DNA from: a virus
DNA: 64,000 bases
Reading direction: 5' to 3' (one strand)
Virus record (IMG/VR): IMGVR_UViG_3300027857_000001
Span: 1 to 64,000 of that record
Part shown: one piece after another, positions 1 to 64,000 of the stretch
Position numbering within the stretch: the first letter of the stretch is position 1
Layout of the letters: every line of letters begins with the position of its first letter
Position numbers and translations under genes: made by a program
The notes under the pieces: model-generated
Databases searched by the model: none
Told to the model about the DNA's origin: nothing
The model's input: the letters and a program-made list of their open reading frames with translations, nothing else

Positions 1-14
1 GCACCATCACCAGC

Positions 15-1601
15 GTGCTCAACTCGCTCCTGTCGAAAGGCGGCATCTCGCAGGCCGCCATCAAGGCGATCGACGTGCAGGTCAAAGCGGACACGTCCCA
101 GGCGGCCGCGAAGATAAACGCGCTCAAGGCGAAACCGGTCACGGTCGACATCAAGGAGAGCGGCGCACGGAACGTCCAGGCCGCGATCGACGCGATCCGC
201 GGCCGGACCATCCTGGTGACCGTCAAGGAGAGCCTCCAGTACGCCGCCGCGACGCGAGGGCCGCTGGTGCCCGGAGCCCAGTCGGGCGGCCTGGTCCCCG
301 GGTCCGGGTCCGGGGACATCGTCCCGGCGATGCTCGAACCCGGCGAGGCCGTCGTCCCCCGTCACCTCGTCCCGCTGCTCTCCCCGTTCCTCGCCGCCCA
401 CAAGGTGCCCGGGTTCGGTGCCTCCTACATGGGCATCACCGGCCATTTCGCCGCCGGCGGCGTCGTCGGGCCCCCCGCTGGCGGCGCGGCCATCCCCGGC
501 GCGGTCATCGCCGCGACGGCTGCCGAGTTCATGCGGGCGATCGAGGATGCGCTCCGGAACGCCCGGATCACCCAGGCGGCCGGCGAGCTGGCCGGCAAGC
601 TGGCGGCCGCAGCGGGGAAGCCGTCCCATGCACAGCAGTTCACTGTCTCGCTGGTCAGCGGGATCACCGGCAGCCTCAAGAACCTCCCCGGCGGCATCCA
701 GGGGGTCGCCGAGGGCCTGCTGAAGAAGCTCCAGCAGGAGATCGCGTTCGCGAAGCAGGTCCAGTCCGCGGCGATGCCGCAGCTCGCAGGGATGCCCCTC
801 ACTGCCAGCTCAGGGTCGGTGGGGGACCAGATGAAGTCCTACCTCGGTGACGTGAGGCAGTTCACCGCCGACCTGAAGACCCTGTCCGCGCAGGGCCTGA
901 ACAAGCAGATCCTGCAGCAGCTCATCTCGGCCGGGCCGCAGATCGGCGGGCAGCTCGCCGAGTCGATCCTGCACGGCGCCAAGGCGCAGATCGCCTCGGG
1001 CCTGACCGGCGGCCTGAACATCGCCGGCATGAACGTGGACCCGGCGACCGGGCAGGGCAGCGTCGGCGACCAGATGCAGTCCTACGCCGCCAGCATGAAA
1101 GCCTTCCAGGGAGACCTCACCAGGCTGCAGAAAGGCGGCCTGAACAAGGACATCCTGCAGCAGATCCTCGGCGCCGGCCCCACTCAGGGAGACGCCCTCG
1201 CCCAGTCCATCCTCGGCTCATCAGGCGGCGTGGGGCAGGCCAACTCGCTGTGGAAGCAGATCCAGCAGACCGCGAACCAGATCGGCGCCCAGTTCGGCGG
1301 CAGCGCCGGCACCGCGATGATCAACAAGGTGTGGCAGCAGCTCACCGGGGCAACCCAGGGGCTGGGCCTGGCCGCCGCGAGCGGCATGTACGGCGGGAAC
1401 CTCACCACCCAGTCCGGGACGATCACCAACAACAACGTGTCCGTCAACATCTTCGCCCCGCCCGGGACGAACCTGACCGACCTGTCCGCAGCCGACCTGA
1501 AGAAGCTCCTCGGCGAGATCGAGGCAGCCCTGAACAAGAAGGCGAAGAAGAACCCCAAGACCCCGGTGAAAACCACCAGCCGCGGGAGAGGAAACAGCTG
1601 A
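15..1601 (+). CDS. Tail tape measure protein, C-terminal part (gene probably starts before the window)
   Basis: Ala/Gly/Gln-rich helical protein with an internal ~78-aa repeat (GSVGDQM...GLNK.ILQQ...AGP); contains the D.VPAML.PGEAVV motif common in actinophage TMPs; lies directly upstream of a tail gene. Confidence 0.8.
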   Translation: MLNSLLSKGGISQAAIKAIDVQVKADTSQAAAKINALKAKPVTVDIKESGARNVQAAIDAIRGRTILVTVKESLQYAAATRGPLVPGAQSGGLVPGSGSGDIVPAMLEPGEAVVPRHLVPLLSPFLAAHKVPGFGASYMGITGHFAAGGVVGPPAGGAAIPGAVIAATAAEFMRAIEDALRNARITQAAGELAGKLAAAAGKPSHAQQFTVSLVSGITGSLKNLPGGIQGVAEGLLKKLQQEIAFAKQVQSAAMPQLAGMPLTASSGSVGDQMKSYLGDVRQFTADLKTLSAQGLNKQILQQLISAGPQIGGQLAESILHGAKAQIASGLTGGLNIAGMNVDPATGQGSVGDQMQSYAASMKAFQGDLTRLQKGGLNKDILQQILGAGPTQGDALAQSILGSSGGVGQANSLWKQIQQTANQIGAQFGGSAGTAMINKVWQQLTGATQGLGLAAASGMYGGNLTTQSGTITNNNVSVNIFAPPGTNLTDLSAADLKKLLGEIEAALNKKAKKNPKTPVKTTSRGRGNS

Positions 1602-1625
1602 ACCACGACCGGGGGGTGAGCGGTC

Positions 1626-4600
1626 ATGACGGTGACGGTCCCCAACCAGTGGTCCGGCACGTTCGCCCAGCCGGTCGCATTCGGCCCGGTCCCTCCCGCG
1701 CTGCAGTCGGCCGTGATCGCGCTGACCCCGGCGACGTCGGTCGGCGGCGGCAGCGGCACCCCCACCGCCGGGAACTGGCTGTTCTGCATCGCAGGATGGA
1801 ACCAGGCAGCGCTCCCGGCCGCGACGATCGCGGCCGCTGATGACATCCACTCGTTCTGGCGGCCAGGCCAGGTCGTCACCGCGTCGTGGCCGGGGAACAC
1901 CGCCTCAGGCTCCGCCGCGGTGTCGGCGGCGTCGGGGAGCACCCGGACGAGCGTGTGGTACACGCCGAACCTGGTGCGGGTCCCCGGGGACGTCTACGCC
2001 GCGCCGGCCAGCGCCGTGGCGGGGATGGCCGTCCTGGTCATCGAGGTGGCCGGGCTCGGGCCGTGGGACACCGTCACAGGCGTCTACACGAACTACGCGG
2101 CAGCGGCGACCAGCCTGAACCTGGCACTCGGGGCACCCTCAGCGCAGGCGTTCCTCCTCGGTGCCGTCACAGGCGACTCCACCGCGGCCGGGCAGGCTTT
2201 CGCCCCCGGCGGGTGGATGGCCCTCTCGGCGGTGTCAGCCAGCAACGGCAGCGACCACACCGACGACGCCGTCCTCACCTCCGCGTGGATCACCACCGGC
2301 GGCAGCGTCTCGGTGAACGGGACCGCCAGCAGCGCCACCGACCTGTCCGGCGTCCTCGTCGGGGTCCTCACCGCCGCCGCCAGCCCCGTCCCGGCAGCGC
2401 ATAACCCGAACTGGCCGCTGGTGCGGTTCGAGGCGGCGTTCGGCGGCGGCTACCAGACCCCCCCGGACCAGCTCGCCTGGACAGACCTGTCGTCACGCCT
2501 GTGGTCGTGGGATGAGACGACGGGAATCCAGTACGAGTTCGGCGAGGTGCAGTCCACCGACCTGAACGTCGAGCTTGACAATTTCGACCAGAACCTGTCA
2601 TCGGACTGGCCGGGCGCCCTCTACTACTCGAACGCCCTGAACAGGAACATGTCGTTCCAGTCCGGCGCTGCGCCGTGGGCAGCGTGGGGCGGCTCGTCCC
2701 TGGCGCTGTCCTCCGCGCACGCCTACGCGTCCTCAGCAGGCGCGGCAGCCACGTTCAGCCTCGCGGTCACCCCGAACGGCACCACCGCAAACCCCGGCGC
2801 CACCTCCGAGTACGTCCCGGTCACCGGCAGTACCGCGTACACGGTGTCCGGGTGGGTCACGGCACCCGCCGGGTGGGCGACCGGATGGCAGTGCTCGGCG
2901 ATCTGGTACGACTCGTCGAAGACGTTCATCAGCTTCGGGGCCGGCAGTACCCCGCTCGCCGTCACATCGGCCTGGCAGCAGGTCAGCAACACCCTCACCT
3001 CCCCCTCGAACGCCGCGTTCATGATCCTGCTGTTCCAGGCGGCAGGCACCCCGCCCGGGTCCACCGTTTTCTACCTGGCCGAATGCGCCGCGGTCGCCGG
3101 ATCCGTCGTTGTGGCTACCGGGCTGATCACCAGCGGGACCCCGGTCCGGATCAGGGCAGCCGTGGGCACCGCCGGCGGCCACGCAGTGAACCGCTGGTAC
3201 GTGATCTCCCGGAACGCCGCCGAGTGGCCGCAGCAGATCATGGACATCCGCCGCCAGTACGTGCCCGCGACCGGGTCCGACATCTGGGCCGTCACGTCGT
3301 CGTCGTGCCGGTCGCCGTACCGGGGGGAAGTCTTCCAGGACGCCCCGTACGCGTGGTGGCCGTGCGATGACCAGCCGCTGGCCGGCGGCGTCCAGCCCGT
3401 GAGCCTGCGGAACATAGCGCCCGGGAACAGCAGCGCCCTGTCCATCACCGCCAGCCCCGGCGGCATCACCGCCCAGGACGCCTACGGCACGAACAACACC
3501 GACCTGTCCGCGTTCATCGGCGCGTTCCCGAACCCCCCGCCGCCCGGCATCGCCATCTACAGCGCCGGGCAGAACCAGGGCTGGATGTACGGGGACCCCG
3601 CGTCGTCGCTCGCGTCAGCCGCCGCCTCCGGCGGCCCGGTCACCGCGTCCCCCGGTGCCGCCAGCTGGCAGCATTCCGGGATCCTCGGGAACACCGGCCA
3701 GCACGGATGGTTCCTGGACGTCAACGACGCCGCATTCCCCGGCCTGTCCGGTGGCGTCACCGTCGAAGGGTGGTTCCTGTACCCGTTCTGGGCCGGCGAC
3801 AAGGGGTTCACCGGACCCGTCGGCGGAATCGGCGGCGGCAACCAGTACAACGTCTACCAGCAGCCCGACGCCCCCATGAGCCTCCTGGAACTCGCGACGG
3901 CGTCAGCCCCGGTCGCCATCCTCCAGATGGACACCAGCGGGCACCTGTCGCTGATCACCTACAACGGCGGCACCGGCACCAGCCAGAGCGTCTACACCAC
4001 CTCGGACCTGCGGTGCAATTCATGGTTCCACGTCGCCGTCACCCTCACCGCCACCACATGGGCCGTCTATGTCAACGGGGGCCTCACCGCCACCGCGTCC
4101 GGCAGCGCGACGATCAGCCCCGCCGCGTGGACATGGCTCATCGTCAACGGCGACCTCGGGACAGGCGGCGGCAGCACCCTGTCCGGCATCACTCACAGCG
4201 CCAGCGTGGCGGTCAGCCACATCGCCGTCTACCCGAAAGTGCTCACCATCTGGCGGATCCTGGCGCACTACAGCGCCGCCATCAGCGCGTTCGGAGCCCT
4301 CCCGGCCCCCGCCTCAGTGCAGCTGTCCCAGGTCAGCAACGCGAAACCGACCGGGTTCACACCTGACGGCTCCAGCTATAAGGGGACGTACGGCTGGGTG
4401 AACGCCACGACCCTGTCGAACTACACGTTCTCCGCGGAGGCCGCCGCCGTCGCCGGCGCCTACACGTCGGGGCCGTCGAGCCGCGCCACGATCGCCGGGC
4501 AGGGCGTCAACGCCGCCCAGACGCAGGGTCAGGCGGTCTGGGTTACCTGGCAGTCGATCGCACCCCTCGTGCAGGTATTCACGGCGGCCACTCCGGCTTC

Positions 4601-5489
4601 CGAGACCGAGGCGGCCGCATGCCTCGGGTCCGGTGACAGCTTCACGTCCGGCTACGGGTCCGGTGCCTCCGGCCACGGGGTATCCCAGGTGTCCGCCGGC
4701 ACCGGGGCGAGCCCTCCCGCGGCGGCGTCCGCCCTCGGCGACACCGTCCAGCAGCGGCTCGAGCGCATCCTCGCCTACGGCCAGTGCACCTACCCTGGCC
4801 GGTGCATCGACCCGGCATCCCAGCTGGTCCAGGCGGCCACCGACGTCGGCGGCCAGTCAGCCGGGGCGAACCTGCAGAACATCGCCCAGTCCGACGGCGG
4901 GATGCTGTTCATCGACAACTGCGGGAACATCACCTACTGGTCCCGCACGCACCTGGCCTCCCAGTACGCCTCCCCGGTGTGGACGCTCGGCCCGGGCGCA
5001 ACCCCCTACATGCGGGAGATCGACTGGAAAGCCGACCCGCACCGGGTGTGGAACACCATCAGCATCACCCCGTTCAGCCCGTCCGGCGCATCACTGCCCG
5101 TCATCACCCCGCGCTCGGCGGCCGCGGTGACCGCAAGCCAGGCCCAGTACGGCGCCCAGCCGTTCCAGCAGGTCAACTACCTGCAGTCCGCCACCGAGCA
5201 GCAGAACCTCGCCGACTGGATCCTGGCCACCTTCGGCGGCCTGCGGATCAGGGCCGACAGCATCGATGTCGATGCAGCCACCTACCCCGCAGCGTGGCCG
5301 CTGGTCCTCGGCGGCAACGTAGGCGACATCGCCACGGTCCAGAACTGGCAGGTGGGCGCAGGCGGGATCACCGGCACGTTCCGCGTAACCCAGATCCACA
5401 GGCGCCTCGTCTTCGGCGGCATGTCCGGCGACGTCCGCGCGGAGATCACCCTCACGACGGATTTCGAGCCCACGTCGTACTGGACCTGA
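1626..5489 (+). CDS. Large minor tail / receptor-binding protein with carbohydrate-binding and LamG-like domains
   Basis: 1287 aa, Ser/Thr/Gly/Trp-rich; YAWWPCDD and WFHVAVTLTATTWAVYVNG LamG-like motifs; position after TMP. Confidence 0.75.
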   Translation: MTVTVPNQWSGTFAQPVAFGPVPPALQSAVIALTPATSVGGGSGTPTAGNWLFCIAGWNQAALPAATIAAADDIHSFWRPGQVVTASWPGNTASGSAAVSAASGSTRTSVWYTPNLVRVPGDVYAAPASAVAGMAVLVIEVAGLGPWDTVTGVYTNYAAAATSLNLALGAPSAQAFLLGAVTGDSTAAGQAFAPGGWMALSAVSASNGSDHTDDAVLTSAWITTGGSVSVNGTASSATDLSGVLVGVLTAAASPVPAAHNPNWPLVRFEAAFGGGYQTPPDQLAWTDLSSRLWSWDETTGIQYEFGEVQSTDLNVELDNFDQNLSSDWPGALYYSNALNRNMSFQSGAAPWAAWGGSSLALSSAHAYASSAGAAATFSLAVTPNGTTANPGATSEYVPVTGSTAYTVSGWVTAPAGWATGWQCSAIWYDSSKTFISFGAGSTPLAVTSAWQQVSNTLTSPSNAAFMILLFQAAGTPPGSTVFYLAECAAVAGSVVVATGLITSGTPVRIRAAVGTAGGHAVNRWYVISRNAAEWPQQIMDIRRQYVPATGSDIWAVTSSSCRSPYRGEVFQDAPYAWWPCDDQPLAGGVQPVSLRNIAPGNSSALSITASPGGITAQDAYGTNNTDLSAFIGAFPNPPPPGIAIYSAGQNQGWMYGDPASSLASAAASGGPVTASPGAASWQHSGILGNTGQHGWFLDVNDAAFPGLSGGVTVEGWFLYPFWAGDKGFTGPVGGIGGGNQYNVYQQPDAPMSLLELATASAPVAILQMDTSGHLSLITYNGGTGTSQSVYTTSDLRCNSWFHVAVTLTATTWAVYVNGGLTATASGSATISPAAWTWLIVNGDLGTGGGSTLSGITHSASVAVSHIAVYPKVLTIWRILAHYSAAISAFGALPAPASVQLSQVSNAKPTGFTPDGSSYKGTYGWVNATTLSNYTFSAEAAAVAGAYTSGPSSRATIAGQGVNAAQTQGQAVWVTWQSIAPLVQVFTAATPASETEAAACLGSGDSFTSGYGSGASGHGVSQVSAGTGASPPAAASALGDTVQQRLERILAYGQCTYPGRCIDPASQLVQAATDVGGQSAGANLQNIAQSDGGMLFIDNCGNITYWSRTHLASQYASPVWTLGPGATPYMREIDWKADPHRVWNTISITPFSPSGASLPVITPRSAAAVTASQAQYGAQPFQQVNYLQSATEQQNLADWILATFGGLRIRADSIDVDAATYPAAWPLVLGGNVGDIATVQNWQVGAGGITGTFRVTQIHRRLVFGGMSGDVRAEITLTTDFEPTSYWT

Positions 5490-5575
5490 CTGGCCGTATT
5501 CGCAGGCTCGCCCTCACCTGAGAGACGGGGCCGCCCGCACCGCACCCCAGTTTCCTTGCAGGGACGGGGGGGCTG

Positions 5576-5932
5576 TTGGACACCGCGCTGCTCACTGCCG
5601 TGACCAACCTCGGCTTCGGCGGCATCGTCCTGATCCTCATCATGCTCGGCTGGCTCGTCCCCCGCCCGGCGCACACGCGGGCACTGGATGAGAACGCCCG
5701 GAAGGACGAGGCGATCGAGAAACTCCAGGAAGCACTCGCCCTGGAACGCCAGCGGTCCAACGACGCCACGCAGGCAGCCGCCGTCACCAACCAGCTCATC
5801 GGCGCTCTCACCACCCTCGCCACCGAGCACCGCGCAGCGGAGAAGCACGAGCACAAGCAGGCAGCCGACGCCGCCTACGCCAGGGGCGCCCCCGCGACGC
5901 CGCAGATCGCCGGCAAGGACACCGGCCAGTGA
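5576..5932 (+). CDS. Membrane protein of lysis cassette (holin-like, 1 TM plus coiled coil)
   Basis: N-terminal hydrophobic segment LGFGGIVLILIMLGWLV followed by a coiled coil; upstream of endolysin. Confidence 0.55.
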   Translation: MDTALLTAVTNLGFGGIVLILIMLGWLVPRPAHTRALDENARKDEAIEKLQEALALERQRSNDATQAAAVTNQLIGALTTLATEHRAAEKHEHKQAADAAYARGAPATPQIAGKDTGQ

Positions 5933-6141
5933 GGTGGCGCAGGATGAGGCGGCCGGTCCTGCCACACGGTGCCGGCCAGGTCGCGGCGGCTGAGAAGGAA
6001 GTCGAGCTGTCCCGCCGGCGCCTGCGCGAGACGCACGAGAAGGTCATCGTGCCGCTGCGCGCTGCGGCAGACCGCAACAACTTCGCCGAGCTGATCGCCG
6101 CCTCGCTCGCGCATGGCCGCGGGAACCAGTCAGGCGGGTGA
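5929..6141 (+). CDS. Small lysis-cassette protein
   Basis: GTGA overlap with the previous gene; C-terminal NNFAELIAASL motif seen in actinophage lysis regions. Confidence 0.5.
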   Translation: MRWRRMRRPVLPHGAGQVAAAEKEVELSRRRLRETHEKVIVPLRAAADRNNFAELIAASLAHGRGNQSGG

Positions 6142-6145
6142 GCGC

Positions 6146-6565
6146 ATGCTGAAGCGGGTCACATGGCGGAGCTGGGCCGTGCTCGCGGTCCTCGCCGGCG
6201 CCTACGCTGCCCTCGGGTTCCTGCTGGGCCGCAACGGAGTCATCGAGGAGGAGATCTACAAGTGGGGGCTGCTCGGAGCATCCGCCGCCCCGTTCGCGCT
6301 CGTCGCCGCATACACCGCTTCGGGGAACCGCTGGTGGGCGAACGACGTCGGCAGCGCGATCGTCCAGATCAAGCTGTGCGTCGCGCTCCTCGTCGTCCCG
6401 CTGACGTGGGTGTTCTGGGTGGACGGCGGCATCCTCAGGCCCGGCTGGCTGGCGTGGGCCGAGGTGTCCGCCCCGGCCCTGGTCGCGCTCGCGCTGCTGC
6501 GGCTCTGCTGGGTGTTCTGGCGCATCCACCGGGCCGGTGGCGGCAGGAAAGGACCGGAGAGTTGA
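6146..6565 (+). CDS. Multi-pass membrane protein (putative holin)
   Basis: About 4 hydrophobic segments; lysis-cassette context. Confidence 0.55.
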   Translation: MLKRVTWRSWAVLAVLAGAYAALGFLLGRNGVIEEEIYKWGLLGASAAPFALVAAYTASGNRWWANDVGSAIVQIKLCVALLVVPLTWVFWVDGGILRPGWLAWAEVSAPALVALALLRLCWVFWRIHRAGGGRKGPES

Positions 6566-7071
6566 CGGAGCCCGCGAACGGCCACGCAGCCGCGCACACT
6601 GAACGGCGTACGCTCCGGGAGACCGTCGCGTACCCGCCGCACGGCCCGCGCGAATCTGACCCGCATTACGGGATTTTCGAGCATGCGAAACACCATCTCG
6701 TGCACGTGCTCGGCGCGGGGTGCTGGATCGGCGGCGCGACGCTCGCCCAGGTGAAGGCCGGGCTGCCCGGAGGGCACCGCTGCGCAGGCGCAGCCCAGCT
6801 CGAGGCGCACCACGCTGTAGCCGAGTTCGCGGGGCTGAATGAGATCGACTGGCAGAAGGTTGCCGCGGACTTCCCGCAGGCTGGCCTCCATTCGGACGAG
6901 GAATTCAAAGCCTTCGCCAATAGCGAAGGCGGCCTGCTTATCCTCTGCGATGTCCACCATCGCCATCCGGGTAAAGGAATCCACAGCGTCACATATCCGG
7001 CATGGCTGCTTGATAAGTACGCGAAGGACGAGTGGGAATTCCTCCCGGATCAGGACCGGAGCGGGACGTGA
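6562..7071 (+). CDS. His-rich HNH-like protein
   Basis: TTG start overlapping the previous stop; LEAHH and LCDVHHR...GIH motifs resemble an HNH metal-binding core. Confidence 0.5.
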   Translation: MTEPANGHAAAHTERRTLRETVAYPPHGPRESDPHYGIFEHAKHHLVHVLGAGCWIGGATLAQVKAGLPGGHRCAGAAQLEAHHAVAEFAGLNEIDWQKVAADFPQAGLHSDEEFKAFANSEGGLLILCDVHHRHPGKGIHSVTYPAWLLDKYAKDEWEFLPDQDRSGT

Positions 7072-7412
7072 CGGCTCCTGGCGGCAGCGGGGCACCCCAT
7101 ACACGGCTCGACAGGGTGCTCGGCTGCGTTCCCCGGTTCCTGTCCAGCCACGTCCACGTGATCTGGCTCATCGGTCTCGGCGTGTACCTGATCGTCCTGC
7201 CACTAGCCGGCGTGAAGGTGAGTGCCAGCGCAGAACTGATCGGCGGCAACTACACCAACGTAACCTCGGACATCGGGGCGTGCATCGCCGCCGGCGGCAC
7301 CCTGACCGCGCTGAAGCATGCCCGCAAGTCGCACCGGATCATGGCAGACCTGTACAGGCGGCACACAGGCCAGGATCACCCGGATGCCCCGCCCGGAGGC
7401 AGCCCGCCGTGA
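7068..7412 (+). CDS. Membrane protein (2 TM)
   Basis: GTGA overlap; IWLIGLGVYLIVLPLAGV hydrophobic stretch. Confidence 0.5.
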   Translation: MTAPGGSGAPHTRLDRVLGCVPRFLSSHVHVIWLIGLGVYLIVLPLAGVKVSASAELIGGNYTNVTSDIGACIAAGGTLTALKHARKSHRIMADLYRRHTGQDHPDAPPGGSPP

Positions 7413-8365
7413 TCTCCGGCCTGGACATCTCCAACGTCAACGGGGCACTCGACCTGGCGTCCCTCGCACGCCAGTACCGGCTGAGCTTCGCGATCCTGAA
7501 GGCCACCGAAGGCACCGGATTCCGCGACCCGCTGTTTCCCGCCGCGTGGGAGGCACTGAAGCAACTCGGGCTCGCACGAGGCACGTACCACTTCGCCCAC
7601 CCGTCAGGCGAGCCTGACGCGGAGGCGGCCTTCTTCCTGGCGTACGTGCGCGAGAACGGCCTGCTCGACGCCGATGTTCTCGCCCTCGACCTGGAGGTAA
7701 CGGACGGTCTCCCGCCTGAGCAGGTCGCCGGGTGGGCGCGCCGGTTCTGCTCCCGCGTGAGCTCCGCGTCCGGGCGCCGGCCGCTCGTCTACACCTTCAT
7801 CAGCTTCGCCGTGGCGGGGAACTGCGCAGGGCTCGGGCGGTATCCGCTGTGGATCGCCGACCCGTCAAGCACGCCGGGATCGCCCCGGGTCCCCGGTCCG
7901 TGGACGACGTGGGCGGTGCACCAGTACGGCCAGCAGGGCATCGACCTGGACGTCGCGAACTACCCGGACGCCGCGGCGATGACCCGCGCGCTCGGCAGGC
8001 CCCGGCCTTCCCCGCCCGCACCGCCGAAGCCCGTGGAGGACGACATGGTCAGCATCTCCCCGCTCCAGCTCCCCGCGTACCAGTCCGGACCGGCCGGCGC
8101 CACGGCGGCCGTCACGGTCGACCTGTCGTCCGCGGGCACCTTCAGGGCCATCGGGTTCTCCTCGCACTGGTCGCTGGCCGGGCAGCCGCAGCCGGCCATC
8201 CGGGTGGAGGTCCACTCGTACAGCAAGGGGTTCACGCAGACCGTGCCTGAGCTGATGATCCCGCAGTCCGGCAAGGCCGTCGTTGTGTTCACCGAGCATG
8301 ACGTCGATTACCTGTCCGTCAGCAGGGCGAACGGCAGCCCTGCGCTGGTGTCAGCGGGGACGTGA
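7409..8365 (+). CDS. GH25 muramidase endolysin
   Basis: GLDISNVNG, FAILKATEG, GTYHFAHP, LALDLEV, PLVYT, LWIA and HQY motifs of GH25; GTG start overlapping the previous stop. Confidence 0.9.
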   Translation: MISGLDISNVNGALDLASLARQYRLSFAILKATEGTGFRDPLFPAAWEALKQLGLARGTYHFAHPSGEPDAEAAFFLAYVRENGLLDADVLALDLEVTDGLPPEQVAGWARRFCSRVSSASGRRPLVYTFISFAVAGNCAGLGRYPLWIADPSSTPGSPRVPGPWTTWAVHQYGQQGIDLDVANYPDAAAMTRALGRPRPSPPAPPKPVEDDMVSISPLQLPAYQSGPAGATAAVTVDLSSAGTFRAIGFSSHWSLAGQPQPAIRVEVHSYSKGFTQTVPELMIPQSGKAVVVFTEHDVDYLSVSRANGSPALVSAGT

Positions 8366-8538
8366 CGGTGAGGGACTGGGTCTCGTTCCTGATCGCCGCG
8401 TTCGGCCTGCTGCTCCTCCTCGCGGACACGGCCGTCGCGGGCGGCCAGGTCCGGATCGACAATCCGCAGTGGCTTCTCCCCGGCGGCCTCGCCTGCTGGC
8501 TCCTCGCCTGGATAATCGCGATGCTGCCGAGGAATTAG
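8362..8538 (+). CDS. Small 2-TM protein (58 aa, not in ORF track)
   Basis: Manual translation VTVRDWVSFLIAAFGLLLLLADTAVAGGQVRIDNPQWLLPGGLACWLLAWIIAMLPRN; GTGA overlap with endolysin stop. Confidence 0.55.
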   Translation: MTVRDWVSFLIAAFGLLLLLADTAVAGGQVRIDNPQWLLPGGLACWLLAWIIAMLPRN

Positions 8539-8598
8539 GCCCCCATCGTCCCCTGGACGCGCGGCATCGTCCGCCCTGACCTGACGCAACGGAGGCAC

Positions 8599-9525
8599 GT
8601 GACTATGCCTGCCCGCAGGCCGCTCGGCCGGCTCCCCGAGGACCGCTCGAAGCCGCGGCTGCTGCTCACCCCCCACCTGCGCGCCACGCCGCCCCCGCCC
8701 GCGTCAGCGGACTGGTACAGCCACGTCCCGGCATGGGGGACGCTCGGGAACACGGACTGGGGCGACTGCGTGTTCGCAGGCACCGGCCATATCGCCGAGC
8801 AGCAGACCGCAGCCGGTGAAGGTACCGAGGTGATCGTCACCGACGCCGAGATACTCGCTGCTTACACCCGGGTCACGGGCTTCGACCCGGCCGCCGGGCC
8901 GCCAGGCCAGAACCCGACCGACAACGGCGCGCTGCTCCAGGACGGCCTCGCCGACCTGCGCAGGAACGGGCTCGCCGGGCAGAAGATCGCCGCGTTCGCC
9001 CGGCTCGCGGACGGCGATGAGGACGAGCTGAGGACCGCTGTCGCCCAGCTGGGCTGCGCGGCCATCGGCGTGCGGCTCCCGCAGTCCGCCCTCGCTCAGT
9101 TCGACGCCGGCGAGCCGTGGACACTGGTGCCGGACGACGGAGGCATAGCCGGCGGCCATGCAGTGACCGCCTTCGGGTACGACCAGACGTACATCTACCT
9201 GGTCTCCTGGGGAAAGGTCGTTCCCGCTGCGTGGGACTGGCTGCGCGCCTACTGCGGCGAGGCGTGGGCGGTCGTGTCGCAGGACTGGGCGGGACGCGAC
9301 GGCAGGGACCCGGAAGGCGTAGACCTGCACCAGCTCGGGAACGAGTTCGCGATGCTCACCGGCTCGCCGAACCCGTTCCCGGCCCCGCCCGCGCCGCCGC
9401 CGCACCCTGCACCGGGACCCGCCGCGCAGCTCGCCGAGCTGGCCGCTTTCATCCGCGAGGTCGCCGCGGACACTGCCCGCGACGTCACCGACATCACCCG
9501 CTGGCTCAGCCAGCACGGCATCTAG
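8599..9525 (+). CDS. Papain-like (C1-type) cysteine peptidase domain protein
   Basis: GN..WGDCVFAG (catalytic Cys), GGHAV...GYD (His), SWG..(W) motifs. Confidence 0.65.
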   Translation: MTMPARRPLGRLPEDRSKPRLLLTPHLRATPPPPASADWYSHVPAWGTLGNTDWGDCVFAGTGHIAEQQTAAGEGTEVIVTDAEILAAYTRVTGFDPAAGPPGQNPTDNGALLQDGLADLRRNGLAGQKIAAFARLADGDEDELRTAVAQLGCAAIGVRLPQSALAQFDAGEPWTLVPDDGGIAGGHAVTAFGYDQTYIYLVSWGKVVPAAWDWLRAYCGEAWAVVSQDWAGRDGRDPEGVDLHQLGNEFAMLTGSPNPFPAPPAPPPHPAPGPAAQLAELAAFIREVAADTARDVTDITRWLSQHGI

Positions 9526-9537
9526 AGGAGAACCGCC

Positions 9538-9831
9538 TTGACAGAGACGGGCACCGGGCAGGTACCTGAGCCGTCGCACCCGGGATTCCTGGCACACCTC
9601 CGCGACCACCTGCTGCCGGAAGTCGCGGCCCTCCGCGCCGACGCGGAGCACGCCAGGACGGCAATCCCGGCCGCGCTCGCCGGCATCGGCACCCTCGCCG
9701 GCATCATCGGGTCGCTCGCCAGGATGGCGGACCCTTCAGCCGGGCCGGAGGTCACCGCGATGATCGCCGAGGCGGATAAGGCGGCTGCTGAGGCGGCCGC
9801 GGCAGCGGAGAAGCTCCTCGGGAAGATGTAG
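9538..9831 (+). CDS. Hypothetical protein
   Basis: ORF with GAGGAG RBS; last gene before the terminator. Confidence 0.5.
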   Translation: MTETGTGQVPEPSHPGFLAHLRDHLLPEVAALRADAEHARTAIPAALAGIGTLAGIIGSLARMADPSAGPEVTAMIAEADKAAAEAAAAAEKLLGKM

Positions 9832-9856
9832 GCCCTCAGCCCCGGCTAAGAACGCA

Positions 9857-9894
9857 CCGCCCCGCTCCTGGTCACGCGGCCCGGAGCGGGGCGG
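9857..9894. terminator. Hairpin between convergent operons
   Basis: CCGCCCCGCTCC / GGAGCGGGGCGG 12-bp stem. Confidence 0.7.
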
Positions 9895-9927
9895 CTTCCG
9901 CATGCCCGGTGGTGGGCGGCGGCCATC

Positions 9928-10734
9928 TCAGGCGGCATCGTTCCCGCCTCGGGAGACCGCGTACCTCACTGGCTCGCGGTGCGCCATGAATGACCCGGCC
10001 TGCGAGAACGCAAACGAAGCCTCCGTCGAGGCCCAGCCGTCAAGCAGCCCGATGGTCTGCGACCTGGACGCGTCCGGGACGACGGTGACGTACCCGGCCT
10101 GCGTGACACGGCTGAGCTGCCAGTCGTATCCGGAGTCGAAGCCGCGCGTCCCCGAGTCGCATTCCCAGTCCCACACCGGGCGGATGGCCCGCTCCCACCG
10201 GCTGCGCCACGTGCCCCAGCACCACGCGTTGAAGTACGGCAGGAGCCTGACCGCCGACTGGTCCGCGTCCGTATCCTGTGCCGGCTCGTGCGGGTCCCAT
10301 CCCTGGCCGCCCCGGCTGTGCGCGCACACCGCGAGAACCTGTTCGTCCTGCGCGAACAGGCCGGCCGCCCAGCAGAAGTACTCCAGGACGTCGGAAGACA
10401 CCACCACGTCTTCCTCGCCGAAGATGACGAACTCCGCCGCCGGGTCAGCGAGCACATGGTCCGCGGCCTCCGCGATGGCCCTTCCCATGCCCCTTGACGC
10501 CGCCGCCGCGGCGGAGTCCGGCTTGATCCGCACCCGGGCGCCCAGCCCGGAGGATGCGCGGAAATCGCTGATGACCTCAACCTGCTCAGCGAACTGGGCC
10601 TCGTCGTAGCCGAGCGCGATGGTGAACGAGTGCACGCCGCCGAGGCCGCGCGCCCCGCGCCAGGACTCCAGGGTCTGGCGGAGATAGTAGGGGCGTTTCA
10701 GCGCCGTCACGATGACCGCAGGCTCACAGCTCAT
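9928..10734 (-). CDS. Glycosyltransferase, GT-A fold
   Basis: IVTALKRPYYLRQTLESW N-terminus, FGEEDVVVSSD (DxD-like), YFNAWCWGTWRSRW. Confidence 0.65.
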   Translation of the reverse strand: MSCEPAVIVTALKRPYYLRQTLESWRGARGLGGVHSFTIALGYDEAQFAEQVEVISDFRASSGLGARVRIKPDSAAAAASRGMGRAIAEAADHVLADPAAEFVIFGEEDVVVSSDVLEYFCWAAGLFAQDEQVLAVCAHSRGGQGWDPHEPAQDTDADQSAVRLLPYFNAWCWGTWRSRWERAIRPVWDWECDSGTRGFDSGYDWQLSRVTQAGYVTVVPDASRSQTIGLLDGWASTEASFAFSQAGSFMAHREPVRYAVSRGGNDAA

Positions 10735-11285
10735 GCCCATACGACCCCCAGTCCGTAGCTGCCGTGCCGGTTCACCCAGGTCCGCCCTGTCTCCGCGCAG
10801 TAGATGCCCAGCGCCTCGGTGACTGGTCCGCCTGGCTCGCCGAGCATCCTGTCCCCGTCCGGCATCCACTCGGTATCATGCAGCAGCGCGAGGCCGCCCG
10901 CGCGGATTCGCGGGACGTACAGGCGCAGCTCGGCCAGGGTGTGACTGGTGGCGTGGGACGTGTCGACGAACAGGATGTCGCACGTGGCAGGCAGCCACTC
11001 CTGCGCCTGCACGCTGAGGTCATCGGCCTGGAGGAAATGCCACCTGGGCAGCCCGTTCCAGTCCGCCGGCACATCAGGCGGCTCGATGTCGGCCGACCAG
11101 ACGTGGCCGTCGTTGCCGGCGGTCCCGGAGAGGAACGCCGCCGTGCTGTTCCCGGAACGCACCCCGAGCTCGATGATGACCGGTCTCGTGAATGCTGCCG
11201 CAGTGTCGCGCAGGAATCTCATATGGCCTTGCATGTCGGACTTCGCGGCGGCCCTGGCCTCGTAGTCGCCTGCTATCGCCGTCAC
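10731..11285 (-). CDS. Class I SAM methyltransferase (Methyltransf_24-like)
   Basis: IIELGVRSGNST, ILFVDTSH...LAEL...GGLALLHDT. Confidence 0.85.
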   Translation of the reverse strand: MTAIAGDYEARAAAKSDMQGHMRFLRDTAAAFTRPVIIELGVRSGNSTAAFLSGTAGNDGHVWSADIEPPDVPADWNGLPRWHFLQADDLSVQAQEWLPATCDILFVDTSHATSHTLAELRLYVPRIRAGGLALLHDTEWMPDGDRMLGEPGGPVTEALGIYCAETGRTWVNRHGSYGLGVVWA

Positions 11286-12151
11286 GCTGCGCCTTCAGTC
11301 ATGCGCGGCCGGAGCCAGTATGGCGGGCACCTGCCGTCGCGGATCCAGGCCGGCCACGTCTCGTCGACAGTCACTGGGACCACGCCGGAGTCGGGTGCGT
11401 GATGCTCGCCGCGATTCCAGGTGGCGCCGGTCCGGATGGCTTCCCATTCCGCGCGGGGCATCTCGGTGTGGCAGGTGGCGGCGAGCTTCCGCTCACGGTC
11501 AGCCTCCGTGCCCAGCCACGAGAAATGCCAGCCGCCGTCCTCGATGACAGGAAGGGCGTGACGCTGGTCGCGGACCTGGCTCAGCGATGGCCTCCTCGGC
11601 CCGCTGACGCATCCGGCGCGGACGACGACTGACGTGAGCTGAGGGACTGGGTACTCCCAGTCGCAGGCAGAATGGAAGACCCGCTGCCTCAGCGCCGCCG
11701 CCCCCTGCTCCGGGCAGCCCCCCAGCGCGGCATCAGATGGGATCTCATCGCAGTCAGCGACGAGGAGGATGTCATCCGGGCGCACGCCTGCCAGATGGTG
11801 CCATGCTGCGTCACGCTGGGCGTGCTCGCGTTGCCAGTGGTCAGACCCCTCAGGGAGCTCACTGACTTCCACAAAGGTGATCCAGTCAGCGAACGCGGCA
11901 AACCGTTCCCGGTTCTCTGTGTACCGCAGGGGCTTGGGGACGCCGCGGTGGGTCACGCTAGCTTCCGTTATGACCGTTCGATGCACCTTTCCGGCGAGAT
12001 GGTTCAGTCTCATCTCGAGCATGTCCAGTTCACCGTCGAACATGATCAGGTCCCAGACCCGGCCGGTAAGGATGCGACCACCCCGGCATCCTGGCCGCAC
12101 CAGGGCGGCATCGGCGCCCCTGGCGGAAGGACCGCTCCGCCTGCCATGCAC
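11282..12151 (-). CDS. GT17-like (beta-1,4-GlcNAc transferase family) glycosyltransferase; start uncertain
   Basis: FDGELDMLEMRL, TEASVTHRGVPKP, WQREHAQRD, ADCDEIP and GGWHFSWLG are hallmark GT17 motifs. Confidence 0.8.
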   Translation of the reverse strand: MHGRRSGPSARGADAALVRPGCRGGRILTGRVWDLIMFDGELDMLEMRLNHLAGKVHRTVITEASVTHRGVPKPLRYTENRERFAAFADWITFVEVSELPEGSDHWQREHAQRDAAWHHLAGVRPDDILLVADCDEIPSDAALGGCPEQGAAALRQRVFHSACDWEYPVPQLTSVVVRAGCVSGPRRPSLSQVRDQRHALPVIEDGGWHFSWLGTEADRERKLAATCHTEMPRAEWEAIRTGATWNRGEHHAPDSGVVPVTVDETWPAWIRDGRCPPYWLRPRMTEGAA

Positions 12152-12888
12152 CCGCCCGCATCGCGGCCGTCGTGTCCGTCAAGGCGGTCACAGTCCGGCA
12201 GGCAGTGCCGGACGAGCGCCCTTACCTTCGCGGTATCGGCTGCCATCCGGTCGTCCCGCCAGCGTGCGTAGGCGTCCCGGTCGTCCTGATGCAGCGCCTC
12301 CGCGTCGGCATAGGTGGCGTCCAGGGCCGACTTGGCTACGCCCCAGTGCATGTGCTCGATCACCACGTCCGGGACGTAGGAGAGGCAGCCGGAGAGCTCG
12401 CCGATGTCCCTCCAGCACAGGTCCACGCACATGTGGCGCATCGACGGCTCGCACATCCAGCCGAGTGCTTCCACGATGCCGGCCGAGATGACAGGAGCGG
12501 TGGGAAGCCGGCCGCCCATGATCATGTCATTCCCGTACGCGATGCCGGTTCCCCCCGTCCGCCCGAGCGCGGCGAGCAGCAGGCCGTCCCAGTTCCCGGT
12601 CCTGGGCAGGTGGTCATCACCGAGGGACGCGAAGGCCCGGTAGCGGCCGGAGTGCCGGCTCGCGAGCTTGTTTGTCCACCCCGTGAGGGTGTCGCGGGGC
12701 CCGGTGAACATCCGGACCCGACCCTGGCAGTTACCGGGGACGGTGCCCGCGTAGAGCAGCGCCTGGTCGTCGTCGACCGCGACCGCAACGTCCGTCGCCG
12801 CTCCTGACAGGCTCAGGCAGGCCGCGAGCATTTCCTGCAGCCGGCCGGGGCGCCCCCGGGACGGCGTGATGACCAGCAGGTCCCTCAC
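12046..12888 (-). CDS. GT2-like glycosyltransferase
   Basis: LLVITPSRGRP, LGDDHLPRT, AYGND, HMCVD..WRDIG, VIEHMH motifs typical of actinophage GTs. Confidence 0.75.
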   Translation of the reverse strand: MRDLLVITPSRGRPGRLQEMLAACLSLSGAATDVAVAVDDDQALLYAGTVPGNCQGRVRMFTGPRDTLTGWTNKLASRHSGRYRAFASLGDDHLPRTGNWDGLLLAALGRTGGTGIAYGNDMIMGGRLPTAPVISAGIVEALGWMCEPSMRHMCVDLCWRDIGELSGCLSYVPDVVIEHMHWGVAKSALDATYADAEALHQDDRDAYARWRDDRMAADTAKVRALVRHCLPDCDRLDGHDGRDAGGCMAGGAVLPPGAPMPPWCGQDAGVVASLPAGSGT

Positions 12889-14873
12889 TGAGCGCCGGCC
12901 CGGTCTCTGGTGACGGCGCGCAGGTCAGCCGCCGTGGCGGCTGCATGTGCTGCCGCGGTCCGCTCAGCGAGCTCGCGGGCGTCCAGTTCCCCGGCGTCCC
13001 ACGCTCCGGCGAGCCGCGCGATGACCTCATCCCTCGCCGCTGCCGGCACAGCGACAGGCAGCGCGACCAGGTAAGGGGCGCAGCCGTACATCCCGGCCGG
13101 CCGCACCTCGTACCCGTATCCGCCCAGGAGCCCCACCAGCTCGCTGCGGTCGTAACAGCCGTACACTGAATGGTCCTCGATCCACAGCACCGGCCGCAGC
13201 CGGCTGAGGGTTTCCCGCATGCCGCGCAGGGCGTGCAGGTCCGCGCCTTCCACGTCTAGCTTCACCAGGTCGATGCGCGGCTCATCCGCGAGCAGGTCAT
13301 CCAGCGGGCAGCCGGTCACGGTGCCGCCGTCATCGGGGATGACCCGGGTGGACCCGTCCCGCTCATGCCCGGCAGGTGAGTCGAGCCGCAGCAGGGCGTT
13401 CTCGTCCCATGCGGCGACCTCGAGGACCGTGACGTTCCCCGGCTCGTTGAGGGCGATGTTGTCGCGCAGTCTCGCTGCGGTAGCCGGGTTCGGCTCGACG
13501 GCGATCACCTTCGATGCGGCCTCTGCCGCACGGAGGGTGTAGTGCCCGACGTGGGCGCCGACGTCCAGGAACACCCCGCCGGGCGGGAGGAGCGACAGGA
13601 GCGAGTCTTCGACGGACTCCTCGTGGAACGGGCCGAGCCGGTCACCGTGATCTTCCGGGCCGTCTACCCGCCAGTCCAGGCCGGCGTGGCGGACGATCCG
13701 GCGGTCCTCCTGGCGCATCTGCTCGAGCCGCGCCAAGACCGGCTTCCAGTACTGCTCCAGCACCAGGTCGGCGTCGTACCCGAGCGCGAACTCGCGGGTA
13801 GCCTGCCGTTTCGCCTCGATGGCGCCCGACATGGTCAGCTCGTAGGCTTCCTCGTAGGCGGCCTCGATATCGTCGATGAACGGGACCTGCCAGCTTTCCC
13901 CGTGCCACTCGTTCCACCACGGCTGCCCGCGCACTTTCCAGCCGGAGCCGCACAGCTCGGTCATGGCTGTCGCGTCGTTCACCACTACGGGCGTGCCGCA
14001 CGACTGGGCTTCGAGGACGGGGATACCGAAGCCCTCCCCGTACGAGGCGGAGGACAGGACGTCGATCGCGGAATACCACTCGGCCAGCTCGGCGGCCGTA
14101 ACCGCGCCGATGGCCATCCTGTACTGATCGCTGAACGAGACAGCGCCGGCGACGCCTTTCCTCTGCGCCATCCTGACGAGGTTCAGCCCGGTCGGCACGC
14201 CGCCCTTGACCGAGTGCACCGACAGGATCGCCTCGGGATGCCGCGCGTGGAACCGGCTGAACGCTTCGAACTGTTCGCCGAAAGCTTTCCTTGAACTGTC
14301 TTTATTGGCAGCCGCAATGCCTACGATGAAGCGTCCGTCGTGCCCGAACCTGCGGCGCACCTCCTCCCGGTCCGGTGCCGGCCTGAACACGGAGGTCTCG
14401 CAGGCGTGCGGTACGTACGCCGCGTCGAAACCCCGCGCCGTGAGCTGGGCCTGCCCGTGCCTGCTCATCGCGACCGGGAACGCTCCGGTCTCCCGCAGCC
14501 AGTTCTCGTCGGGCTCGCCGAGGGCAAGCGTGTCGACCGGCATCCACGCCGCAACCGGGACGCCCTGCTCCTGGTGAATGGCCCTGATCTGGCCCTTATC
14601 GAGAACCCACGCATCCATCAGCGTGATGAGCGCGTCGGCACGCGACTGCCTGACGTGCTCGGCGATGATGTCCGATCCGTACGCGTCTATGCCTGGCGGG
14701 AGGACCAGGTGACCTTTCCAGTTCCCGGTGTCCCCCTGGATGCCGTAGAAGGCCGACGCGATGACCTCGTGTCCTAGGGCGGCAATACGGGTGATGAACA
14801 GGCCCGCTTCTATGCCGTACCCGGTGGGCAGTCCCGGGCGGTTCGAGTGGAAGAGGATTCGGATGGGAGCCAC
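12885..14873 (-). CDS. GT4 (GT-B) glycosyltransferase fused to FkbM-family methyltransferase and a C-terminal DUF1707-like tail
   Basis: TGYG, SYGEGFGIPVLEAQSCGTPVV (GT4); FLDVGAHVG, IAVEPNP, VKLDVEGAD (FkbM); RDEVIARLAGAWDAGELDARELAER...L (DUF1707-like). Confidence 0.85.
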   Translation of the reverse strand: MAPIRILFHSNRPGLPTGYGIEAGLFITRIAALGHEVIASAFYGIQGDTGNWKGHLVLPPGIDAYGSDIIAEHVRQSRADALITLMDAWVLDKGQIRAIHQEQGVPVAAWMPVDTLALGEPDENWLRETGAFPVAMSRHGQAQLTARGFDAAYVPHACETSVFRPAPDREEVRRRFGHDGRFIVGIAAANKDSSRKAFGEQFEAFSRFHARHPEAILSVHSVKGGVPTGLNLVRMAQRKGVAGAVSFSDQYRMAIGAVTAAELAEWYSAIDVLSSASYGEGFGIPVLEAQSCGTPVVVNDATAMTELCGSGWKVRGQPWWNEWHGESWQVPFIDDIEAAYEEAYELTMSGAIEAKRQATREFALGYDADLVLEQYWKPVLARLEQMRQEDRRIVRHAGLDWRVDGPEDHGDRLGPFHEESVEDSLLSLLPPGGVFLDVGAHVGHYTLRAAEAASKVIAVEPNPATAARLRDNIALNEPGNVTVLEVAAWDENALLRLDSPAGHERDGSTRVIPDDGGTVTGCPLDDLLADEPRIDLVKLDVEGADLHALRGMRETLSRLRPVLWIEDHSVYGCYDRSELVGLLGGYGYEVRPAGMYGCAPYLVALPVAVPAAARDEVIARLAGAWDAGELDARELAERTAAAHAAATAADLRAVTRDRAGAQ

Positions 14874-14989
14874 CAGGGGAATCGCGGGGGAACCTGACTT
14901 CCGAAGATTGTGCGGGGTAACGCCCCCGTAGCGGCAACATCAGCGAGGCCGGGAAAGGCGAAGGCCCTGCGGGGAGCCGTGGCTGGAAG

Positions 14990-15030
14990 CTCGGCGGCCC
15001 GCGAGCCCTGTCCTTCAGGGCCGGGTTAGC
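14990..15030 (+). mobile_element. IS200/IS605-type left-end hairpin, probably the displaced left end of the tnpB element at 21845
   Basis: GCCCGCGAGCCCTGTCCTTCAGGGCCGGG resembles the LE at 50555 (GCCCGTGAGACCCGTGGCTTCAGCCACGGG); removing element A places it just upstream of tnpB. Confidence 0.55.
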
Positions 15031-15415
15031 CCGTGCCCTAGGAGGGTTCGGCGAAACCCTTAGCTCCTGGTAGGCGGTGCGGGCAGGGGCTTGCCGGGTG
15101 GGGCTGACCCCAGATTCCGGTACTGGTTACCCCAGGAACGTGAAGAACGGGCGGCAGGTGATCTGCCGTCCGGTCTTGCTGTCTGCGGTGACTGCCTTGA
15201 CGTTCGACGTCACGCCACGCCTTGGCTGGCTTCCGGGTGTACGCCGCCTCCGGTTCTTACCCCGGGCGTGTCTGCCCGGTCTCCGGTGTCGCCGGGCACG
15301 GGGCGGGACTCCTGCTCGCGGATGACCTCGGTGAGCCGCTGCTGGAGCTGAAAATTTATGATCCTTACCCCAAAGGCGCGCGCCCAAGGCTGACAAGCTT
15401 GGTATACATGCGCCC

Positions 15416-15592
15416 ATGGACGACCTGCTGTATGGAACCTCCCAGGAGGACGGCAACTACTCGCATGCCGTTGACCCGTCTGACCGCACCGTCAGTATCT
15501 GCGGGAGGATTCAGAACCCCACGGTGAACGGGGAGTCATGGGCAGATGCCCCAGCGCCGCGCTGCCAGGAGTGTACGGCGCAAGCGCGCTGA
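15416..15592 (+). CDS. Small putative Zn-binding protein (58 aa, not in ORF track)
   Basis: MDDLLYGTSQEDGNYSHAVDPSDRTVSICGRIQNPTVNGESWADAPAPRCQECTAQAR: H...CG...CxxC pattern; ends just before a terminator. Confidence 0.45.
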   Translation: MDDLLYGTSQEDGNYSHAVDPSDRTVSICGRIQNPTVNGESWADAPAPRCQECTAQAR

Positions 15593-15606
15593 CGGCTGAT
15601 GTATCG

Positions 15607-15646
15607 AACGGGACGGCCGCCTGCATGGCCGTCCCGTTTCCGTTTT
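15607..15646. terminator. Terminator hairpin (shared with element B)
   Basis: AACGGGACGGCC / GGCCGTCCCGTT stem plus T-rich tail; near-identical inverted copy at 28369-28405. Confidence 0.75.
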
Positions 15647-15680
15647 GGCGCGGCGCTTGACGGCTACTGTTGCTGCTTGG

Positions 15681-15872
15681 CTAGCTGGGGGCAGTCTCCC
15701 GCTTGAACACGAACGGCGGCTGGAGGCTGATCAGTTCCCAGCCTTCGTGGCCGAGGGCGTTGAGGATTCCCTCGATCTCGTTGACGTGGTTCTTCTCTAC
15801 TGAATCGGCCAGGCTCTTGTGGGTGCCGCCGACCATGACGGTTCCCCTGCCGAGGACCTTGTACTCTGGCAT
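15681..15872 (-). CDS. DUF4177-like small protein
   Basis: EYK...IEGILNALGHEGWELIS...FKRE. Confidence 0.6.
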   Translation of the reverse strand: MPEYKVLGRGTVMVGGTHKSLADSVEKNHVNEIEGILNALGHEGWELISLQPPFVFKRETAPS

Positions 15873-15909
15873 GCTGGTCTTCCTTCCTCGTGGTGCTTGC
15901 CGGCCCGGC

Positions 15910-16404
15910 CTACTGGCCCGACTGGATGGGGAACTGGACGGGCGCCATGGGTGTCTGGATCGCCCTGATCGCGTAGGTAGCCATCTCCTTGCTATCGAGC
16001 CACAGTACGAGCGTGTACATGCCGGGCGCCGGGATCTCGACGTTGGTCACGGTGACGGCGAACGGCACCTGTGCCGGGTCGCCGAAGTGGGCCTCCAGCG
16101 ACGGTGCGGTGCGGAACCCCGCCTCGACGCGGACCGGCAGCTCCTGGCCGTTCTCGCCGCGCACGCCGACGCGGATCATCCGGTCGGTCATGGTGTCCTG
16201 GAACGGAAGTTCGAGCACTGCGGTGATGCCGAGCGTTGGCACGAGCGCCGGGAAGGCGTGGAAGCGCAGCAGCGTGATGAACCCGCCGTTCACGTACACC
16301 TTGCCGTCTGCCCCTGAGGCAGCGTGGTCGGATGCGAAGAACGCCACGACCCTGGTTGCTGTCAGCCGGGCTGGCGAGTCGGGGGCGGTGCTCTCCTGTG
16401 TCAT
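15910..16404 (-). CDS. DUF6941-like Ig-fold protein
   Basis: DHAASGADGKVYVNGG...PAPGMYTLVLWLD. Confidence 0.55.
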   Translation of the reverse strand: MTQESTAPDSPARLTATRVVAFFASDHAASGADGKVYVNGGFITLLRFHAFPALVPTLGITAVLELPFQDTMTDRMIRVGVRGENGQELPVRVEAGFRTAPSLEAHFGDPAQVPFAVTVTNVEIPAPGMYTLVLWLDSKEMATYAIRAIQTPMAPVQFPIQSGQ

Positions 16405-16454
16405 ACACGAATGATATCTTCTGTATTACCAAGGCTCAAGCAGAGGAGGGCAAG

Positions 16455-16802
16455 TTGCTCGACGTGGGGAAGTACGACCTGATCGACTGGGATGACCCGG
16501 AATCCGACCCGGACCCGGCCACGAACAACCTTCTCCACTGCCAGCAGGCGGACCACCTCGGAGCGCAGGCTGAGCTGGTCGTGTACGAACTGCTCGCCGG
16601 GGTATGGGCCGAGGTGAACTTCAAGACCATGACCGCGCAATGGGCCATCGTGGGGCTGGCACTGTCCCGGGTGTGGCTCGTACTGTTGAAGGAATCGGAG
16701 AAAAGAGGCGACTGGCTCCGCCCGGTCACCGGGTGGCCGGCCGAGACCGCTGAGATCCGGCAGTGGGAGAAGCTGACCGGGCAGAAATGGAGGGGACGAT
16801 GA
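16455..16802 (+). CDS. BrnT/RelE-like toxin candidate
   Basis: TTG start after GAGGAGG; DWDDPE..NNLLHC...WAIVG...WLVLL...RPVTGWPA pattern; ATGA-coupled to an RHH gene. Confidence 0.4.
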   Translation: MLDVGKYDLIDWDDPESDPDPATNNLLHCQQADHLGAQAELVVYELLAGVWAEVNFKTMTAQWAIVGLALSRVWLVLLKESEKRGDWLRPVTGWPAETAEIRQWEKLTGQKWRGR

Positions 16803-17092
16803 CCGCCGACCGCCCCCAGGGCCTGATAGAAGACGCCGGGCAGGCCGGGAAGCCGCGCCGCCTGGACCAGATGGTGTCCGCCCGGCTCGACCCGCCGCTC
16901 GTCGCGGCACTGCGACGCTTCGCCAAGAGGCGCGGCATCACCTTCAGCGACGTGATCCGGCTGGCCAGCCTGAACCTGCTGGCCCGCGAGGACGCCCAGA
17001 ACGTCATCGTCTTCTCAGTCCGGGTGACCAACGAGACACTGCCGAAGGCGGTCACCCGTTCGTACTGCGAGGAAATCCCGGCCGCCATCTGA
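16799..17092 (+). CDS. Ribbon-helix-helix (CopG-like) antitoxin candidate
   Basis: QMVSARLDPPLVAALRRFAKRRGITFSDVIR. Confidence 0.6.
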   Translation: MTADRPQGLIEDAGQAGKPRRLDQMVSARLDPPLVAALRRFAKRRGITFSDVIRLASLNLLAREDAQNVIVFSVRVTNETLPKAVTRSYCEEIPAAI

Positions 17093-17252
17093 TCATCCGG
17101 GCCCAGCCCGGCGTTGTGCGGGGCTGCCATCCGCTGCGGAAATCGAATGTGTGGCCGTGCCGGCTGGCGGGTGTTTCCGGGGTTTCCCTCATCCGCCCCG
17201 GCGCGGGAGCGTACCTGTCCGCATGCCCGGTGGTCCGGCCGGCACGGCCGGC

Positions 17253-17663
17253 TCAGTTACCCGGTGGCGGGGTGGGGATGAGTGCCCATGCGGTGCGCCC
17301 GGTGTCGTCCCCGGTGATACCCCAGTTGCCGGGTCCGGTGAGGATCTCGGTCACGTCGAGTCCGTGTGCCCGCCCGTCCGCGTGGCGGCCTCGCCGCCAT
17401 GGACCGCCGGCGTCCTCGACCTCGATCCGGATGTGACCGTGGCGGATCTCGGCGCGGAGGGTGAACTTACCGCCGTTCCCGGACGCGGAATGGAGTATGG
17501 CGTTGGTGGCGAGTTCGGATGCGACTAAGGTCGCGTCGTCGGCGGCGGGATGGCCGTGCAGCGCCTGTGTGAGCGCGCGGCGCGCGTGGCTGACTTGTGC
17601 GGGTTCTGCGGGGTAGGTTCCCTGGAACCGTCTGGTGCCGGGTGGTGCCGCCGTGTCGTCCAT
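17253..17663 (-). CDS. RsbW-like HATPase (ATP-binding protein), copy A
   Basis: LVASELATNAILHS, IRIEVEDAGG, GRAHGLDV, GRTAWA; divergent from XRE. Confidence 0.85.
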   Translation of the reverse strand: MDDTAAPPGTRRFQGTYPAEPAQVSHARRALTQALHGHPAADDATLVASELATNAILHSASGNGGKFTLRAEIRHGHIRIEVEDAGGPWRRGRHADGRAHGLDVTEILTGPGNWGITGDDTGRTAWALIPTPPPGN

Positions 17664-17780
17664 CGTGTCCCCTCCGTGCTGTGCTGGCCTATTGCCGATC
17701 ACACAGTGAAGGGGCACGCTTTAGCTACGTGACCGAACTGCCCGCCACGATCCGCCACGGTGATTCTGGAGGCATGCCAC

Positions 17781-18611
17781 ATGACACGGCGCGACCCTGA
17801 CACCGACCCGCGTGCGTTCCTGGGCGGCGAGCTTCGGCGCGGCCGGATGGCTGCTGGTTTCTCCAGCCAGGAGGCGCTGGCCGCCAAGCTCGGGTTCGAC
17901 AGGACCGTTGTCACGAAAGCGGAGACAGGGAAGCGCCCGCCCACGGCGGACGTGCTGGTGGCGTGGTGCGTGGCGTGCCGTATGGACGAGGAACTATTCA
18001 CGCGGCTGGCCAGGCTGGCGCGTGCCAGTGACGGGCCGGTACCGACGTGGTTCGAGGACTGGCTTGAGGCTGAGGGTGAAGCTCAGTCCCTCCGGATCTG
18101 GTCCCCGACCCTGATACCGGGACTGCTCCAGACAGCGGACTACGCCCGTGCGCTGTTCCTGGCCGCGCAGTCCGACACCAGCGATGACCTGATAGACGGG
18201 CTCGTCACGGCGCGGCTGGAACGGCGGGCGATCCTGGACCGCGCCGGCCCGCCTGATGTGGTGGTGGTCCTGGACGAGGTGGTCCTGCACCGGCTGATCG
18301 GCACGCACGAGATCATGCGGGACGCGCTGGTGCAGGTCGCGGAACTGTCCCGCCGGCCGAACGTCGTTGTGCAGGTGATCCCCGCATCTAACGGCGCTAA
18401 CGCGGGCCTCGGCGGCGCGTTCGACATCGCGGCGGCGGACGGCATGCCGGACACGCTGCGGATGGAAGGCGTGGAAGACCAGACGATAGAGAAGCGCTCC
18501 CTGGTGCGCAAGGCGGCGGTAGCGTTCGACCGGGTGCGCGGGGACGCGATGTCACGGGGACAATCGAGAGACCTGATTCTGAAGGTGGCAGAGGAAATAT
18601 GGAAGCCATAG
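17781..18611 (+). CDS. XRE HTH-DUF5753 regulator (WhiJ/Scr1-like), copy A
   Basis: N-terminal XRE HTH; IPGLLQTADYARA, ARLERRAIL and VLDEVVLHRLIG motifs. Confidence 0.9.
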   Translation: MTRRDPDTDPRAFLGGELRRGRMAAGFSSQEALAAKLGFDRTVVTKAETGKRPPTADVLVAWCVACRMDEELFTRLARLARASDGPVPTWFEDWLEAEGEAQSLRIWSPTLIPGLLQTADYARALFLAAQSDTSDDLIDGLVTARLERRAILDRAGPPDVVVVLDEVVLHRLIGTHEIMRDALVQVAELSRRPNVVVQVIPASNGANAGLGGAFDIAAADGMPDTLRMEGVEDQTIEKRSLVRKAAVAFDRVRGDAMSRGQSRDLILKVAEEIWKP

Positions 18612-18808
18612 ACCACGGCTGGCGCAAGGCCAGCTACTCAGGGAACGGCGGAGGCAACTGCGTCGAAGTGGGGCAGGACGCGGACGGGACGATCCTGGTC
18701 CGCGACACCAAGGACAGCGGCACCGGGCGAGTGCACCGCATCTCATCGGCTGACTGGCGCACGTTCCTGGCACGTGTGCGCTGCGGCGATCCCGGCACGC
18801 ATGGTTAG
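18599..18808 (+). CDS. DUF397 protein (BldB/Scr2-like), copy A
   Basis: WRKASYSGNGGGNCVEVG...VRDTKD...W..FL..V. Confidence 0.92.
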   Translation: MEAIDHGWRKASYSGNGGGNCVEVGQDADGTILVRDTKDSGTGRVHRISSADWRTFLARVRCGDPGTHG

Positions 18809-18968
18809 GGCTGTTATCGCATCGGATGAACCTCGTTATCCGCTCTCTCTGGTTTTAGCCCAGTGCGGGTGATTACTGTACCCTCATGGCACCAGGATCG
18901 TCACTTGGAATGCTGCGGCTGACGAGGCTTACGTTCTGTGCGCATCCAGTTGCTGGGCCGGGAGCATC

Positions 18969-19484
18969 GTGATGACACTCCCAGCTTGGACGGAAGTGGG
19001 TTTACTACCTGCTGGCGCGCACCGGTCAGACATGCCTGGCATTTATGACCGCTTCGTGCTTGATGCCCCGCATCGGGATCACCGGGAACTGCTGTTCAGC
19101 GCGTTGACAACACATCTCCGGCTAATGCAAAGGATCATTCCTGCTGGCGTAGCTTGGATAGATGGAAGCTTCGCCACGTGCAGAGAGGAACCACCGGAGG
19201 ATGTGGACGTGGTGGTCCTGCCGATGGACTGGGCTGCGGTCAGGTCGCTGCCTGATGTGGCGCGCATGAACCTTCATGCGCTCCTGACCCTCAAGGAGGT
19301 CTCCATCGCGCACCCGGAAGACCTCTGGTTCTCCAGGTTGCAGCCCATAGGCGGCCTGGTAGACGCCTACCTGTGCGCACCTGGCCAGGAGGCGACATGG
19401 CAGGAGACGTGGTCGCGGGTAGTCGATGCTAAGGGTGTGGTCATCGATGGCCAGGTCAAAGGCTTTGCGGAGGTGACGTGGTGA
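18969..19484 (+). CDS. DUF6932-like minimal nucleotidyltransferase
   Basis: GLLPAGAH N-terminus; WIDGSFAT...PEDVDVVV (GS-DxD). Confidence 0.7.
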   Translation: MMTLPAWTEVGLLPAGAHRSDMPGIYDRFVLDAPHRDHRELLFSALTTHLRLMQRIIPAGVAWIDGSFATCREEPPEDVDVVVLPMDWAAVRSLPDVARMNLHALLTLKEVSIAHPEDLWFSRLQPIGGLVDAYLCAPGQEATWQETWSRVVDAKGVVIDGQVKGFAEVTW

Positions 19485-20359
19485 CCAAGAGCTTCAGCGA
19501 GGCCCGGCAGGAGATCACGGGCGACTCGTGGCTGGACAAGCTGGCCCGCGCGTCGCTGCTGGCTGCGGAGGCGAAGTTTTCCGGCCGTGAGATTCCGCTA
19601 CTCCGGGTTGTCGTCTCCGGGGTGCGCACTATCGATGCTTACGACTCGTCGCAGGTCACAAAGGCTGTCCAGGACGCGACTGCGAAACTCGGCCACACAA
19701 TCAGCTTCCCTAACGCGGACAGGTCCAGCGCACTCGCCGCCGACCGCGAACGGGCACGATTGATCCAGCGAGGCCAGACCGGCAACGTGATCATCTTCGG
19801 GTTCCCTGAGCCCAGGACCCACGAGGACATCCTTGGTCTCACCGTTGAGACGCTTGCGGAACGGGCAGTCCGGGAACTTGTCAGTGTGCTCCCAGGATCG
19901 ACGGATGACGATGCCTCGCTCGACGCAGTGCTGGCTCAGCGCCTGACCGTCCGTAATGCAGTCAACGACATCGCGCGCGCGGTGCCGCAAAGTGCGGCCG
20001 GCCTCGGATTTCACATGGCCTCGGCTGACGGCGAAGAGATCGACTCGGTTCTCTCACAGGAGCAAGCGACGGTTCTCAAGAGCAGCCTCGGTGAATCGCG
20101 GGTTGACCGCCGCACGGTGACGGTTGCCGGCCGTCTGGACGGGGTTCGCACAAAGCGCCGCATCTTCTACCTCGAACCGGATTCAGGCCCAGAAATTCAT
20201 GGCGCTATAGAACTGGAGCTGATGGAGACGGTTAGGGCCAGTCTCGATCAGCGCATTATTGCCACGCTTGAGGAAGAGCGCACGCGGACCCTCGCTGGTC
20301 GGCAGAGTGGCCGCCTGTTCCGCCTTGTCAGGATCGAGTCGGCCCCAGGAATTTTCTAA
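19478..20359 (+). CDS. Hypothetical partner of the nucleotidyltransferase
   Basis: Translationally coupled; C-terminal beta-rich TVAGRLDG...IFYL region. Confidence 0.6.
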   Translation: MVTKSFSEARQEITGDSWLDKLARASLLAAEAKFSGREIPLLRVVVSGVRTIDAYDSSQVTKAVQDATAKLGHTISFPNADRSSALAADRERARLIQRGQTGNVIIFGFPEPRTHEDILGLTVETLAERAVRELVSVLPGSTDDDASLDAVLAQRLTVRNAVNDIARAVPQSAAGLGFHMASADGEEIDSVLSQEQATVLKSSLGESRVDRRTVTVAGRLDGVRTKRRIFYLEPDSGPEIHGAIELELMETVRASLDQRIIATLEEERTRTLAGRQSGRLFRLVRIESAPGIF

Positions 20360-20497
20360 GCAGTGGAAATTCCGGGGCGTCTGTGCATCCTTTTTGTCAG
20401 ACCCTGCCGCTATTATCGGAGTGAGAAGAAAAGGAAATAGCAAGCGGCCCCCGCGACGCGCCAACGTCCGAGGGCCTGGACCAAGGAGCGCAACTCC

Positions 20498-21595
20498 ATG
20501 GCCACTCCGACCATAGCACGCGACGCGTCGCACGTCGCCGCTCTGCTCGACAGCCCTGAGATCGCCGCGCTGATCGGTGAGCTTGAGGCGACCCGGTGGA
20601 CCGGCCGTCCCGGCTACCCGCTCCGCTCCCTGCTCGGCCTGGTCCTGGTCAAGAGCGTGTACTGTATCCCGACGTGGACCCGGGCCGTGTCCCTGGTCCG
20701 TGACCATGCCGCGCTGCGGGACGTGCTCGGCGCTGCCCCGTCCACGGACGCGTGCTACAGGTTCGCCCGCAAGCTCCGCAAGCACAGCGCAATGCTGGCG
20801 GAATGCACCACGCGGATTCTCGGGGAACTGCATTCCCTGCACCCGGATATGGGCAGCACCGTTGCTATTGACGGCTCGGATCTTCCCGCTTACGCGAACG
20901 GGCAGAAATACGTTTCCCGTGGCGGGAAACTTCGGGAGCGGTTCTCGGACCCGGATGCGTCATGGGGTCACCGCTCATCCATTTCCACCCGATCGGGCGG
21001 CGGGTACTATGGCTATAAAATTCACGCGGCCGTTGACGTCGCGACCGGGCTGCCGCTGGCGTGGGAGGTCCGGACTGCGAAGGACTCAGAGATACCACTC
21101 GTGCCGGACCTGCTGGACGCCGTGACCGCGCTCGGGTTCACGCCGGGTGTCGCCGTGCTCGATCGCGGGTACGACTCGCAGGCTGTCTATGAGGAGATCG
21201 AGTCGCGGGACATCCGCCCCGTCATCCCGCTGCGTGAAACCAAGGCCGTCAAGGACGGCCAGCACCTTCCCCCGTCCTGCGACCACGGCACATGGACATT
21301 CGCTGGGTCCGACACCAGGCGGGGAGCGTCGAAGTGGCGGTGCCCGACCGGCGAGTGTAAGCCGGCGTCGGTCTGGCTCAAGGCTGACCGGCTCCACACT
21401 CTCATCCCGCGCACCACCCCACGGTGGAAGGCGTACTACCACAAGCGGTGCGCCGTCGAGCGGGAGTTCGGCGTCCTCAAGCACCAGTGGGCACTGCTGC
21501 CGCTCCGCGTCCGGGGACTCGCGAAAGTCCGCCTCCACGTGAACCTGACCATCCTCGCCCAGCTCGCCGCCGCGCTCCTCAAAGCCCGGACCTAG
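20498..21595 (+). CDS. DDE transposase (IS4/IS5/IS1182-like), element A
   Basis: VAIDGS, GYYGYKIH, VLDRGYD, YHKRCAVEREFGVLK (Y-R-E-K motif). Confidence 0.9.
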   Translation: MATPTIARDASHVAALLDSPEIAALIGELEATRWTGRPGYPLRSLLGLVLVKSVYCIPTWTRAVSLVRDHAALRDVLGAAPSTDACYRFARKLRKHSAMLAECTTRILGELHSLHPDMGSTVAIDGSDLPAYANGQKYVSRGGKLRERFSDPDASWGHRSSISTRSGGGYYGYKIHAAVDVATGLPLAWEVRTAKDSEIPLVPDLLDAVTALGFTPGVAVLDRGYDSQAVYEEIESRDIRPVIPLRETKAVKDGQHLPPSCDHGTWTFAGSDTRRGASKWRCPTGECKPASVWLKADRLHTLIPRTTPRWKAYYHKRCAVEREFGVLKHQWALLPLRVRGLAKVRLHVNLTILAQLAAALLKART

Positions 21596-21844
21596 AACCT
21601 GCCCGTCCCGCACCCCGCCGCGAGCGGGACCACCGGCATGCCCGGACACGGGAAACCCGCCTCACACGCAATTGCGCGGCCGCACGGCACCCGCTAACTG
21701 GACACAGAGGACAAAAGTCCAGGTCAGTCCGCCATCCCGCTCGATGTCAGGTCGCTCAGCACCGGGTTTCGCCGGTCCTATCGCCGATCCCTCCTAGCGC
21801 GGCTCAGTAAAGGCAGTGAAATATGAGTGTGCTAGTATCTCAGC

Positions 21845-22993
21845 GTGAGCAGCCGGGTGGTGAAGCGGGCGTACAAGTACCGCTTCTACCCGACCCCGGA
21901 GCAGGCGGAGCTGCTGAACCGGACGTTCGGGTCGGTGCGGTACGTGTACAACCGGGCGCTCGCGGAACGGTCCCGGGCGTGGACACAGGACCAGAAGCGG
22001 GTCACGTTCGCGGAAACCTGCCGGATGCTCACCCAGTGGAAAGCGGACCCGGAGACATCCTGGCTGTACGAGGTATCCAACGTCGCGCTCCAGCAGGGGC
22101 TCCAGCATCTCCAGCAGGCATACCTGAACTTCTGGGGCAAACGCTCCGGGTACCCGACGTTCAAATCGAAACGGAAGTCGCGGGCATCAGCGACGTTCAC
22201 AACCTCGGGGTTCCGCTACCGGGACGGGCAGATCACGCTGGCGAAGATGGATGTCCCGCTGGATATCCGCTGGTCCCGCCCGCCGCCCGAATGCGCGGAG
22301 CCGTCCACGGTGACGGTCAGCCGGGACGCGGCCGGACGGTGGCATGTCTCGATCCTGGTCGAGGAGACGATCGAGCCGCTTCCCCCGGCGCCAGCATCGG
22401 CGGTTGGGGTCGATGCCGGGATAACGTCGCTGGTGACCCTGTCGACCGGGGAGAAGATCACCAACCCGAAGTGCGAGAAACGGGACCGCGCCCGGCTGGC
22501 GAAGGCGCAGCGGAACCTGGCCCGCAAGCAGAAAGGCTCCCGCAACCGGGCCAGAGCGCGCGTCAAGGTCGCCCGCGTGTATGCCCGGATCACCGACCGC
22601 AGGACCGATTTCCTGCACAAGTTGTCCACGAGGATCATCCGCGAGAACCAAACGGTGATCATCGAAGACCTGACCGTCCGCAACATGCTCAGGAACCATT
22701 CCCTGGCCCGCGCGATCTCCGATGCGTCCTGGTCGGAGTTCCGCAGGCAGCTGGAATACAAGGCGGACTGGTACGGCCGCACCGTCATCGCGGTCGACAG
22801 GTTCTACCCGTCGAGCAGGACATGCTCTGCGTGCGGCCGCCTGGCCGCGTCGATGCCGCTGAACGTCCGGGAATGGGCGTGCCCCGCGTGCGGCACAGTC
22901 CACGACCGGGATATCAACGCCGCGAGGAACATACGAGCTGCCGGGCTGGCAGTGCTTGCCTGCGGAGATGGCGTAAGACCTGCCCGCACGTAG
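21845..22993 (+). CDS. tnpB: TnpB RNA-guided nuclease (IS605/IS1341 type)
   Basis: AYKYRFYPT; RuvC D (GVDAG), E (IEDL), D (DRDINAA); CxxC..CxxC Zn finger. Confidence 0.95.
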   Translation: MSSRVVKRAYKYRFYPTPEQAELLNRTFGSVRYVYNRALAERSRAWTQDQKRVTFAETCRMLTQWKADPETSWLYEVSNVALQQGLQHLQQAYLNFWGKRSGYPTFKSKRKSRASATFTTSGFRYRDGQITLAKMDVPLDIRWSRPPPECAEPSTVTVSRDAAGRWHVSILVEETIEPLPPAPASAVGVDAGITSLVTLSTGEKITNPKCEKRDRARLAKAQRNLARKQKGSRNRARARVKVARVYARITDRRTDFLHKLSTRIIRENQTVIIEDLTVRNMLRNHSLARAISDASWSEFRRQLEYKADWYGRTVIAVDRFYPSSRTCSACGRLAASMPLNVREWACPACGTVHDRDINAARNIRAAGLAVLACGDGVRPART

Positions 22994-23097
22994 TGCTGGT
23001 AGGCGACCGTCCGTGAAACAGGAACCCCGGCCCGTGAGGGCCGAGAATCCCCTCCCTGAAGGAAGGGGAGAAGTCAAGCTAGGAGGGAACCCCGAAA
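22921..23097 (+). ncRNA. TnpB omega/reRNA: scaffold ending at TCAA (23074-23077), guide from 23078
   Basis: RE hairpin CCCCTCCCTGAAGGAAGGGG followed by AAGTCAA; scaffold overlaps the tnpB 3' end as usual for this family. Confidence 0.7.
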
Positions 23098-23279
23098 CGA
23101 GCCGCGAAACTCAGCGCGGCGCGGGTTCCGGGTTCCGGAGTTAGCGTCCGGCCTGCGGTTTTGTCCTGTCTGTCCGGTAGTGCGTGTCCGCGCGGGACCG
23201 GGCGCGATCTCATGGCCGCAATTCTCGTGTCCGGGCATGCCTGCGACCCCGCCAGCAGCGGGGTAATAGGCAGGGCTGC

Positions 23280-24383
23280 CTATGTCCGGGCGATGAGCAG
23301 CGCGGATGCGAGCTGGGCGAAGATGGTCAGGTCCACGTGGAGCCGGACGCGGTAGATGCGCCGGACCCGCAGCGGCAGCGCGCCCCACTCGTTCTTGAGC
23401 CGGCCGAATTCCCGCTCCACCGCGCCGCGCTGGTGATACAGGCTTTTCCATCGGGGCGTGCTGCGCGGGATCAGGGTGTGCAGCCGGTCCGCTTTCAGCC
23501 ACGTGGACGCGGGCGTGCACTCACCGGACGGGCAGCGCCACTTGGACGCTCCCCGCCTGGTGTCGGACCCGGCGAACGTCCACGTACCGTGCTCGCACGA
23601 CGGCGGCAGGTGCTTGCCGGCCTTGACGGCGGGTGTCTGCCGCACTGGGATCACCGGCCGGATGTCCCGCTCTTCCAGCAGCGTGTACAGCGCCTGAGTG
23701 TCATAGCCACGGTCAAGGACCGCGATCGACGGGGCGAACCCGCGCCCGTTCGCGGCGTCGAGCAGCACCGGCACCGTGGGTATCTCGCTGTCTTTCGCGG
23801 TCTGCACCTGCCACGCCACCGGCAGCCCGGTCACGATGTCCACGCACGCGTGAACCTTATAGCCGTAATACCCGCCGCCGCTGCGCGTGGAAATGGACGA
23901 GCGGTGACCCCATGTCGCGTCCGGGTCGGAGAACTTCTCGCGCAGTTTCCCGCCGCGTGACACGTATTTCTGCCCGTTCGCGTAGGCGGGAAGGTCGGAC
24001 CCGTCAATAGCGACCGCGCTGCCCATTTCCGGGTTGAGGGAATGCAGTTCCGCCAGCACCTTCTCAATGCACGACGTGAGCATGTCCCCATGGGTCCGCA
24101 GCTTGACCGTGAACCTGTAGCACGCGTCCGTGGACGGGGCCGCACCCAGCACGTCCCGCAGCCCGGCGTGGTCAGCGACCAGCGCGACCGTCCGCGTCCA
24201 CGTGGGCAGGCAGTACACGGACTTGACCAGCGTGATGCCGACCATGGCACGCACCGGGTAGCCGGGCCGGCCCGTCCACCGGGTCGCCTCAAGCTGGGCG
24301 ATGAGCCCGGTGATCTCCGGGCTGTCCAGCAGCGCGGCAACCTGTGCGGCATCGCGCGGGAGTGATACGGTCGAAGCGGCCAT
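23280..24383 (-). CDS. DDE transposase, element B
   Basis: Same motifs as copy A; roughly three-quarters identical by eye. Confidence 0.9.
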   Translation of the reverse strand: MAASTVSLPRDAAQVAALLDSPEITGLIAQLEATRWTGRPGYPVRAMVGITLVKSVYCLPTWTRTVALVADHAGLRDVLGAAPSTDACYRFTVKLRTHGDMLTSCIEKVLAELHSLNPEMGSAVAIDGSDLPAYANGQKYVSRGGKLREKFSDPDATWGHRSSISTRSGGGYYGYKVHACVDIVTGLPVAWQVQTAKDSEIPTVPVLLDAANGRGFAPSIAVLDRGYDTQALYTLLEERDIRPVIPVRQTPAVKAGKHLPPSCEHGTWTFAGSDTRRGASKWRCPSGECTPASTWLKADRLHTLIPRSTPRWKSLYHQRGAVEREFGRLKNEWGALPLRVRRIYRVRLHVDLTIFAQLASALLIART

Positions 24384-24670
24384 GGAGTTGCATCTCCTGG
24401 TCCAGGCCCCCGGAGTGTTACCAGCACTCGCGGGGGTCGCCCTTTATTTCCTTTTCCCTTCTCTTCGACTATATCGCTTGGGTCTGACATTTTCAGGGGT
24501 CCTGAAAGCCGCCATCGGCAGGAATTGTTGCTTTTCTAATATGGGCGAACTCGCGGGTTAATCCGGCCGCGCGCCTGCCGCGACGATGCTGAGAAGCCGG
24601 TGTGGCGTGGACGATTGGCCACGCCTGGCTATACTCTCAAGCAGCGCCTCAAGTAGCGCAGGCTGAATCG

Positions 24671-24744
24671 TGCCCCAGGCAGGGTTCCAACCTGCGACTG
24701 TCGGCTTAGCAGGCCGGCGCTCTATGCGACTGAGCTACTGGGGC
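24671..24744 (-). tRNA. Atypical tRNA-like gene: anticodon GCT on a class I, Arg(TCT)-like body
   Basis: GCCCCAG TA GCTC AGTCGCATA GAGC G CCGGC CTGCTAA GCCGA CAGTC GCAGG TTGGAAC CCTGC CTGGGGC A folds into a full cloverleaf (one C27:A43 mismatch); no encoded CCA. Confidence 0.75.
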
Positions 24745-24974
24745 TGGAGGCTGCGGAGCCACTGGTATGGCCCCGCAGCCAGAGTTAGCCCCGGGAGGGC
24801 TGGGTGTCTGAGCCCGTCGGTCCTCCCGGGGCGGCTTCTCTCATAGGCATTCGCTCCCAACTCAGGAAGTAAGCCGCGCTCCCACCGGAGCTTAGCGCAC
24901 TGAAGGCGTGCGTGGGGCGCGGTGATGGGCTTGCCGCCTCGCGTGTCCCTCCGGGCGGATCGGTGTAGGCGCGC

Positions 24975-25901
24975 ATGTCCCTCGGCGAGTTGCTGAATCG
25001 GTCCGGTGTTCCCGCTAAGATGCTCTTGGCGACACTTGGAGGAACGGCCATGCCGAGCGCAAGGGGACACGTGAAGGACGGGAAGAGCCCGACGGCCTTT
25101 CCGATCATCCCGCTCAAGGACGTAGTGGAAATGGCGTGCCTGATTGGCCGACGGGGCGGCAGGTGCCGATTTGATGAGCTTGCCAGCTCACTGGACCAGG
25201 TCAGGACCAGCGGCGCGTTCCGGGGGCGGACGGCCGCCGGCCGTATGTTCGGTGCAACAGAGACTGTCGGCAGTGAGCTGGTCCTTACCGACATCGGACG
25301 GCGCATGGCCGCGTCGCCCTCGGACGTGGACATGCTGGCGGAAGCCTTCCTGAGCGTGGAGCTATACGGGAAACTGTTCGACCGGTACGCCGCCGACGGC
25401 GGGAAGCTGCCTGCTGTAGACGTCATCGACGTGGACATCGAGCGTCTCGGAGTACCCGAGCACCGGGCGACCAGGGCGCGTCAGGTCTTCATCCGGAGCG
25501 CAGAGACCGCCGGATTCTTCCGCTCGGGTCGCGACCGGCTCATCCGCCCCAACGGAGGTAGCATCGCAGTCGGGCGTAGTGCCGTGCCCGAGCGCAAGGA
25601 GCCTGCGGAAGTGTTTCATCCAGAAGCAGAAGTGGTGCTTGCGATGCCAACGCCGGCACCGCCGTCGCACTCACTACCGCCGTCGCACTCACTACCGCCG
25701 TTGATGCAGGCGCTGGTGGACAGACTGCCGGCTGAGGGCGAGCGGTACACACCTCAGCAGCGCGAGCACTGGCTTGAGACAGCGAAGAACGTCCTCGACC
25801 TTGTCTACGTGGATGATGCACCCGCGCCGCCGTCTGCCAGCCCGAACGGGCACACAGGCTCGTACCCGGAACCGGTGATTCAACCCGAAACGCGGGCATG
25901 A
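24975..25901 (+). CDS. Winged-helix hypothetical protein (real start may be GTG 25071)
   Basis: wHTH-like N-terminus (DELASSL...SGAFRGRTAAGRMFG...LTDIG); ARQVFIRSAETAGFF. Confidence 0.55.
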   Translation: MSLGELLNRSGVPAKMLLATLGGTAMPSARGHVKDGKSPTAFPIIPLKDVVEMACLIGRRGGRCRFDELASSLDQVRTSGAFRGRTAAGRMFGATETVGSELVLTDIGRRMAASPSDVDMLAEAFLSVELYGKLFDRYAADGGKLPAVDVIDVDIERLGVPEHRATRARQVFIRSAETAGFFRSGRDRLIRPNGGSIAVGRSAVPERKEPAEVFHPEAEVVLAMPTPAPPSHSLPPSHSLPPLMQALVDRLPAEGERYTPQQREHWLETAKNVLDLVYVDDAPAPPSASPNGHTGSYPEPVIQPETRA

Positions 25902-26182
25902 CCAAGGGGCACCCCCGGCACGGGAATGCCCCCGTATGCGCGTCCCTGAGTTCGTCGGCCTAACGGCAGGCGTCCGGACTCGTCGAGGCCGAACCCGCCG
26001 CTGCGCACCCTGGCGATGAACGCCTGCCACTCGGCCTGGGCGCAGCGGTGGACCGGCCCACTGCCGTGCTGCTTGGTGTCGCGGACCAGGATCGTCCCGT
26101 CGGCGTCCTGCCCGATTTCGACGCAGTTGCCGCCGCCGTTCCCTGAGTAGCTGGACTTCCTCCAGCCGTTCACGTTTTCCAT
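25880..26182 (-). CDS. DUF397 protein, copy B
   Basis: WRKSSYSGNGGGNCVEIG...VRDTK. Confidence 0.9.
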   Translation of the reverse strand: MENVNGWRKSSYSGNGGGNCVEIGQDADGTILVRDTKQHGSGPVHRCAQAEWQAFIARVRSGGFGLDESGRLPLGRRTQGRAYGGIPVPGVPLGHARVSG

Positions 26183-27000
26183 TTCTCTTCCGCCACCTTC
26201 ATGATCAAGTCCCGTGACTGGCCCCGTGACAGCGCATCTCCCCGCACCCGGTCAAACGCTACAGCCGCCTTGCGTACCAGTGAGCGCTTCTCGACCGTCT
26301 GGTCCTCCACGCCTTCCATCCGCAGCGTGTCCGGCATGCCGTCCGCGCTGGCGATGTCGAACGCACCGCCGAGTCCGGCGTTGGCCCCGTTGACGGCAGG
26401 GATCACCTGCACCACCAGGAACGGGCGGCGTGACCACTCGGCCACCTGCACCAGCGCGTCGTGCATCACCTGCGGCGAGCCGATCAGGCGGTGCAGCACC
26501 GCCTCGTCCAGCACCACCACGGTATCGGGCGGGTCGCCCCGCTCGAACACGGCCTGACGCTCCAGCCGCGCCGACACCAGCCCGTCGATCATGTCCTCGC
26601 TGGTATCGGACTGTGCCGCAAGGAACAGCGCCCGCGCGTACTCCGCCGTCTGGAGCAGGCCCGGTATCAGCACCGGGGACCATATCCGCAGCGACTGCGC
26701 CTCATGCTCAGCCTCAAGCCAGTCCTCGAACCACGTCGGGACCGGCCCGTCACTGGCGCGCGCCAGCCTCGCCAGCCGGGTGAACAGATCCTCATCCAGC
26801 CCGCACGCGGAGCACCACGCCGACAGCACGTCCGGTGTCGGCGGGCGCTCCCCGGTCTCCGCCTTCGTGACGACTGTCCGGTCGAACCCGAGCCGGGCGG
26901 CCAGTGCCTCCTGGCTGCTGAACCCGGCCGTCATCCGGGCCCGGCGAAGTTCCCCGCCGAGGAACGCGCGGGGGTCGGTGTCCGGGTCGCGTCTGGTCAT
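26170..27000 (-). CDS. XRE HTH-DUF5753 regulator, copy B
   Basis: About 39 differences in 276 aa versus copy A by manual comparison (~86% identity). Confidence 0.9.
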   Translation of the reverse strand: MTRRDPDTDPRAFLGGELRRARMTAGFSSQEALAARLGFDRTVVTKAETGERPPTPDVLSAWCSACGLDEDLFTRLARLARASDGPVPTWFEDWLEAEHEAQSLRIWSPVLIPGLLQTAEYARALFLAAQSDTSEDMIDGLVSARLERQAVFERGDPPDTVVVLDEAVLHRLIGSPQVMHDALVQVAEWSRRPFLVVQVIPAVNGANAGLGGAFDIASADGMPDTLRMEGVEDQTVEKRSLVRKAAVAFDRVRGDALSRGQSRDLIMKVAEEKWKT

Positions 27001-27118
27001 CGTGGCAAGCCTCCAGCAGCACAGTGGCGGATCGTGGCAGGCGCATTCGTCACGTAAACCAAGCGTGCCCTTTCACGCTGTGATCGGCAATAGCCGGCAC
27101 AGTACGGAGGGGACAGCG

Positions 27119-27526
27119 ATGGAACACACGGCAGTCGAGACCTCAATGCGGCTGCTCCATGCCGTCTACCCCGCCGAGCCCGCGCAGGTCAGGCACGCCC
27201 GGAAAGCACTCGCCGGCCTGCTCGGCGACACCCCCGTCACCGACACCGCGCTGCTGATCGCGTCGGAGTTCGCCACCAACGCCGTCCTGCACAGCGCATC
27301 CCGCAACGGCGGGACGTTCACCCTCCGCGCCGGGATCACCGGCAGCACCCTGCGGATAGAAGTGGAAGACAGCGGCGGCGCATGGAACAGCCAGCCGCAC
27401 GACGACGGCAGGCCGCACGGGCTTGACGTGATAGAGGCATTCACCGGACCCGGCAACTGGGGCATCATCGGGGACGCCGGCGGGCGCACCGCCTGGGTCT
27501 ACCTCACCATCCCCGCAGCAGGGTAG
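27119..27526 (+). CDS. RsbW-like HATPase, copy B
   Basis: LIASEFATNAVLHS, RIEVEDSGG, GRPHGLDV, GGRTAWV. Confidence 0.85.
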   Translation: MEHTAVETSMRLLHAVYPAEPAQVRHARKALAGLLGDTPVTDTALLIASEFATNAVLHSASRNGGTFTLRAGITGSTLRIEVEDSGGAWNSQPHDDGRPHGLDVIEAFTGPGNWGIIGDAGGRTAWVYLTIPAAG

Positions 27527-27739
27527 CCCGCCGACAGCACGACGCCGGGCAAGATCCAGGATGACCCCGGACCCGCCCGGCGTGGCTTGCACGTTCCTGG
27601 CCTCGTTCCGTGGAACGATTGCCGGTTGGGAACTCACGGAACGTAGCGGCCGTTCGCAGCGGCTCTGGCTACGTTAGCGCTTTCATGCTGCCGCCGGCAG
27701 CAGGCGCGCCGTTCTGTTCCCTAACCGAAAGGGAACTCA

Positions 27740-28015
27740 ATGAGCGAATTCCTGATCACGTGCGTCCGGATGAGCGGGCGCACCGCTGCGGGCCATCACC
27801 ACATCGTCAGCGTGGGCGTCGGCGGCGAGCAGTTCACCGTAGAGGAGATCTACCAGGCAATCGATGCGGGACACAGGTTCCGCACTGCGAGCCCGTCATC
27901 GGGGACGGAAGCGCCCGTAGCCAAGTACCACTGCGCCTGCGGTCTTGACACGCTCCGCTCGCACTCGGACAAGTACTGGGACAACAACCTGGACAACCTG
28001 CCTGCGTGCCCGTAA
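27740..28015 (+). CDS. DUF3892 protein
   Basis: ITCVR...HHHIVSVG...LRSHSDKYWDNNLDNLPAC. Confidence 0.8.
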   Translation: MSEFLITCVRMSGRTAAGHHHIVSVGVGGEQFTVEEIYQAIDAGHRFRTASPSSGTEAPVAKYHCACGLDTLRSHSDKYWDNNLDNLPACP

Positions 28016-28312
28016 ATCCGCATCCGTCCTGATCCAGTCAATAGCATGATCAGCCGGGAAGGGACTGGCGCGAACCGGTTCCTTCCCGGCACGCGGATGG
28101 CAGGTATAGCCCATCGCGATCGCGATCGCGTCGGCGATCCACGGGATGAACGCGTCCGCGTCGGCCACGGAAATGTCAAGGGCATACCGGCCATCCAGCA
28201 GGAGCCCGATCTTCCCGCCATTGACTGGCATCGCGTCCAGGAACGGGACCCGGTGGCCATCTACGACCACACGGTGACTCTCAAAAGGGCCAACGATCTG
28301 ATAATCGCTCAT
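27896..28312 (-). CDS. Hypothetical protein
   Basis: ORF convergent on DUF3892; globular composition in the first ~100 aa. Confidence 0.45.
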   Translation of the reverse strand: MSDYQIVGPFESHRVVVDGHRVPFLDAMPVNGGKIGLLLDGRYALDISVADADAFIPWIADAIAIAMGYTCHPRAGKEPVRASPFPADHAIDWIRTDADLRARRQVVQVVVPVLVRVRAERVKTAGAVVLGYGRFRPR

Positions 28313-28368
28313 GTCGTCAGCTTCCCCTGGCTAGCGCACGCAACGCCAGTCCCGATCAGGGGCTCTTG

Positions 28369-28405
28369 AAACGGAACGGGACGGCCATGCAGGTGACCGT
28401 CCCGT
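28369..28405. terminator. Terminator hairpin, element B copy
   Basis: Reverse complement ACGGGACGGTCACCTGCATGGCCGTCCCGTTCCGTTT versus 15608 ACGGGACGGCCGCCTGCATGGCCGTCCCGTTTCCGTTT. Confidence 0.7.
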
Positions 28406-28711
28406 CCAAGCCATGCCCTGCCGCGAATCCACAGCATCACCACGGCGAGCCGTGACGCCCCGCTTCTTCCAGGAGCACCTGCATGCCCGCGACGGAACCG
28501 GGCGGAGTGTGGTTATCCCGCATGGGTTTTCCGGAGAGGCTGCAAGGTCAGGCTGGGTACCAACGTGACCACCCCCTCACGGTCCGGGAGATGAACTCCC
28601 GGCCACCAGGGTACCCGGAACATGGGGTAGACAGCGGCCGGATCTGGGGTCCGCGCTGACCAGCCACGACACCTAACCGCAGGCCAGCACCGTTTCGCAG
28701 AACCCTCCTAG

Positions 28712-28910
28712 ATGGCAGCTCCGAAGGAAAGGCTGCTGCGTTGTGAGCGCAGCCGAGCTGCGCAAGCAGGTCCGCCGAGCACTTGAACCCGGCGCACATC
28801 AGGACCGCGTCGAACTGCCTGGCCGCTGATGCGCCGTTGCCCGCAGGCCCGGCAGGCAGCGGAACCCGGAACGTCTTGCGGATGACAAGCTTCTCCAGCT
28901 CGGTGCTCAT
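28712..28910 (-). pseudogene. N-terminal shard of a host-type protein (resembles SCO0854/MXAN_6230-type RING-domain family)
   Basis: MSTELEKLVIRKTFRVPLP...ARQFDAVLMCAGFKCSADLL; the frame runs into the element B end. Confidence 0.4.
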
Positions 28911-28969
28911 GATGGCGGATTATCCTCCCTCAGCCGGCAGCGGCATACCCGGTTTCCCTTGACGCCCCC

Positions 28970-29446
28970 GGCCAGGTTCTGTTCTTCTCGGCGTCAGGCG
29001 CCGGGTCCCTCCCGGAGACCATCGCCCTGTTCGCAGTATCGGGCGGGACGCTCGTGCACAGCGAGTCAGCGACGTGGGCCGGCGCGGCCGGGAGCGGCTG
29101 GGTGCGGGCGTCGTTCAGCAGCCCGCCGTCCCTCACCGTGAGCACGAACTATGTCGCCGCTGTATTCGATTCTGGTGGCTTCAACTGGTACAGCGGCACG
29201 CACAACTACTGGGACACAGGCGCCGGCTCGGGCGGCATCACTAACGGGCCGCTGTCCGCGCCGAACAACGCCGGTGCAGCGCACGGCCAGGACGCATTCG
29301 ACAACTCCGGGCCGCTGGCGTTCCCCACCACCAGCTTCCAGGCCACCAACTACTGGATGGACCCCGAGGTCACCGTCACGGCCGCGACGGCAGGGAGGCC
29401 TCCCCTGATCGCCGGCCAGGCCGTACAGCGCGCAGCCGCCTGGTAA
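28970..29446 (+). pseudogene. 5'-truncated DUF4082-like gene
   Basis: SGWVRASFSSP..LTVSTNYVAAV...NGPLSAP...AFPTTSFQATNYWMDPEV; no credible start. Confidence 0.55.
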
Positions 29447-29473
29447 CACCCTCTCAGACCGGAAGGACCCGGC

Positions 29474-29660
29474 ATGCTCTACACCGCCTGGACCAACGCC
29501 GACGTGGCCCTCACTGCGGCGACCGCCAAGACCGCACTGTACATCATCCCCCCGGCCGGGTTCGGCTACCAGCTGTGCGTGGTGGAAATCGGCGTCGAGT
29601 TCGAGGGTGCGGTCCAGGGTACCGACTGCCTGACCGAGCTCGTCGAGTCCACCGCCGCTT
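29474..29660 (+). pseudogene. 3'-truncated phage structural-type gene
   Basis: MLYTAWTNADVALTAATAKTAL...IGVEFEG; cut where the cas1 shard begins. Confidence 0.35.
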
Positions 29661-29865
29661 CGAGGTCCGCCTGAAAGGCGCGGAACTGTCGTCGGTCCGG
29701 GTCCTGGACGTGTCGCAGATCTGCATACGCGGCAACGCCATGGTGACCGCGCAGGCGCTGCGGAAGGCGCTGGCCGCGCAGATCCCGGTGTGCTGGTTCT
29801 CCTACGGCGGGTGGCTCAGCGGGATCACCACCTGCCGGGGAAGAACATCGAGCTGCGCCGCCGCC
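29657..29865 (+). pseudogene. cas1: cas1 fragment (Cas4-Cas1 fusion type), frameshifted
   Basis: RFEVRLKGAELSSVRVLDVSQICIRGNAMVTAQALRKALAAQIPVCWFSYGGWLSGITT, then in another frame LPGKNIELRRR. Confidence 0.75.
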
Positions 29866-30257
29866 GCAGCTGCGGCTTCCCTCGCCAGGGCAAGGGCTGC
29901 TTTCGCCGCCCGCACCGCATCCTCCGCGGCGATGATGGCCGCCGGGTTCCCTTGCCGCTTCGCGTACCCGAGGCGGGACTTCGCCCTCGAGAGGGCTTGC
30001 CCGGCGGACTCGGCGGCCCCCTCCGCCTCGCGGAGGGCCGCGAGGATCGGGGTAACCTGCGGGTCAGCTTCCCAGGCGGCGTCCTTCTCCTCCTGGTACT
30101 TCCGCTCGGCCGCGACGTCCTCGTTGGCCAGCTCGTGCACGCGGCGGACCTCTGCCATGACCGGGTCCTGTACCGGGCCCCGGACCCGGTACCGGTACGC
30201 GATCGGCACGGTCCCAGGCGCGGCGCCCTCTCCGGTTCCGTCCATCGTGATCACCAT
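29802..30257 (-). pseudogene. N-terminal ~130 aa of a Cas12m (V-U1/V-M)-like effector, truncated against the cas1 shard
   Basis: AYRYRVRGPVQDPVMAEVRRVHELANEDVAAERKYQEEKDAAWEADPQV plus a long helical hairpin; aligns with my recollection of the MmuCas12m N-terminus; no RuvC. Confidence 0.55.
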
Positions 30258-30413
30258 CCGGGGTTGTCTGTTAACGGTCAGAAAGGATACTCCCGGAGTC
30301 CGGGATAATGTGCCGGTATGACGGGCTCTGCAGTACTTCGCCCGGCATGCGCGCCGCCCAGGGACCCGAACCCTGGTGTATGCCATCACGGCCGCCTTCC
30401 GTACTTCGCCGCG

Positions 30414-31256
30414 TCAGCGCTGGACGGTCCCCGTCAGCGCGTCCCACAGCTGGCTGCTGCTCACGTCCATCGTCGCCGTCGTGTTGTCCGGGAAGATGCC
30501 GCGGAAGAAGCCTGTCAGGTTCGTCACCTGGAGGACCGGGCGCGGCTGGTCGGTCGGGTAGCCATCCGGGTAGGTGAGGACGAACGGGTGAGAGAAGTTC
30601 GTGTTCGCCCCGTTGATCAGGGGAACGCCGTCCTCAGTGCCCGTCGACTCGCCGAAACTGTTGCTGTCCCCGAACTGCTCCGGGCCGCCGCTGCCATCGA
30701 AGGCGTCGACGATCCACACTGTCCTGCCGGAGACGCCGCACGGCTGCAGCGTCACCTTCTCGCCCGCAACAGGGGTGGCGGCGAGTCCGGCGCACTCGCC
30801 GGTCGCGGCACCGAACGGGGTGTACTCGATCTCGTACGCATCCAGGTTCGCGTTCCCGTCGCTTTCGTCGGTCCCGAACACGCATGTCGGGAACGCGACA
30901 GTGCCCGCGATGCAGCCGTAGTGCAGAGAGGTCATCGGGCTGACAAGGCCGGCCTGGGCGAAGTCCGATACCGTGCCCTGATTCTCGAAGACGAAGTCCT
31001 CGGCCGGGTCATGGTTCGACTCGCGGAACAGGATGATCGACGTACCAGTCGCGACACCCTGCTTCGCGGAGTCCATCAGGAAGCCCGGGTGGCCGGTAAC
31101 GCCGTCGCCGAACTGGTCGCTGAAAACGTCCACGCAGGACGGCCCGCAGGACGGGGTTGCGGCGTAGGCGGTGGCGGCGAGGGTCCCGCCGCCGAGGATG
31201 CCTGCCGTGAGCGCGGTCAGCCCGAAGAAGTACTTGCTCCTGTGCATGAGCTTCAC
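30414..31256 (-). CDS. Secreted Cys-containing protein (ricin-B/lectin-like)
   Basis: Signal peptide ending ATAYA; paired Cys; TLQPCG...TVW motif. Confidence 0.55.
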   Translation of the reverse strand: MKLMHRSKYFFGLTALTAGILGGGTLAATAYAATPSCGPSCVDVFSDQFGDGVTGHPGFLMDSAKQGVATGTSIILFRESNHDPAEDFVFENQGTVSDFAQAGLVSPMTSLHYGCIAGTVAFPTCVFGTDESDGNANLDAYEIEYTPFGAATGECAGLAATPVAGEKVTLQPCGVSGRTVWIVDAFDGSGGPEQFGDSNSFGESTGTEDGVPLINGANTNFSHPFVLTYPDGYPTDQPRPVLQVTNLTGFFRGIFPDNTTATMDVSSSQLWDALTGTVQR

Positions 31257-31395
31257 AGCTCGTTTCCTTCCGTTTGTGCAGCGCAGCCCCTGCGGCGGCG
31301 CTCCGGTAACCGTCCCCGGGTTGCGGCGGGGAGGGAGTCCTGAGGTCCGGCTGCCCGGATGGTCCGGGCCGGTGCCGCAAGCTCACCCCGGGCAG

Positions 31396-31695
31396 TCACG
31401 CCGACCCCTTCGTGAGCTTGCGGCGCGGAGTCCTGGCCTGGAGTGTCCCGTCGCCGGGATCGTCGGCCTGGCGGCGCTGAGGCGCCCGTGACGGCAGAGA
31501 GGCACCCGGCGCCGGCGCCCTGGCGCCGGCGCGGGCGATCTCGGCGAGCTGCTGAGGGGTGAACAGCGTCGTCCGCCCGAGCTTCGTTGACGGGATCGCT
31601 CCGGTCCGCGCGTGGACTTTCAGCCAGTTGGCGGACTTGTGCACGATGGGTGACGCCTCCTCGGCGCTGAACAGAACGGGTGCCCCGGAGGTCAT
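31396..31695 (-). CDS. HTH_17 excisionase-like protein
   Basis: FSAEEAS..VHKSANWLK.HARTGAIPSTKLGRTTLFT. Confidence 0.7.
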   Translation of the reverse strand: MTSGAPVLFSAEEASPIVHKSANWLKVHARTGAIPSTKLGRTTLFTPQQLAEIARAGARAPAPGASLPSRAPQRRQADDPGDGTLQARTPRRKLTKGSA

Positions 31696-31874
31696 GACGC
31701 CTTCTTTCCTGCGCGCTCGCACGCTTTCAGCCACGCCTCGACCGCCGCCGGCCTGTAGCGCACGCCGTGCCCGACCTTGATCCAGTCCGGCCCGGTGCCT
31801 CTCGATCGCCATGCGGCCAGCGCGCTGACCGTGATCTCCCCGCCCAGGTACGCGGCCAGCTCGGCTGACGACAT
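31692..31874 (-). CDS. AlpA/Xis-like HTH protein
   Basis: SSAELAAYLGG..TVSALAAWRSRGTGPDWIKVGHGVRY. Confidence 0.75.
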   Translation of the reverse strand: MSSAELAAYLGGEITVSALAAWRSRGTGPDWIKVGHGVRYRPAAVEAWLKACERAGKKAS

Positions 31875-32021
31875 GAGCGGCTCCCTCTGCGGGGCCACGT
31901 CGCGGTCCTGCACCGGCACCTCCAGTCATCCGTTCCGGGTTTCCCCGTCCATGCTGAAATCATCTTGTCACGACTATGGCGGGATTGGCAACGAAACCAT
32001 GATCATGTAATGTCTTGTCAC

Positions 32022-32522
32022 ATGTCGCCAGGTGATGAGGAGCCGCAGCGGGAGCATCCGCGGGAGGTCGGCGATAACGTGCGCCGGTACCGGGAGTTCC
32101 GGGGCATGAGCCAGGAAGCCCTCGCCCGCGAGATGGTGAAGCGGGGTTTCCCCTGGTTCCAGTCCACGGTCTACAAGGTGGAGCACTCGGGGCGGCGCAT
32201 GGAGATGTACGAGGGCCGCGCCGTATGCGACATCCTCGGCATCTCCGTCGACAGGCTGTTCTGGGCCGGCGATGAAGCTGCCGAGATGGCGCTGGTCGAA
32301 GGTGCCATCTCATCGCTGAGGCAGGCGCACGACGAGACCGCCCGGGCGGTCGCGCGGCTTGACGCGGCCGCGCGCGCCGCCGCGCGCACCCTGAGGGACC
32401 GCGGCGGCAGCAGGTACGAGCGGGTCCGGGAGACCTGCGGCGACCTGGAGGCCGAGCTGGGATCGTCCACGCTCGACCTGGCCGTCGCGAGAGCGGGGGA
32501 GATCCTGGATGGTGACAGCTGA
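32022..32522 (+). CDS. XRE-family repressor
   Basis: VRRYREFRGMSQEALAREM...QSTVYKVEHSGRR; divergent from the xis genes, coupled to int. Confidence 0.8.
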   Translation: MSPGDEEPQREHPREVGDNVRRYREFRGMSQEALAREMVKRGFPWFQSTVYKVEHSGRRMEMYEGRAVCDILGISVDRLFWAGDEAAEMALVEGAISSLRQAHDETARAVARLDAAARAAARTLRDRGGSRYERVRETCGDLEAELGSSTLDLAVARAGEILDGDS

Positions 32523-34168
32523 TGGCGTACGCGGAGCGGGTGAGATCCCCGAAGGGCGACTACTGGCGCGGCCGGTACCAGGACCCTGACGGCCGGTACC
32601 TCACCGTGCGGGACGCAGGCGGCCGGGTCATAAGGTACCCGGCGAAGCTGGACGCCGAGCATGGTGCCGACGACGCCGAGTCAGCGGTCCGCGGCGGCGA
32701 CTGGATCGACCCGCGTGCGGGGCTGGTCACGTTCGGGGAGTGGGCCAGCGCGTGGTACAGGAAGCAGGACCTGGCCGAGTCCACGATGGAGAACTACCGG
32801 CAGCACCTCGTGTACCACCTGCTGCCGTATTTCCAGCACAAAGCCCTCGCCGACATCAGCGAGGAGATGATCGGCAAATGGGCCCGGTCAGAGAGGGCCA
32901 GGGGCTACGAGCCGGACAGCATCAGGACCTGGCGGGCCACCCTGCACACCTGCCTGGAGGACGCGACAGGCACGCACATCAGCGTGAACCCGGCCACCCG
33001 GAAAAGGGGCAGGGGGAAGAGATCGGGCCGCGCCGCCGGGGACAGCGCCGAGGAGAAGATGATCACCGACCCGCTCGGCGTCCTGCTCATCGCCGAGCGG
33101 ATGGCGATACTCTCCGGCCGCGACGACGAGCTCGTCATGGTCGTCACGGGATTCTGGGATGCGCTGCGGCTCGGCGAGACTGTCGGCCTGGAGAGCAGGT
33201 ACGTGCGTCCCCGGACACTGCGGGTGGACTGGCAGCTTCACGAGATCGGCGGGAAAGACCCCGGGACCGGCGCCCCTGGCGGCCGGCTGGTGCGCTGCCC
33301 GCCGAAAGACGGATCGAGGGGGACGCTGGACCAGCCGCAGTTCCTCGCCCGCCTGCTGGCCGAGCACATCATGCGGACCCGGCCGGAGCCATGCCCCTGT
33401 CACGGGAAGACCTACGTGTTCCGCGGCATGGGCATCCCGCGAGGCCCGCGCGGCTCCATGTCGATGCGTGAACTGGCCGCCCTCGCCGGGGTGTCGGAGA
33501 CCGTGGTCGCGACGGTGCTCGGCAAGCCGGGCCGCGTCAGCGAGCAGACACGCCGTCACGTCGAGGCTGTCATCGCCGCGTGCGGCTACCGGCGGGAGGC
33601 GGGGACGGACCGTCCCGCGTGGCACTGGCGCAGGTCCGCGTTCGAGGAACTGTTCACGGCTGCGGCATCGGGATGGCTCCCGGCCCGCGCGCCCCTGCCG
33701 CGCCGCCCCGTCCCGGTGGCCGGGGACTGGCCGGGCATGCGGGTGCGGGGCCGCAACGCGCAGGGCCGGGCGCAGTTCTGCTGGCTTCCTGTCGCCGAGG
33801 GGCTCACTCCTCACGGGCTGCGCCACTCGGCGAAGACGTGGATGGAGGAGGAGGGGATACCGGAGGTGCTGAGCGAGCAGCGGCTGCGCCACGAGATCGC
33901 CGGGATCTCCGGCCGGTACCGTCACGTGACGCAGAGGATGCGCGACGAGCTCGTGGCTGCGATGACGGCGGCGTGGGAGGGCGCGCTGGACGCGCGGCTG
34001 GCGATGTCGGAGCGCTCGCCGGCAGCGGTGCTCGACACGCTGCTGCGGGAGCGGCTCGAGGCGCGCAGGCCCAGGGCCGTCCCCAGGAATTCCCCAGAAA
34101 CAAGTGAAGCGGTGCTCCCGTTTCCTCGGGGCACCGCCTCTGACCTGGGTCGGGGTGGCCGGATTTGA
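32522..34168 (+). CDS. int: Tyrosine integrase with an inserted LacI-type HTH
   Basis: DALRLGE (R), PKDGS (K), HGLRHS (HxxR), LRHE...RYRH (H, Y); insert MRELAALAGVSETVVATVLGKPGRVSEQTRRHV. Confidence 0.88.
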   Translation: MAYAERVRSPKGDYWRGRYQDPDGRYLTVRDAGGRVIRYPAKLDAEHGADDAESAVRGGDWIDPRAGLVTFGEWASAWYRKQDLAESTMENYRQHLVYHLLPYFQHKALADISEEMIGKWARSERARGYEPDSIRTWRATLHTCLEDATGTHISVNPATRKRGRGKRSGRAAGDSAEEKMITDPLGVLLIAERMAILSGRDDELVMVVTGFWDALRLGETVGLESRYVRPRTLRVDWQLHEIGGKDPGTGAPGGRLVRCPPKDGSRGTLDQPQFLARLLAEHIMRTRPEPCPCHGKTYVFRGMGIPRGPRGSMSMRELAALAGVSETVVATVLGKPGRVSEQTRRHVEAVIAACGYRREAGTDRPAWHWRRSAFEELFTAAASGWLPARAPLPRRPVPVAGDWPGMRVRGRNAQGRAQFCWLPVAEGLTPHGLRHSAKTWMEEEGIPEVLSEQRLRHEIAGISGRYRHVTQRMRDELVAAMTAAWEGALDARLAMSERSPAAVLDTLLRERLEARRPRAVPRNSPETSEAVLPFPRGTASDLGRGGRI

Positions 34169-34364
34169 ACCGGCGGCCTCTTCGTCCCGAAGAAAGTAGC
34201 CGTAAGTTCACGGGTTACGTTAAACCAGGATGTTCTCACTGTTCCGACCAGGACGTTTTCGGTTCGCCAGGTCAGAGGCCCAACGGCAAAGTCGCGTTCA
34301 GCGGCGTTCAGCGATATCCGCTCACGTTCACGGCTAGTCTCGTCCCCAGGAATTCCCCAGAAAC
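34078..34364. repeat. 24-bp direct repeat flanking the att core (integrase arm sites)
   Basis: CGTCCCCAGGAATTCCCCAGAAAC at 34078-34101 and 34341-34364. Confidence 0.75.
34146..34191 (-). other. attP core = 3' half of tRNA-Pro(CGG), starting at the anticodon loop
   Basis: Reverse complement TTCGGGACGAAGAGGCCGCCGGTTCAAATCCGGCCACCCCGACCCA; no tRNA 5' half upstream. Confidence 0.85.
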
Positions 34365-34484
34365 GCCGTCCGCCGGGTTGCCGAGTCGGCTTGCCGCCGT
34401 CAGGCAGAACCCCATCCACGAATGCCCGGAGACTGACTCGCACCGTCTCGTGGTCGCAGCGATCGGCGCGATCTCAAGATGGAT

Positions 34485-35618
34485 GTCTCAGCAGATACGG
34501 CGCTGAGCGGACGTTGCGGCCGCAGAGGCCCCAGGGTCGAGGCGCTATTGAGGTGGATGTCTCAGCAGGTACGCACCCGAGCATGCGTTACCACCGCAGC
34601 CCGGCGGAGACTCGTGTTGCGTCGGCATCACGTCTCAGCGTTTACGCAGCTGAGCATGCGTTGCGACTTGACCGGGGTAGCGGTCAGGCCGACCAGGTAG
34701 GCGTCGTCTCAGCGTTTACGCAGCTGAGCATGCGTTACGACAACGCGCACGAACACAAGCGCACCTGGGACAGCCGGGTCTCAGCGTTTACGCAGCTGAG
34801 CATGCGTTGCGACCAGGACGAGGGCTCCACCCGCGGCCAGTCTCAGCTCAGTCTCAGCAGGTACGCAGCTGAGCATGCGTTGCGACGCCGCATGCACTCA
34901 TGGCACGGGTAGGTGGTGGTGGTCTCAGCAGGTACGCAGCTGAGCATGCGTTGCGACTCTTACAGGGTATGCTTCACCGTTCCTGGGATAACGGAGGTCT
35001 CAGCAGGTACGCAGCTGAGCATGCGTTGCGACCGCGCACACGCCACTGGCTTCGCTGCCTCGGCGTGGGTCTCAGCAGGTACGCAGCTGAGCATGCGTTA
35101 CGACGTCCAGGGTGCCTTCAGCCGCACGCTCCACCCACAGCGTCTCAGCAGGTACGCAGCTGAGCATGCGTTGCGACGCCGCATGCACTCATGGCACGGG
35201 TAGGTGGTGGTGGTCTCAGCAGGTACGCAGCTGAGCATGCGTTGCGACCGCGGAGTGGACATCCCGCCCGACGCATGGGATCTGAGGTCTCAGCAGGTAC
35301 GCAGCTGAGCATGCGTTGCGACTAGCGCTAAATTAGTGCTAACTTACCGTTGCGTGTGGTCTCAGCAGGTACGCAGCTGAGCATGCGTTGCGACCATGAG
35401 CGCGCCAGGATTGCCGAAGCGGTGCTTGAGTTCGTCTCAGCAGGTACGCAGCTGAGCATGCGTTGCGACCTTAACGTTGCCCTAGATCGAGTGCAACCAT
35501 TAATCCCGGTCTCAGCAGGTACGCAGCTGAGCATGCGTTACGACCGTAGGACAAACGTGAGGAGGCGACGACCATGGACATGGTCTCAGCAGGTACGCAG
35601 CTGAGCATGCGTTACGAC
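34485..35618 (-). CRISPR. CRISPR array: 16 repeats of 36 bp, 15 spacers of 35-39 bp
   Basis: Repeat (- strand) GTCGCAACGCATGCTCAGCTGCGTACCTGCTGAGAC; starts on + at 34485, 34559, 34632, 34706, 34778, 34851, 34922, 34997, 35069, 35142, 35213, 35287, 35359, 35434, 35509, 35583; first two degenerate (trailer). Confidence 0.97.
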
Positions 35619-35800
35619 CGCTCCCGGTTTTCACCGGGTATGGCCTGCGGGAATGCGGTGGCTTGCGAGCGGTCCTGAATGCTGGCCTCTAGCGGCTTAA
35701 CCGCCGCTCAATCCAGCCAGGGTTCGTGCCGTGTGACCTGCACGCGAGCGGCCCCCGGGGGTTCCGGGCACCACCGGGCCGCTCGCACGGACAGCCCGGG
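35619..35800 (-). promoter_or_regulatory. CRISPR leader
   Basis: Non-coding, adjacent to the non-degenerate end; inverted repeat GCGAGCGGCCC...GGGCCGCTCGC typical of actinobacterial leaders. Confidence 0.6.
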
Positions 35801-36012
35801 GGACGTTCAGTACAGCGGACAGCAGCAGAGCTGTCCCGGGCAGGCTCCCGCATCTGCGCCGGCCAGGGATGCCTGGCTGCGCGCGGTGAACCTGCCGCCC
35901 CGTCAGTGGCGGACGGGCACGCCATGGGTTATGGACTTGTCAAGAAACAGCCTGCACCGGAGTCTACCGGCGCAGGCTTAGCCTGTCGTCAGGCGTGGCC
36001 GCCGTGAGCCGG

Positions 36013-36672
36013 TTATGCCGTTGCCGGGACCGGCTGGATACCGCCGCCTCGCGCCTCAGCGTACGCACCGGCCCAGTCCCGGGTGAAGTACAGCCGGTCA
36101 CCATCCGGGGCGACGCAGCCATGCTCGGTGAGCACGTCGATCTCCTCCGGGAGCAGCACCGACGGGTCGTAGCCGGCGCGGTCGAGCGCGGTAGAGGCGT
36201 CGTACAGCATCTCGGCCACGGCCTCCAGCCCTGCCAGCCGCTCAGCGGCGGCGTCGCGGCGTATCTCCAGCTCGCGCAGCTGCCTCTCGGCGATGCGCAG
36301 GTCGCTTTCCGCGTGCCTGAGCTCCCGCGTGGCGGCTGCCTTGCGCTGGTCGAGCCGTCGTTTCCGTGCGTTGAGCCACCTGCGGTGCTGCTCCATCCGG
36401 AGCTTCGCCGGGACCTGCGGCCGTTCCCTGGCCTGCTCCAGGCCCTTCTCCGAGATCCGGTAGAAGATCGGCGGCCGGCCGGGCTTCCCTGTCGGCATGG
36501 GCTGCCGGTCGATGATGCCCTCGGCCACGCCGGCTTCCAGCCAGCGCCGCACTGTGCTGAGAGACGGGTTCCTCGTCAGGGCCAGGCCCTTGTTCCAGGG
36601 CCTGCGCGGCTGCTGTTTCGCGACGGCCGCGGTGATGGCCAGTGCGGTCTTCAGCTTGCGGCGGTTGCTCAT
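36013..36672 (-). CDS. wHTH plus coiled-coil protein
   Basis: STVRRWLEAGVAEGII...GKPGRPPIFYRISEKG. Confidence 0.55.
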   Translation of the reverse strand: MSNRRKLKTALAITAAVAKQQPRRPWNKGLALTRNPSLSTVRRWLEAGVAEGIIDRQPMPTGKPGRPPIFYRISEKGLEQARERPQVPAKLRMEQHRRWLNARKRRLDQRKAAATRELRHAESDLRIAERQLRELEIRRDAAAERLAGLEAVAEMLYDASTALDRAGYDPSVLLPEEIDVLTEHGCVAPDGDRLYFTRDWAGAYAEARGGGIQPVPATA

Positions 36673-36857
36673 GCCGCCAGCTTCCGCTGCCGTTCGCGCA
36701 GAGCCCGCTGGGCCATGACCCTCGCGCAGCCCTTCGAGCAGTACACGGCGTCAGCCCGGCGGTTCCTGAACGCGCTCCCGCAGTCCGGCCGGGCGCAGGT
36801 CCGTCTCTCCGGCATCGGCTGCTCGCAGTGGGGGCACAGCTCGGTGGTGCGCTTCAC
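36669..36857 (-). CDS. Small Zn-finger protein
   Basis: CPHC...CARPDC...AVYCSKGC. Confidence 0.55.
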   Translation of the reverse strand: MKRTTELCPHCEQPMPERRTCARPDCGSAFRNRRADAVYCSKGCARVMAQRALRERQRKLAA

Positions 36858-37196
36858 GTCGGCAAGGTATCACGGTGATACGTTCCGTGCGGGCTGAAAT
36901 ATCACGCCACGGTGAGGGAATAAGCGGTTACCACCTGAGGTCCGGTGCCGTATGCCTGTACTTCCCGTCCGGCCAGGACGCACGTTCCTCGATCTCGGCG
37001 GCACGGGCCCGCCATTCCCCGGACAGTGCCAGTTCTTCGGGTGACGAGTCCTCTGGCCATGGCGGGTACAGGCCGGCGCTCCTCTGCTCATCGGTCCGCC
37101 GGTCGTAGAGCAGCGCCAGCGGCAGCGAGTACGGCCTGGCATTCGCCGACCGTCTGCGCGGCCGGGATCGCGGTTGTGTAGTTCAGCGGCCTGCCG

Positions 37197-37697
37197 CTAG
37201 CCATCGCTCCCCTCCATCTGCTTCCGTACTGCCTTCTCTACGTCATCAGGTAGCCGCCACAGGCCGAGAGCACCCCGGCACGGGACCGGCTCAGCGAGCG
37301 GGCGGACGTTCTCCAGGAGCCAGTGGTACTGATCGCGGACCGCCCACGGCGAGCACAGCGGCCGGGTCGCGCCGCACGTCCCGCCGAAGTCAGGGCTCAG
37401 GTGGCAGCCGGACAGGCCGGCTACCGCGACTATGACGCCCTGGCCGGATGCGGCCTCATCGATCTCGAACCCGCACGCCTCGACGGCATCGAGGATGAGG
37501 TAGTTCTCCACGTCGCTGCGGTCCGGTCTGGTCTTGCTCGCGTGGATGGCAATAAGGCCCCGGTAGGCCGTTCCCCACGTGCGGTTCTCGACCGGCTTCG
37601 CCCCGATGGCGATCGCCCAGGCGTACGGCTGCCTGATCGAGAGCGCCCGCATGGCGTCCGGCTTGCCAGCTGGCATGTCAGTGAGCATGCGGGCCAT
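37197..37697 (-). CDS. ASCH domain protein
   Basis: ALSIRQPYAWAI..GAKPVENRTW...RGLIAIHAS...PCRGALGLW. Confidence 0.88.
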   Translation of the reverse strand: MARMLTDMPAGKPDAMRALSIRQPYAWAIAIGAKPVENRTWGTAYRGLIAIHASKTRPDRSDVENYLILDAVEACGFEIDEAASGQGVIVAVAGLSGCHLSPDFGGTCGATRPLCSPWAVRDQYHWLLENVRPLAEPVPCRGALGLWRLPDDVEKAVRKQMEGSDG

Positions 37698-39718
37698 CGC
37701 CAGCTACCTCCGGGTGTCTCCCGTTCACGTAGAGCCGCATCTCTTCGACAGCGTTGCCCACCGCTTCGCCGACGCTGGCCACGCCCGCATCGAACCCGGC
37801 CGCGTAGGCGTCCCGGTCGCCTGGCACCAGGAGCGTCATCGTGCGGCCTTCCGCTCGCCGGAGCACGTCGTACCAGTCCGGGTGCTGGCTATCCCAGGGG
37901 GTGTCGGTGGTGTACCAGTTGCCGATGTTCGCCTTGTTCGACACCCACACCTCCTGACGCGGCTCGCCCCAGTCGATGGCGACCACGGAGCCGGTCGGGG
38001 GTTCCGGCTTCAGATACTGGTCAGGTGCCATCGCTGTCCTCCTCGTCGTCGTAGCAGGTGCACGAGCAGTCGCACTCACCGCAGTCAGGGCACGCCTCGC
38101 GGGTGTAGACGCACAGGGAGCACGTCATCAGTGGTCCTCCTTCAGCCTGTCGAGCATGGCCAGCCGCAGCACGCATTCGGCCTCGGTCATCCGGTGGCCC
38201 GCGTCCCACGTGCAGCGGGAGCAGATCAGGGTGCCGTCCTGCGCTGTCTCGGGGGTCGCCGACAGCGGATGGGTCGTGAGAGCTTCCCGCAGCGCGGCCA
38301 GGGTGCGGCGGAGATCGAAGTAGGCGGTGCGCCGGAGAGTGGAACCAGACAGGCTCAGCTTCGCAATGTTCTCTTCGTTGCGCTGCTCGATCGCGTCGAG
38401 TGCGGCGGCCAGGTCGTCAGCCACTTGCGCCCTCCTCCCCGAGCAGCTCACGGGTGATCGCCTCGCGCAGGTCACGGGCACACGCGGCGCGGACCCAGCC
38501 GCGATCCTCGGTCAGCGCCGACACCGGGCCGTCATCGATCTCGTCCCACTTCCCCGGCATCCCCAGTACCGCGTCCAGCGCGGCCAGGAGCCGGGGGACA
38601 TCAGCGGCGGATGCACCCGCTGCCGCCGGGCTGGCGTATGCGAGCGCGGCCCGGTTCCTGATCCTGGCCAGCTCGGCACGGACGGGACCGGGGTCTGGTG
38701 CGTGCCCTGCCGGGTCAGTCATCGAACCCGTCCGCGTACGAGCACAGCAGCCATGCCGGCTTCTCCGCGACCGGCGTCAGGCCGAGCGTCCCGAGCGCGG
38801 CGGCGAGCTGCTCGTCCCAGCCGCGCCGGGTCGCCTCGTCCGCGCCGAGCAGTCCGCCGGCGTCCTGCGGGTTGCCCCGGCTCGCCTCCAGCGCCTTCGC
38901 GGCCAGGATGAACATCGGCGCGGTATCCGAGCAGTGGATGACGATCGTGACGCCGAGCAGCTCCAGCGCCTCCTCGCGGTGCTGGTAATAGTCCGCCGAG
39001 CCGTCTTCCGCAGTGAAGCCGGCAGCGGCCAGAAGCTCGTCCTCGGCTTCAGCGGCGAACGCGCTCAGGTCATCCCAGTGGCTGCACCGCTCGTCGTGCC
39101 AGGGGACAGCCAGCTCCCCGTACTCACCGACCTCGCGGACCTTCCACTCGTCGTCGGCGCTGCCCAGGTCGTAACCGTAGGCGAGGATCGCGTCTGTTGA
39201 CCGGCCCATTCGTTACTCCTTTCCCGCCGTTACGGCGGCTGTCTCATCCCACTGCCCGTATTCGGCTAGCGGGATCACGCCGAGCTTCACGCCTTCAGCG
39301 AGCACAGTCGCCGCGGTGAGCGCCAGCAGCGCGTGCACCTGGGCGAGCTGCCCGGCCTGGACGTGATGGTTACGAAGCTCGCCCTCGTAGTCCGCGGCGG
39401 CCATGGCGAACCGCTCAGCTATGCGAAAGTGCTCCGGTCCTGTCATCGGCTGTCCACTCCTGTCGTTGCGGCGGTCATCTCAAGCAGCTCCAGCCCGTAC
39501 ACCCAGAGCCGCACGTGCGTCGTGAACCCGGCTGAGGCCCGCACCGAATACCCGGCGCACTCCTCGCACTCCATCCGGGTCCGCCTCTGCGGCGACAGCC
39601 CGGTCAGCCAGTCGGCGACGACCAGCCGGGTGGCGGTGGCGTGCCGGCACGTCTCGCAAGTCAGCGGCTGCTCAGGGCCGGCTGCCGCAGGCACGGCCGC
39701 CGGATCGGCACTCATCAG
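37678..39718 (-). other. Run of short, overlapping hypothetical phage genes (e.g. 37678-38031, 38021-38128, 38128-38481, 38715-39209, 39213-39446)
   Basis: Tightly packed - strand ORFs with ATGA/GTGA couplings. Confidence 0.5.
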
Positions 39719-40056
39719 GGCCTCACCCCGGCCTCGTCGACGCTCCCGCGCACCCCCATGCGCCCGAGCAGGCCCATGGTCCGCAGCACCCGCAGCACCG
39801 GCTCGGCGGTGCACGCGATGGCGAACTGGCTGCCACGGGCCTCCTGACGTTTCATCGCGCCCACCAGGACGCCGACGCCCACGTTGTCGAGGAACGTGAC
39901 GCCGTCCAGGTCGATGACGAGCGGGGCAATGTTCTCCTCGGTGATGCTCCTGGCCAGTTCGCGAAGCTGCGGGGCGGTGCGGAAGTCCACGGACCCGGCG
40001 ACGGTGATGACCACCAGGTCGTCAGACGTCTCGTGGCTGAGCCTGATCGCGGTCAC
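39715..40056 (-). CDS. STAS anti-sigma-factor antagonist (BldG-like)
   Basis: VAGSVDFRTAPQLRE...LVIDLDGVTFLDNVGVGVLVGAMKR...VLRVLRTMGL. Confidence 0.85.
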   Translation of the reverse strand: MTAIRLSHETSDDLVVITVAGSVDFRTAPQLRELARSITEENIAPLVIDLDGVTFLDNVGVGVLVGAMKRQEARGSQFAIACTAEPVLRVLRTMGLLGRMGVRGSVDEAGVRP

Positions 40057-42634
40057 TGCCCGGCCTCCAGTTCGCTCATCTTCGCCAGCGCTGACATCGC
40101 GGCTCCGGTGTGGGTGCCCCACGCGATCGCGTCAGCGACCTCCCCGGAAGCCTCTGCCGCATGAAGCGCGGCCTCGGTCTGCTCTGCGCTGAGGGTCAGG
40201 TAGCCCTTCAGCGCCTCCCAGCGGGCCTCTGCGGCACCAGGGAACACCGCGCCGAGCGAGACGGCGAACTCTTCCAGCCATTCCTCGGCGGCCAGCTTGA
40301 GCACCTCTGGGTCCTCGTCCCGCCGGTACCTCTCGCAGAGGACGGGGAACGCCGAGCTGAGCGTCCAGCACCTGGCGTCTCCCCAGATCATGAACATCCG
40401 GTCCAGGGTGCCGGCGTGGCCGCTCCATCCGCCGTACCGGGCCTGCTCCCAGCGGATGCGGGCGGTCCCGGTCACGAGAACTCACCCGGCACGAACCGGT
40501 TTCCCTCCGCGTCAAGATGCTCGCCCCGGTTCAGGTCGTTCCGGCCGCCGCGCCGGTCCTCGATCAGCTTGAGCAGGTCCGCCTCCGGTACCTGGCGGCC
40601 GTGCTCGTCGTAGATACCGCCGAGGTCCAGCAGCTTCCGCCAGGACGCGAAGTCGTTCACCGGCTCGGTAACCACATCCGGGCCGTCCCATTCGGGGTTC
40701 GGGTAGGCGCGGAACGTGAAAGCCCAACCGGTGCTGGACTTTCCGAGGTGAACCCAGCGCGAGCACTGCTTCTCGCACGCACCCTCGGGGCGGACGTAAT
40801 AGTTGGTCCCCATCAGTCAGTCCTTCCGTGCGGTGACGATCAGGCGGCTGAAGTACCCGCCCGCCTCCCCGCTGCGCTCAACCGCGTACCCGGCCGCCTC
40901 GATGACCTGCGCGTAACGCTCCTCCATCTCGGCGGAGCGCTGGCGGTCGGCGTCAGCGGAGTGGAACCGACCGTCCTCGTGCCCGACGTGCACACGACCG
41001 CTCTCGTAGCCGCGGACGACGTAGCCCTCACTGTGGTTGCGCCAGCCCTTGACGCCGGTCGCGCTCGACTCGGACCGCTCAAAACCGGCACGCTTCAGCA
41101 GGGCGCTGATGCCCTGCGGGGTGGGGGGCTTGTGGGTCATGACCTTCTCCCGAAGAGGACAGACATGATTGTCAGGCCGATGCCGTAGATCAGCAGGAAG
41201 TAGCCCAGGGTCGGGACCAGGGCGCTCAGGTGGTGCTGGTGGGTGAGCACCGCTGTGCCCCAGAAGGTGCACAGGAAGGCGATGCTGAGCTTGAAAGCCG
41301 CAGTCTTGTCCATCATCAGTCCTCGTAGTCGGTGCGCTCTTGCGCATAAAGATCTTTGGTCTCGCGGTCCGGCACGGCCGGGGAATCAGCGGTCCACCCG
41401 GAAGCGATCAGGTCAGCACGGAGGGCGGCGAGCTCCGGCGGCAGCGGTCGCTCAGCGGATGCCAGCGCGGAACCGTCTGCTGTTGCTCGCCGCGCCTTGG
41501 GCAGCGAGGAGAACAGGCCGCAGTCGGTGCCGGTCGGCAGGTGCTCAACCGTCCACGGGGTTCCGGTGTCCTCGACTCGCGTGAAGGCGTACTCGCCGTC
41601 CTTCGAGACTGCCGCCCAAGCCTCGGTCCGGCCGGTGCGGAACGACGGGTGCTGCTCGGTTATCTCGACCGGGGTGAGGCGGGTCCGGGTACTGGTCACC
41701 GGCCAGTCCCCTCCCTGTTCGGCATCGCCACGCCGAGGACCGCGGTTACGATCTGGTCCAGCGCACGCGGGATCGTGCCGGAGAAGCCGTTCCCGGCCCC
41801 CGGGAACGCGATGCTGCGGCGGACGTCATCCTCGCCCCACCGCTGGACTGCGGCGTAGGTGATCCCGGCGCGGTCAACCGCGTAGATCGAGCGGATCTCC
41901 CTCGCGTCAGGGCGCTGCTCGATGCGGTGCGCCATGGAGTCGGCCAGAGCCTCGCTCCGCCGCGCCGTACCGGGCTTGCCGCCGTCGATCTCCCACGCCT
42001 CGCAGCGGAACGCGGCACCGTGGAGCCCTTCCGGCGCAACACTGGACAGCAGCGAGGACTGACTCGTGCTGATCGCGGCGAACCGCGCGAGCACGGCCGG
42101 CGGCCGGTCCGCCGACCACATCTCGTCGGGCAGCGGAAGGGCGGAGATCCGGGGCTTGCCGCCCTCCACGTACAGGAAGCACAGGGCGGGGGCCTCGTCC
42201 CACTCGCGCCGGGCGAGCAGCTCGGCTGCGAGGGTGTCCGCGATCAGGTGGTGCAGTCGTCCCATCAGTCAGTCCTCCCCGTCCGGGCCTTCAGCGATGT
42301 ACTCCTCAAGCGCGCAGGCGAAGGTCTCGACGCGCTCATCAGTCACAAGCACTGCGGCGCTGGCGTGCTTCACCAGGAACTCGCGGACTTCGGTCCGGTC
42401 CACTTTCGGGGCGATTGCCGCGAAGATGATGTCGGCGGGGGTCTTCTTGGCAGTCACCGATCAGCCCTCCTGTCCCTGGTACCACGCCTCGGCGGCGACC
42501 TCGCGGTCTGCTTCCGCGCAGCAGGCGTCGTCTTCCGCGTCCGTGAGGACATCACCGTCCGTCTTGCCGAACAGGCGCTCAGCGGCGTTCTGGTGGGCGG
42601 ACGTCCAGCGGTCGTCCTCGGCTGCACTAGTCAT
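40053..42634 (-). other. Run of hypothetical phage genes (40053-40475, 40472-40813, 40817-41140, 41696-42265, 42269-42457, 42461-42634)
   Basis: Coupled - strand ORFs with no recognisable family. Confidence 0.45.
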
Positions 42635-42691
42635 GTGACTAGTATTGCGCGGACATTGCCCTCTAGTCAAGTGCCTAGTAGCATCGAGACT

Positions 42692-42901
42692 ATGGTTCTT
42701 GCCGTGCACCATCTCGTCGGCTCCCAGGAGATTGGGGCAATGCTCGGTGTCGGCCGCCAGCGGGTACAGCAGCTCATCAAGCGCCACGACTTTCCTGTAC
42801 CCGAGGTAACGCTCGCGATGGGGAAGGTCTGGAAGCGCGCCGACGTGGAAGAGTGGGCACGGGGGCGCGGTCGCCTCATTGCTGACGAAGCTCCCGCGTA
42901 G
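42692..42901 (+). CDS. AlpA-like HTH regulator
   Basis: LVGSQEIGAMLGVGRQRVQQL...DFPVP...GKVWKRADVEEW. Confidence 0.75.
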   Translation: MVLAVHHLVGSQEIGAMLGVGRQRVQQLIKRHDFPVPEVTLAMGKVWKRADVEEWARGRGRLIADEAPA

Positions 42902-42906
42902 CCCGC

Positions 42907-43458
42907 TCACGCCGCCCCATCCCAGAGCGTCAGCGGCATCTCCCGGCAGGCAGCCTGCGCCGGCCGGGAAACCGACGTCCACGGCCTGGCCGACGGGTTC
43001 AGCACCCGCTCCCACAGGTACCGGGTAACTCCGCCGGTCCCGTGGTCCTCGCGGTACCGCCGCGACGACTCGAAGTGGTCAGTCCGCGGCCTGCGCTCGG
43101 CGATGAGCACGAAGCCGGCGGCCCGCAGGCTGGCCCTCGACTCGCCTTCCTGCGTGTACGTGATGATCCGGCCCCACCCGAGCGCCTTCGCGGCCCGGGC
43201 GGCGGCACCGTAGAGCATGGAGCAGGCATTATCGGTGCCGTCCGTCGTGCAGCGGGTCACCTCCAGCGTCACGCCGTCCTGGTTGCCCGGGCCGCTCGGC
43301 CTGCCGCTGATCGCCACGCCTAGCAGGACATCCGCGTCGTCCGCCACGCCGACACTGAACTTGTGGCTGGCCGGGAGGACGTGGCCGTGGTGCCGGTGCC
43401 ACATCGCGGTGAACGCTTTCGCGTCGTCGCGGGAGACGGTGACGATGCGGAGGGTCAC
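42907..43458 (-). CDS. XF1762-family (GNAT-like) protein
   Basis: WHRHH...HKFSVGV...GVAISGRP...LEVTRCTTDGTDNACSMLYGAAARAAKALG..RIITYT. Confidence 0.7.
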   Translation of the reverse strand: MTLRIVTVSRDDAKAFTAMWHRHHGHVLPASHKFSVGVADDADVLLGVAISGRPSGPGNQDGVTLEVTRCTTDGTDNACSMLYGAAARAAKALGWGRIITYTQEGESRASLRAAGFVLIAERRPRTDHFESSRRYREDHGTGGVTRYLWERVLNPSARPWTSVSRPAQAACREMPLTLWDGAA

Positions 43459-44297
43459 GCCGTCTCCAGCCCGTCGAACAGGCTGCCCTGCGCGAACGGG
43501 CGGTTCGACCACAGAACCTCGGTTCGCCGCGCGGTCCCGTCGTGCGAGTTGCCGGTGAACGCCGGGAACTCGACCCGGTGCCAGCCATCGTAGGCCGATG
43601 AGTACAGCGGCGAGTCGTAGCCCGACAGGACGACTGCCGCCCGGGCCGCCAGCAGCGCCTCGGCAAGCTCTGCGTGCTCAGCCTCGGTGCGCATCTCGTG
43701 CTGGTACGACGGGCCGCGGCCGGCCGACGAGCGGGTCTCCTCCAGATACGGAGGATCGGCGTAAATCAGGACGTTCTCGTGGCGGCCGTAGCGGCTGATG
43801 ACCTCCAGCGCGGGCAGGCATTCCAGCGAGACACCCGCGAGCCTTGCCGCAGCGGGAGCGATCCGCCCGGCGTAGGCCGCGAGATAGTCCGGCATCGTGG
43901 TCCGCGAGCCGCGCGCATCCTGGTAGTGCCTCCAGCCGGTGAGGTGGTGCAGCTGCCCGCTCCGGCCCTGGGTGAGCCGTATCCACACGCGGCGGGCCCG
44001 CTCCAGCTCGTCCGTGCCTTCCGCGATCCGGATGGCGTCAGCGTGCTCTGCCCGCGAGTGCGGAGTCAGGAAGCATGCGCGCTCAAGGTCGTCCGGGCGT
44101 TCCCGCAGCGTACGCCAGAACGCCACGAGATCGCCGTCGAGGTCACTGACCGTCTCCATCATCGACTGCGGCTTGGCCAGCAGGACCGCCAGGCTTCCCG
44201 CGAACGGCTCGACGTAATGCTCGTGCTGCGGCAGCAGCGAGGCGATCTCGGCGGCAATCCGCGTCTTGCCGCCGAAATACGTAAAGGGGGGCTTCAC
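43455..44297 (-). CDS. DNA adenine methyltransferase (Dam/D12 class)
   Basis: YFGGK, YVEPFAGS, IYADPPY, VVLSGY. Confidence 0.9.
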   Translation of the reverse strand: MKPPFTYFGGKTRIAAEIASLLPQHEHYVEPFAGSLAVLLAKPQSMMETVSDLDGDLVAFWRTLRERPDDLERACFLTPHSRAEHADAIRIAEGTDELERARRVWIRLTQGRSGQLHHLTGWRHYQDARGSRTTMPDYLAAYAGRIAPAAARLAGVSLECLPALEVISRYGRHENVLIYADPPYLEETRSSAGRGPSYQHEMRTEAEHAELAEALLAARAAVVLSGYDSPLYSSAYDGWHRVEFPAFTGNSHDGTARRTEVLWSNRPFAQGSLFDGLETA

Positions 44298-45074
44298 GGC
44301 TAGAACAGCTCCTCAAGCGCCTTGGCAGCGCCGCACTCCTGGCAGCAGTAGCCGCCTTCGCCGTCGGCGCGGATCTTGTCCCCGAGAGCGATCCGGCCGC
44401 CGCAGCCGGAGCAGGAACCCGGATAGCCGGCCCGGAACCACGGCGAGCCGGGCATGACCGGGTGGTGCTCCCCGGCGCGTGCCCGTTCCTCGGCACCAGT
44501 GCAGTGGCCGCACATCTCCGGGGGAAGATCCGACATCTCGCAGCGGATCATCAGAACGGTGCTCCCTTGTCAATGAGGGCCGGGACGCTGGGCACTCTGG
44601 CCAGCCGCCTGGCGGCCGATGTGAGCGAGCACCGCACGTCCCCGCGGATCCGCTCGCGCTCCTCATCGGCGAGCGGGGTCCAGCCGCGCAGGTCGTACAT
44701 CAGCTTCTGCATCAGCCGGACGGGAGGGCGCCACACGACGCGGCCGTTCACGACGATGGCGCACGAGTGCACCCACTCGTCGCGGACTGCCTCCAGGAAC
44801 GTGCACTCCGCGACAGGGGCGTCGGTGCTCCAGGATGCATCCGGCCGGTGCTCCTCTGCGGTCCAGAAGAACGCCGCGAACCCCTCATAGGTGCTCCAGC
44901 ACGACGGGTGGTTGATCCTGCCGTTCGTCAGCCGGCTGTAAGTCATCAGGCGCAATCCGCCGGCCGGGCCGAGCGCCTCAGCCGCTCCCGGCACGACGGC
45001 CAGGAGGTCAGCGTCGAAGGTGTCGCACCACATGCCGGAAGGCTGCCCCGGCGCCGTCTCGGGCTGCCCGGCGA

Positions 45075-45431
45075 TCACGACGGCTCCACGATGTCGAGCA
45101 GCCGCTTCAGCGCATCATTCTCGCCGTCGCTGAGCGGCCGGAACCCGGCCAGGACGGTCTCCAGCTCCGCACGGGGCACCGTGACCATGCCCTCCGCAGC
45201 CCGGCAGCGAGAAGCGGCCGGCACACCGTGGCCTGCGAGGAGCGCATCCGCTGTCGTCAGGTACAGCGCGGCGAACGCGGCCAGCTCCTCGGCGGACACC
45301 CGCCTGTTGCCGCGCTCTATCTCGCTGACCGCTGACCGGCGTATCCCGAGGCGGGCCGCTGCCTGCTCCTGCGAGATGCCGAGGCCGACCCGGAGGTCAC
45401 GGAGGGTTGCGGCAAGATCAGCGGCGGTCAT
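45075..45431 (-). CDS. XRE HTH protein
   Basis: LRDLRVGLGISQEQAAARLGIRRSAVSEIERGNRR. Confidence 0.8.
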   Translation of the reverse strand: MTAADLAATLRDLRVGLGISQEQAAARLGIRRSAVSEIERGNRRVSAEELAAFAALYLTTADALLAGHGVPAASRCRAAEGMVTVPRAELETVLAGFRPLSDGENDALKRLLDIVEPS

Positions 45432-45642
45432 GAGACGCTCCCGTCCTGCGCGCTGGCCAGCCTGCGGTGGAACGTGACGGCCGGGCACGCGCCGGAGCGG
45501 TACTTCAGTGTCATCCTGGACGTCCCGTCCTTCTTGTACACCGCTGGCACCCACGTGCATGTACAGGCGTGGTGGATCTCGGGTACCGAGAGGAGGACCG
45601 CCGGGCCGGAGAAGGGTCCGTTCTGCTCGCGGCGCTGGAAGG

Positions 45643-47565
45643 TCATGACACCCTCCTGGCATCCATCAGCGCGCGGACCAGGAGCAGGTACCCGAGCAGT
45701 CCCTGGTGCACCGACCACACGACGTGGCGCTGGCTCTCGTCGCCGCCCTCGTGCTCAGCGAGCCAGGCAGAGCAGGACACGGACGCCGCGAGCAGCTCGC
45801 CATGGATACCATCAACGGAGGCTCTGGTGCTGTTGTCCCGCCGCCCTGCCACCTCGTCTTTCAGCCGGGTGATCTCCGCGACCCACTCCTCAAGCCGGTG
45901 GGTGCCGAAGTGGTCCGACAGCTCCCGCTCGATCTTCTCTGCGTGCCCCTGCGCCGATACGAGGGTCATCATGCCCACGCCGAACACGTCCGCCAGCGCC
46001 GAAGCCCGCACAGTCGGCGCATCGGCGGCAAGGGTCCACGGGCAGGCGGCGATCGGGCATTCGATGATGGTCGTCATGCCGCCGCACTTTCCGCCAGCAG
46101 GCCGTCGATCCACTCCATGAACGCCGTCCAGCGCTCCTCGGGGGTCTTGAGCTCATAGGTCTCGTCGTTGCGGTAGGCCAGCTGCCAGGCCAGCGTGTAC
46201 GCGATGCCTGCTTCCTTCTCGGCAAGGCCGGCGGTTTCCGCGAGCGGGTCGCCGCCGTCCTCGCCGTCGATCAGGATGGGCAGCGAGGCGAACGCCTCGT
46301 CGGGGTCCATGCCGTCGCGGACCTTCCGGTACCAGAGCAGGGCACCGTTGACGCACACCCCGCAGCCCTGCTCGGCTTGCTTCCCGGCCAGCGCCTCCCG
46401 CTCGGCCTGCCGCTCGTAGCGGAGATTCCGCGCGCGTTCCTCCAGGTAGCCGTCCAGATCGCGGGGTGTCCAGCCGGAGGACCGGATGTACTCGCGGCTC
46501 TCATCCGCGTCCCGCTCGACGTCGGCGTCGGTGATCTCCGGCAGGCGAACGTCGACCGTGCCGACGGTGCACATCGCCCCAGAGATCAGGCGGCGCTCAG
46601 GCAGCGCCAGGAGCGCCTCGCGGATCTCGGCGAGGGCCTTGCGGCCTCGCTTGCTCCTGAGCACCTGCCGGGCGTTGTGCGCCCACCTGCCGTAGGCGAG
46701 GACCGCCTCCGGGTCGTCGTCGTAGTCGCCGTCCCGGTAGCGGCTCATCGCTTCGGTCCTCCCGTCTCGCGGTCACGGCGGATCGCCGCGAGAAGCTCCG
46801 CGCGGTGCTCCGGGCTGTACGCCCGCTTCTCCATCGCCGCTGTCAGCTCCTCCGCGGTGAAGATCTCAGCTGTCACCTCGGCTTCCCCGGCCTGGCGCAG
46901 CGTCCGCGCTGCGTCGTTCAGCCGCTCGATCTCGTCCTGGTCGATGCCGAGGTCCGCCAGGTGCCCGGCGAGCAGCTCTCCCGCTAGCCCGTCCGCCGTC
47001 AGTGCTTCCCCGATCTCGCGGGCGGCCAGCGCGGCGACGTACGGGACCGCCGCCATCCTCGCCAGGAGCGTGACGATCGTGAACCCGGACCGGAACTGGT
47101 CCAGGGCGGCCAGGTTCGCGGGGAAGTCCTCGTACATCCATGCCTGCCACGCGGACTCGGCCTGTACCGCGAAGTGCCGTGCGAGGGAACGGGCAGGGTG
47201 CGGGTCGTCAGCAGCAGGCCACGGGGCGATCCCGTCCATGCGGGCGCGGATCTGGGCCGCTGTCATCGGGACGGCGTCGGGGGTTGCAGTCATGGCGTGG
47301 TCTCCTTGCTCAGCAGGGCCATAGCGGCATCGACGTCAAGCGCGCCGGCCTTCCACGCTTCGTCAGCGGGCAGGCCGAGACGCTCCAGAAACACCCGGAG
47401 CTTCGTCTCGCCGCTGTAGAGGTCACGGAGCTTTTCGTCGGCGAGCGTCTGCAACTCGCCTACCAGCCGCTGCTGGACGGCGAGGTCGGCGATCAGCTGG
47501 CGTGCTGCCAGCCTTGTCGCGCGAGCCAGCGGGTCCGGGGTCGTGGTCTCTCCGGTGGGGGTCAT
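45643..47565 (-). other. Run of hypothetical phage genes (45643-46077, 46074-46748, 46745-47293, 47290-47565)
   Basis: Coupled - strand ORFs. Confidence 0.45.
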
Positions 47566-48491
47566 GGCCTCGCAACCTCTCCTGGTGTGGCGTCAGCCGC
47601 TTCCGGCTCTGGCTGCGGAACTACATCGGCGTTCAGGTCGCTGCCGTCGCCGTTCGTGAGGATCCCGGCCGCGACGGAGGTCAGCCGGCTCGCGACCGCG
47701 TTCCCGAACTCCCGCTGCGCCACGCCGAGCACCGCCGCCAGGGTGTACGCGTAGTTCCCGGCCATGAGGCCGGTGAGGTAGGCATCACGCTGGACCTGCG
47801 GCGCATTCTCGTCGTAACGGGCGATGCGGTGCGTGTCCTTGATCAGGCGCCACTGCTGCACCACCTCGACCAGTTCGCGGCGCAGGTCGTCCACCGTCTC
47901 GTAGTACTCCGAGACGCGTTGCGCCGTGACCTCCGGGGCGCCTGGCGTGTTTTCTCCGGTGGCGGCGGTCACTGGCCGGGCCGTCGCGACTGCGGCGGCG
48001 ATCCCGCCTACGCCGCCAGCCTCAGCGAGCCGGGCGGTCATGTCCGCCAGCCGCTCGTACTTGACCTCGGTCGTATGGCCGTCCCACGTCGGCTCTGCGG
48101 TGGCCGGGACATGCGCGAACAGGCCGAGGTCGGCCCTGGCGACGTGCCATGAGAGCTGGCCGGCCGGCGTATCGACGAACACGATGGGCCAGTCCGGTTC
48201 CGCGTCGTCGGTGAGCATGACTGATGGATAGCAGGCGGCGAGGAACGCGACGAGGCGGGCACGCTCGGTGTAGACCGCGCGGAGCTGCTCGCGGATTCCG
48301 GCCAGCTCGGGCACTACAGCCTCAGTGATGACGCTGGCGGCGTCCACCGGGTCACGGCCGTTCGCCTTGATGTAGGACGAAATGGCGGCCCTGGCGGCGT
48401 CTTCCCAGAGGGACCATCGTATTGATCCCTGGTTGGCCCAGATCTCGCCGTACGCCTCGCAGGCGGCACGGCCTGGTGAAGTCCCGGTCAT
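47562..48491 (-). CDS. WDGH-motif protein
   Basis: PAGQLSWHV..ADLGLFAHV...WDGHTTEVKYERL. Confidence 0.6.
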   Translation of the reverse strand: MTGTSPGRAACEAYGEIWANQGSIRWSLWEDAARAAISSYIKANGRDPVDAASVITEAVVPELAGIREQLRAVYTERARLVAFLAACYPSVMLTDDAEPDWPIVFVDTPAGQLSWHVARADLGLFAHVPATAEPTWDGHTTEVKYERLADMTARLAEAGGVGGIAAAVATARPVTAATGENTPGAPEVTAQRVSEYYETVDDLRRELVEVVQQWRLIKDTHRIARYDENAPQVQRDAYLTGLMAGNYAYTLAAVLGVAQREFGNAVASRLTSVAAGILTNGDGSDLNADVVPQPEPEAADATPGEVARP

Positions 48492-48847
48492 GACTGGTCG
48501 TCCCATTCCTGCACCAGGCCCTTGAGCGTGTCGGCCAGCTTCCGGCCGTCGCTGGACCGCAGCCGCAGCGCGAAGACGGGGCACACCTGCGCGCTCGTGT
48601 CCTTGCCGGCGAATACGAGCGCAGTCAGCAGCGTCCCGGTCGGCATTCCGGGGTCGCGGCCGGCAGCGACGGCAGATGCGGCTCGCTGGTCGTCCACCCG
48701 CCCGGCCTCGGCTATGCGCTGGTCGATATCGGCCTGAGTCAGCGCCGGGGGCGAGAAGCAGTTGCGGTCCCACGGGCAGGTCGCGCACAGCATCGCCGGG
48801 TCGGTGCCCGCCTTAAGCGCGTCCTGCACGGTCCTGTAGTCGGTCAT
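48488..48847 (-). CDS. Hypothetical protein
   Basis: CATCPWDRNC...CPVF conserved-looking Cys pattern. Confidence 0.5.
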   Translation of the reverse strand: MTDYRTVQDALKAGTDPAMLCATCPWDRNCFSPPALTQADIDQRIAEAGRVDDQRAASAVAAGRDPGMPTGTLLTALVFAGKDTSAQVCPVFALRLRSSDGRKLADTLKGLVQEWDDQS

Positions 48848-49254
48848 CGGTCAGGCTCCGTTCTCGGGTTCGGTGGTCGGTGCCGGGTCCTGGTCGCGCC
48901 CGCCGCTGATGATCGCCAGGACATCCCCGGCGCTGATCTTCATGTCATCCGGGCGGACCCGCATCGGCATTGAGGCGCTGAGGTCGTCGGCCTTCGCCTG
49001 GCAGTACGCCACGATCGCCGCCAGCTTCGCGTCGGCCGCCTTGGCACGGCCCCGGTCTGAGGCGGCAGCGGAACGCGCACCGGCCAGCTCGGCGGCCAGG
49101 CGGACGATCTCGGCATCGCAGGCCGCGTGGCCGCCCTCCTCCCAGCACACTGCGCTTCCGGCCGTGATGCCGGGGAGTCCCGGCCCGGTGACGACCGCTC
49201 CGGACAGTCCGGCGACGTCGCCGTCATGCGAGGCGTACTCCTGCTCGCCGCTGC

Positions 49255-49572
49255 TCATGTCAGCTCCACCTCCCGCACGGTGCCGTCGTGCTCGATGACC
49301 GCGAGCCTGTTCCCCGCCGCGGTCTCCTCTTCGCAGAACGCCCACACGGCGATAGCACGGCGTACTCCCTCGGTCGCGGTGACGCCCTTAGCGGCGATGA
49401 GAGAGCGGAACGTGGCCGCCGTCCCGGCGCTGATGTTGACCGACAGGCGCACTGCCTTCGGCGCGGCGGCTGCCTCGTCCTCACTGCTCACGACTACCTC
49501 CACTTCGCTGCCGGGTGGATCACGCGCCACCAGAGCGGCTGGTGACGCCGGTAGGACCGGGTCATCCCGCAC
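49255..49572 (-). CDS. Ribbon-helix-helix protein (start uncertain)
   Basis: VRLSVNIS...FRSLIAAKGVTATEGVRRAI. Confidence 0.55.
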   Translation of the reverse strand: MRDDPVLPASPAALVARDPPGSEVEVVVSSEDEAAAAPKAVRLSVNISAGTAATFRSLIAAKGVTATEGVRRAIAVWAFCEEETAAGNRLAVIEHDGTVREVELT

Positions 49573-49642
49573 GTGCAGAGCGGGGTCCGGCTGGTTGAGC
49601 GGGGATCCGGGTCGTAGCGGTGCGGCCTGCGGTACTTGTCCA

Positions 49643-50554
49643 TCAGTGGACTCCTGCTGCCGGGCCGGCCAGGGTCAGCCACGCGCCGAACCCGGCGAGC
49701 AGGAACGTCCCTGCCGCGAACACGGACAGGACACGCTCCACGGCCTTCCCGCGCGGCGCCTGGCCGCCACTGGAGGTCATCAGCCAGCGGACCCGCAGCC
49801 GGAAGCCAGGCGGCCCGATCAGCGGCAGCCGCCGGGCCACCGCACCGGTTACGCCCGTGGATGCGCGGCGGGCAGCCTCCCGCTCGGCCAGGTACCACTG
49901 CACCTCGTCGGCCGGACCCAGCGAGGCATGCCGGGCGCACAGCCACGAGCCGAGGATGCCCAGCAGGATGATCTCCCAGTGCCCGGCCGCGATGAACCCG
50001 TTCGCCTCGTTCGCCAGCACGCCGCTCCCGGGGACCGCCCAGCCGTGCTGCCGCATCCACGTCACCCGCCAGATGATCACGCCGCCCACCGCGACGCCGG
50101 GGACCGCGTACAGCAGGGCGAGCAGCGGGGTCGCGGCCAGCCGGTGCCACGAGTACACCCGGCGCTCCGTCCGCGGCTTCGCGAACAGGAAGAACACCAC
50201 GACGCCCGTGATGATCCCGATGACCAGGTCGCGGGCGGCGTGCCGGTCGAATACCCACCACGCCGGCGCGGACTGCCCGGCGAACCAGTGCTCGTGCAGC
50301 ATGTTCCGGATGTGCACGGGGAGCCGGTCCCAGAGGTCTTTCGGCCCGTAGTCCCACACCCTGTGCCCAGCCGGGTAGTCGAAGCCGACCTGGAGCTGGA
50401 TGACCAGGAAGTACAGGGCATCGACGGCCCAGCGGACGACGTGGCCGATGATCACCACCCAGGCGATGTTCTCGGCGATTCCGGCCGCACCGAGCTTCAG
50501 GCGCGGAGCCATGGCCGTGGCTGCGGTCCGGGTGCCGGCCTGCGCGGCGGTCAT
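49643..50554 (-). CDS. Multi-pass membrane protein
   Basis: At least 5 hydrophobic segments. Confidence 0.6.
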   Translation of the reverse strand: MTAAQAGTRTAATAMAPRLKLGAAGIAENIAWVVIIGHVVRWAVDALYFLVIQLQVGFDYPAGHRVWDYGPKDLWDRLPVHIRNMLHEHWFAGQSAPAWWVFDRHAARDLVIGIITGVVVFFLFAKPRTERRVYSWHRLAATPLLALLYAVPGVAVGGVIIWRVTWMRQHGWAVPGSGVLANEANGFIAAGHWEIILLGILGSWLCARHASLGPADEVQWYLAEREAARRASTGVTGAVARRLPLIGPPGFRLRVRWLMTSSGGQAPRGKAVERVLSVFAAGTFLLAGFGAWLTLAGPAAGVH

Positions 50555-50611
50555 CTGGGACCGCCCGTGAGACCCGTGGCTTCAGCCACGGGGAGGTGAG
50601 GGCGAAGCTGG

Positions 50612-50758
50612 TTAAACGTTCCGCGGGTTCTCGGCATAGCGCTTGATGACCTCCAAGGTTGCGCCGCCCACCGTGGCGACGAAATAGCTGCTTGTTCACA
50701 GAGCCGGCAGGCGCCGGCGCAGCGACGGGAACTCCCGCCGCAACTGCGCCGTGCTGTA
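50612..50758 (-). pseudogene. tnpA: tnpA (Y1 transposase) C-terminal remnant
   Basis: YSTAQLRREFPSLRRRLPAL*TSSYFVATVGGATLEVIKRYAENPRNV*: conserved Trp replaced by TGA (50696-50698); N-terminus absent. Confidence 0.85.
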
Positions 50759-50760
50759 GC

Positions 50761-51948
50761 GTGGATGGTGTGTTCGAGACGGTGCGCTACACCTACCGCC
50801 TGCGCCCTGGTACGCAGGCGGAACGCGCGCTGCTTGACGAGTGGGGCCGGTGCCGCTGGCTGTGGAACGAGGCCGTCAACCAGCGCAGGACCGGGCGCAA
50901 GCCGACGTTCTGCAAGCTGTCCAAGTTGCTGACCGCGGCACGAGCGGCAAACGAGTGGCTCCGCGAAGGTTCGCAGGTCGCGCAGCAGCAGACGCTGCGG
51001 ACATACATGCTGGCCCTGGACCACTCGTTCAAGGTCAAGGGACGGCGCACGCCGGTGATCAAGCGGCGCAAGGACACCCTGCCGTCGCTTGAGTACACCG
51101 TGCGCGGGTTCTCTGTCCGCGATGGCCGCCTGTGCCTGCCCAAGGGCGTATCGGTACCCGTGGTGTGGTCCCGCGACCTGCCGTCTGCCCCGTCGAGCGT
51201 CCGCGTCTACCAGGATTCGCTGGGCCACTGGTACGCGTCGTTCGTCGTCACCCGCGAGGCTGAGCCTGCGCCGGAAGCCAGCGGGAAGATCGGCATCGAC
51301 TGGGGTATCAAGGTCACGGCCACGGCCACGGACCCGGCTTACGATCTGCCGTACGGTGGGCACAGGAAACGCTGCGCGGCTGAACTGGCGAGGGCGCAGC
51401 GGAAGATGAGCAGGCGCCGCAGGGAACGCGGCCAGCCCCAGTCGAACGGGTACCGCTGTGCCAGGCGGGAAGCAGCGGAGCTCCACAAGAAAGCCGCACG
51501 GCAGAACACCCACGCGGCCCGCGTGTGGGCACGGCGGATAGTGGACCATCACCAGGTAATAGCCGTTGAGGACTTCAGGCCGCTGTTCCTGGCTAAGTCC
51601 ACGATGGCGCGTAAGTCCGCTGATGCCGCGGTAGGTACCGCGAAGCGGGCGCTGATCGAGTATGGCAAGCGGGCGGCCCGGAAGGTGGTGCTGGTTCCGC
51701 CCGCCTACACGACGATGACGTGCGCTGAGTGCGGTACGAGAGCCAAGGAACGCCTCACGCTCGCCGAACGGGTCTTCGTGTGTACGGCCTGCGGATGTAT
51801 CGCGGGCCGTGACGCGAACGCCGCGAGAGTGATTCTCGCCCAGGGTGAACGCATCCTGGCTGGTGCTGACGACGTAAGACAACTCCCTTGCCTCCCTTCA
51901 GGGGTAGCGGGCGGAATGCGGTCTGAGCCAGGAATCCCCCGGCACTAG
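50761..51948 (+). CDS. tnpB: TnpB
   Basis: VRYTYRLRP; GIDWG (D), AVEDF (E), RDANAA (D); CAEC..CTAC Zn finger. Confidence 0.93.
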   Translation: MDGVFETVRYTYRLRPGTQAERALLDEWGRCRWLWNEAVNQRRTGRKPTFCKLSKLLTAARAANEWLREGSQVAQQQTLRTYMLALDHSFKVKGRRTPVIKRRKDTLPSLEYTVRGFSVRDGRLCLPKGVSVPVVWSRDLPSAPSSVRVYQDSLGHWYASFVVTREAEPAPEASGKIGIDWGIKVTATATDPAYDLPYGGHRKRCAAELARAQRKMSRRRRERGQPQSNGYRCARREAAELHKKAARQNTHAARVWARRIVDHHQVIAVEDFRPLFLAKSTMARKSADAAVGTAKRALIEYGKRAARKVVLVPPAYTTMTCAECGTRAKERLTLAERVFVCTACGCIAGRDANAARVILAQGERILAGADDVRQLPCLPSGVAGGMRSEPGIPRH

Positions 51949-51961
51949 CCGTGGGGAAGCG

Positions 51962-52342
51962 TTAACGCGCGTGCTCCGCGCACCCGGCGGCGTCCTGGGC
52001 CAGCTTCGCCTCGCCGGCCTTGCGGACAGCCTTCCCGGCGGCCAGGTTGACGTCGTGCTCTGCTGCCGTCATGACGCACGTCTCGGCTGCCTGCCGGTGC
52101 GCTGGCGGGATCCTCATGCATGCGGCGAACGCGGCCCGGCCGGACCTGGTCAGCAGCGCCGCCTGGTCAGACGGCATGCACGGCTTGATGAGGGCCTCGG
52201 CGGTCTTCTCGTCCGCCTTCACGGCGGTAGACGTAGCGGCGGCCGATGCACGTGCAGCGGCGCTGTGGGTGCCGTGGCCGCACGCTGCGAGCAGCAGCAT
52301 TCCGGCTGCCAGCATGGCCGCTGCGATGGGTCTGGGGGTCAT
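51962..52342 (-). CDS. Lipoprotein
   Basis: Lipobox LLAAC after a hydrophobic signal. Confidence 0.7.
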   Translation of the reverse strand: MTPRPIAAAMLAAGMLLLAACGHGTHSAAARASAAATSTAVKADEKTAEALIKPCMPSDQAALLTRSGRAAFAACMRIPPAHRQAAETCVMTAAEHDVNLAAGKAVRKAGEAKLAQDAAGCAEHAR

Positions 52343-52675
52343 CTCGGGGGTTCCTCTCGGGGGTTGTTGGTTACGCGGCGGCCGGGGTCATCCCGAGCGC
52401 CTCGGCGAGCACTGCGACCAGCGCTGCGACTTCGCAGGCGTAGCGGGCCTGCCACGCCGCCTCGCATTCGAGCCGCCACTCCGCGACCGCCGCCTGCCAT
52501 TCGGGTGCCTTGCGTGCCCGTTCCAGCCGTTCCCGCCGTGCCGGGACCACCAGCTCGGTCAGGCCGGCCAGGACCGCAGGGCGGGTGATGAGCCGCTCAG
52601 CGGCGGCCAGGTCGCGGCGGCTTAGGCAGTCCCGGAGCGCTGCGACGGCGGCGAGGGGATCGGCGGTGCGGGTGT

Positions 52676-52879
52676 TCACGCTGCACCGCTCTGGCCCTCG
52701 GCGGCCAGCCGCGCGGCACGGCGGGCCCTCCAGTCCCGTGTGTATTCCGCGCGGGCCTTACGGCACTCCTCGCACGGCTCCGTCCCGTACGTGATGTGCT
52801 GCTGGTAGCCGCTGCTCGTCCCGTGCTCCGCCTTCCGGCGGCCCACTCCGCTGAACGGTCCCGGCTTCGCGCGGCTCAC
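52676..52879 (-). CDS. Small actinophage HGT..GY..H..CxxC protein
   Basis: EHGTSSGYQQH..YGTEPCEECRKA. Confidence 0.6.
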   Translation of the reverse strand: MSRAKPGPFSGVGRRKAEHGTSSGYQQHITYGTEPCEECRKARAEYTRDWRARRAARLAAEGQSGAA

Positions 52880-54426
52880 GCGGCACCGCCGAACAGGTCA
52901 GGCTGGATCGGCTTCGACAGCCGGACCTTCGCCAGCTCGGCGTTGGCCGGGTCCTGCTCGATCAGGACGCAGCGGAACCCCTCGATGACGCACGCCTCGG
53001 CCGTGGTCCCGGTACCCGCGAACAGGTCAAGCACGGTGCCCCCCCCCGGCGTTACGAGCCGGACCAGCCAGCGCATCAGGTCCAGCGGCTTGACGGTGGG
53101 GTGGGCGGTGCCGTCCGGCAGCCGGGGGCGCTCGGACGCCGGGGCCTTGGCCTGGTAACGGAACACCGGGAAGAAGCGGGACGCCCCGCCGGTGTCGCCG
53201 TAGCCGACCATCTGCGATCCGGCTGGCCGCGATTCCGTGCCGTAGGCCGCGCTGGTGTTTCCTTCAGCGTCGGAGCCGCTGAGCCTGCGGACAGCAGGGA
53301 TTCCGGAGGTTAGAACGCCGCTCTGCCGGTCCAGCTCGGCTACCGGGCAATCGCCGACGCACGACCAGGCCTCGACGGTCTCCGCCCCGGATCTCCGCTC
53401 GGCGAGTCCCGCCTGGCCGCTCCAGCCGCCCATGTAGCCGCTCTCGCCGCGCTCCGCAGGGTGGTGACCGTCCGTCCGTACCGTCCGCATGCCCAAGGGT
53501 CGGCACGCTGCCGAGTGGGTCAGCAGGATGTTCGCCGGCCAACGGCCCGCCGGCACGGCACCCGTCCGTGAACGCTGGACGCCCTTGCCGTTGTTCTCGT
53601 ACGTCGCCCCGAACTTCGGCGCGGTGCGCCTGCTGTCGTCATAGTCGGCGGGGTTCAGGTCAGCGGCCGTGCCGACGCGGCACCCGTCGACGTTGATCGC
53701 ACCCGTCCCGTGTTCCACAACGCTGGCGGCCACGGTCCCTGTCAGTGGCTTTCGGGCGACGAGGACTGGCTCATGAGCGGGCTTGAGGCCGGTGCCCCAC
53801 CCCGCCCAGCGGGCAGCGCCGTCGGTCGCGGGGGCGCTGATCGACGGCCCTTCGCTGTGCTCGGGCTCATCACCATACGTTGCGCCAGTCCACGTGCCAT
53901 TCGGCTTACGCGATGCGAATGGCGACACCCCGATCACTTCGCGCTCGGCCCCGGCCGCCCGGTCGATCGCCTTGGACACATCCAGCGACTTCGGGAAGCC
54001 GGCACCGTAGATCCAGTGCAGGGAGTCCCTGACCTCGAAGCCTGCATCCTCGATGCCGCATGCGAGCCGGTGGTAGGTCCGGGTCCCGCCGAACGCGAGC
54101 AGGTGACCGCCGGGCCTGAGAACCCGCAGGCACTCGACGGCCCAGGTCCGGCACCAGGACTGGTACGGCTGCCCGGCGATGTAGGCCTCTGGCGTTGCCG
54201 TGACCGACTTGCCGTCAGCGGGGTTGGTCCGGCCGTCGGCCCGCGTCCGGATCCGGGCGGCGGACGGCTTGAACGTGTCCCACTCGCGGCCCATGAATTC
54301 GAGCCCGTACGGCGGATCCGTGACGATCGCGTCGACGCTGCAATCGAGGAGCGACGGCAGGACCGCGAGGCAGTCGCCGAGGTGCAGGACCACGTCGCCC
54401 TCGTCGCTCGACCAGTACGGCTTCAC
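52876..54426 (-). CDS. N6/N4 DNA methyltransferase (beta class, large insert)
   Basis: IVTDPPYGL, HPTVKP, VLDLFAGTGTT. Confidence 0.9.
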   Translation of the reverse strand: MKPYWSSDEGDVVLHLGDCLAVLPSLLDCSVDAIVTDPPYGLEFMGREWDTFKPSAARIRTRADGRTNPADGKSVTATPEAYIAGQPYQSWCRTWAVECLRVLRPGGHLLAFGGTRTYHRLACGIEDAGFEVRDSLHWIYGAGFPKSLDVSKAIDRAAGAEREVIGVSPFASRKPNGTWTGATYGDEPEHSEGPSISAPATDGAARWAGWGTGLKPAHEPVLVARKPLTGTVAASVVEHGTGAINVDGCRVGTAADLNPADYDDSRRTAPKFGATYENNGKGVQRSRTGAVPAGRWPANILLTHSAACRPLGMRTVRTDGHHPAERGESGYMGGWSGQAGLAERRSGAETVEAWSCVGDCPVAELDRQSGVLTSGIPAVRRLSGSDAEGNTSAAYGTESRPAGSQMVGYGDTGGASRFFPVFRYQAKAPASERPRLPDGTAHPTVKPLDLMRWLVRLVTPGGGTVLDLFAGTGTTAEACVIEGFRCVLIEQDPANAELAKVRLSKPIQPDLFGGAA

Positions 54427-55148
54427 GGGGCACCTCCGTGCTCGCTGCGGTGCTCAGGCAGCGGGGGCATCGCGGCGAGCTTCTCCCGCAGGGCGGCGAC
54501 CTCCGGGACCCTGCTCGGGTCAGTGCCCGTGCCGTGCTGCCGCCAGTCAGCAGCGGGCCGGGCCTCGGTCGGCCGCCATCCCTGCCCTTCCAGCACGGTC
54601 AGGCACTCAGCGGCGACCGCACGTGGGTACGAGTCGTTCTCCTGGCCCTCGCGTATGAGCCGCTCCAGCGTGTCGATGGCCCGTTCGCGGGTGTCCGTCA
54701 TGACGCCTCCAGGTCTTGCCGGGTGAGGCCGAGCGCCTCGCGGGCCTTCGCTGCGCCTCGCGGGCCTTCGCTGCGCCTCGCGGGCCTTCGCTGCGCCTCG
54801 TGCCGCAGTGTCCGGGCCCGGACCGGACTGGCCGGCCTGGTACGGGCCCGGACCGCGCGGGTGCCTGTGACCGCACGCTGAGTGCAGCGGCAGCCGCTTG
54901 CCGATCGACCCGTCCGGCCGTCGCTTCGGGGCACGGTTGTCGGTGATCGCCAGCCACTTCTGCGTGATCACGGCCGCGTCGGAGACGACGTACTGGGTGC
55001 ACGGGCCGCCGAGAGCAGCGAAGACGGCCAGGTCGTCAGCGCCGGCGGCGGAGCTGAACTTGTGGGCGTCCTCGGGCTGACCGCACCGGCCGCAGGCGGT
55101 GATGGCGAGACGCTTGGCGGGGTCCATCAGTAAGCCCCCTTGCGCCAT
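54423..55148 (-). CDS. Apparent in-frame fusion of two genes caused by a 20-bp tandem repeat
   Basis: Second gene starts at ATG 54701; an alternative frame ends LEAS* at 54698 with ATGA overlap. Confidence 0.55.
   Translation of the reverse strand: MAQGGLLMDPAKRLAITACGRCGQPEDAHKFSSAAGADDLAVFAALGGPCTQYVVSDAAVITQKWLAITDNRAPKRRPDGSIGKRLPLHSACGHRHPRGPGPYQAGQSGPGPDTAARGAAKAREAQRRPARRSEGPRGARPHPARPGGVMTDTRERAIDTLERLIREGQENDSYPRAVAAECLTVLEGQGWRPTEARPAADWRQHGTGTDPSRVPEVAALREKLAAMPPLPEHRSEHGGAP
54733..54800. repeat. 20-bp tandem repeat, 3.4 copies
   Basis: GCGCCTCGCGGGCCTTCGCT x3 plus GCGCCTCG. Confidence 0.95.
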
Positions 55149-55624
55149 TCCTCGGCCTCGGCGGGCAGGCAGCCAGGCCAGATCAAGGCGTCTGCGAGGC
55201 TAGGCGCCCGGAGTTCCCAGCCGTGGTCTGAGTATTTGCTGATGGTGCCCACGATCGTCGCCATGGGCTCGGCGTTCCCGTACTCCCAGAAGTCCAGCAC
55301 CAGGATCGCGCGCTGGTTGCTCCACCACGCCTGCGTCATGCGCCAGAGGATGTCTTCGACTGGCTTGAGGTCATCGGATTCCAGTGAATCCGCGAGGATC
55401 CTGGCCGGCTTCACCTCGACATACTCGACGTACGCGCCGCCGGTCTCGGGGAAGTTCCGCCTGAAGTCCGGCAGCCACTGTCCGCGCGGACCGGCGAAGC
55501 ACTCCGGCTCGTAATCCCAGTCGCCAGCACCCGTCCGGTCGAGGTATGCCGCGTAGTCAGCTTCGAGCCGGGACCGCATCTGGATGCCCTTGTAGAGCGT
55601 TGGCCGGGCCTTGATCACGGTCAT
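55127..55624 (-). CDS. PD-(D/E)XK nuclease-like protein
   Basis: YKGIQMRSRLEA...WDYEP...WLPDF...YVEVKP. Confidence 0.75.
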   Translation of the reverse strand: MTVIKARPTLYKGIQMRSRLEADYAAYLDRTGAGDWDYEPECFAGPRGQWLPDFRRNFPETGGAYVEYVEVKPARILADSLESDDLKPVEDILWRMTQAWWSNQRAILVLDFWEYGNAEPMATIVGTISKYSDHGWELRAPSLADALIWPGCLPAEAEEWRKGAY

Positions 55625-56227
55625 CGAGCAGCCTCGCGGTTGACGTTGAAGCCGGATTTCGCTCGCGTGCGCGTAACGAAGGTGCAAGATATTCCGCCGC
55701 CGTCACGATCCATCTTCGTAAGTCCGTACGTCCGTTCGTTCGTGCGAACGTGACGCGCACCGTGACAAGCTCCGTGACGTTGCGATGCCCTGTCACGATC
55801 CGCGTCACGATGCTTCGTCACGATGCTCGGCAGCCTTCTTTCCGGCGCGGTACTTCGCTGCCCGCTCGGCATCGGACATGGCCTCGTGGCCTTCCCAGCG
55901 TGCCGCAGCACCGGCCATCGCCCGTTTGCGGCGCATCTTGGTTTCCTCGGTCGTCGGCTGGAACTCGTCCCAGCCGTTGATGAGCCACCCGCCCGGCTGC
56001 GGTACCCAGAACCCGTACTGGACGAGCAACTCGGCGTCTCTGGCACGGCCATGGAGGAAAGGGAGCGACTCGCGGGAGAGGAAGCCGTCCGCGCCCTGAG
56101 CGCCGGAGCAGGCCAGGCCGCAGAGATAGACGAATGCCGCGCGGTGCCCGTCCTTCTCGGTGAGCATGGCGAGCAGCTTCTGGTTCTGCGGGAACCCCGT
56201 GTCAAGCCGCACCCACGGCAGTGGCAT
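55621..56227 (-). CDS. Phage replication-initiator-like protein, split by a frameshift near 55810
   Basis: WVRLDTGFPQNQK...WLINGWDEFQ N-terminus; VRTNERTYG tail in a second frame; GTCACGAT iteron-like repeats at 55702, 55792, 55804, 55817. Confidence 0.6.
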
Positions 56228-56361
56228 TCACGTACTCCGTTCACGTCTGCGATCTCACATCCTCAGGGGGCCGTGCAGTTGATGTGGCGACTCTAGTCGC
56301 AATCCTGATAGCGATGCAAGTCGCAATTCAGGTCGCCACGTGAGTCGCGACGTGCTAACGT

Positions 56362-56775
56362 ATGTCGGTCGCTACCTTGCATTGCAACTGGCAATGCGTT
56401 GACAATGAGGGCGTGGATGAGACGGTGAGACAGGAGCTGGCCGAGCTGGAAGCCATCGCGCAGCGCATCGTGCGCCGCAACGCCGCGAACAGGCAGGACG
56501 AGGAGGAGATCCGCAAGCGGCTTCCCGGTTTGCGCAAGGCAGGCGTCGGCCCGGCAGCTCTTGAGCGCACCATCCACCACGTCTTCGTCGCCGGGACGAT
56601 CAGCCGCTGGACCGTCGACGCTGCGGGTACGGGCAGGAAGAAGGGCGCTCAGGCGCAGGACCCCGCCGTGGCTCTCGCGGAGCAGCAGGTCCGGGAGACC
56701 ATCGAAGGCATGCGCGGGGAACTTGATGACCGCCTGACCGCTCCCCCGAAGTTCACTCAGCCGCCCGGGTCCTGA
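56362..56775 (+). CDS. Small divergent gene, possibly DNA-binding
   Basis: One of the few + strand ORFs in the right arm, preceded by a palindrome; real start may be GTG 56412. Confidence 0.5.
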   Translation: MSVATLHCNWQCVDNEGVDETVRQELAELEAIAQRIVRRNAANRQDEEEIRKRLPGLRKAGVGPAALERTIHHVFVAGTISRWTVDAAGTGRKKGAQAQDPAVALAEQQVRETIEGMRGELDDRLTAPPKFTQPPGS

Positions 56776-57356
56776 CCACCCCCGGACACGCCGGAGCCGC
56801 CCGGTGACGGAACATCCCCGGATACCCGCTGACCGATCACGCGCAGAACTCAACCCGCATCACCCGATCGTCCTTGAAGCTCGTCGATCCGGGCCAGCAT
56901 CTGGGCGATCTCCCCGGACTCAGCCTCGGCTGCGTCGAGTGCCCTCAGCCGCTCCCCGGTGTGCACCCTCAGGCACGACGACGCGGACCGGCCAGCGCAT
57001 TTCCCGCAGATCCCGTCATTCGCCGCCTCGGCACGCAGGCCGAACCTGGCATGGCACCAGCAGAGGCCGTCGCCGGGTGAGGTCTTGATGCCCTTCACGC
57101 TGCGCCTGCCGGCGCAGCTAGCTTCGGCCGGCTCACCCGGCATCACCTGCCGCCTCGCAGCACCAGCACCCGGCCGGGCCGGTCCACTCAACCTGCTCGT
57201 GCCCGTCTGCGCATGACCGGGGTCCGGCAACGGCACGGACGGGCGAGCCGGTCCACCTCACCGCGCCGGGGACGGGGCGCCATTTCCCGGTGAGGACCGG
57301 AGCGGGAAGCCGGGGCGGGGGAGGCGGGGAAGGGCGCAGCAGGCGGCCGAGGATGC

Positions 57357-57680
57357 TCACCGCGGACTCCTCCCGGCGCCTGCGACGGCGGCCAGCTCGC
57401 GCGCCACCCTGCCGCTCACGAGGTCGGCAGGACGCCACGTATCAGCGTCGGCGCCAGCAGCCCTGAGGGTCCGCTGCCATGCCTCCTGCGCGGCTGTGAG
57501 CCGTCCCGTGGCGCTCTTGAGCTCGCGGAACATGACTCCGCCGCCCCCGGCGAAAACCCAGTCGGGGAAGCCGCTGGGGCTCCGCCGCGAGTCGTGCGTG
57601 TGGTAGCCGAGGATCAGCCCGAGCGGGGCCAGGTCCTGGAGGATCTGGCGTACGTGCCGCTCAAGCTGAAGCTCGGACAT
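57357..57680 (-). CDS. VRR-NUC nuclease
   Basis: YHTHDSRRSPSGFPDWV...FRELKSATGRLTAAQEAW...WRPAD. Confidence 0.85.
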   Translation of the reverse strand: MSELQLERHVRQILQDLAPLGLILGYHTHDSRRSPSGFPDWVFAGGGGVMFRELKSATGRLTAAQEAWQRTLRAAGADADTWRPADLVSGRVARELAAVAGAGRSPR

Positions 57681-58700
57681 GGAACCGGCCGGGGGCACGC
57701 TCACCGCCGCTTCCCCGCAGCTCAGATGCGCACCCCCAGCCGGAGCAGCATCCCCGTGCTGGCCTCCGGTGACGGCAGGGATGCCACCAGAGGCCAGGCG
57801 CCGGGTCCCCGCGGCCAGAGGGCCTGGCTCCGGTCGCGGGGACTTCTGAGCGCGGCGGGTCGGGGGGGAACCGGACGATTCCGCCGCGCGGTCTGAGGTG
57901 GCCACGCCAGGTCCGCTGGGGGGCGACAGTCCTGGCGTGGCCGTGCCCGGGCCGCGGTCCCGGGCAGCACGGCGAGGGGAAACGGGGGCATCCCCTGCCG
58001 CGCGGTCTGTGGATGATGCGGTCATGTCGCTGACCTCGCCTGCTCGCTGGCCCTGCGGATGGCCATCTCGGCTGTGTCGGCGACGAGCTTCACCGCGCGC
58101 CTGATGTCGTCCGGCGCCCCCGGGTAAAGCCATTGCGGCAGGCTCCTGCCGTCCATGTCGCGGCCGGTGAAGATCAGCACCGGGCGGGTAACCCCGGCGA
58201 CGGGCACCATCGCGGCCTTGACGACGAGCTGGGCGACGAGAACCGTGTCCTCCCCGAACATGTCCGCATGGCTGACCGGCTCAGGGAACTCGATCGTCGG
58301 CATGTTGAAACGCTGGCCTTGTGCATGCAGGGCGTCGAGCACCCGCTTAGCCGGGGCACACAGCAGCAGGTCGCCGTGGTGCTGCTCGCAGTAGCGGCAC
58401 GAGATCATGGTCACGGCGCTCCGCCGGTCCTGCGCGCCAGGGCCGCGTCCCTCATCGCCTGGCCGTGCCTCGTGCAGTCCGGGCAGAAACGGTCAGCGCA
58501 CTGCACCCCCGGCCCGCATACCGATTCCTCGATGGCGCGGGCTATCTCCTCGGCGACAGCGGCACGGAGGGCGGCCGCCCCTGCGTGCTGCGGTTGCGTC
58601 GCCCGGCCTCCGCTCAGCACGCTGCCTTCACCGTCCACGGTCACCTGGGTCCCGTGGGGGAAGGTGAAGGTCACCTCCTGGTCAGCGCCCGTGCCCGTAC

Positions 58701-59096
58701 TCATGTCCGCCCCTCCCGCATCCCGGCGATGTGATCGCGCCGCGCCGCCACAGCCGCCCGGTAGCCCGCTGCGACCTCGAACGGCTGCCCCGGTGCGCAC
58801 GTCTCGCAGGTGACCTCCCAGGCCCGCCGGAGCGTCACGACATGCGGCGGCGAGAGCGGCATCCGCAGCCCTGGCAGGTCATCGGGCTGGACCAGGTCGG
58901 CCAGGTTCAGGTTCACCAGGGCTGCGATGACCGCGAGCCGCGAGATGCTCATGTCCTGGCGGCCGGCCTCAAGGTTGGCGATGGAGGACCGCTTGAGCCC
59001 GACCTGCTGTGCGAGCTGGTCCTGGGTCAGGTCCGCACTCCGGCGTGCAGCCCTGATCCGCTGCCCGATGCGCTGGTGCAGGAGCGTGTCATCCAT
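58701..59096 (-). CDS. XRE HTH protein
   Basis: IGQRIRAARRSADLTQDQLAQQVGLKRSSIANLEAGRQ. Confidence 0.85.
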   Translation of the reverse strand: MDDTLLHQRIGQRIRAARRSADLTQDQLAQQVGLKRSSIANLEAGRQDMSISRLAVIAALVNLNLADLVQPDDLPGLRMPLSPPHVVTLRRAWEVTCETCAPGQPFEVAAGYRAAVAARRDHIAGMREGRT

Positions 59097-60388
59097 CGCG
59101 CTGCTCCCGCTTCCACCCGGCGCGCAGGACAGCGCGGGCAATCTCCCCTGCGGCGGGCCCGGAAGCGGAATGCCAGTCCGGGGTGCCCTGGATGATCGCC
59201 CTCGTCAGCTCCTCGACCTCAGCCGGGTCCGGATCGGACTCGGCCTCGTCGGCGAGGGCCGCGAGATCAGCAGCGACACGGCGGAGCACGTCAGGCTCAT
59301 AGAGCGTCCCGGTCTGGATGCCGCCGTGAACCCGGGTGGCATCCACACCGGAACCGGGCCGGATCGTGAATGTCACGCCCTCGAACACGAGCGAGGCACG
59401 GGGATGCTCGGGCCGGTCCAGGATGACCGGTGCGGGCAGCCCCGCTGCCTGGTACAAGCAGGCTGCGATCACCGGGAAATCGGCCGGCGCGATGCATACT
59501 CCTGCTCCGGTGTGCCTGAGCAGGACAGAGCCATCTCCTTCGCTCAAGAACGTCAGCTCGTCCCCGTCGGCATCGGTGAACCTGGGACCGCTCACGGGAC
59601 ACGCTCCTCGCTGCTGTCCTTGACTGCGTCCTGCCCGGCCTCGCGGTCGTCCAGGACCTCTCTGAGCGGCGTATGGCCGTGCTTCACGATCGCCGCGATG
59701 ACCAGCAGCGTCGCCGCAGCAGCCAGGAACCCGGCCAGCAGGTGGCTGCGCATCCCGCCGGTCATCATGCCTGCGCCGAAAGCCAAGAACGTCCACAGCG
59801 CCCGGGTGCTGGCCCTGTGCGAGCGCGGGAGAGAGCGGTACTCCGGGGAGAGGACCACCGAGCCGACGACGACCAGCGCGGCCGCCGCGATTGCCAGGCA
59901 CGCGCCGTAGATCCCGGGCTGGAGAGCGTTCATCGGAGACCGCCCGTGGCGACCTGCGTAGCGGGAGCGTACTCCCTGAGGTAGGCGTCAGCGAGGTCCG
60001 CCGCGTACCTGATGCACGGCGGGTCGTCACACAAGCCGAGCCGGAGGATGCCGTTCTCGGTCCGGGCGCCCGCCGCATCTCTGGCCAGCGTGTCGAGCCA
60101 TCCGGCCAGGACCAGGTGCCACGTGGGCGCGCCGGGATCGCGCAGCAGGCTCGCGGCCCGGGCGACCGGCCCGGCTGGGGCCGGCACGGAGTCAGCCACC
60201 GGAAACCCCTGTCAGGTAGTGAGCGGCGGCGACCAGGAAGGCGATCATCGCCACGTCGATGAGGAGCCCAGTCGCCACGCCCGCCTTAGCTGGGGCATTG
60301 TCCGGCCACGCGGCACGGCAGCGGAGGATCGCGCCCGCCCCGTACCAGAGCGCAGCGAGGTAGACGATGATGCCGAGGGTGTGGGGGC

Positions 60389-61171
60389 TCATGACGGCAG
60401 CTCCGCAGGGGTGGCAGGGAACTCCCTGATTCGCAGGTCTTCGGGCCAGCGATGCCAGTCGCCGCCCTTCGGCCCGGCGCCGAGCTGGCGGCCGAGGACC
60501 GATCCGAGTTGCTTGCAGAAGAACGGGATCTCCCACTCGGCGCACACAGCGTGCAGCTCCCGGAGCCATCTGAGTTCGCAGCGGCGAGCCCCCCGTCCCG
60601 ACTCGCCTCCGGCGACTACCCAGCTGATGCCCGACAGGTCGACGTCGCCGAGCGGGCCGATCAGCGGTTCGCAGGAGAGCCAGCGCACCTCGGCAGGAAC
60701 GGTCTGGAGCTGGTGGACGCGGCCGAGTTCGGATCCGTCCTCGACCGATACGCCCATCCACAGGTTCGGCGGCCAGTCCAGTTTCTCAGCGATCCTCGGC
60801 AGCCGGGATGCTCGCTTCGTGAGCACCTGATAGGTGTGCTGCGGAGTCTCCCAGATCACCGCGAACACCTGCTGCACGAAGTCAAGCGGGACCCTCGCGT
60901 GGAACAGGTCGCTCATTGAGTTCACGAACACCAGCCGACGGCCGGACCACGTGAACGGTGTACCGAGCGTGTCCGGGTGAAGGGTCAAGCCGAAACCCGG
61001 ACCCGACGTGCGCGGATCACCGTCTTTCTGGTACTTCGGCGACCCCATGGCCTTCAGACGGCGGGCTAGTTCCAGCGCGTAGCAGTTATCGCAGCCTGCC
61101 GAAATCCGGTCGCAGCCAGTCGTCGGGTTCCATGTGACCTGCGTCCACTCGATCTTGCTGCCGTCGCTCAT
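60389..61171 (-). CDS. DUF5131 (Gp37/Gp68-like) protein
   Basis: IEWTQVTWNPTTGCDRISAGCDNCYA, FVNSMSDLFH, YQVLTKR, WLSCEPL, WVVAGGESG, FFCKQLG. Confidence 0.92.
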   Translation of the reverse strand: MSDGSKIEWTQVTWNPTTGCDRISAGCDNCYALELARRLKAMGSPKYQKDGDPRTSGPGFGLTLHPDTLGTPFTWSGRRLVFVNSMSDLFHARVPLDFVQQVFAVIWETPQHTYQVLTKRASRLPRIAEKLDWPPNLWMGVSVEDGSELGRVHQLQTVPAEVRWLSCEPLIGPLGDVDLSGISWVVAGGESGRGARRCELRWLRELHAVCAEWEIPFFCKQLGSVLGRQLGAGPKGGDWHRWPEDLRIREFPATPAELPS

Positions 61172-61739
61172 GCCGCACGACCGATCGGCGTTACGGCCTG
61201 CTCGCTGCCGCCCTGATCCGCAGCCGCGTCAGGTGCGCTGGCACCCGCCGTATTCTTTGCCCGGCCGGTACGCCGCGGGGCCGCCGGCGACGAGAGCTTC
61301 ACGCGCCCGAAGAACAGCAGCGACCAGGCAGCGGCGATGATGGCCAGGTCCACGATGCCGCGCACCAGGATGTCCAGCTCAGGGGGGCTCACCGCCGGCC
61401 CCCGTTTGCGAGCGCAAGTGCCGCATCTTCGTGCCGCCGCCACGCGCGGTAGTCCCGCTCGTCGCGGTAACGCCGCAGGCGGAACAGGGCAAAGGCGGCG
61501 GTGACCAGGAGGGCCGGGACGCCGGCCGTGATAAGGGTCGGGGTCACCGCTCGCCACCGCCTTCAAGCCGGGCGTAGGCTCTGACCGCAGCGACGAGGCG
61601 CGCCACGGTAACGACGGCCAGGATGATCACGCAGGCCGCCACGACGAGCCCGAGGAGCGCGAGGCCCCAGACCCACACCGGGTAGTCGGGGATCATGTCG
61701 CCCTCACGATCCTCGGCCCTGCCTCGTTCAGGCACGCGG

Positions 61740-62288
61740 TCATCCCGTACCACCCGTGACGGCGTCGAAAATATCTCTCACGAGCCTCGCGTCAGCGAGC
61801 GCGGTATGGGCCTCGTAGGCGGCCGGGTCGATGCCCATCACGCTTGCGGCATCAGCGAGCTTGAGCGGGAACGGCAGACGGCGTCCTTGCGCAGCGGCCC
61901 AGCCGCGCACGAGACTCCCGGCGTCCTGAAGGTGGTAGTCCCACGCCGGGCACTGCCCGTTCGCCCGCAGGAACATGTCCAGAAAACTTGTGTCGAACGC
62001 CGGGTTCGCGGCGGCGATCATCGCGCCGGCTGTCAGCGACGCGACGGTCCCGGCAACGCAGGCCGGTTCCGCCCACTCCAGCGGGGAAAGCTCGGCGAGG
62101 CGCTGATAGTACCGGTTGACCCTCAGCGCGCCAGGATCGGCGGCGGCGACGTCCGGCTCGATCAGCCAGGTGAACTCCGAATCCTCGCGACCCGTGCTGT
62201 CGTCCCGGATGATGACGGCGATCTCCCACAGGTCGTGGCGAGCCGGATCGGTCCCGGTGGTTTCACAGTCGGTGAAGGCGAGTCTCAC
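61740..62288 (-). CDS. DEDDh 3'-5' exonuclease
   Basis: DCETTG, NPAFD, HTALADA. Confidence 0.85.
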   Translation of the reverse strand: MRLAFTDCETTGTDPARHDLWEIAVIIRDDSTGREDSEFTWLIEPDVAAADPGALRVNRYYQRLAELSPLEWAEPACVAGTVASLTAGAMIAAANPAFDTSFLDMFLRANGQCPAWDYHLQDAGSLVRGWAAAQGRRLPFPLKLADAASVMGIDPAAYEAHTALADARLVRDIFDAVTGGTG

Positions 62289-62761
62289 GCCGGGGCCTCC
62301 TTGCGGAAACGGCCACTGATCTCGTCGCGGGACCGGCCGTCGCCCGGGTCGGCACCGACGCGGCTGGAGGGGATCGCGGCAGCGCCGCCGGTCCTGCGCG
62401 AGGCCAGGAACGCCCGCACCTCGCCGGCACGGAACTCCCACCGGCCGGACGCCGTCCTGGACGCGGCGAGCTTCCCGTCGCTCGCCCACCGCTGAGCAGT
62501 CGACACATCAACCCCCGCGAAGCGCGCCACCTGACGGCTCGTGAGCGTAACGTCACCGTCCGGGCAGACGGCGGCGGCACGCGGGACGGCCGTCCCGCCG
62601 AGGAGCGCGTTCACCTCACCGGCCCGGTACCGCCGGTGTCCTCCGGGGGTGCGGAAGCTGGCGATCTTGCCCCTGTCCGCCCACCGCGTCACGGTCTTCG
62701 GATCGACCCGGAACAGGCGGGCGACCTCGCCGGGCGTGTAGGCCTCATCGCTATCGTTCAT
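62285..62761 (-). CDS. Tandem BldC-like (MerR-type) DNA-binding protein
   Basis: YTPGEVARLFRVDPKTVTRWADRGKIASFRTPGGHRRYRAGEV, then a second copy LTSRQVARFAGVDVSTAQRWASDGKLAASRTASGRWEFRAGEV. Confidence 0.85.
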   Translation of the reverse strand: MNDSDEAYTPGEVARLFRVDPKTVTRWADRGKIASFRTPGGHRRYRAGEVNALLGGTAVPRAAAVCPDGDVTLTSRQVARFAGVDVSTAQRWASDGKLAASRTASGRWEFRAGEVRAFLASRRTGGAAAIPSSRVGADPGDGRSRDEISGRFRKEAPA

Positions 62762-63381
62762 GCAGCGCCTCCGGGTCTTCCCCTCCAGCGCCGAATCAGC
62801 GCGCAGTGGATGATGCAGTACCTGTCGGGCCGGATCAGCGTCCAGAACCTCAGCGACGGCGGGCACCGGTAGTCAGGCGGCTCCCACCCGCAAGTGCAGG
62901 CGTGAGTCGAGGTCTCCCGGATGCCGCAGGCAGTGACCAGCGTCATGGCTGCCTCCCGTCCAGCGGGCCGAACACGATCTCATCGCCGAAGTTCGTGTAC
63001 CAGCGCGGGCGGAGCCGGCGCTGCGGCCGGCGGCCAGCGGACGAGACCGGCCGGGTGTCAGGCTCGCCGTGATGTTCCCTTGCTGCGGATTCCCAGAGCA
63101 GGTCCGGCGGCGTGGCGTCGGGACGCGGGAGGCGAACGGGGCGCCTGATCAGGCTCATCGCCGGTCATCCTCGCCGGAGTCCCTGACCGTCGCGCACTCA
63201 TGGCCCCACGCCCACTGCACCAGGTCGCCGAGCAAGGCCGTCATGTCAGCGCCGCCGTCGCGGCGGAAGGTGAACGGGCCGCTGGCCTCCCCGCATGCAC
63301 AGGTGACCTTCACGGGCTGGGTGAACTCCTGGGACTCGTCGTCGAGCCCTGCGACGCGGAAGCCGGCCAGGGCGCTGAACC

Positions 63382-63888
63382 TCACGGCGCGCCTGCCTTC
63401 AGCGCCTGGATCGTCGCGGCTGCTGCTTCTGGATGCCGAGGAGGCTCCGTCGTGTAGCCGCCGTACCTGTCAAGCCGCAACGTCGCGCTGACGATGAGCA
63501 CGGAGACCTCTGCCGGTTTGTCGCTGCCGCGGACGAGCCAGCCGGCGTCGCGGGCATCCGCTGGATGGGCATGCACCCATCCGTGACACCCGGTAGTCCC
63601 GGTCCCGCAGAGTGTAAGGAGGTTCTGGAGCTCGTTCCGGCCGCTCTGGCTGCGCCGCTTGCGGTGATGGATGCTGTACGCCCTGTCCGTGATGTCGGCG
63701 CCGCAGCGGACGCACGCGTAACCGTCACGTTCCAGCACGGTCAGGCGCATCTTCGCGTCGGGCCCGGGGTCACGGCTGCGGCGGAGCGGGATTACCGGGA
63801 TGCCTGCATCTGGCGGAGCGGACTTCCGCCACGGTGAGCGCTTCAGCCCCGCACTGCGGTTCAGGGTGCTGTTCCAGATCCGGGCCAT
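63382..63888 (-). CDS. HNH endonuclease
   Basis: CVRC...IHHRKRRSQSGRNELQNLLTLCG...CHGWVH. Confidence 0.88.
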   Translation of the reverse strand: MARIWNSTLNRSAGLKRSPWRKSAPPDAGIPVIPLRRSRDPGPDAKMRLTVLERDGYACVRCGADITDRAYSIHHRKRRSQSGRNELQNLLTLCGTGTTGCHGWVHAHPADARDAGWLVRGSDKPAEVSVLIVSATLRLDRYGGYTTEPPRHPEAAAATIQALKAGAP

Positions 63889-64000
63889 CAGGTCGCCACC
63901 CCTAGCTCGATAGCAACCTCGTGCATGCACCAGATGACCCGTGACCCGGACGGGCACGTCCAGGCGTGCCAGGACGTGCAGTAGTGCCCGTCGTATGAAG

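Follow-up and report, generated by a model that had tools for sequence, protein, structure and literature searches.

Array, leader and integration module

The 64,000-nt window analysed here covers positions 1–64,000 of a 135,301-bp IMG/VR virus record, which is rated complete and whose termini overlap by 127 bp, giving a circular assembly. The genome has a G+C content of ∼69% and carries a portal gene and an integration module, and the host type of this temperate phage is actinobacterial. No close relative was found among the deposited phages searched, and searches of IMG/VR with a Cas12m profile and with the phage integrase returned no related phages.

A CRISPR array of 16 repeats of 36 nt and 15 spacers occupies positions 34485–35618 on the minus strand. 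The repeats start, in plus-strand coordinates, from 34485 to 35583 with a start-to-start spacing of 71–75 nt. Ten of the 16 copies are identical, four carry 1–4 changes, and the two leftmost copies carry 7 and 4 changes. Since the decayed repeats are on the left, the low-coordinate end is the trailer, the leader lies on the right and the array is read on the minus strand. This orientation is further supported by the published crRNA sense of Cas12m repeats and by a related locus (L023, described below), where cas12m, leader and array share one sense. In the crRNA sense, the repeat (34997–35032, minus strand) contains a 6-bp stem that ends 2 nt before the 3′ end, confirming the account given in an earlier sequence-only reading of this DNA, which had set this structure apart from a type I tail. 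The spacers are 35–39 nt long and 14 of them are unique; the sixth and tenth from the leader have the same sequence, as a 107-nt unit (34851–34957) recurs at 35142–35248. When the 135 kb were scanned with up to 8 mismatches allowed, no copy of the repeat was found beyond the array.

The leader (35619–35948, minus strand) is rich in GC and in hairpins, and its 5′ end carries a conserved TTGACA hexamer. Its ∼93% identity to the leader of a homologous locus, L022, comes with four 1-nt indels, and it is therefore considered noncoding. A terminator-like hairpin (35949–35985, minus strand) insulates the leader from an upstream gene for a 219-aa protein, and it is at the edge of this hairpin, at 35985, that the homology to L022 stops. 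Together, leader and hairpin (35619–35985) make up ∼365 nt of noncoding sequence. Leader blocks are conserved in five further loci of the same Cas12m clade, and the leader fold has a z-score of −3.06. A consensus promoter scan of the leader returned no sigma-70-type promoter, the canonical −10 box being absent, and Rfam held no family matching the repeat or the leader. The 219-aa protein was considered as a possible piece of Cas12m and rejected.

Phage-family genes form the right flank of the array and leader, while a tyrosine integrase gene and an attP-like site form the left flank. The integration module (31692–34168) comprises an excisionase-like gene (31692–31919, minus strand), a repressor-like gene (31965–32522, plus strand) and the gene for the tyrosine integrase, which has an inserted LacI-type HTH (32522–34168, plus strand). 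The attP-like site (34078–34364) consists of a tRNA 3′-end fragment (∼34143–34190, minus strand) flanked by identical 24-nt direct repeats (34078–34101 and 34341–34364) that are possible arm sites, and the tRNA-fragment site is presumably attP. The array starts ∼295 bp from the tRNA fragment, and its trailer ends ∼120 bp from the attP-like site. The layout described by the sequence-only reading, with 16 repeats, a leader and a decayed trailer near attP and phage genes on both sides, was therefore borne out.

Repeat type and related Cas12m loci

Eight Cas12m crRNAs are listed in Table S5 of Bigelyte et al. 2024 (PMC11013384). In its crRNA sense, the phage repeat aligned over its full length with these eight published repeats, with a mean column identity of 74%. 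Its 5′ end is the one common to the Cas12m family, and its seven 3′ bases equal those of the Ms, Tf and Un repeats. In the Cas12m2 structure (PMC10442227), the two stems that are drawn for repeats of this family form a pseudoknot. All 10 pairs of both stems are predicted to form in the phage repeat, with the second stem stopping 2 nt before the spacer. In the alignment of all nine repeats, 86.5% of cells were paired, compared with 24–44% in slid controls, and seven pairs showed compensatory changes. Because the handle is a pseudoknot, minimum free energy folding of a single repeat was not informative. The 3 kb to each side of the array contained no anti-repeat, which fits a system without a tracrRNA.

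Scanning metagenome contigs with the repeat core identified one contig, L022 (Ga0070730_10030963, 4,040 bp). Along its minus strand, this contig carries the C-terminal part of cas12m, ∼650 nt of other sequence, a leader, a 16-repeat array and a gene for a Cas4–Cas1 fusion. The C-terminal 305 residues of the Cas12m are on the contig and match Cas12m2 (8hio, E = 2.7e-15) and GoCas12m (8pm4, E = 3.4e-12), and the Cas4–Cas1 fusion matches 7mi4 (E = 1e-70). The consensus repeat of the L022 array is the same as the phage repeat at 34706. In contrast to the repeats, the two arrays have zero spacers in common, which indicates that spacers were acquired after the phage and L022 lineages split, i.e. that the system was active in the past. 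L022 and the phage contig L029 (JGI) come from one metagenome, Ga0070730 (sample 3300005537), and an intact sister V-M system is thus present in the same community.

As the published repeats match and a homologous array is linked to cas12m, the array is, with high confidence for an assignment made from sequence comparison, of type V-M (Cas12m). The Cas12m-type repeat proposed by the sequence-only reading is upheld by the same two lines of evidence. Although the array is of V-M type, an adjoining effector gene is missing, and the locus falls short of a complete V-M system.

The closest full-length relative of the L022 Cas12m is P0002, a protein encoded on contig L023. It matches Cas12m2 (E = 4e-42) and, in RuvC motif I, has retained the histidine that characterises the H-D-D variant. 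On L023, 18 tRNA genes are followed by cas12m, a leader, a same-family array in the same orientation with more than 30 repeats, and an integrase gene. Another contig, L027, combines sheath and tube genes, a serine recombinase gene and cas12m. On L025, a WhiB/GntR module shares 35–62% amino acid identity with that of this phage, and another small protein shares 71%. Yet other Cas12m relatives lie in contexts of chromosomal appearance. Together, these loci suggest that a rare actinobacterial clade of H-type Cas12m proteins often resides on temperate phage-like elements, beside integrases or recombinases.

Compared with the V-M systems of MmCas12m2 and GoCas12m (PMC10442227, PMC11013384), the phage repeat likewise has 36 nt, a two-stem pseudoknot handle and no anti-repeat within 3 kb, and homologous arrays are likewise linked to Cas12m proteins, whereas the effector of the phage itself is an N-terminal stub. 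The effectors of the related clade are larger, with 659–818 aa in the full-length relatives of the L022 Cas12m compared with ∼600 aa, and contain an insertion. The leader is also unusually long and conserved. Systems V-U1 to V-U5 typically lack acquisition genes (PMC11013384), whereas the L022 locus has a Cas4–Cas1 adaptation gene.

Fragments of cas genes in the phage

A 5′ stub of cas12m lies at 29802–30254 on the minus strand, 4.3 kb from the array. It is a 150-codon ORF, of which residues ∼4–137 correspond to the N-terminus of Cas12m (a homologous part of ∼135 codons), while its tail enters antisense cas1 sequence. The stub matches residues 21–125 of GoCas12m (8pm4, E = 3.3e-4) and, in comparison with full-length P0002, shows 48% identity over residues 1–104 (E = 5e-17). 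Longer relatives of the stub escaped a word-indexed search but were recovered by an exhaustive HMMER search of 1.84 billion protein representatives. The latter gave 18 matches: the stub itself and 17 Cas12m-like proteins or fragments, which aligned at or near their N-termini and up to stub residue ∼137.

When ten Cas12m relatives were compared with the whole genome by tblastn, solely their first ∼105 residues were matched, at 30245–29925 on the minus strand. Searches with these ten relatives and with the Cas1 and TnpB/Cas12 zinc-ribbon models of Pfam yielded no intact cas gene, either in the window or in the remaining 71 kb. The sequence-only reading had likewise reported no intact cas gene in the 64 kb; this stands, with the correction that the window holds two intact TnpB genes, neither of which is a Cas12m. 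Its statement that no effector accompanies the array extends to the whole 135-kb record, in which the 5′ stub is all that was found of cas12m.

Convergent with the stub and abutting it is a shard of cas1 (29654–29844, plus strand), which retains ∼63 codons of a Cas4–Cas1 fusion. The shard matches PF01867 (E = 8.5e-10), aligns to residues 249–301 of the 7mi4 Cas4/Cas1 protein and shares 97.8% nucleotide identity with positions 1–136 of L022. Its orientation relative to the array is inverted in comparison with L022. The left breakpoint of the shard coincides with the right end of an exact 678-bp duplicate (28981–29658, no strand assigned), a copy of genome positions 124328–125005, and this abutment is a sign of decay. 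Between these remnants and the array lie a gene for a 280-aa protein of unassigned function, the excisionase-like, repressor-like and integrase genes of the integration module, and the attP-like site.

Origin and present role of the array

With a cas12m stub and a cas1 shard in the same genome, the simplest explanation is that a complete locus decayed, not that an effector-less cassette was designed. From the sequences compared, the array is probably the remnant of a complete phage-borne V-M locus, and we hold this with good, if slightly lesser, confidence than the type assignment. The leader and array would then be the leftover guide module of a V-M system once complete in this temperate actinophage, and the former phage locus would have included cas12m and a cas4–cas1 adaptation gene. 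Rearrangements in the island beside the integration module would have destroyed the protein genes, their product being the ∼135-codon cas12m stub fused tail-to-tail to the ∼63-codon cas1 shard. The dead shard is 97.8% identical to L022 and the leader ∼93%, which argues that the loss was recent. After a recent loss, a perfect-looking array needs no selection to explain it. The array and the cas remnants may still have had separate origins, as the remnants lie beyond the integration module and the shard is inverted.

We favour the explanation that the array is now an inert, recently orphaned relic over its use in trans, and give it a probability of roughly 0.5. Gene loss would have been recent, and the array would now be inactive by itself. 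If it is transcribed from the leader on the minus strand, the V-M pseudoknot handle would form in each repeat, and the pre-crRNA could be processed and used, but solely by a same-clade Cas12m supplied by another element in the same cell. Such a borrowed Cas12m would attach to PAM-flanked DNA and, leaving it uncut, block its transcription or replication, a mode of binding without cleavage that has been established for MmCas12m and GoCas12m (PMC10442227, PMC11013384).

The strongest competing explanation is that the prophage maintains leader and array as a guide cassette and uses the Cas12m of its host or of a co-resident element against competing phages or plasmids. We consider this a real possibility, yet one that falls short of our preferred view. 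In its favour, 14 repeats remain intact, as does the leader, which is insulated by a terminator-like hairpin. The array also sits at the attP-proximal end of the prophage, which is where prophages keep expressed accessory genes. Furthermore, L022, with an intact cas12m, the same repeat variant and a leader of ∼93% identity, occurs in the same metagenome as L029. All three observations count against an inert relic in that they fit continued use in trans equally well. Clostridioides difficile prophages carry arrays without cas genes that rely on host Cas proteins. Virus-borne arrays that work with host Cas proteins have also been described in archaea, where viral mini-arrays without cas genes do so (PMC6858448). 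Like these orphan arrays of viruses and prophages, the locus studied here consists of leader and array on a temperate viral genome, without an effector or adaptation gene. The known arrays match the type I system of a known host and their spacers target competing viruses, whereas the present array is of V-M type, has 15 spacers compared with 1–2, and is accompanied by cas fragments that mark recent loss.

Several results weigh against use in trans. The presence of cas12m and cas1 fragments in this genome indicates decay, not design, and conservation of the leader does not exceed that of the dead cas1 shard. The effector clade is also very rare, and no host partner was found in the genomes searched. 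A search of IMG/VR with repeat halves gave no match. In 185,579 species genomes, a 19-nt pattern from one repeat half gave 11 single chance matches and no array, and a Cas12m profile found nothing in 401 genomes (a one-phylum sample centred on an actinomycete MAG). Given this rarity (18 of 1.84 billion representatives, none of 401 genomes and no array in 185,579), a partner is unlikely in any given host.

Targets were sought as well, and the spacer search proposed by the sequence-only reading found none in the records covered. In a sensitive-mode array search of phage and plasmid records, neither repeats nor spacers were matched, and 20-nt seeds of the two newest spacers had no match in IMG/VR. 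The phage spacers did not match L022, L023 or the other fetched loci, and the spacers of those loci did not match the phage. Against the phage itself, the spacers gave short matches only, the longest being 16 nt at 129135–129150, PAM-proximal in the duplicated spacer. As no protospacer was found, no PAM could be derived. The proposal that the phage supplies guides to a Cas12m encoded elsewhere may still hold, since an intact system with this repeat and leader occurs in the same metagenome, but the phage's own stub and shard make decay the simplest reading.

The composition of the spacers offers a hint about their targets. Three of the 14 have a GC content of ≤55%, compared with 3.2% of background windows (p ∼ 0.009; ∼4e-5 when the L022 and L023 spacers are added), and the newest spacer contains a ribosome-binding-site-like GGAGG motif followed by ATG. 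These features hint that the targets are promoter-proximal, as would be expected of an effector that binds without cutting, although the low-GC spacers could instead reflect targets of lower GC. A more specific proposal is that the attP-proximal guide cassette, equipped with a promoter, borrows a DNA-binding, non-cutting Cas12m from the host or a related co-resident element, for example of the L022 type, and silences the promoters or 5′ ends of competing phages, saving the cost of an effector gene. We think this unlikely on present evidence. If it is true, the low-GC and RBS-like spacers would reflect selection for promoter-proximal targets. As Cas12m silences and does not cut, borrowed guides would give a prophage a cheap, non-lethal means of repressing its rivals.

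The preferred interpretation, that the array is a recently orphaned remnant, makes it, as it stands, an ordinary case of decay in a system of known kind. Orphan viral arrays and V-M systems are already known, and a V-M array of an actinophage just past gene loss is a new case. The nearest precedent is the V-M locus of myxophage MV-1, the first phage-encoded Cas12m reported, in a 2026 preprint (bioRxiv 10.64898/2026.09.14.751636). Both are phage-borne V-M arrays for which no protospacers were found. MV-1 has an intact 610-aa D-E-D Cas12m and no adaptation gene, whereas the phage analysed here has lost its effector, and the relatives of that effector form the H-type actinobacterial clade. The phage is a natural test case of whether an array without an effector is retained for use in trans or is simply decaying. 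The by-products of the analysis may outweigh the array itself, namely the rare H-type Cas12m clade on phage-like contigs, a V-M locus with Cas4–Cas1, and a long, structured and conserved leader.

A different origin, by imprecise excision, would make the array and leader host DNA, taken from a host V-M locus beside a tRNA attB by specialised transduction and unrelated to the cas fragments. The distance of only ∼120 bp between the array trailer and the attP-like site and the abrupt end of the L022 homology at 35985 are compatible with such an event. We nevertheless consider it improbable, because the trailer in L022 leads into cas4–cas1 and not into a tRNA gene, and because the phage has both cas12m and cas1 pieces of the same system, with a shard 97.8% identical to L022. 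In addition, the phage-like contigs L023 and L027 bear the same Cas12m clade beside integrases or recombinases. Taken together with the cas pieces in the phage, these contigs make a phage-resident system a simpler source than capture from a host.

Only a very slight chance is left for the array being of another type (I or III), or for an assembly chimera having joined bacterial DNA to the phage. The adaptation gene of L022 is a Cas4–Cas1 fusion whose best solved relative comes from type I-G, and the 135-kb circle contains the exact 678-bp repeat, which leaves room for errors in the global order of the circle. Against another type, the 8-nt 3′ handle of the ATTGAAAC kind found in type I/III is absent from the repeat in both orientations, no cas6/Cascade or Csm/Cmr genes were found near the array, and both the sequence and the two stems fit Cas12m repeats. 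In L022, cas12m sits upstream of the homologous leader, and cas12m and cas4–cas1 are the linked genes.

Against a chimera, the array is connected to the same phage genes, with 100% identity, in two other assemblies, of which one covers the entire array. The JGI contig Ga0070730_10000230 (71.5 kb) is identical over 29539–40168 and spans the whole array. The ENA contig k141_249079 (71.5 kb) is identical over 34851–46672 and stops at the internal 107-nt duplicate, and k141_682369, also from ENA, covers 29518–34772. The recurrence of these junctions in several assemblies supports the physical linkage of array and phage that the sequence-only reading had assumed. The JGI and ENA contigs end within the 678-bp duplicate. 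As the 135-kb circle passes through this repeat, its global order rests on the assembler, whereas the neighbourhood of the array is unaffected.

It is equally far-fetched that the array serves one of the three TnpB nucleases of the phage, as a guide source for TnpB or for a transposon–CRISPR intermediate. TnpB is the ancestor family of Cas12m, and all three genes are intact: two lie in the window (21845–22993 and 50659–51948) and the third, whose nearest solved proteins are Cas12f (9nzq, E = 2e-26), at 104.9–106.0 kb of the record. However, the genes are at least 11.5 kb from the array, no repeat-like or anti-repeat sequence was found near them or anywhere else outside the array, and the repeat belongs to a family that is elsewhere linked to cas12m. 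In TnpB/omega-RNA systems (IS200/IS605), the guide is encoded at the 3′ end of the TnpB gene itself, and the phage array shows no such link. The TnpBs were therefore rejected as users of the array, having no link to any repeat. None of them is a Cas12m, the likeness being limited to the zinc-ribbon and RuvC core, and two of the three are ordinary ISDra2-like TnpBs over their full length.

An adaptation gene beside a related array

L022, a 4,040-bp contig from the same metagenome as the phage contig, carries a type V-M locus, the genes of which lie at L022:3-1061 and L022:3123-4040, both on the minus strand. This locus includes an adaptation gene of its own, encoding a Cas4-Cas1 fusion and located downstream of the array, in contrast to the V-U1 to V-U5 systems, from which acquisition genes are typically absent (PMC11013384). 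The leaders of the L022 and phage arrays are ∼93% identical, yet no spacer was common to the two arrays when they were compared, which implies that spacer acquisition has been active recently. A 62-nt stretch directly preceding the conserved block of the L022 leader (L022:2477-2536) is 85% identical to window 50775-50834, in the 5′-terminal part of the TnpB gene that the phage carries at 50.7 kb. This stretch may be what remains of an insertion-sequence end located where the L022 and phage sequences part.

Leader and duplicated spacer of the phage array

The leader of the phage array (window 35619-35948, minus strand) is unusually long (about 330 nt) and GC-rich, and its predicted fold is more stable than those of shuffled sequences (z -3.06). 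In our leader alignment (A5), several blocks were conserved across six loci, even though the Cas12m proteins of these loci are only 40-58% identical. The conserved blocks include a hairpin with an alternative pairing: its 5′ arm can also bind another copy of the 3′ arm that lies farther downstream. The leader may act as a conserved leader RNA or resemble an attenuator.

The array has a single duplicated spacer (window 35178-35212 and 34887-34921). Its first 16 (PAM-proximal) bases match the phage's own genome perfectly at genome 129135-129150, within a gene of 428 aa. A 16-base self-match was reached by only 2 of 300 shuffles, but part of the matched sequence consists of a CAC repeat. Unlike known Cas12m PAMs, the bases upstream of the matched site are neither T-rich nor C-rich.

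Duplication, TnpB genes and the putative integration site

An exact direct duplication of 678 bp (window 28981-29658 and genome 124328-125005) comprises one entire gene of 130 aa together with codons 1-61 of another, of 168 aa. The right end of the window copy coincides with the breakpoint of the cas1 shard, the Cas4-Cas1 remnant of the phage. Since the JGI and ENA contigs that also cover this region terminate within the duplicate, the overall arrangement of the 135-kb circle hinges on how the assembler resolved it.

Three intact TnpB genes are present (window 21845-22993, plus strand; window 50659-51948, plus strand; genome 104954-106038, minus strand). Two of the encoded proteins are ISDra2-like along their whole length; the third is most similar to solved Cas12f proteins (9nzq, E 2e-26), and the ORF listed for it extends too far at the N-terminus.

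In the tyrosine integrase (window 32522-34168, plus strand), the N-terminal SAM-like domain and the catalytic domain are separated by a LacI-type helix-turn-helix (PF00356, residues 314-358). A tRNA 3′ fragment is flanked by two identical 24-nt direct repeats, each including the palindrome GGAATTCC: one at window 34078-34101, inside the 3′-terminal part of the integrase gene, and the other at window 34341-34364. The two repeats may be arm-type sites for the integrase within attP.

Cas12m relatives on phage-like contigs

Cas12m genes of this rare clade were found on three phage-like contigs: L023 (53-10127), with an 18-tRNA cluster and an integrase; L027 (157-7905), with sheath and tube genes and a serine recombinase; and L025 (1-10286), with a WhiB/GntR/FtsK-type module sharing 35-71% amino-acid identity with the studied phage. 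In L023 and L027, the integrase or recombinase lies within a few kb of cas12m. The N-terminal region of this Cas12m clade has only 18 representatives among 1.84 billion proteins.
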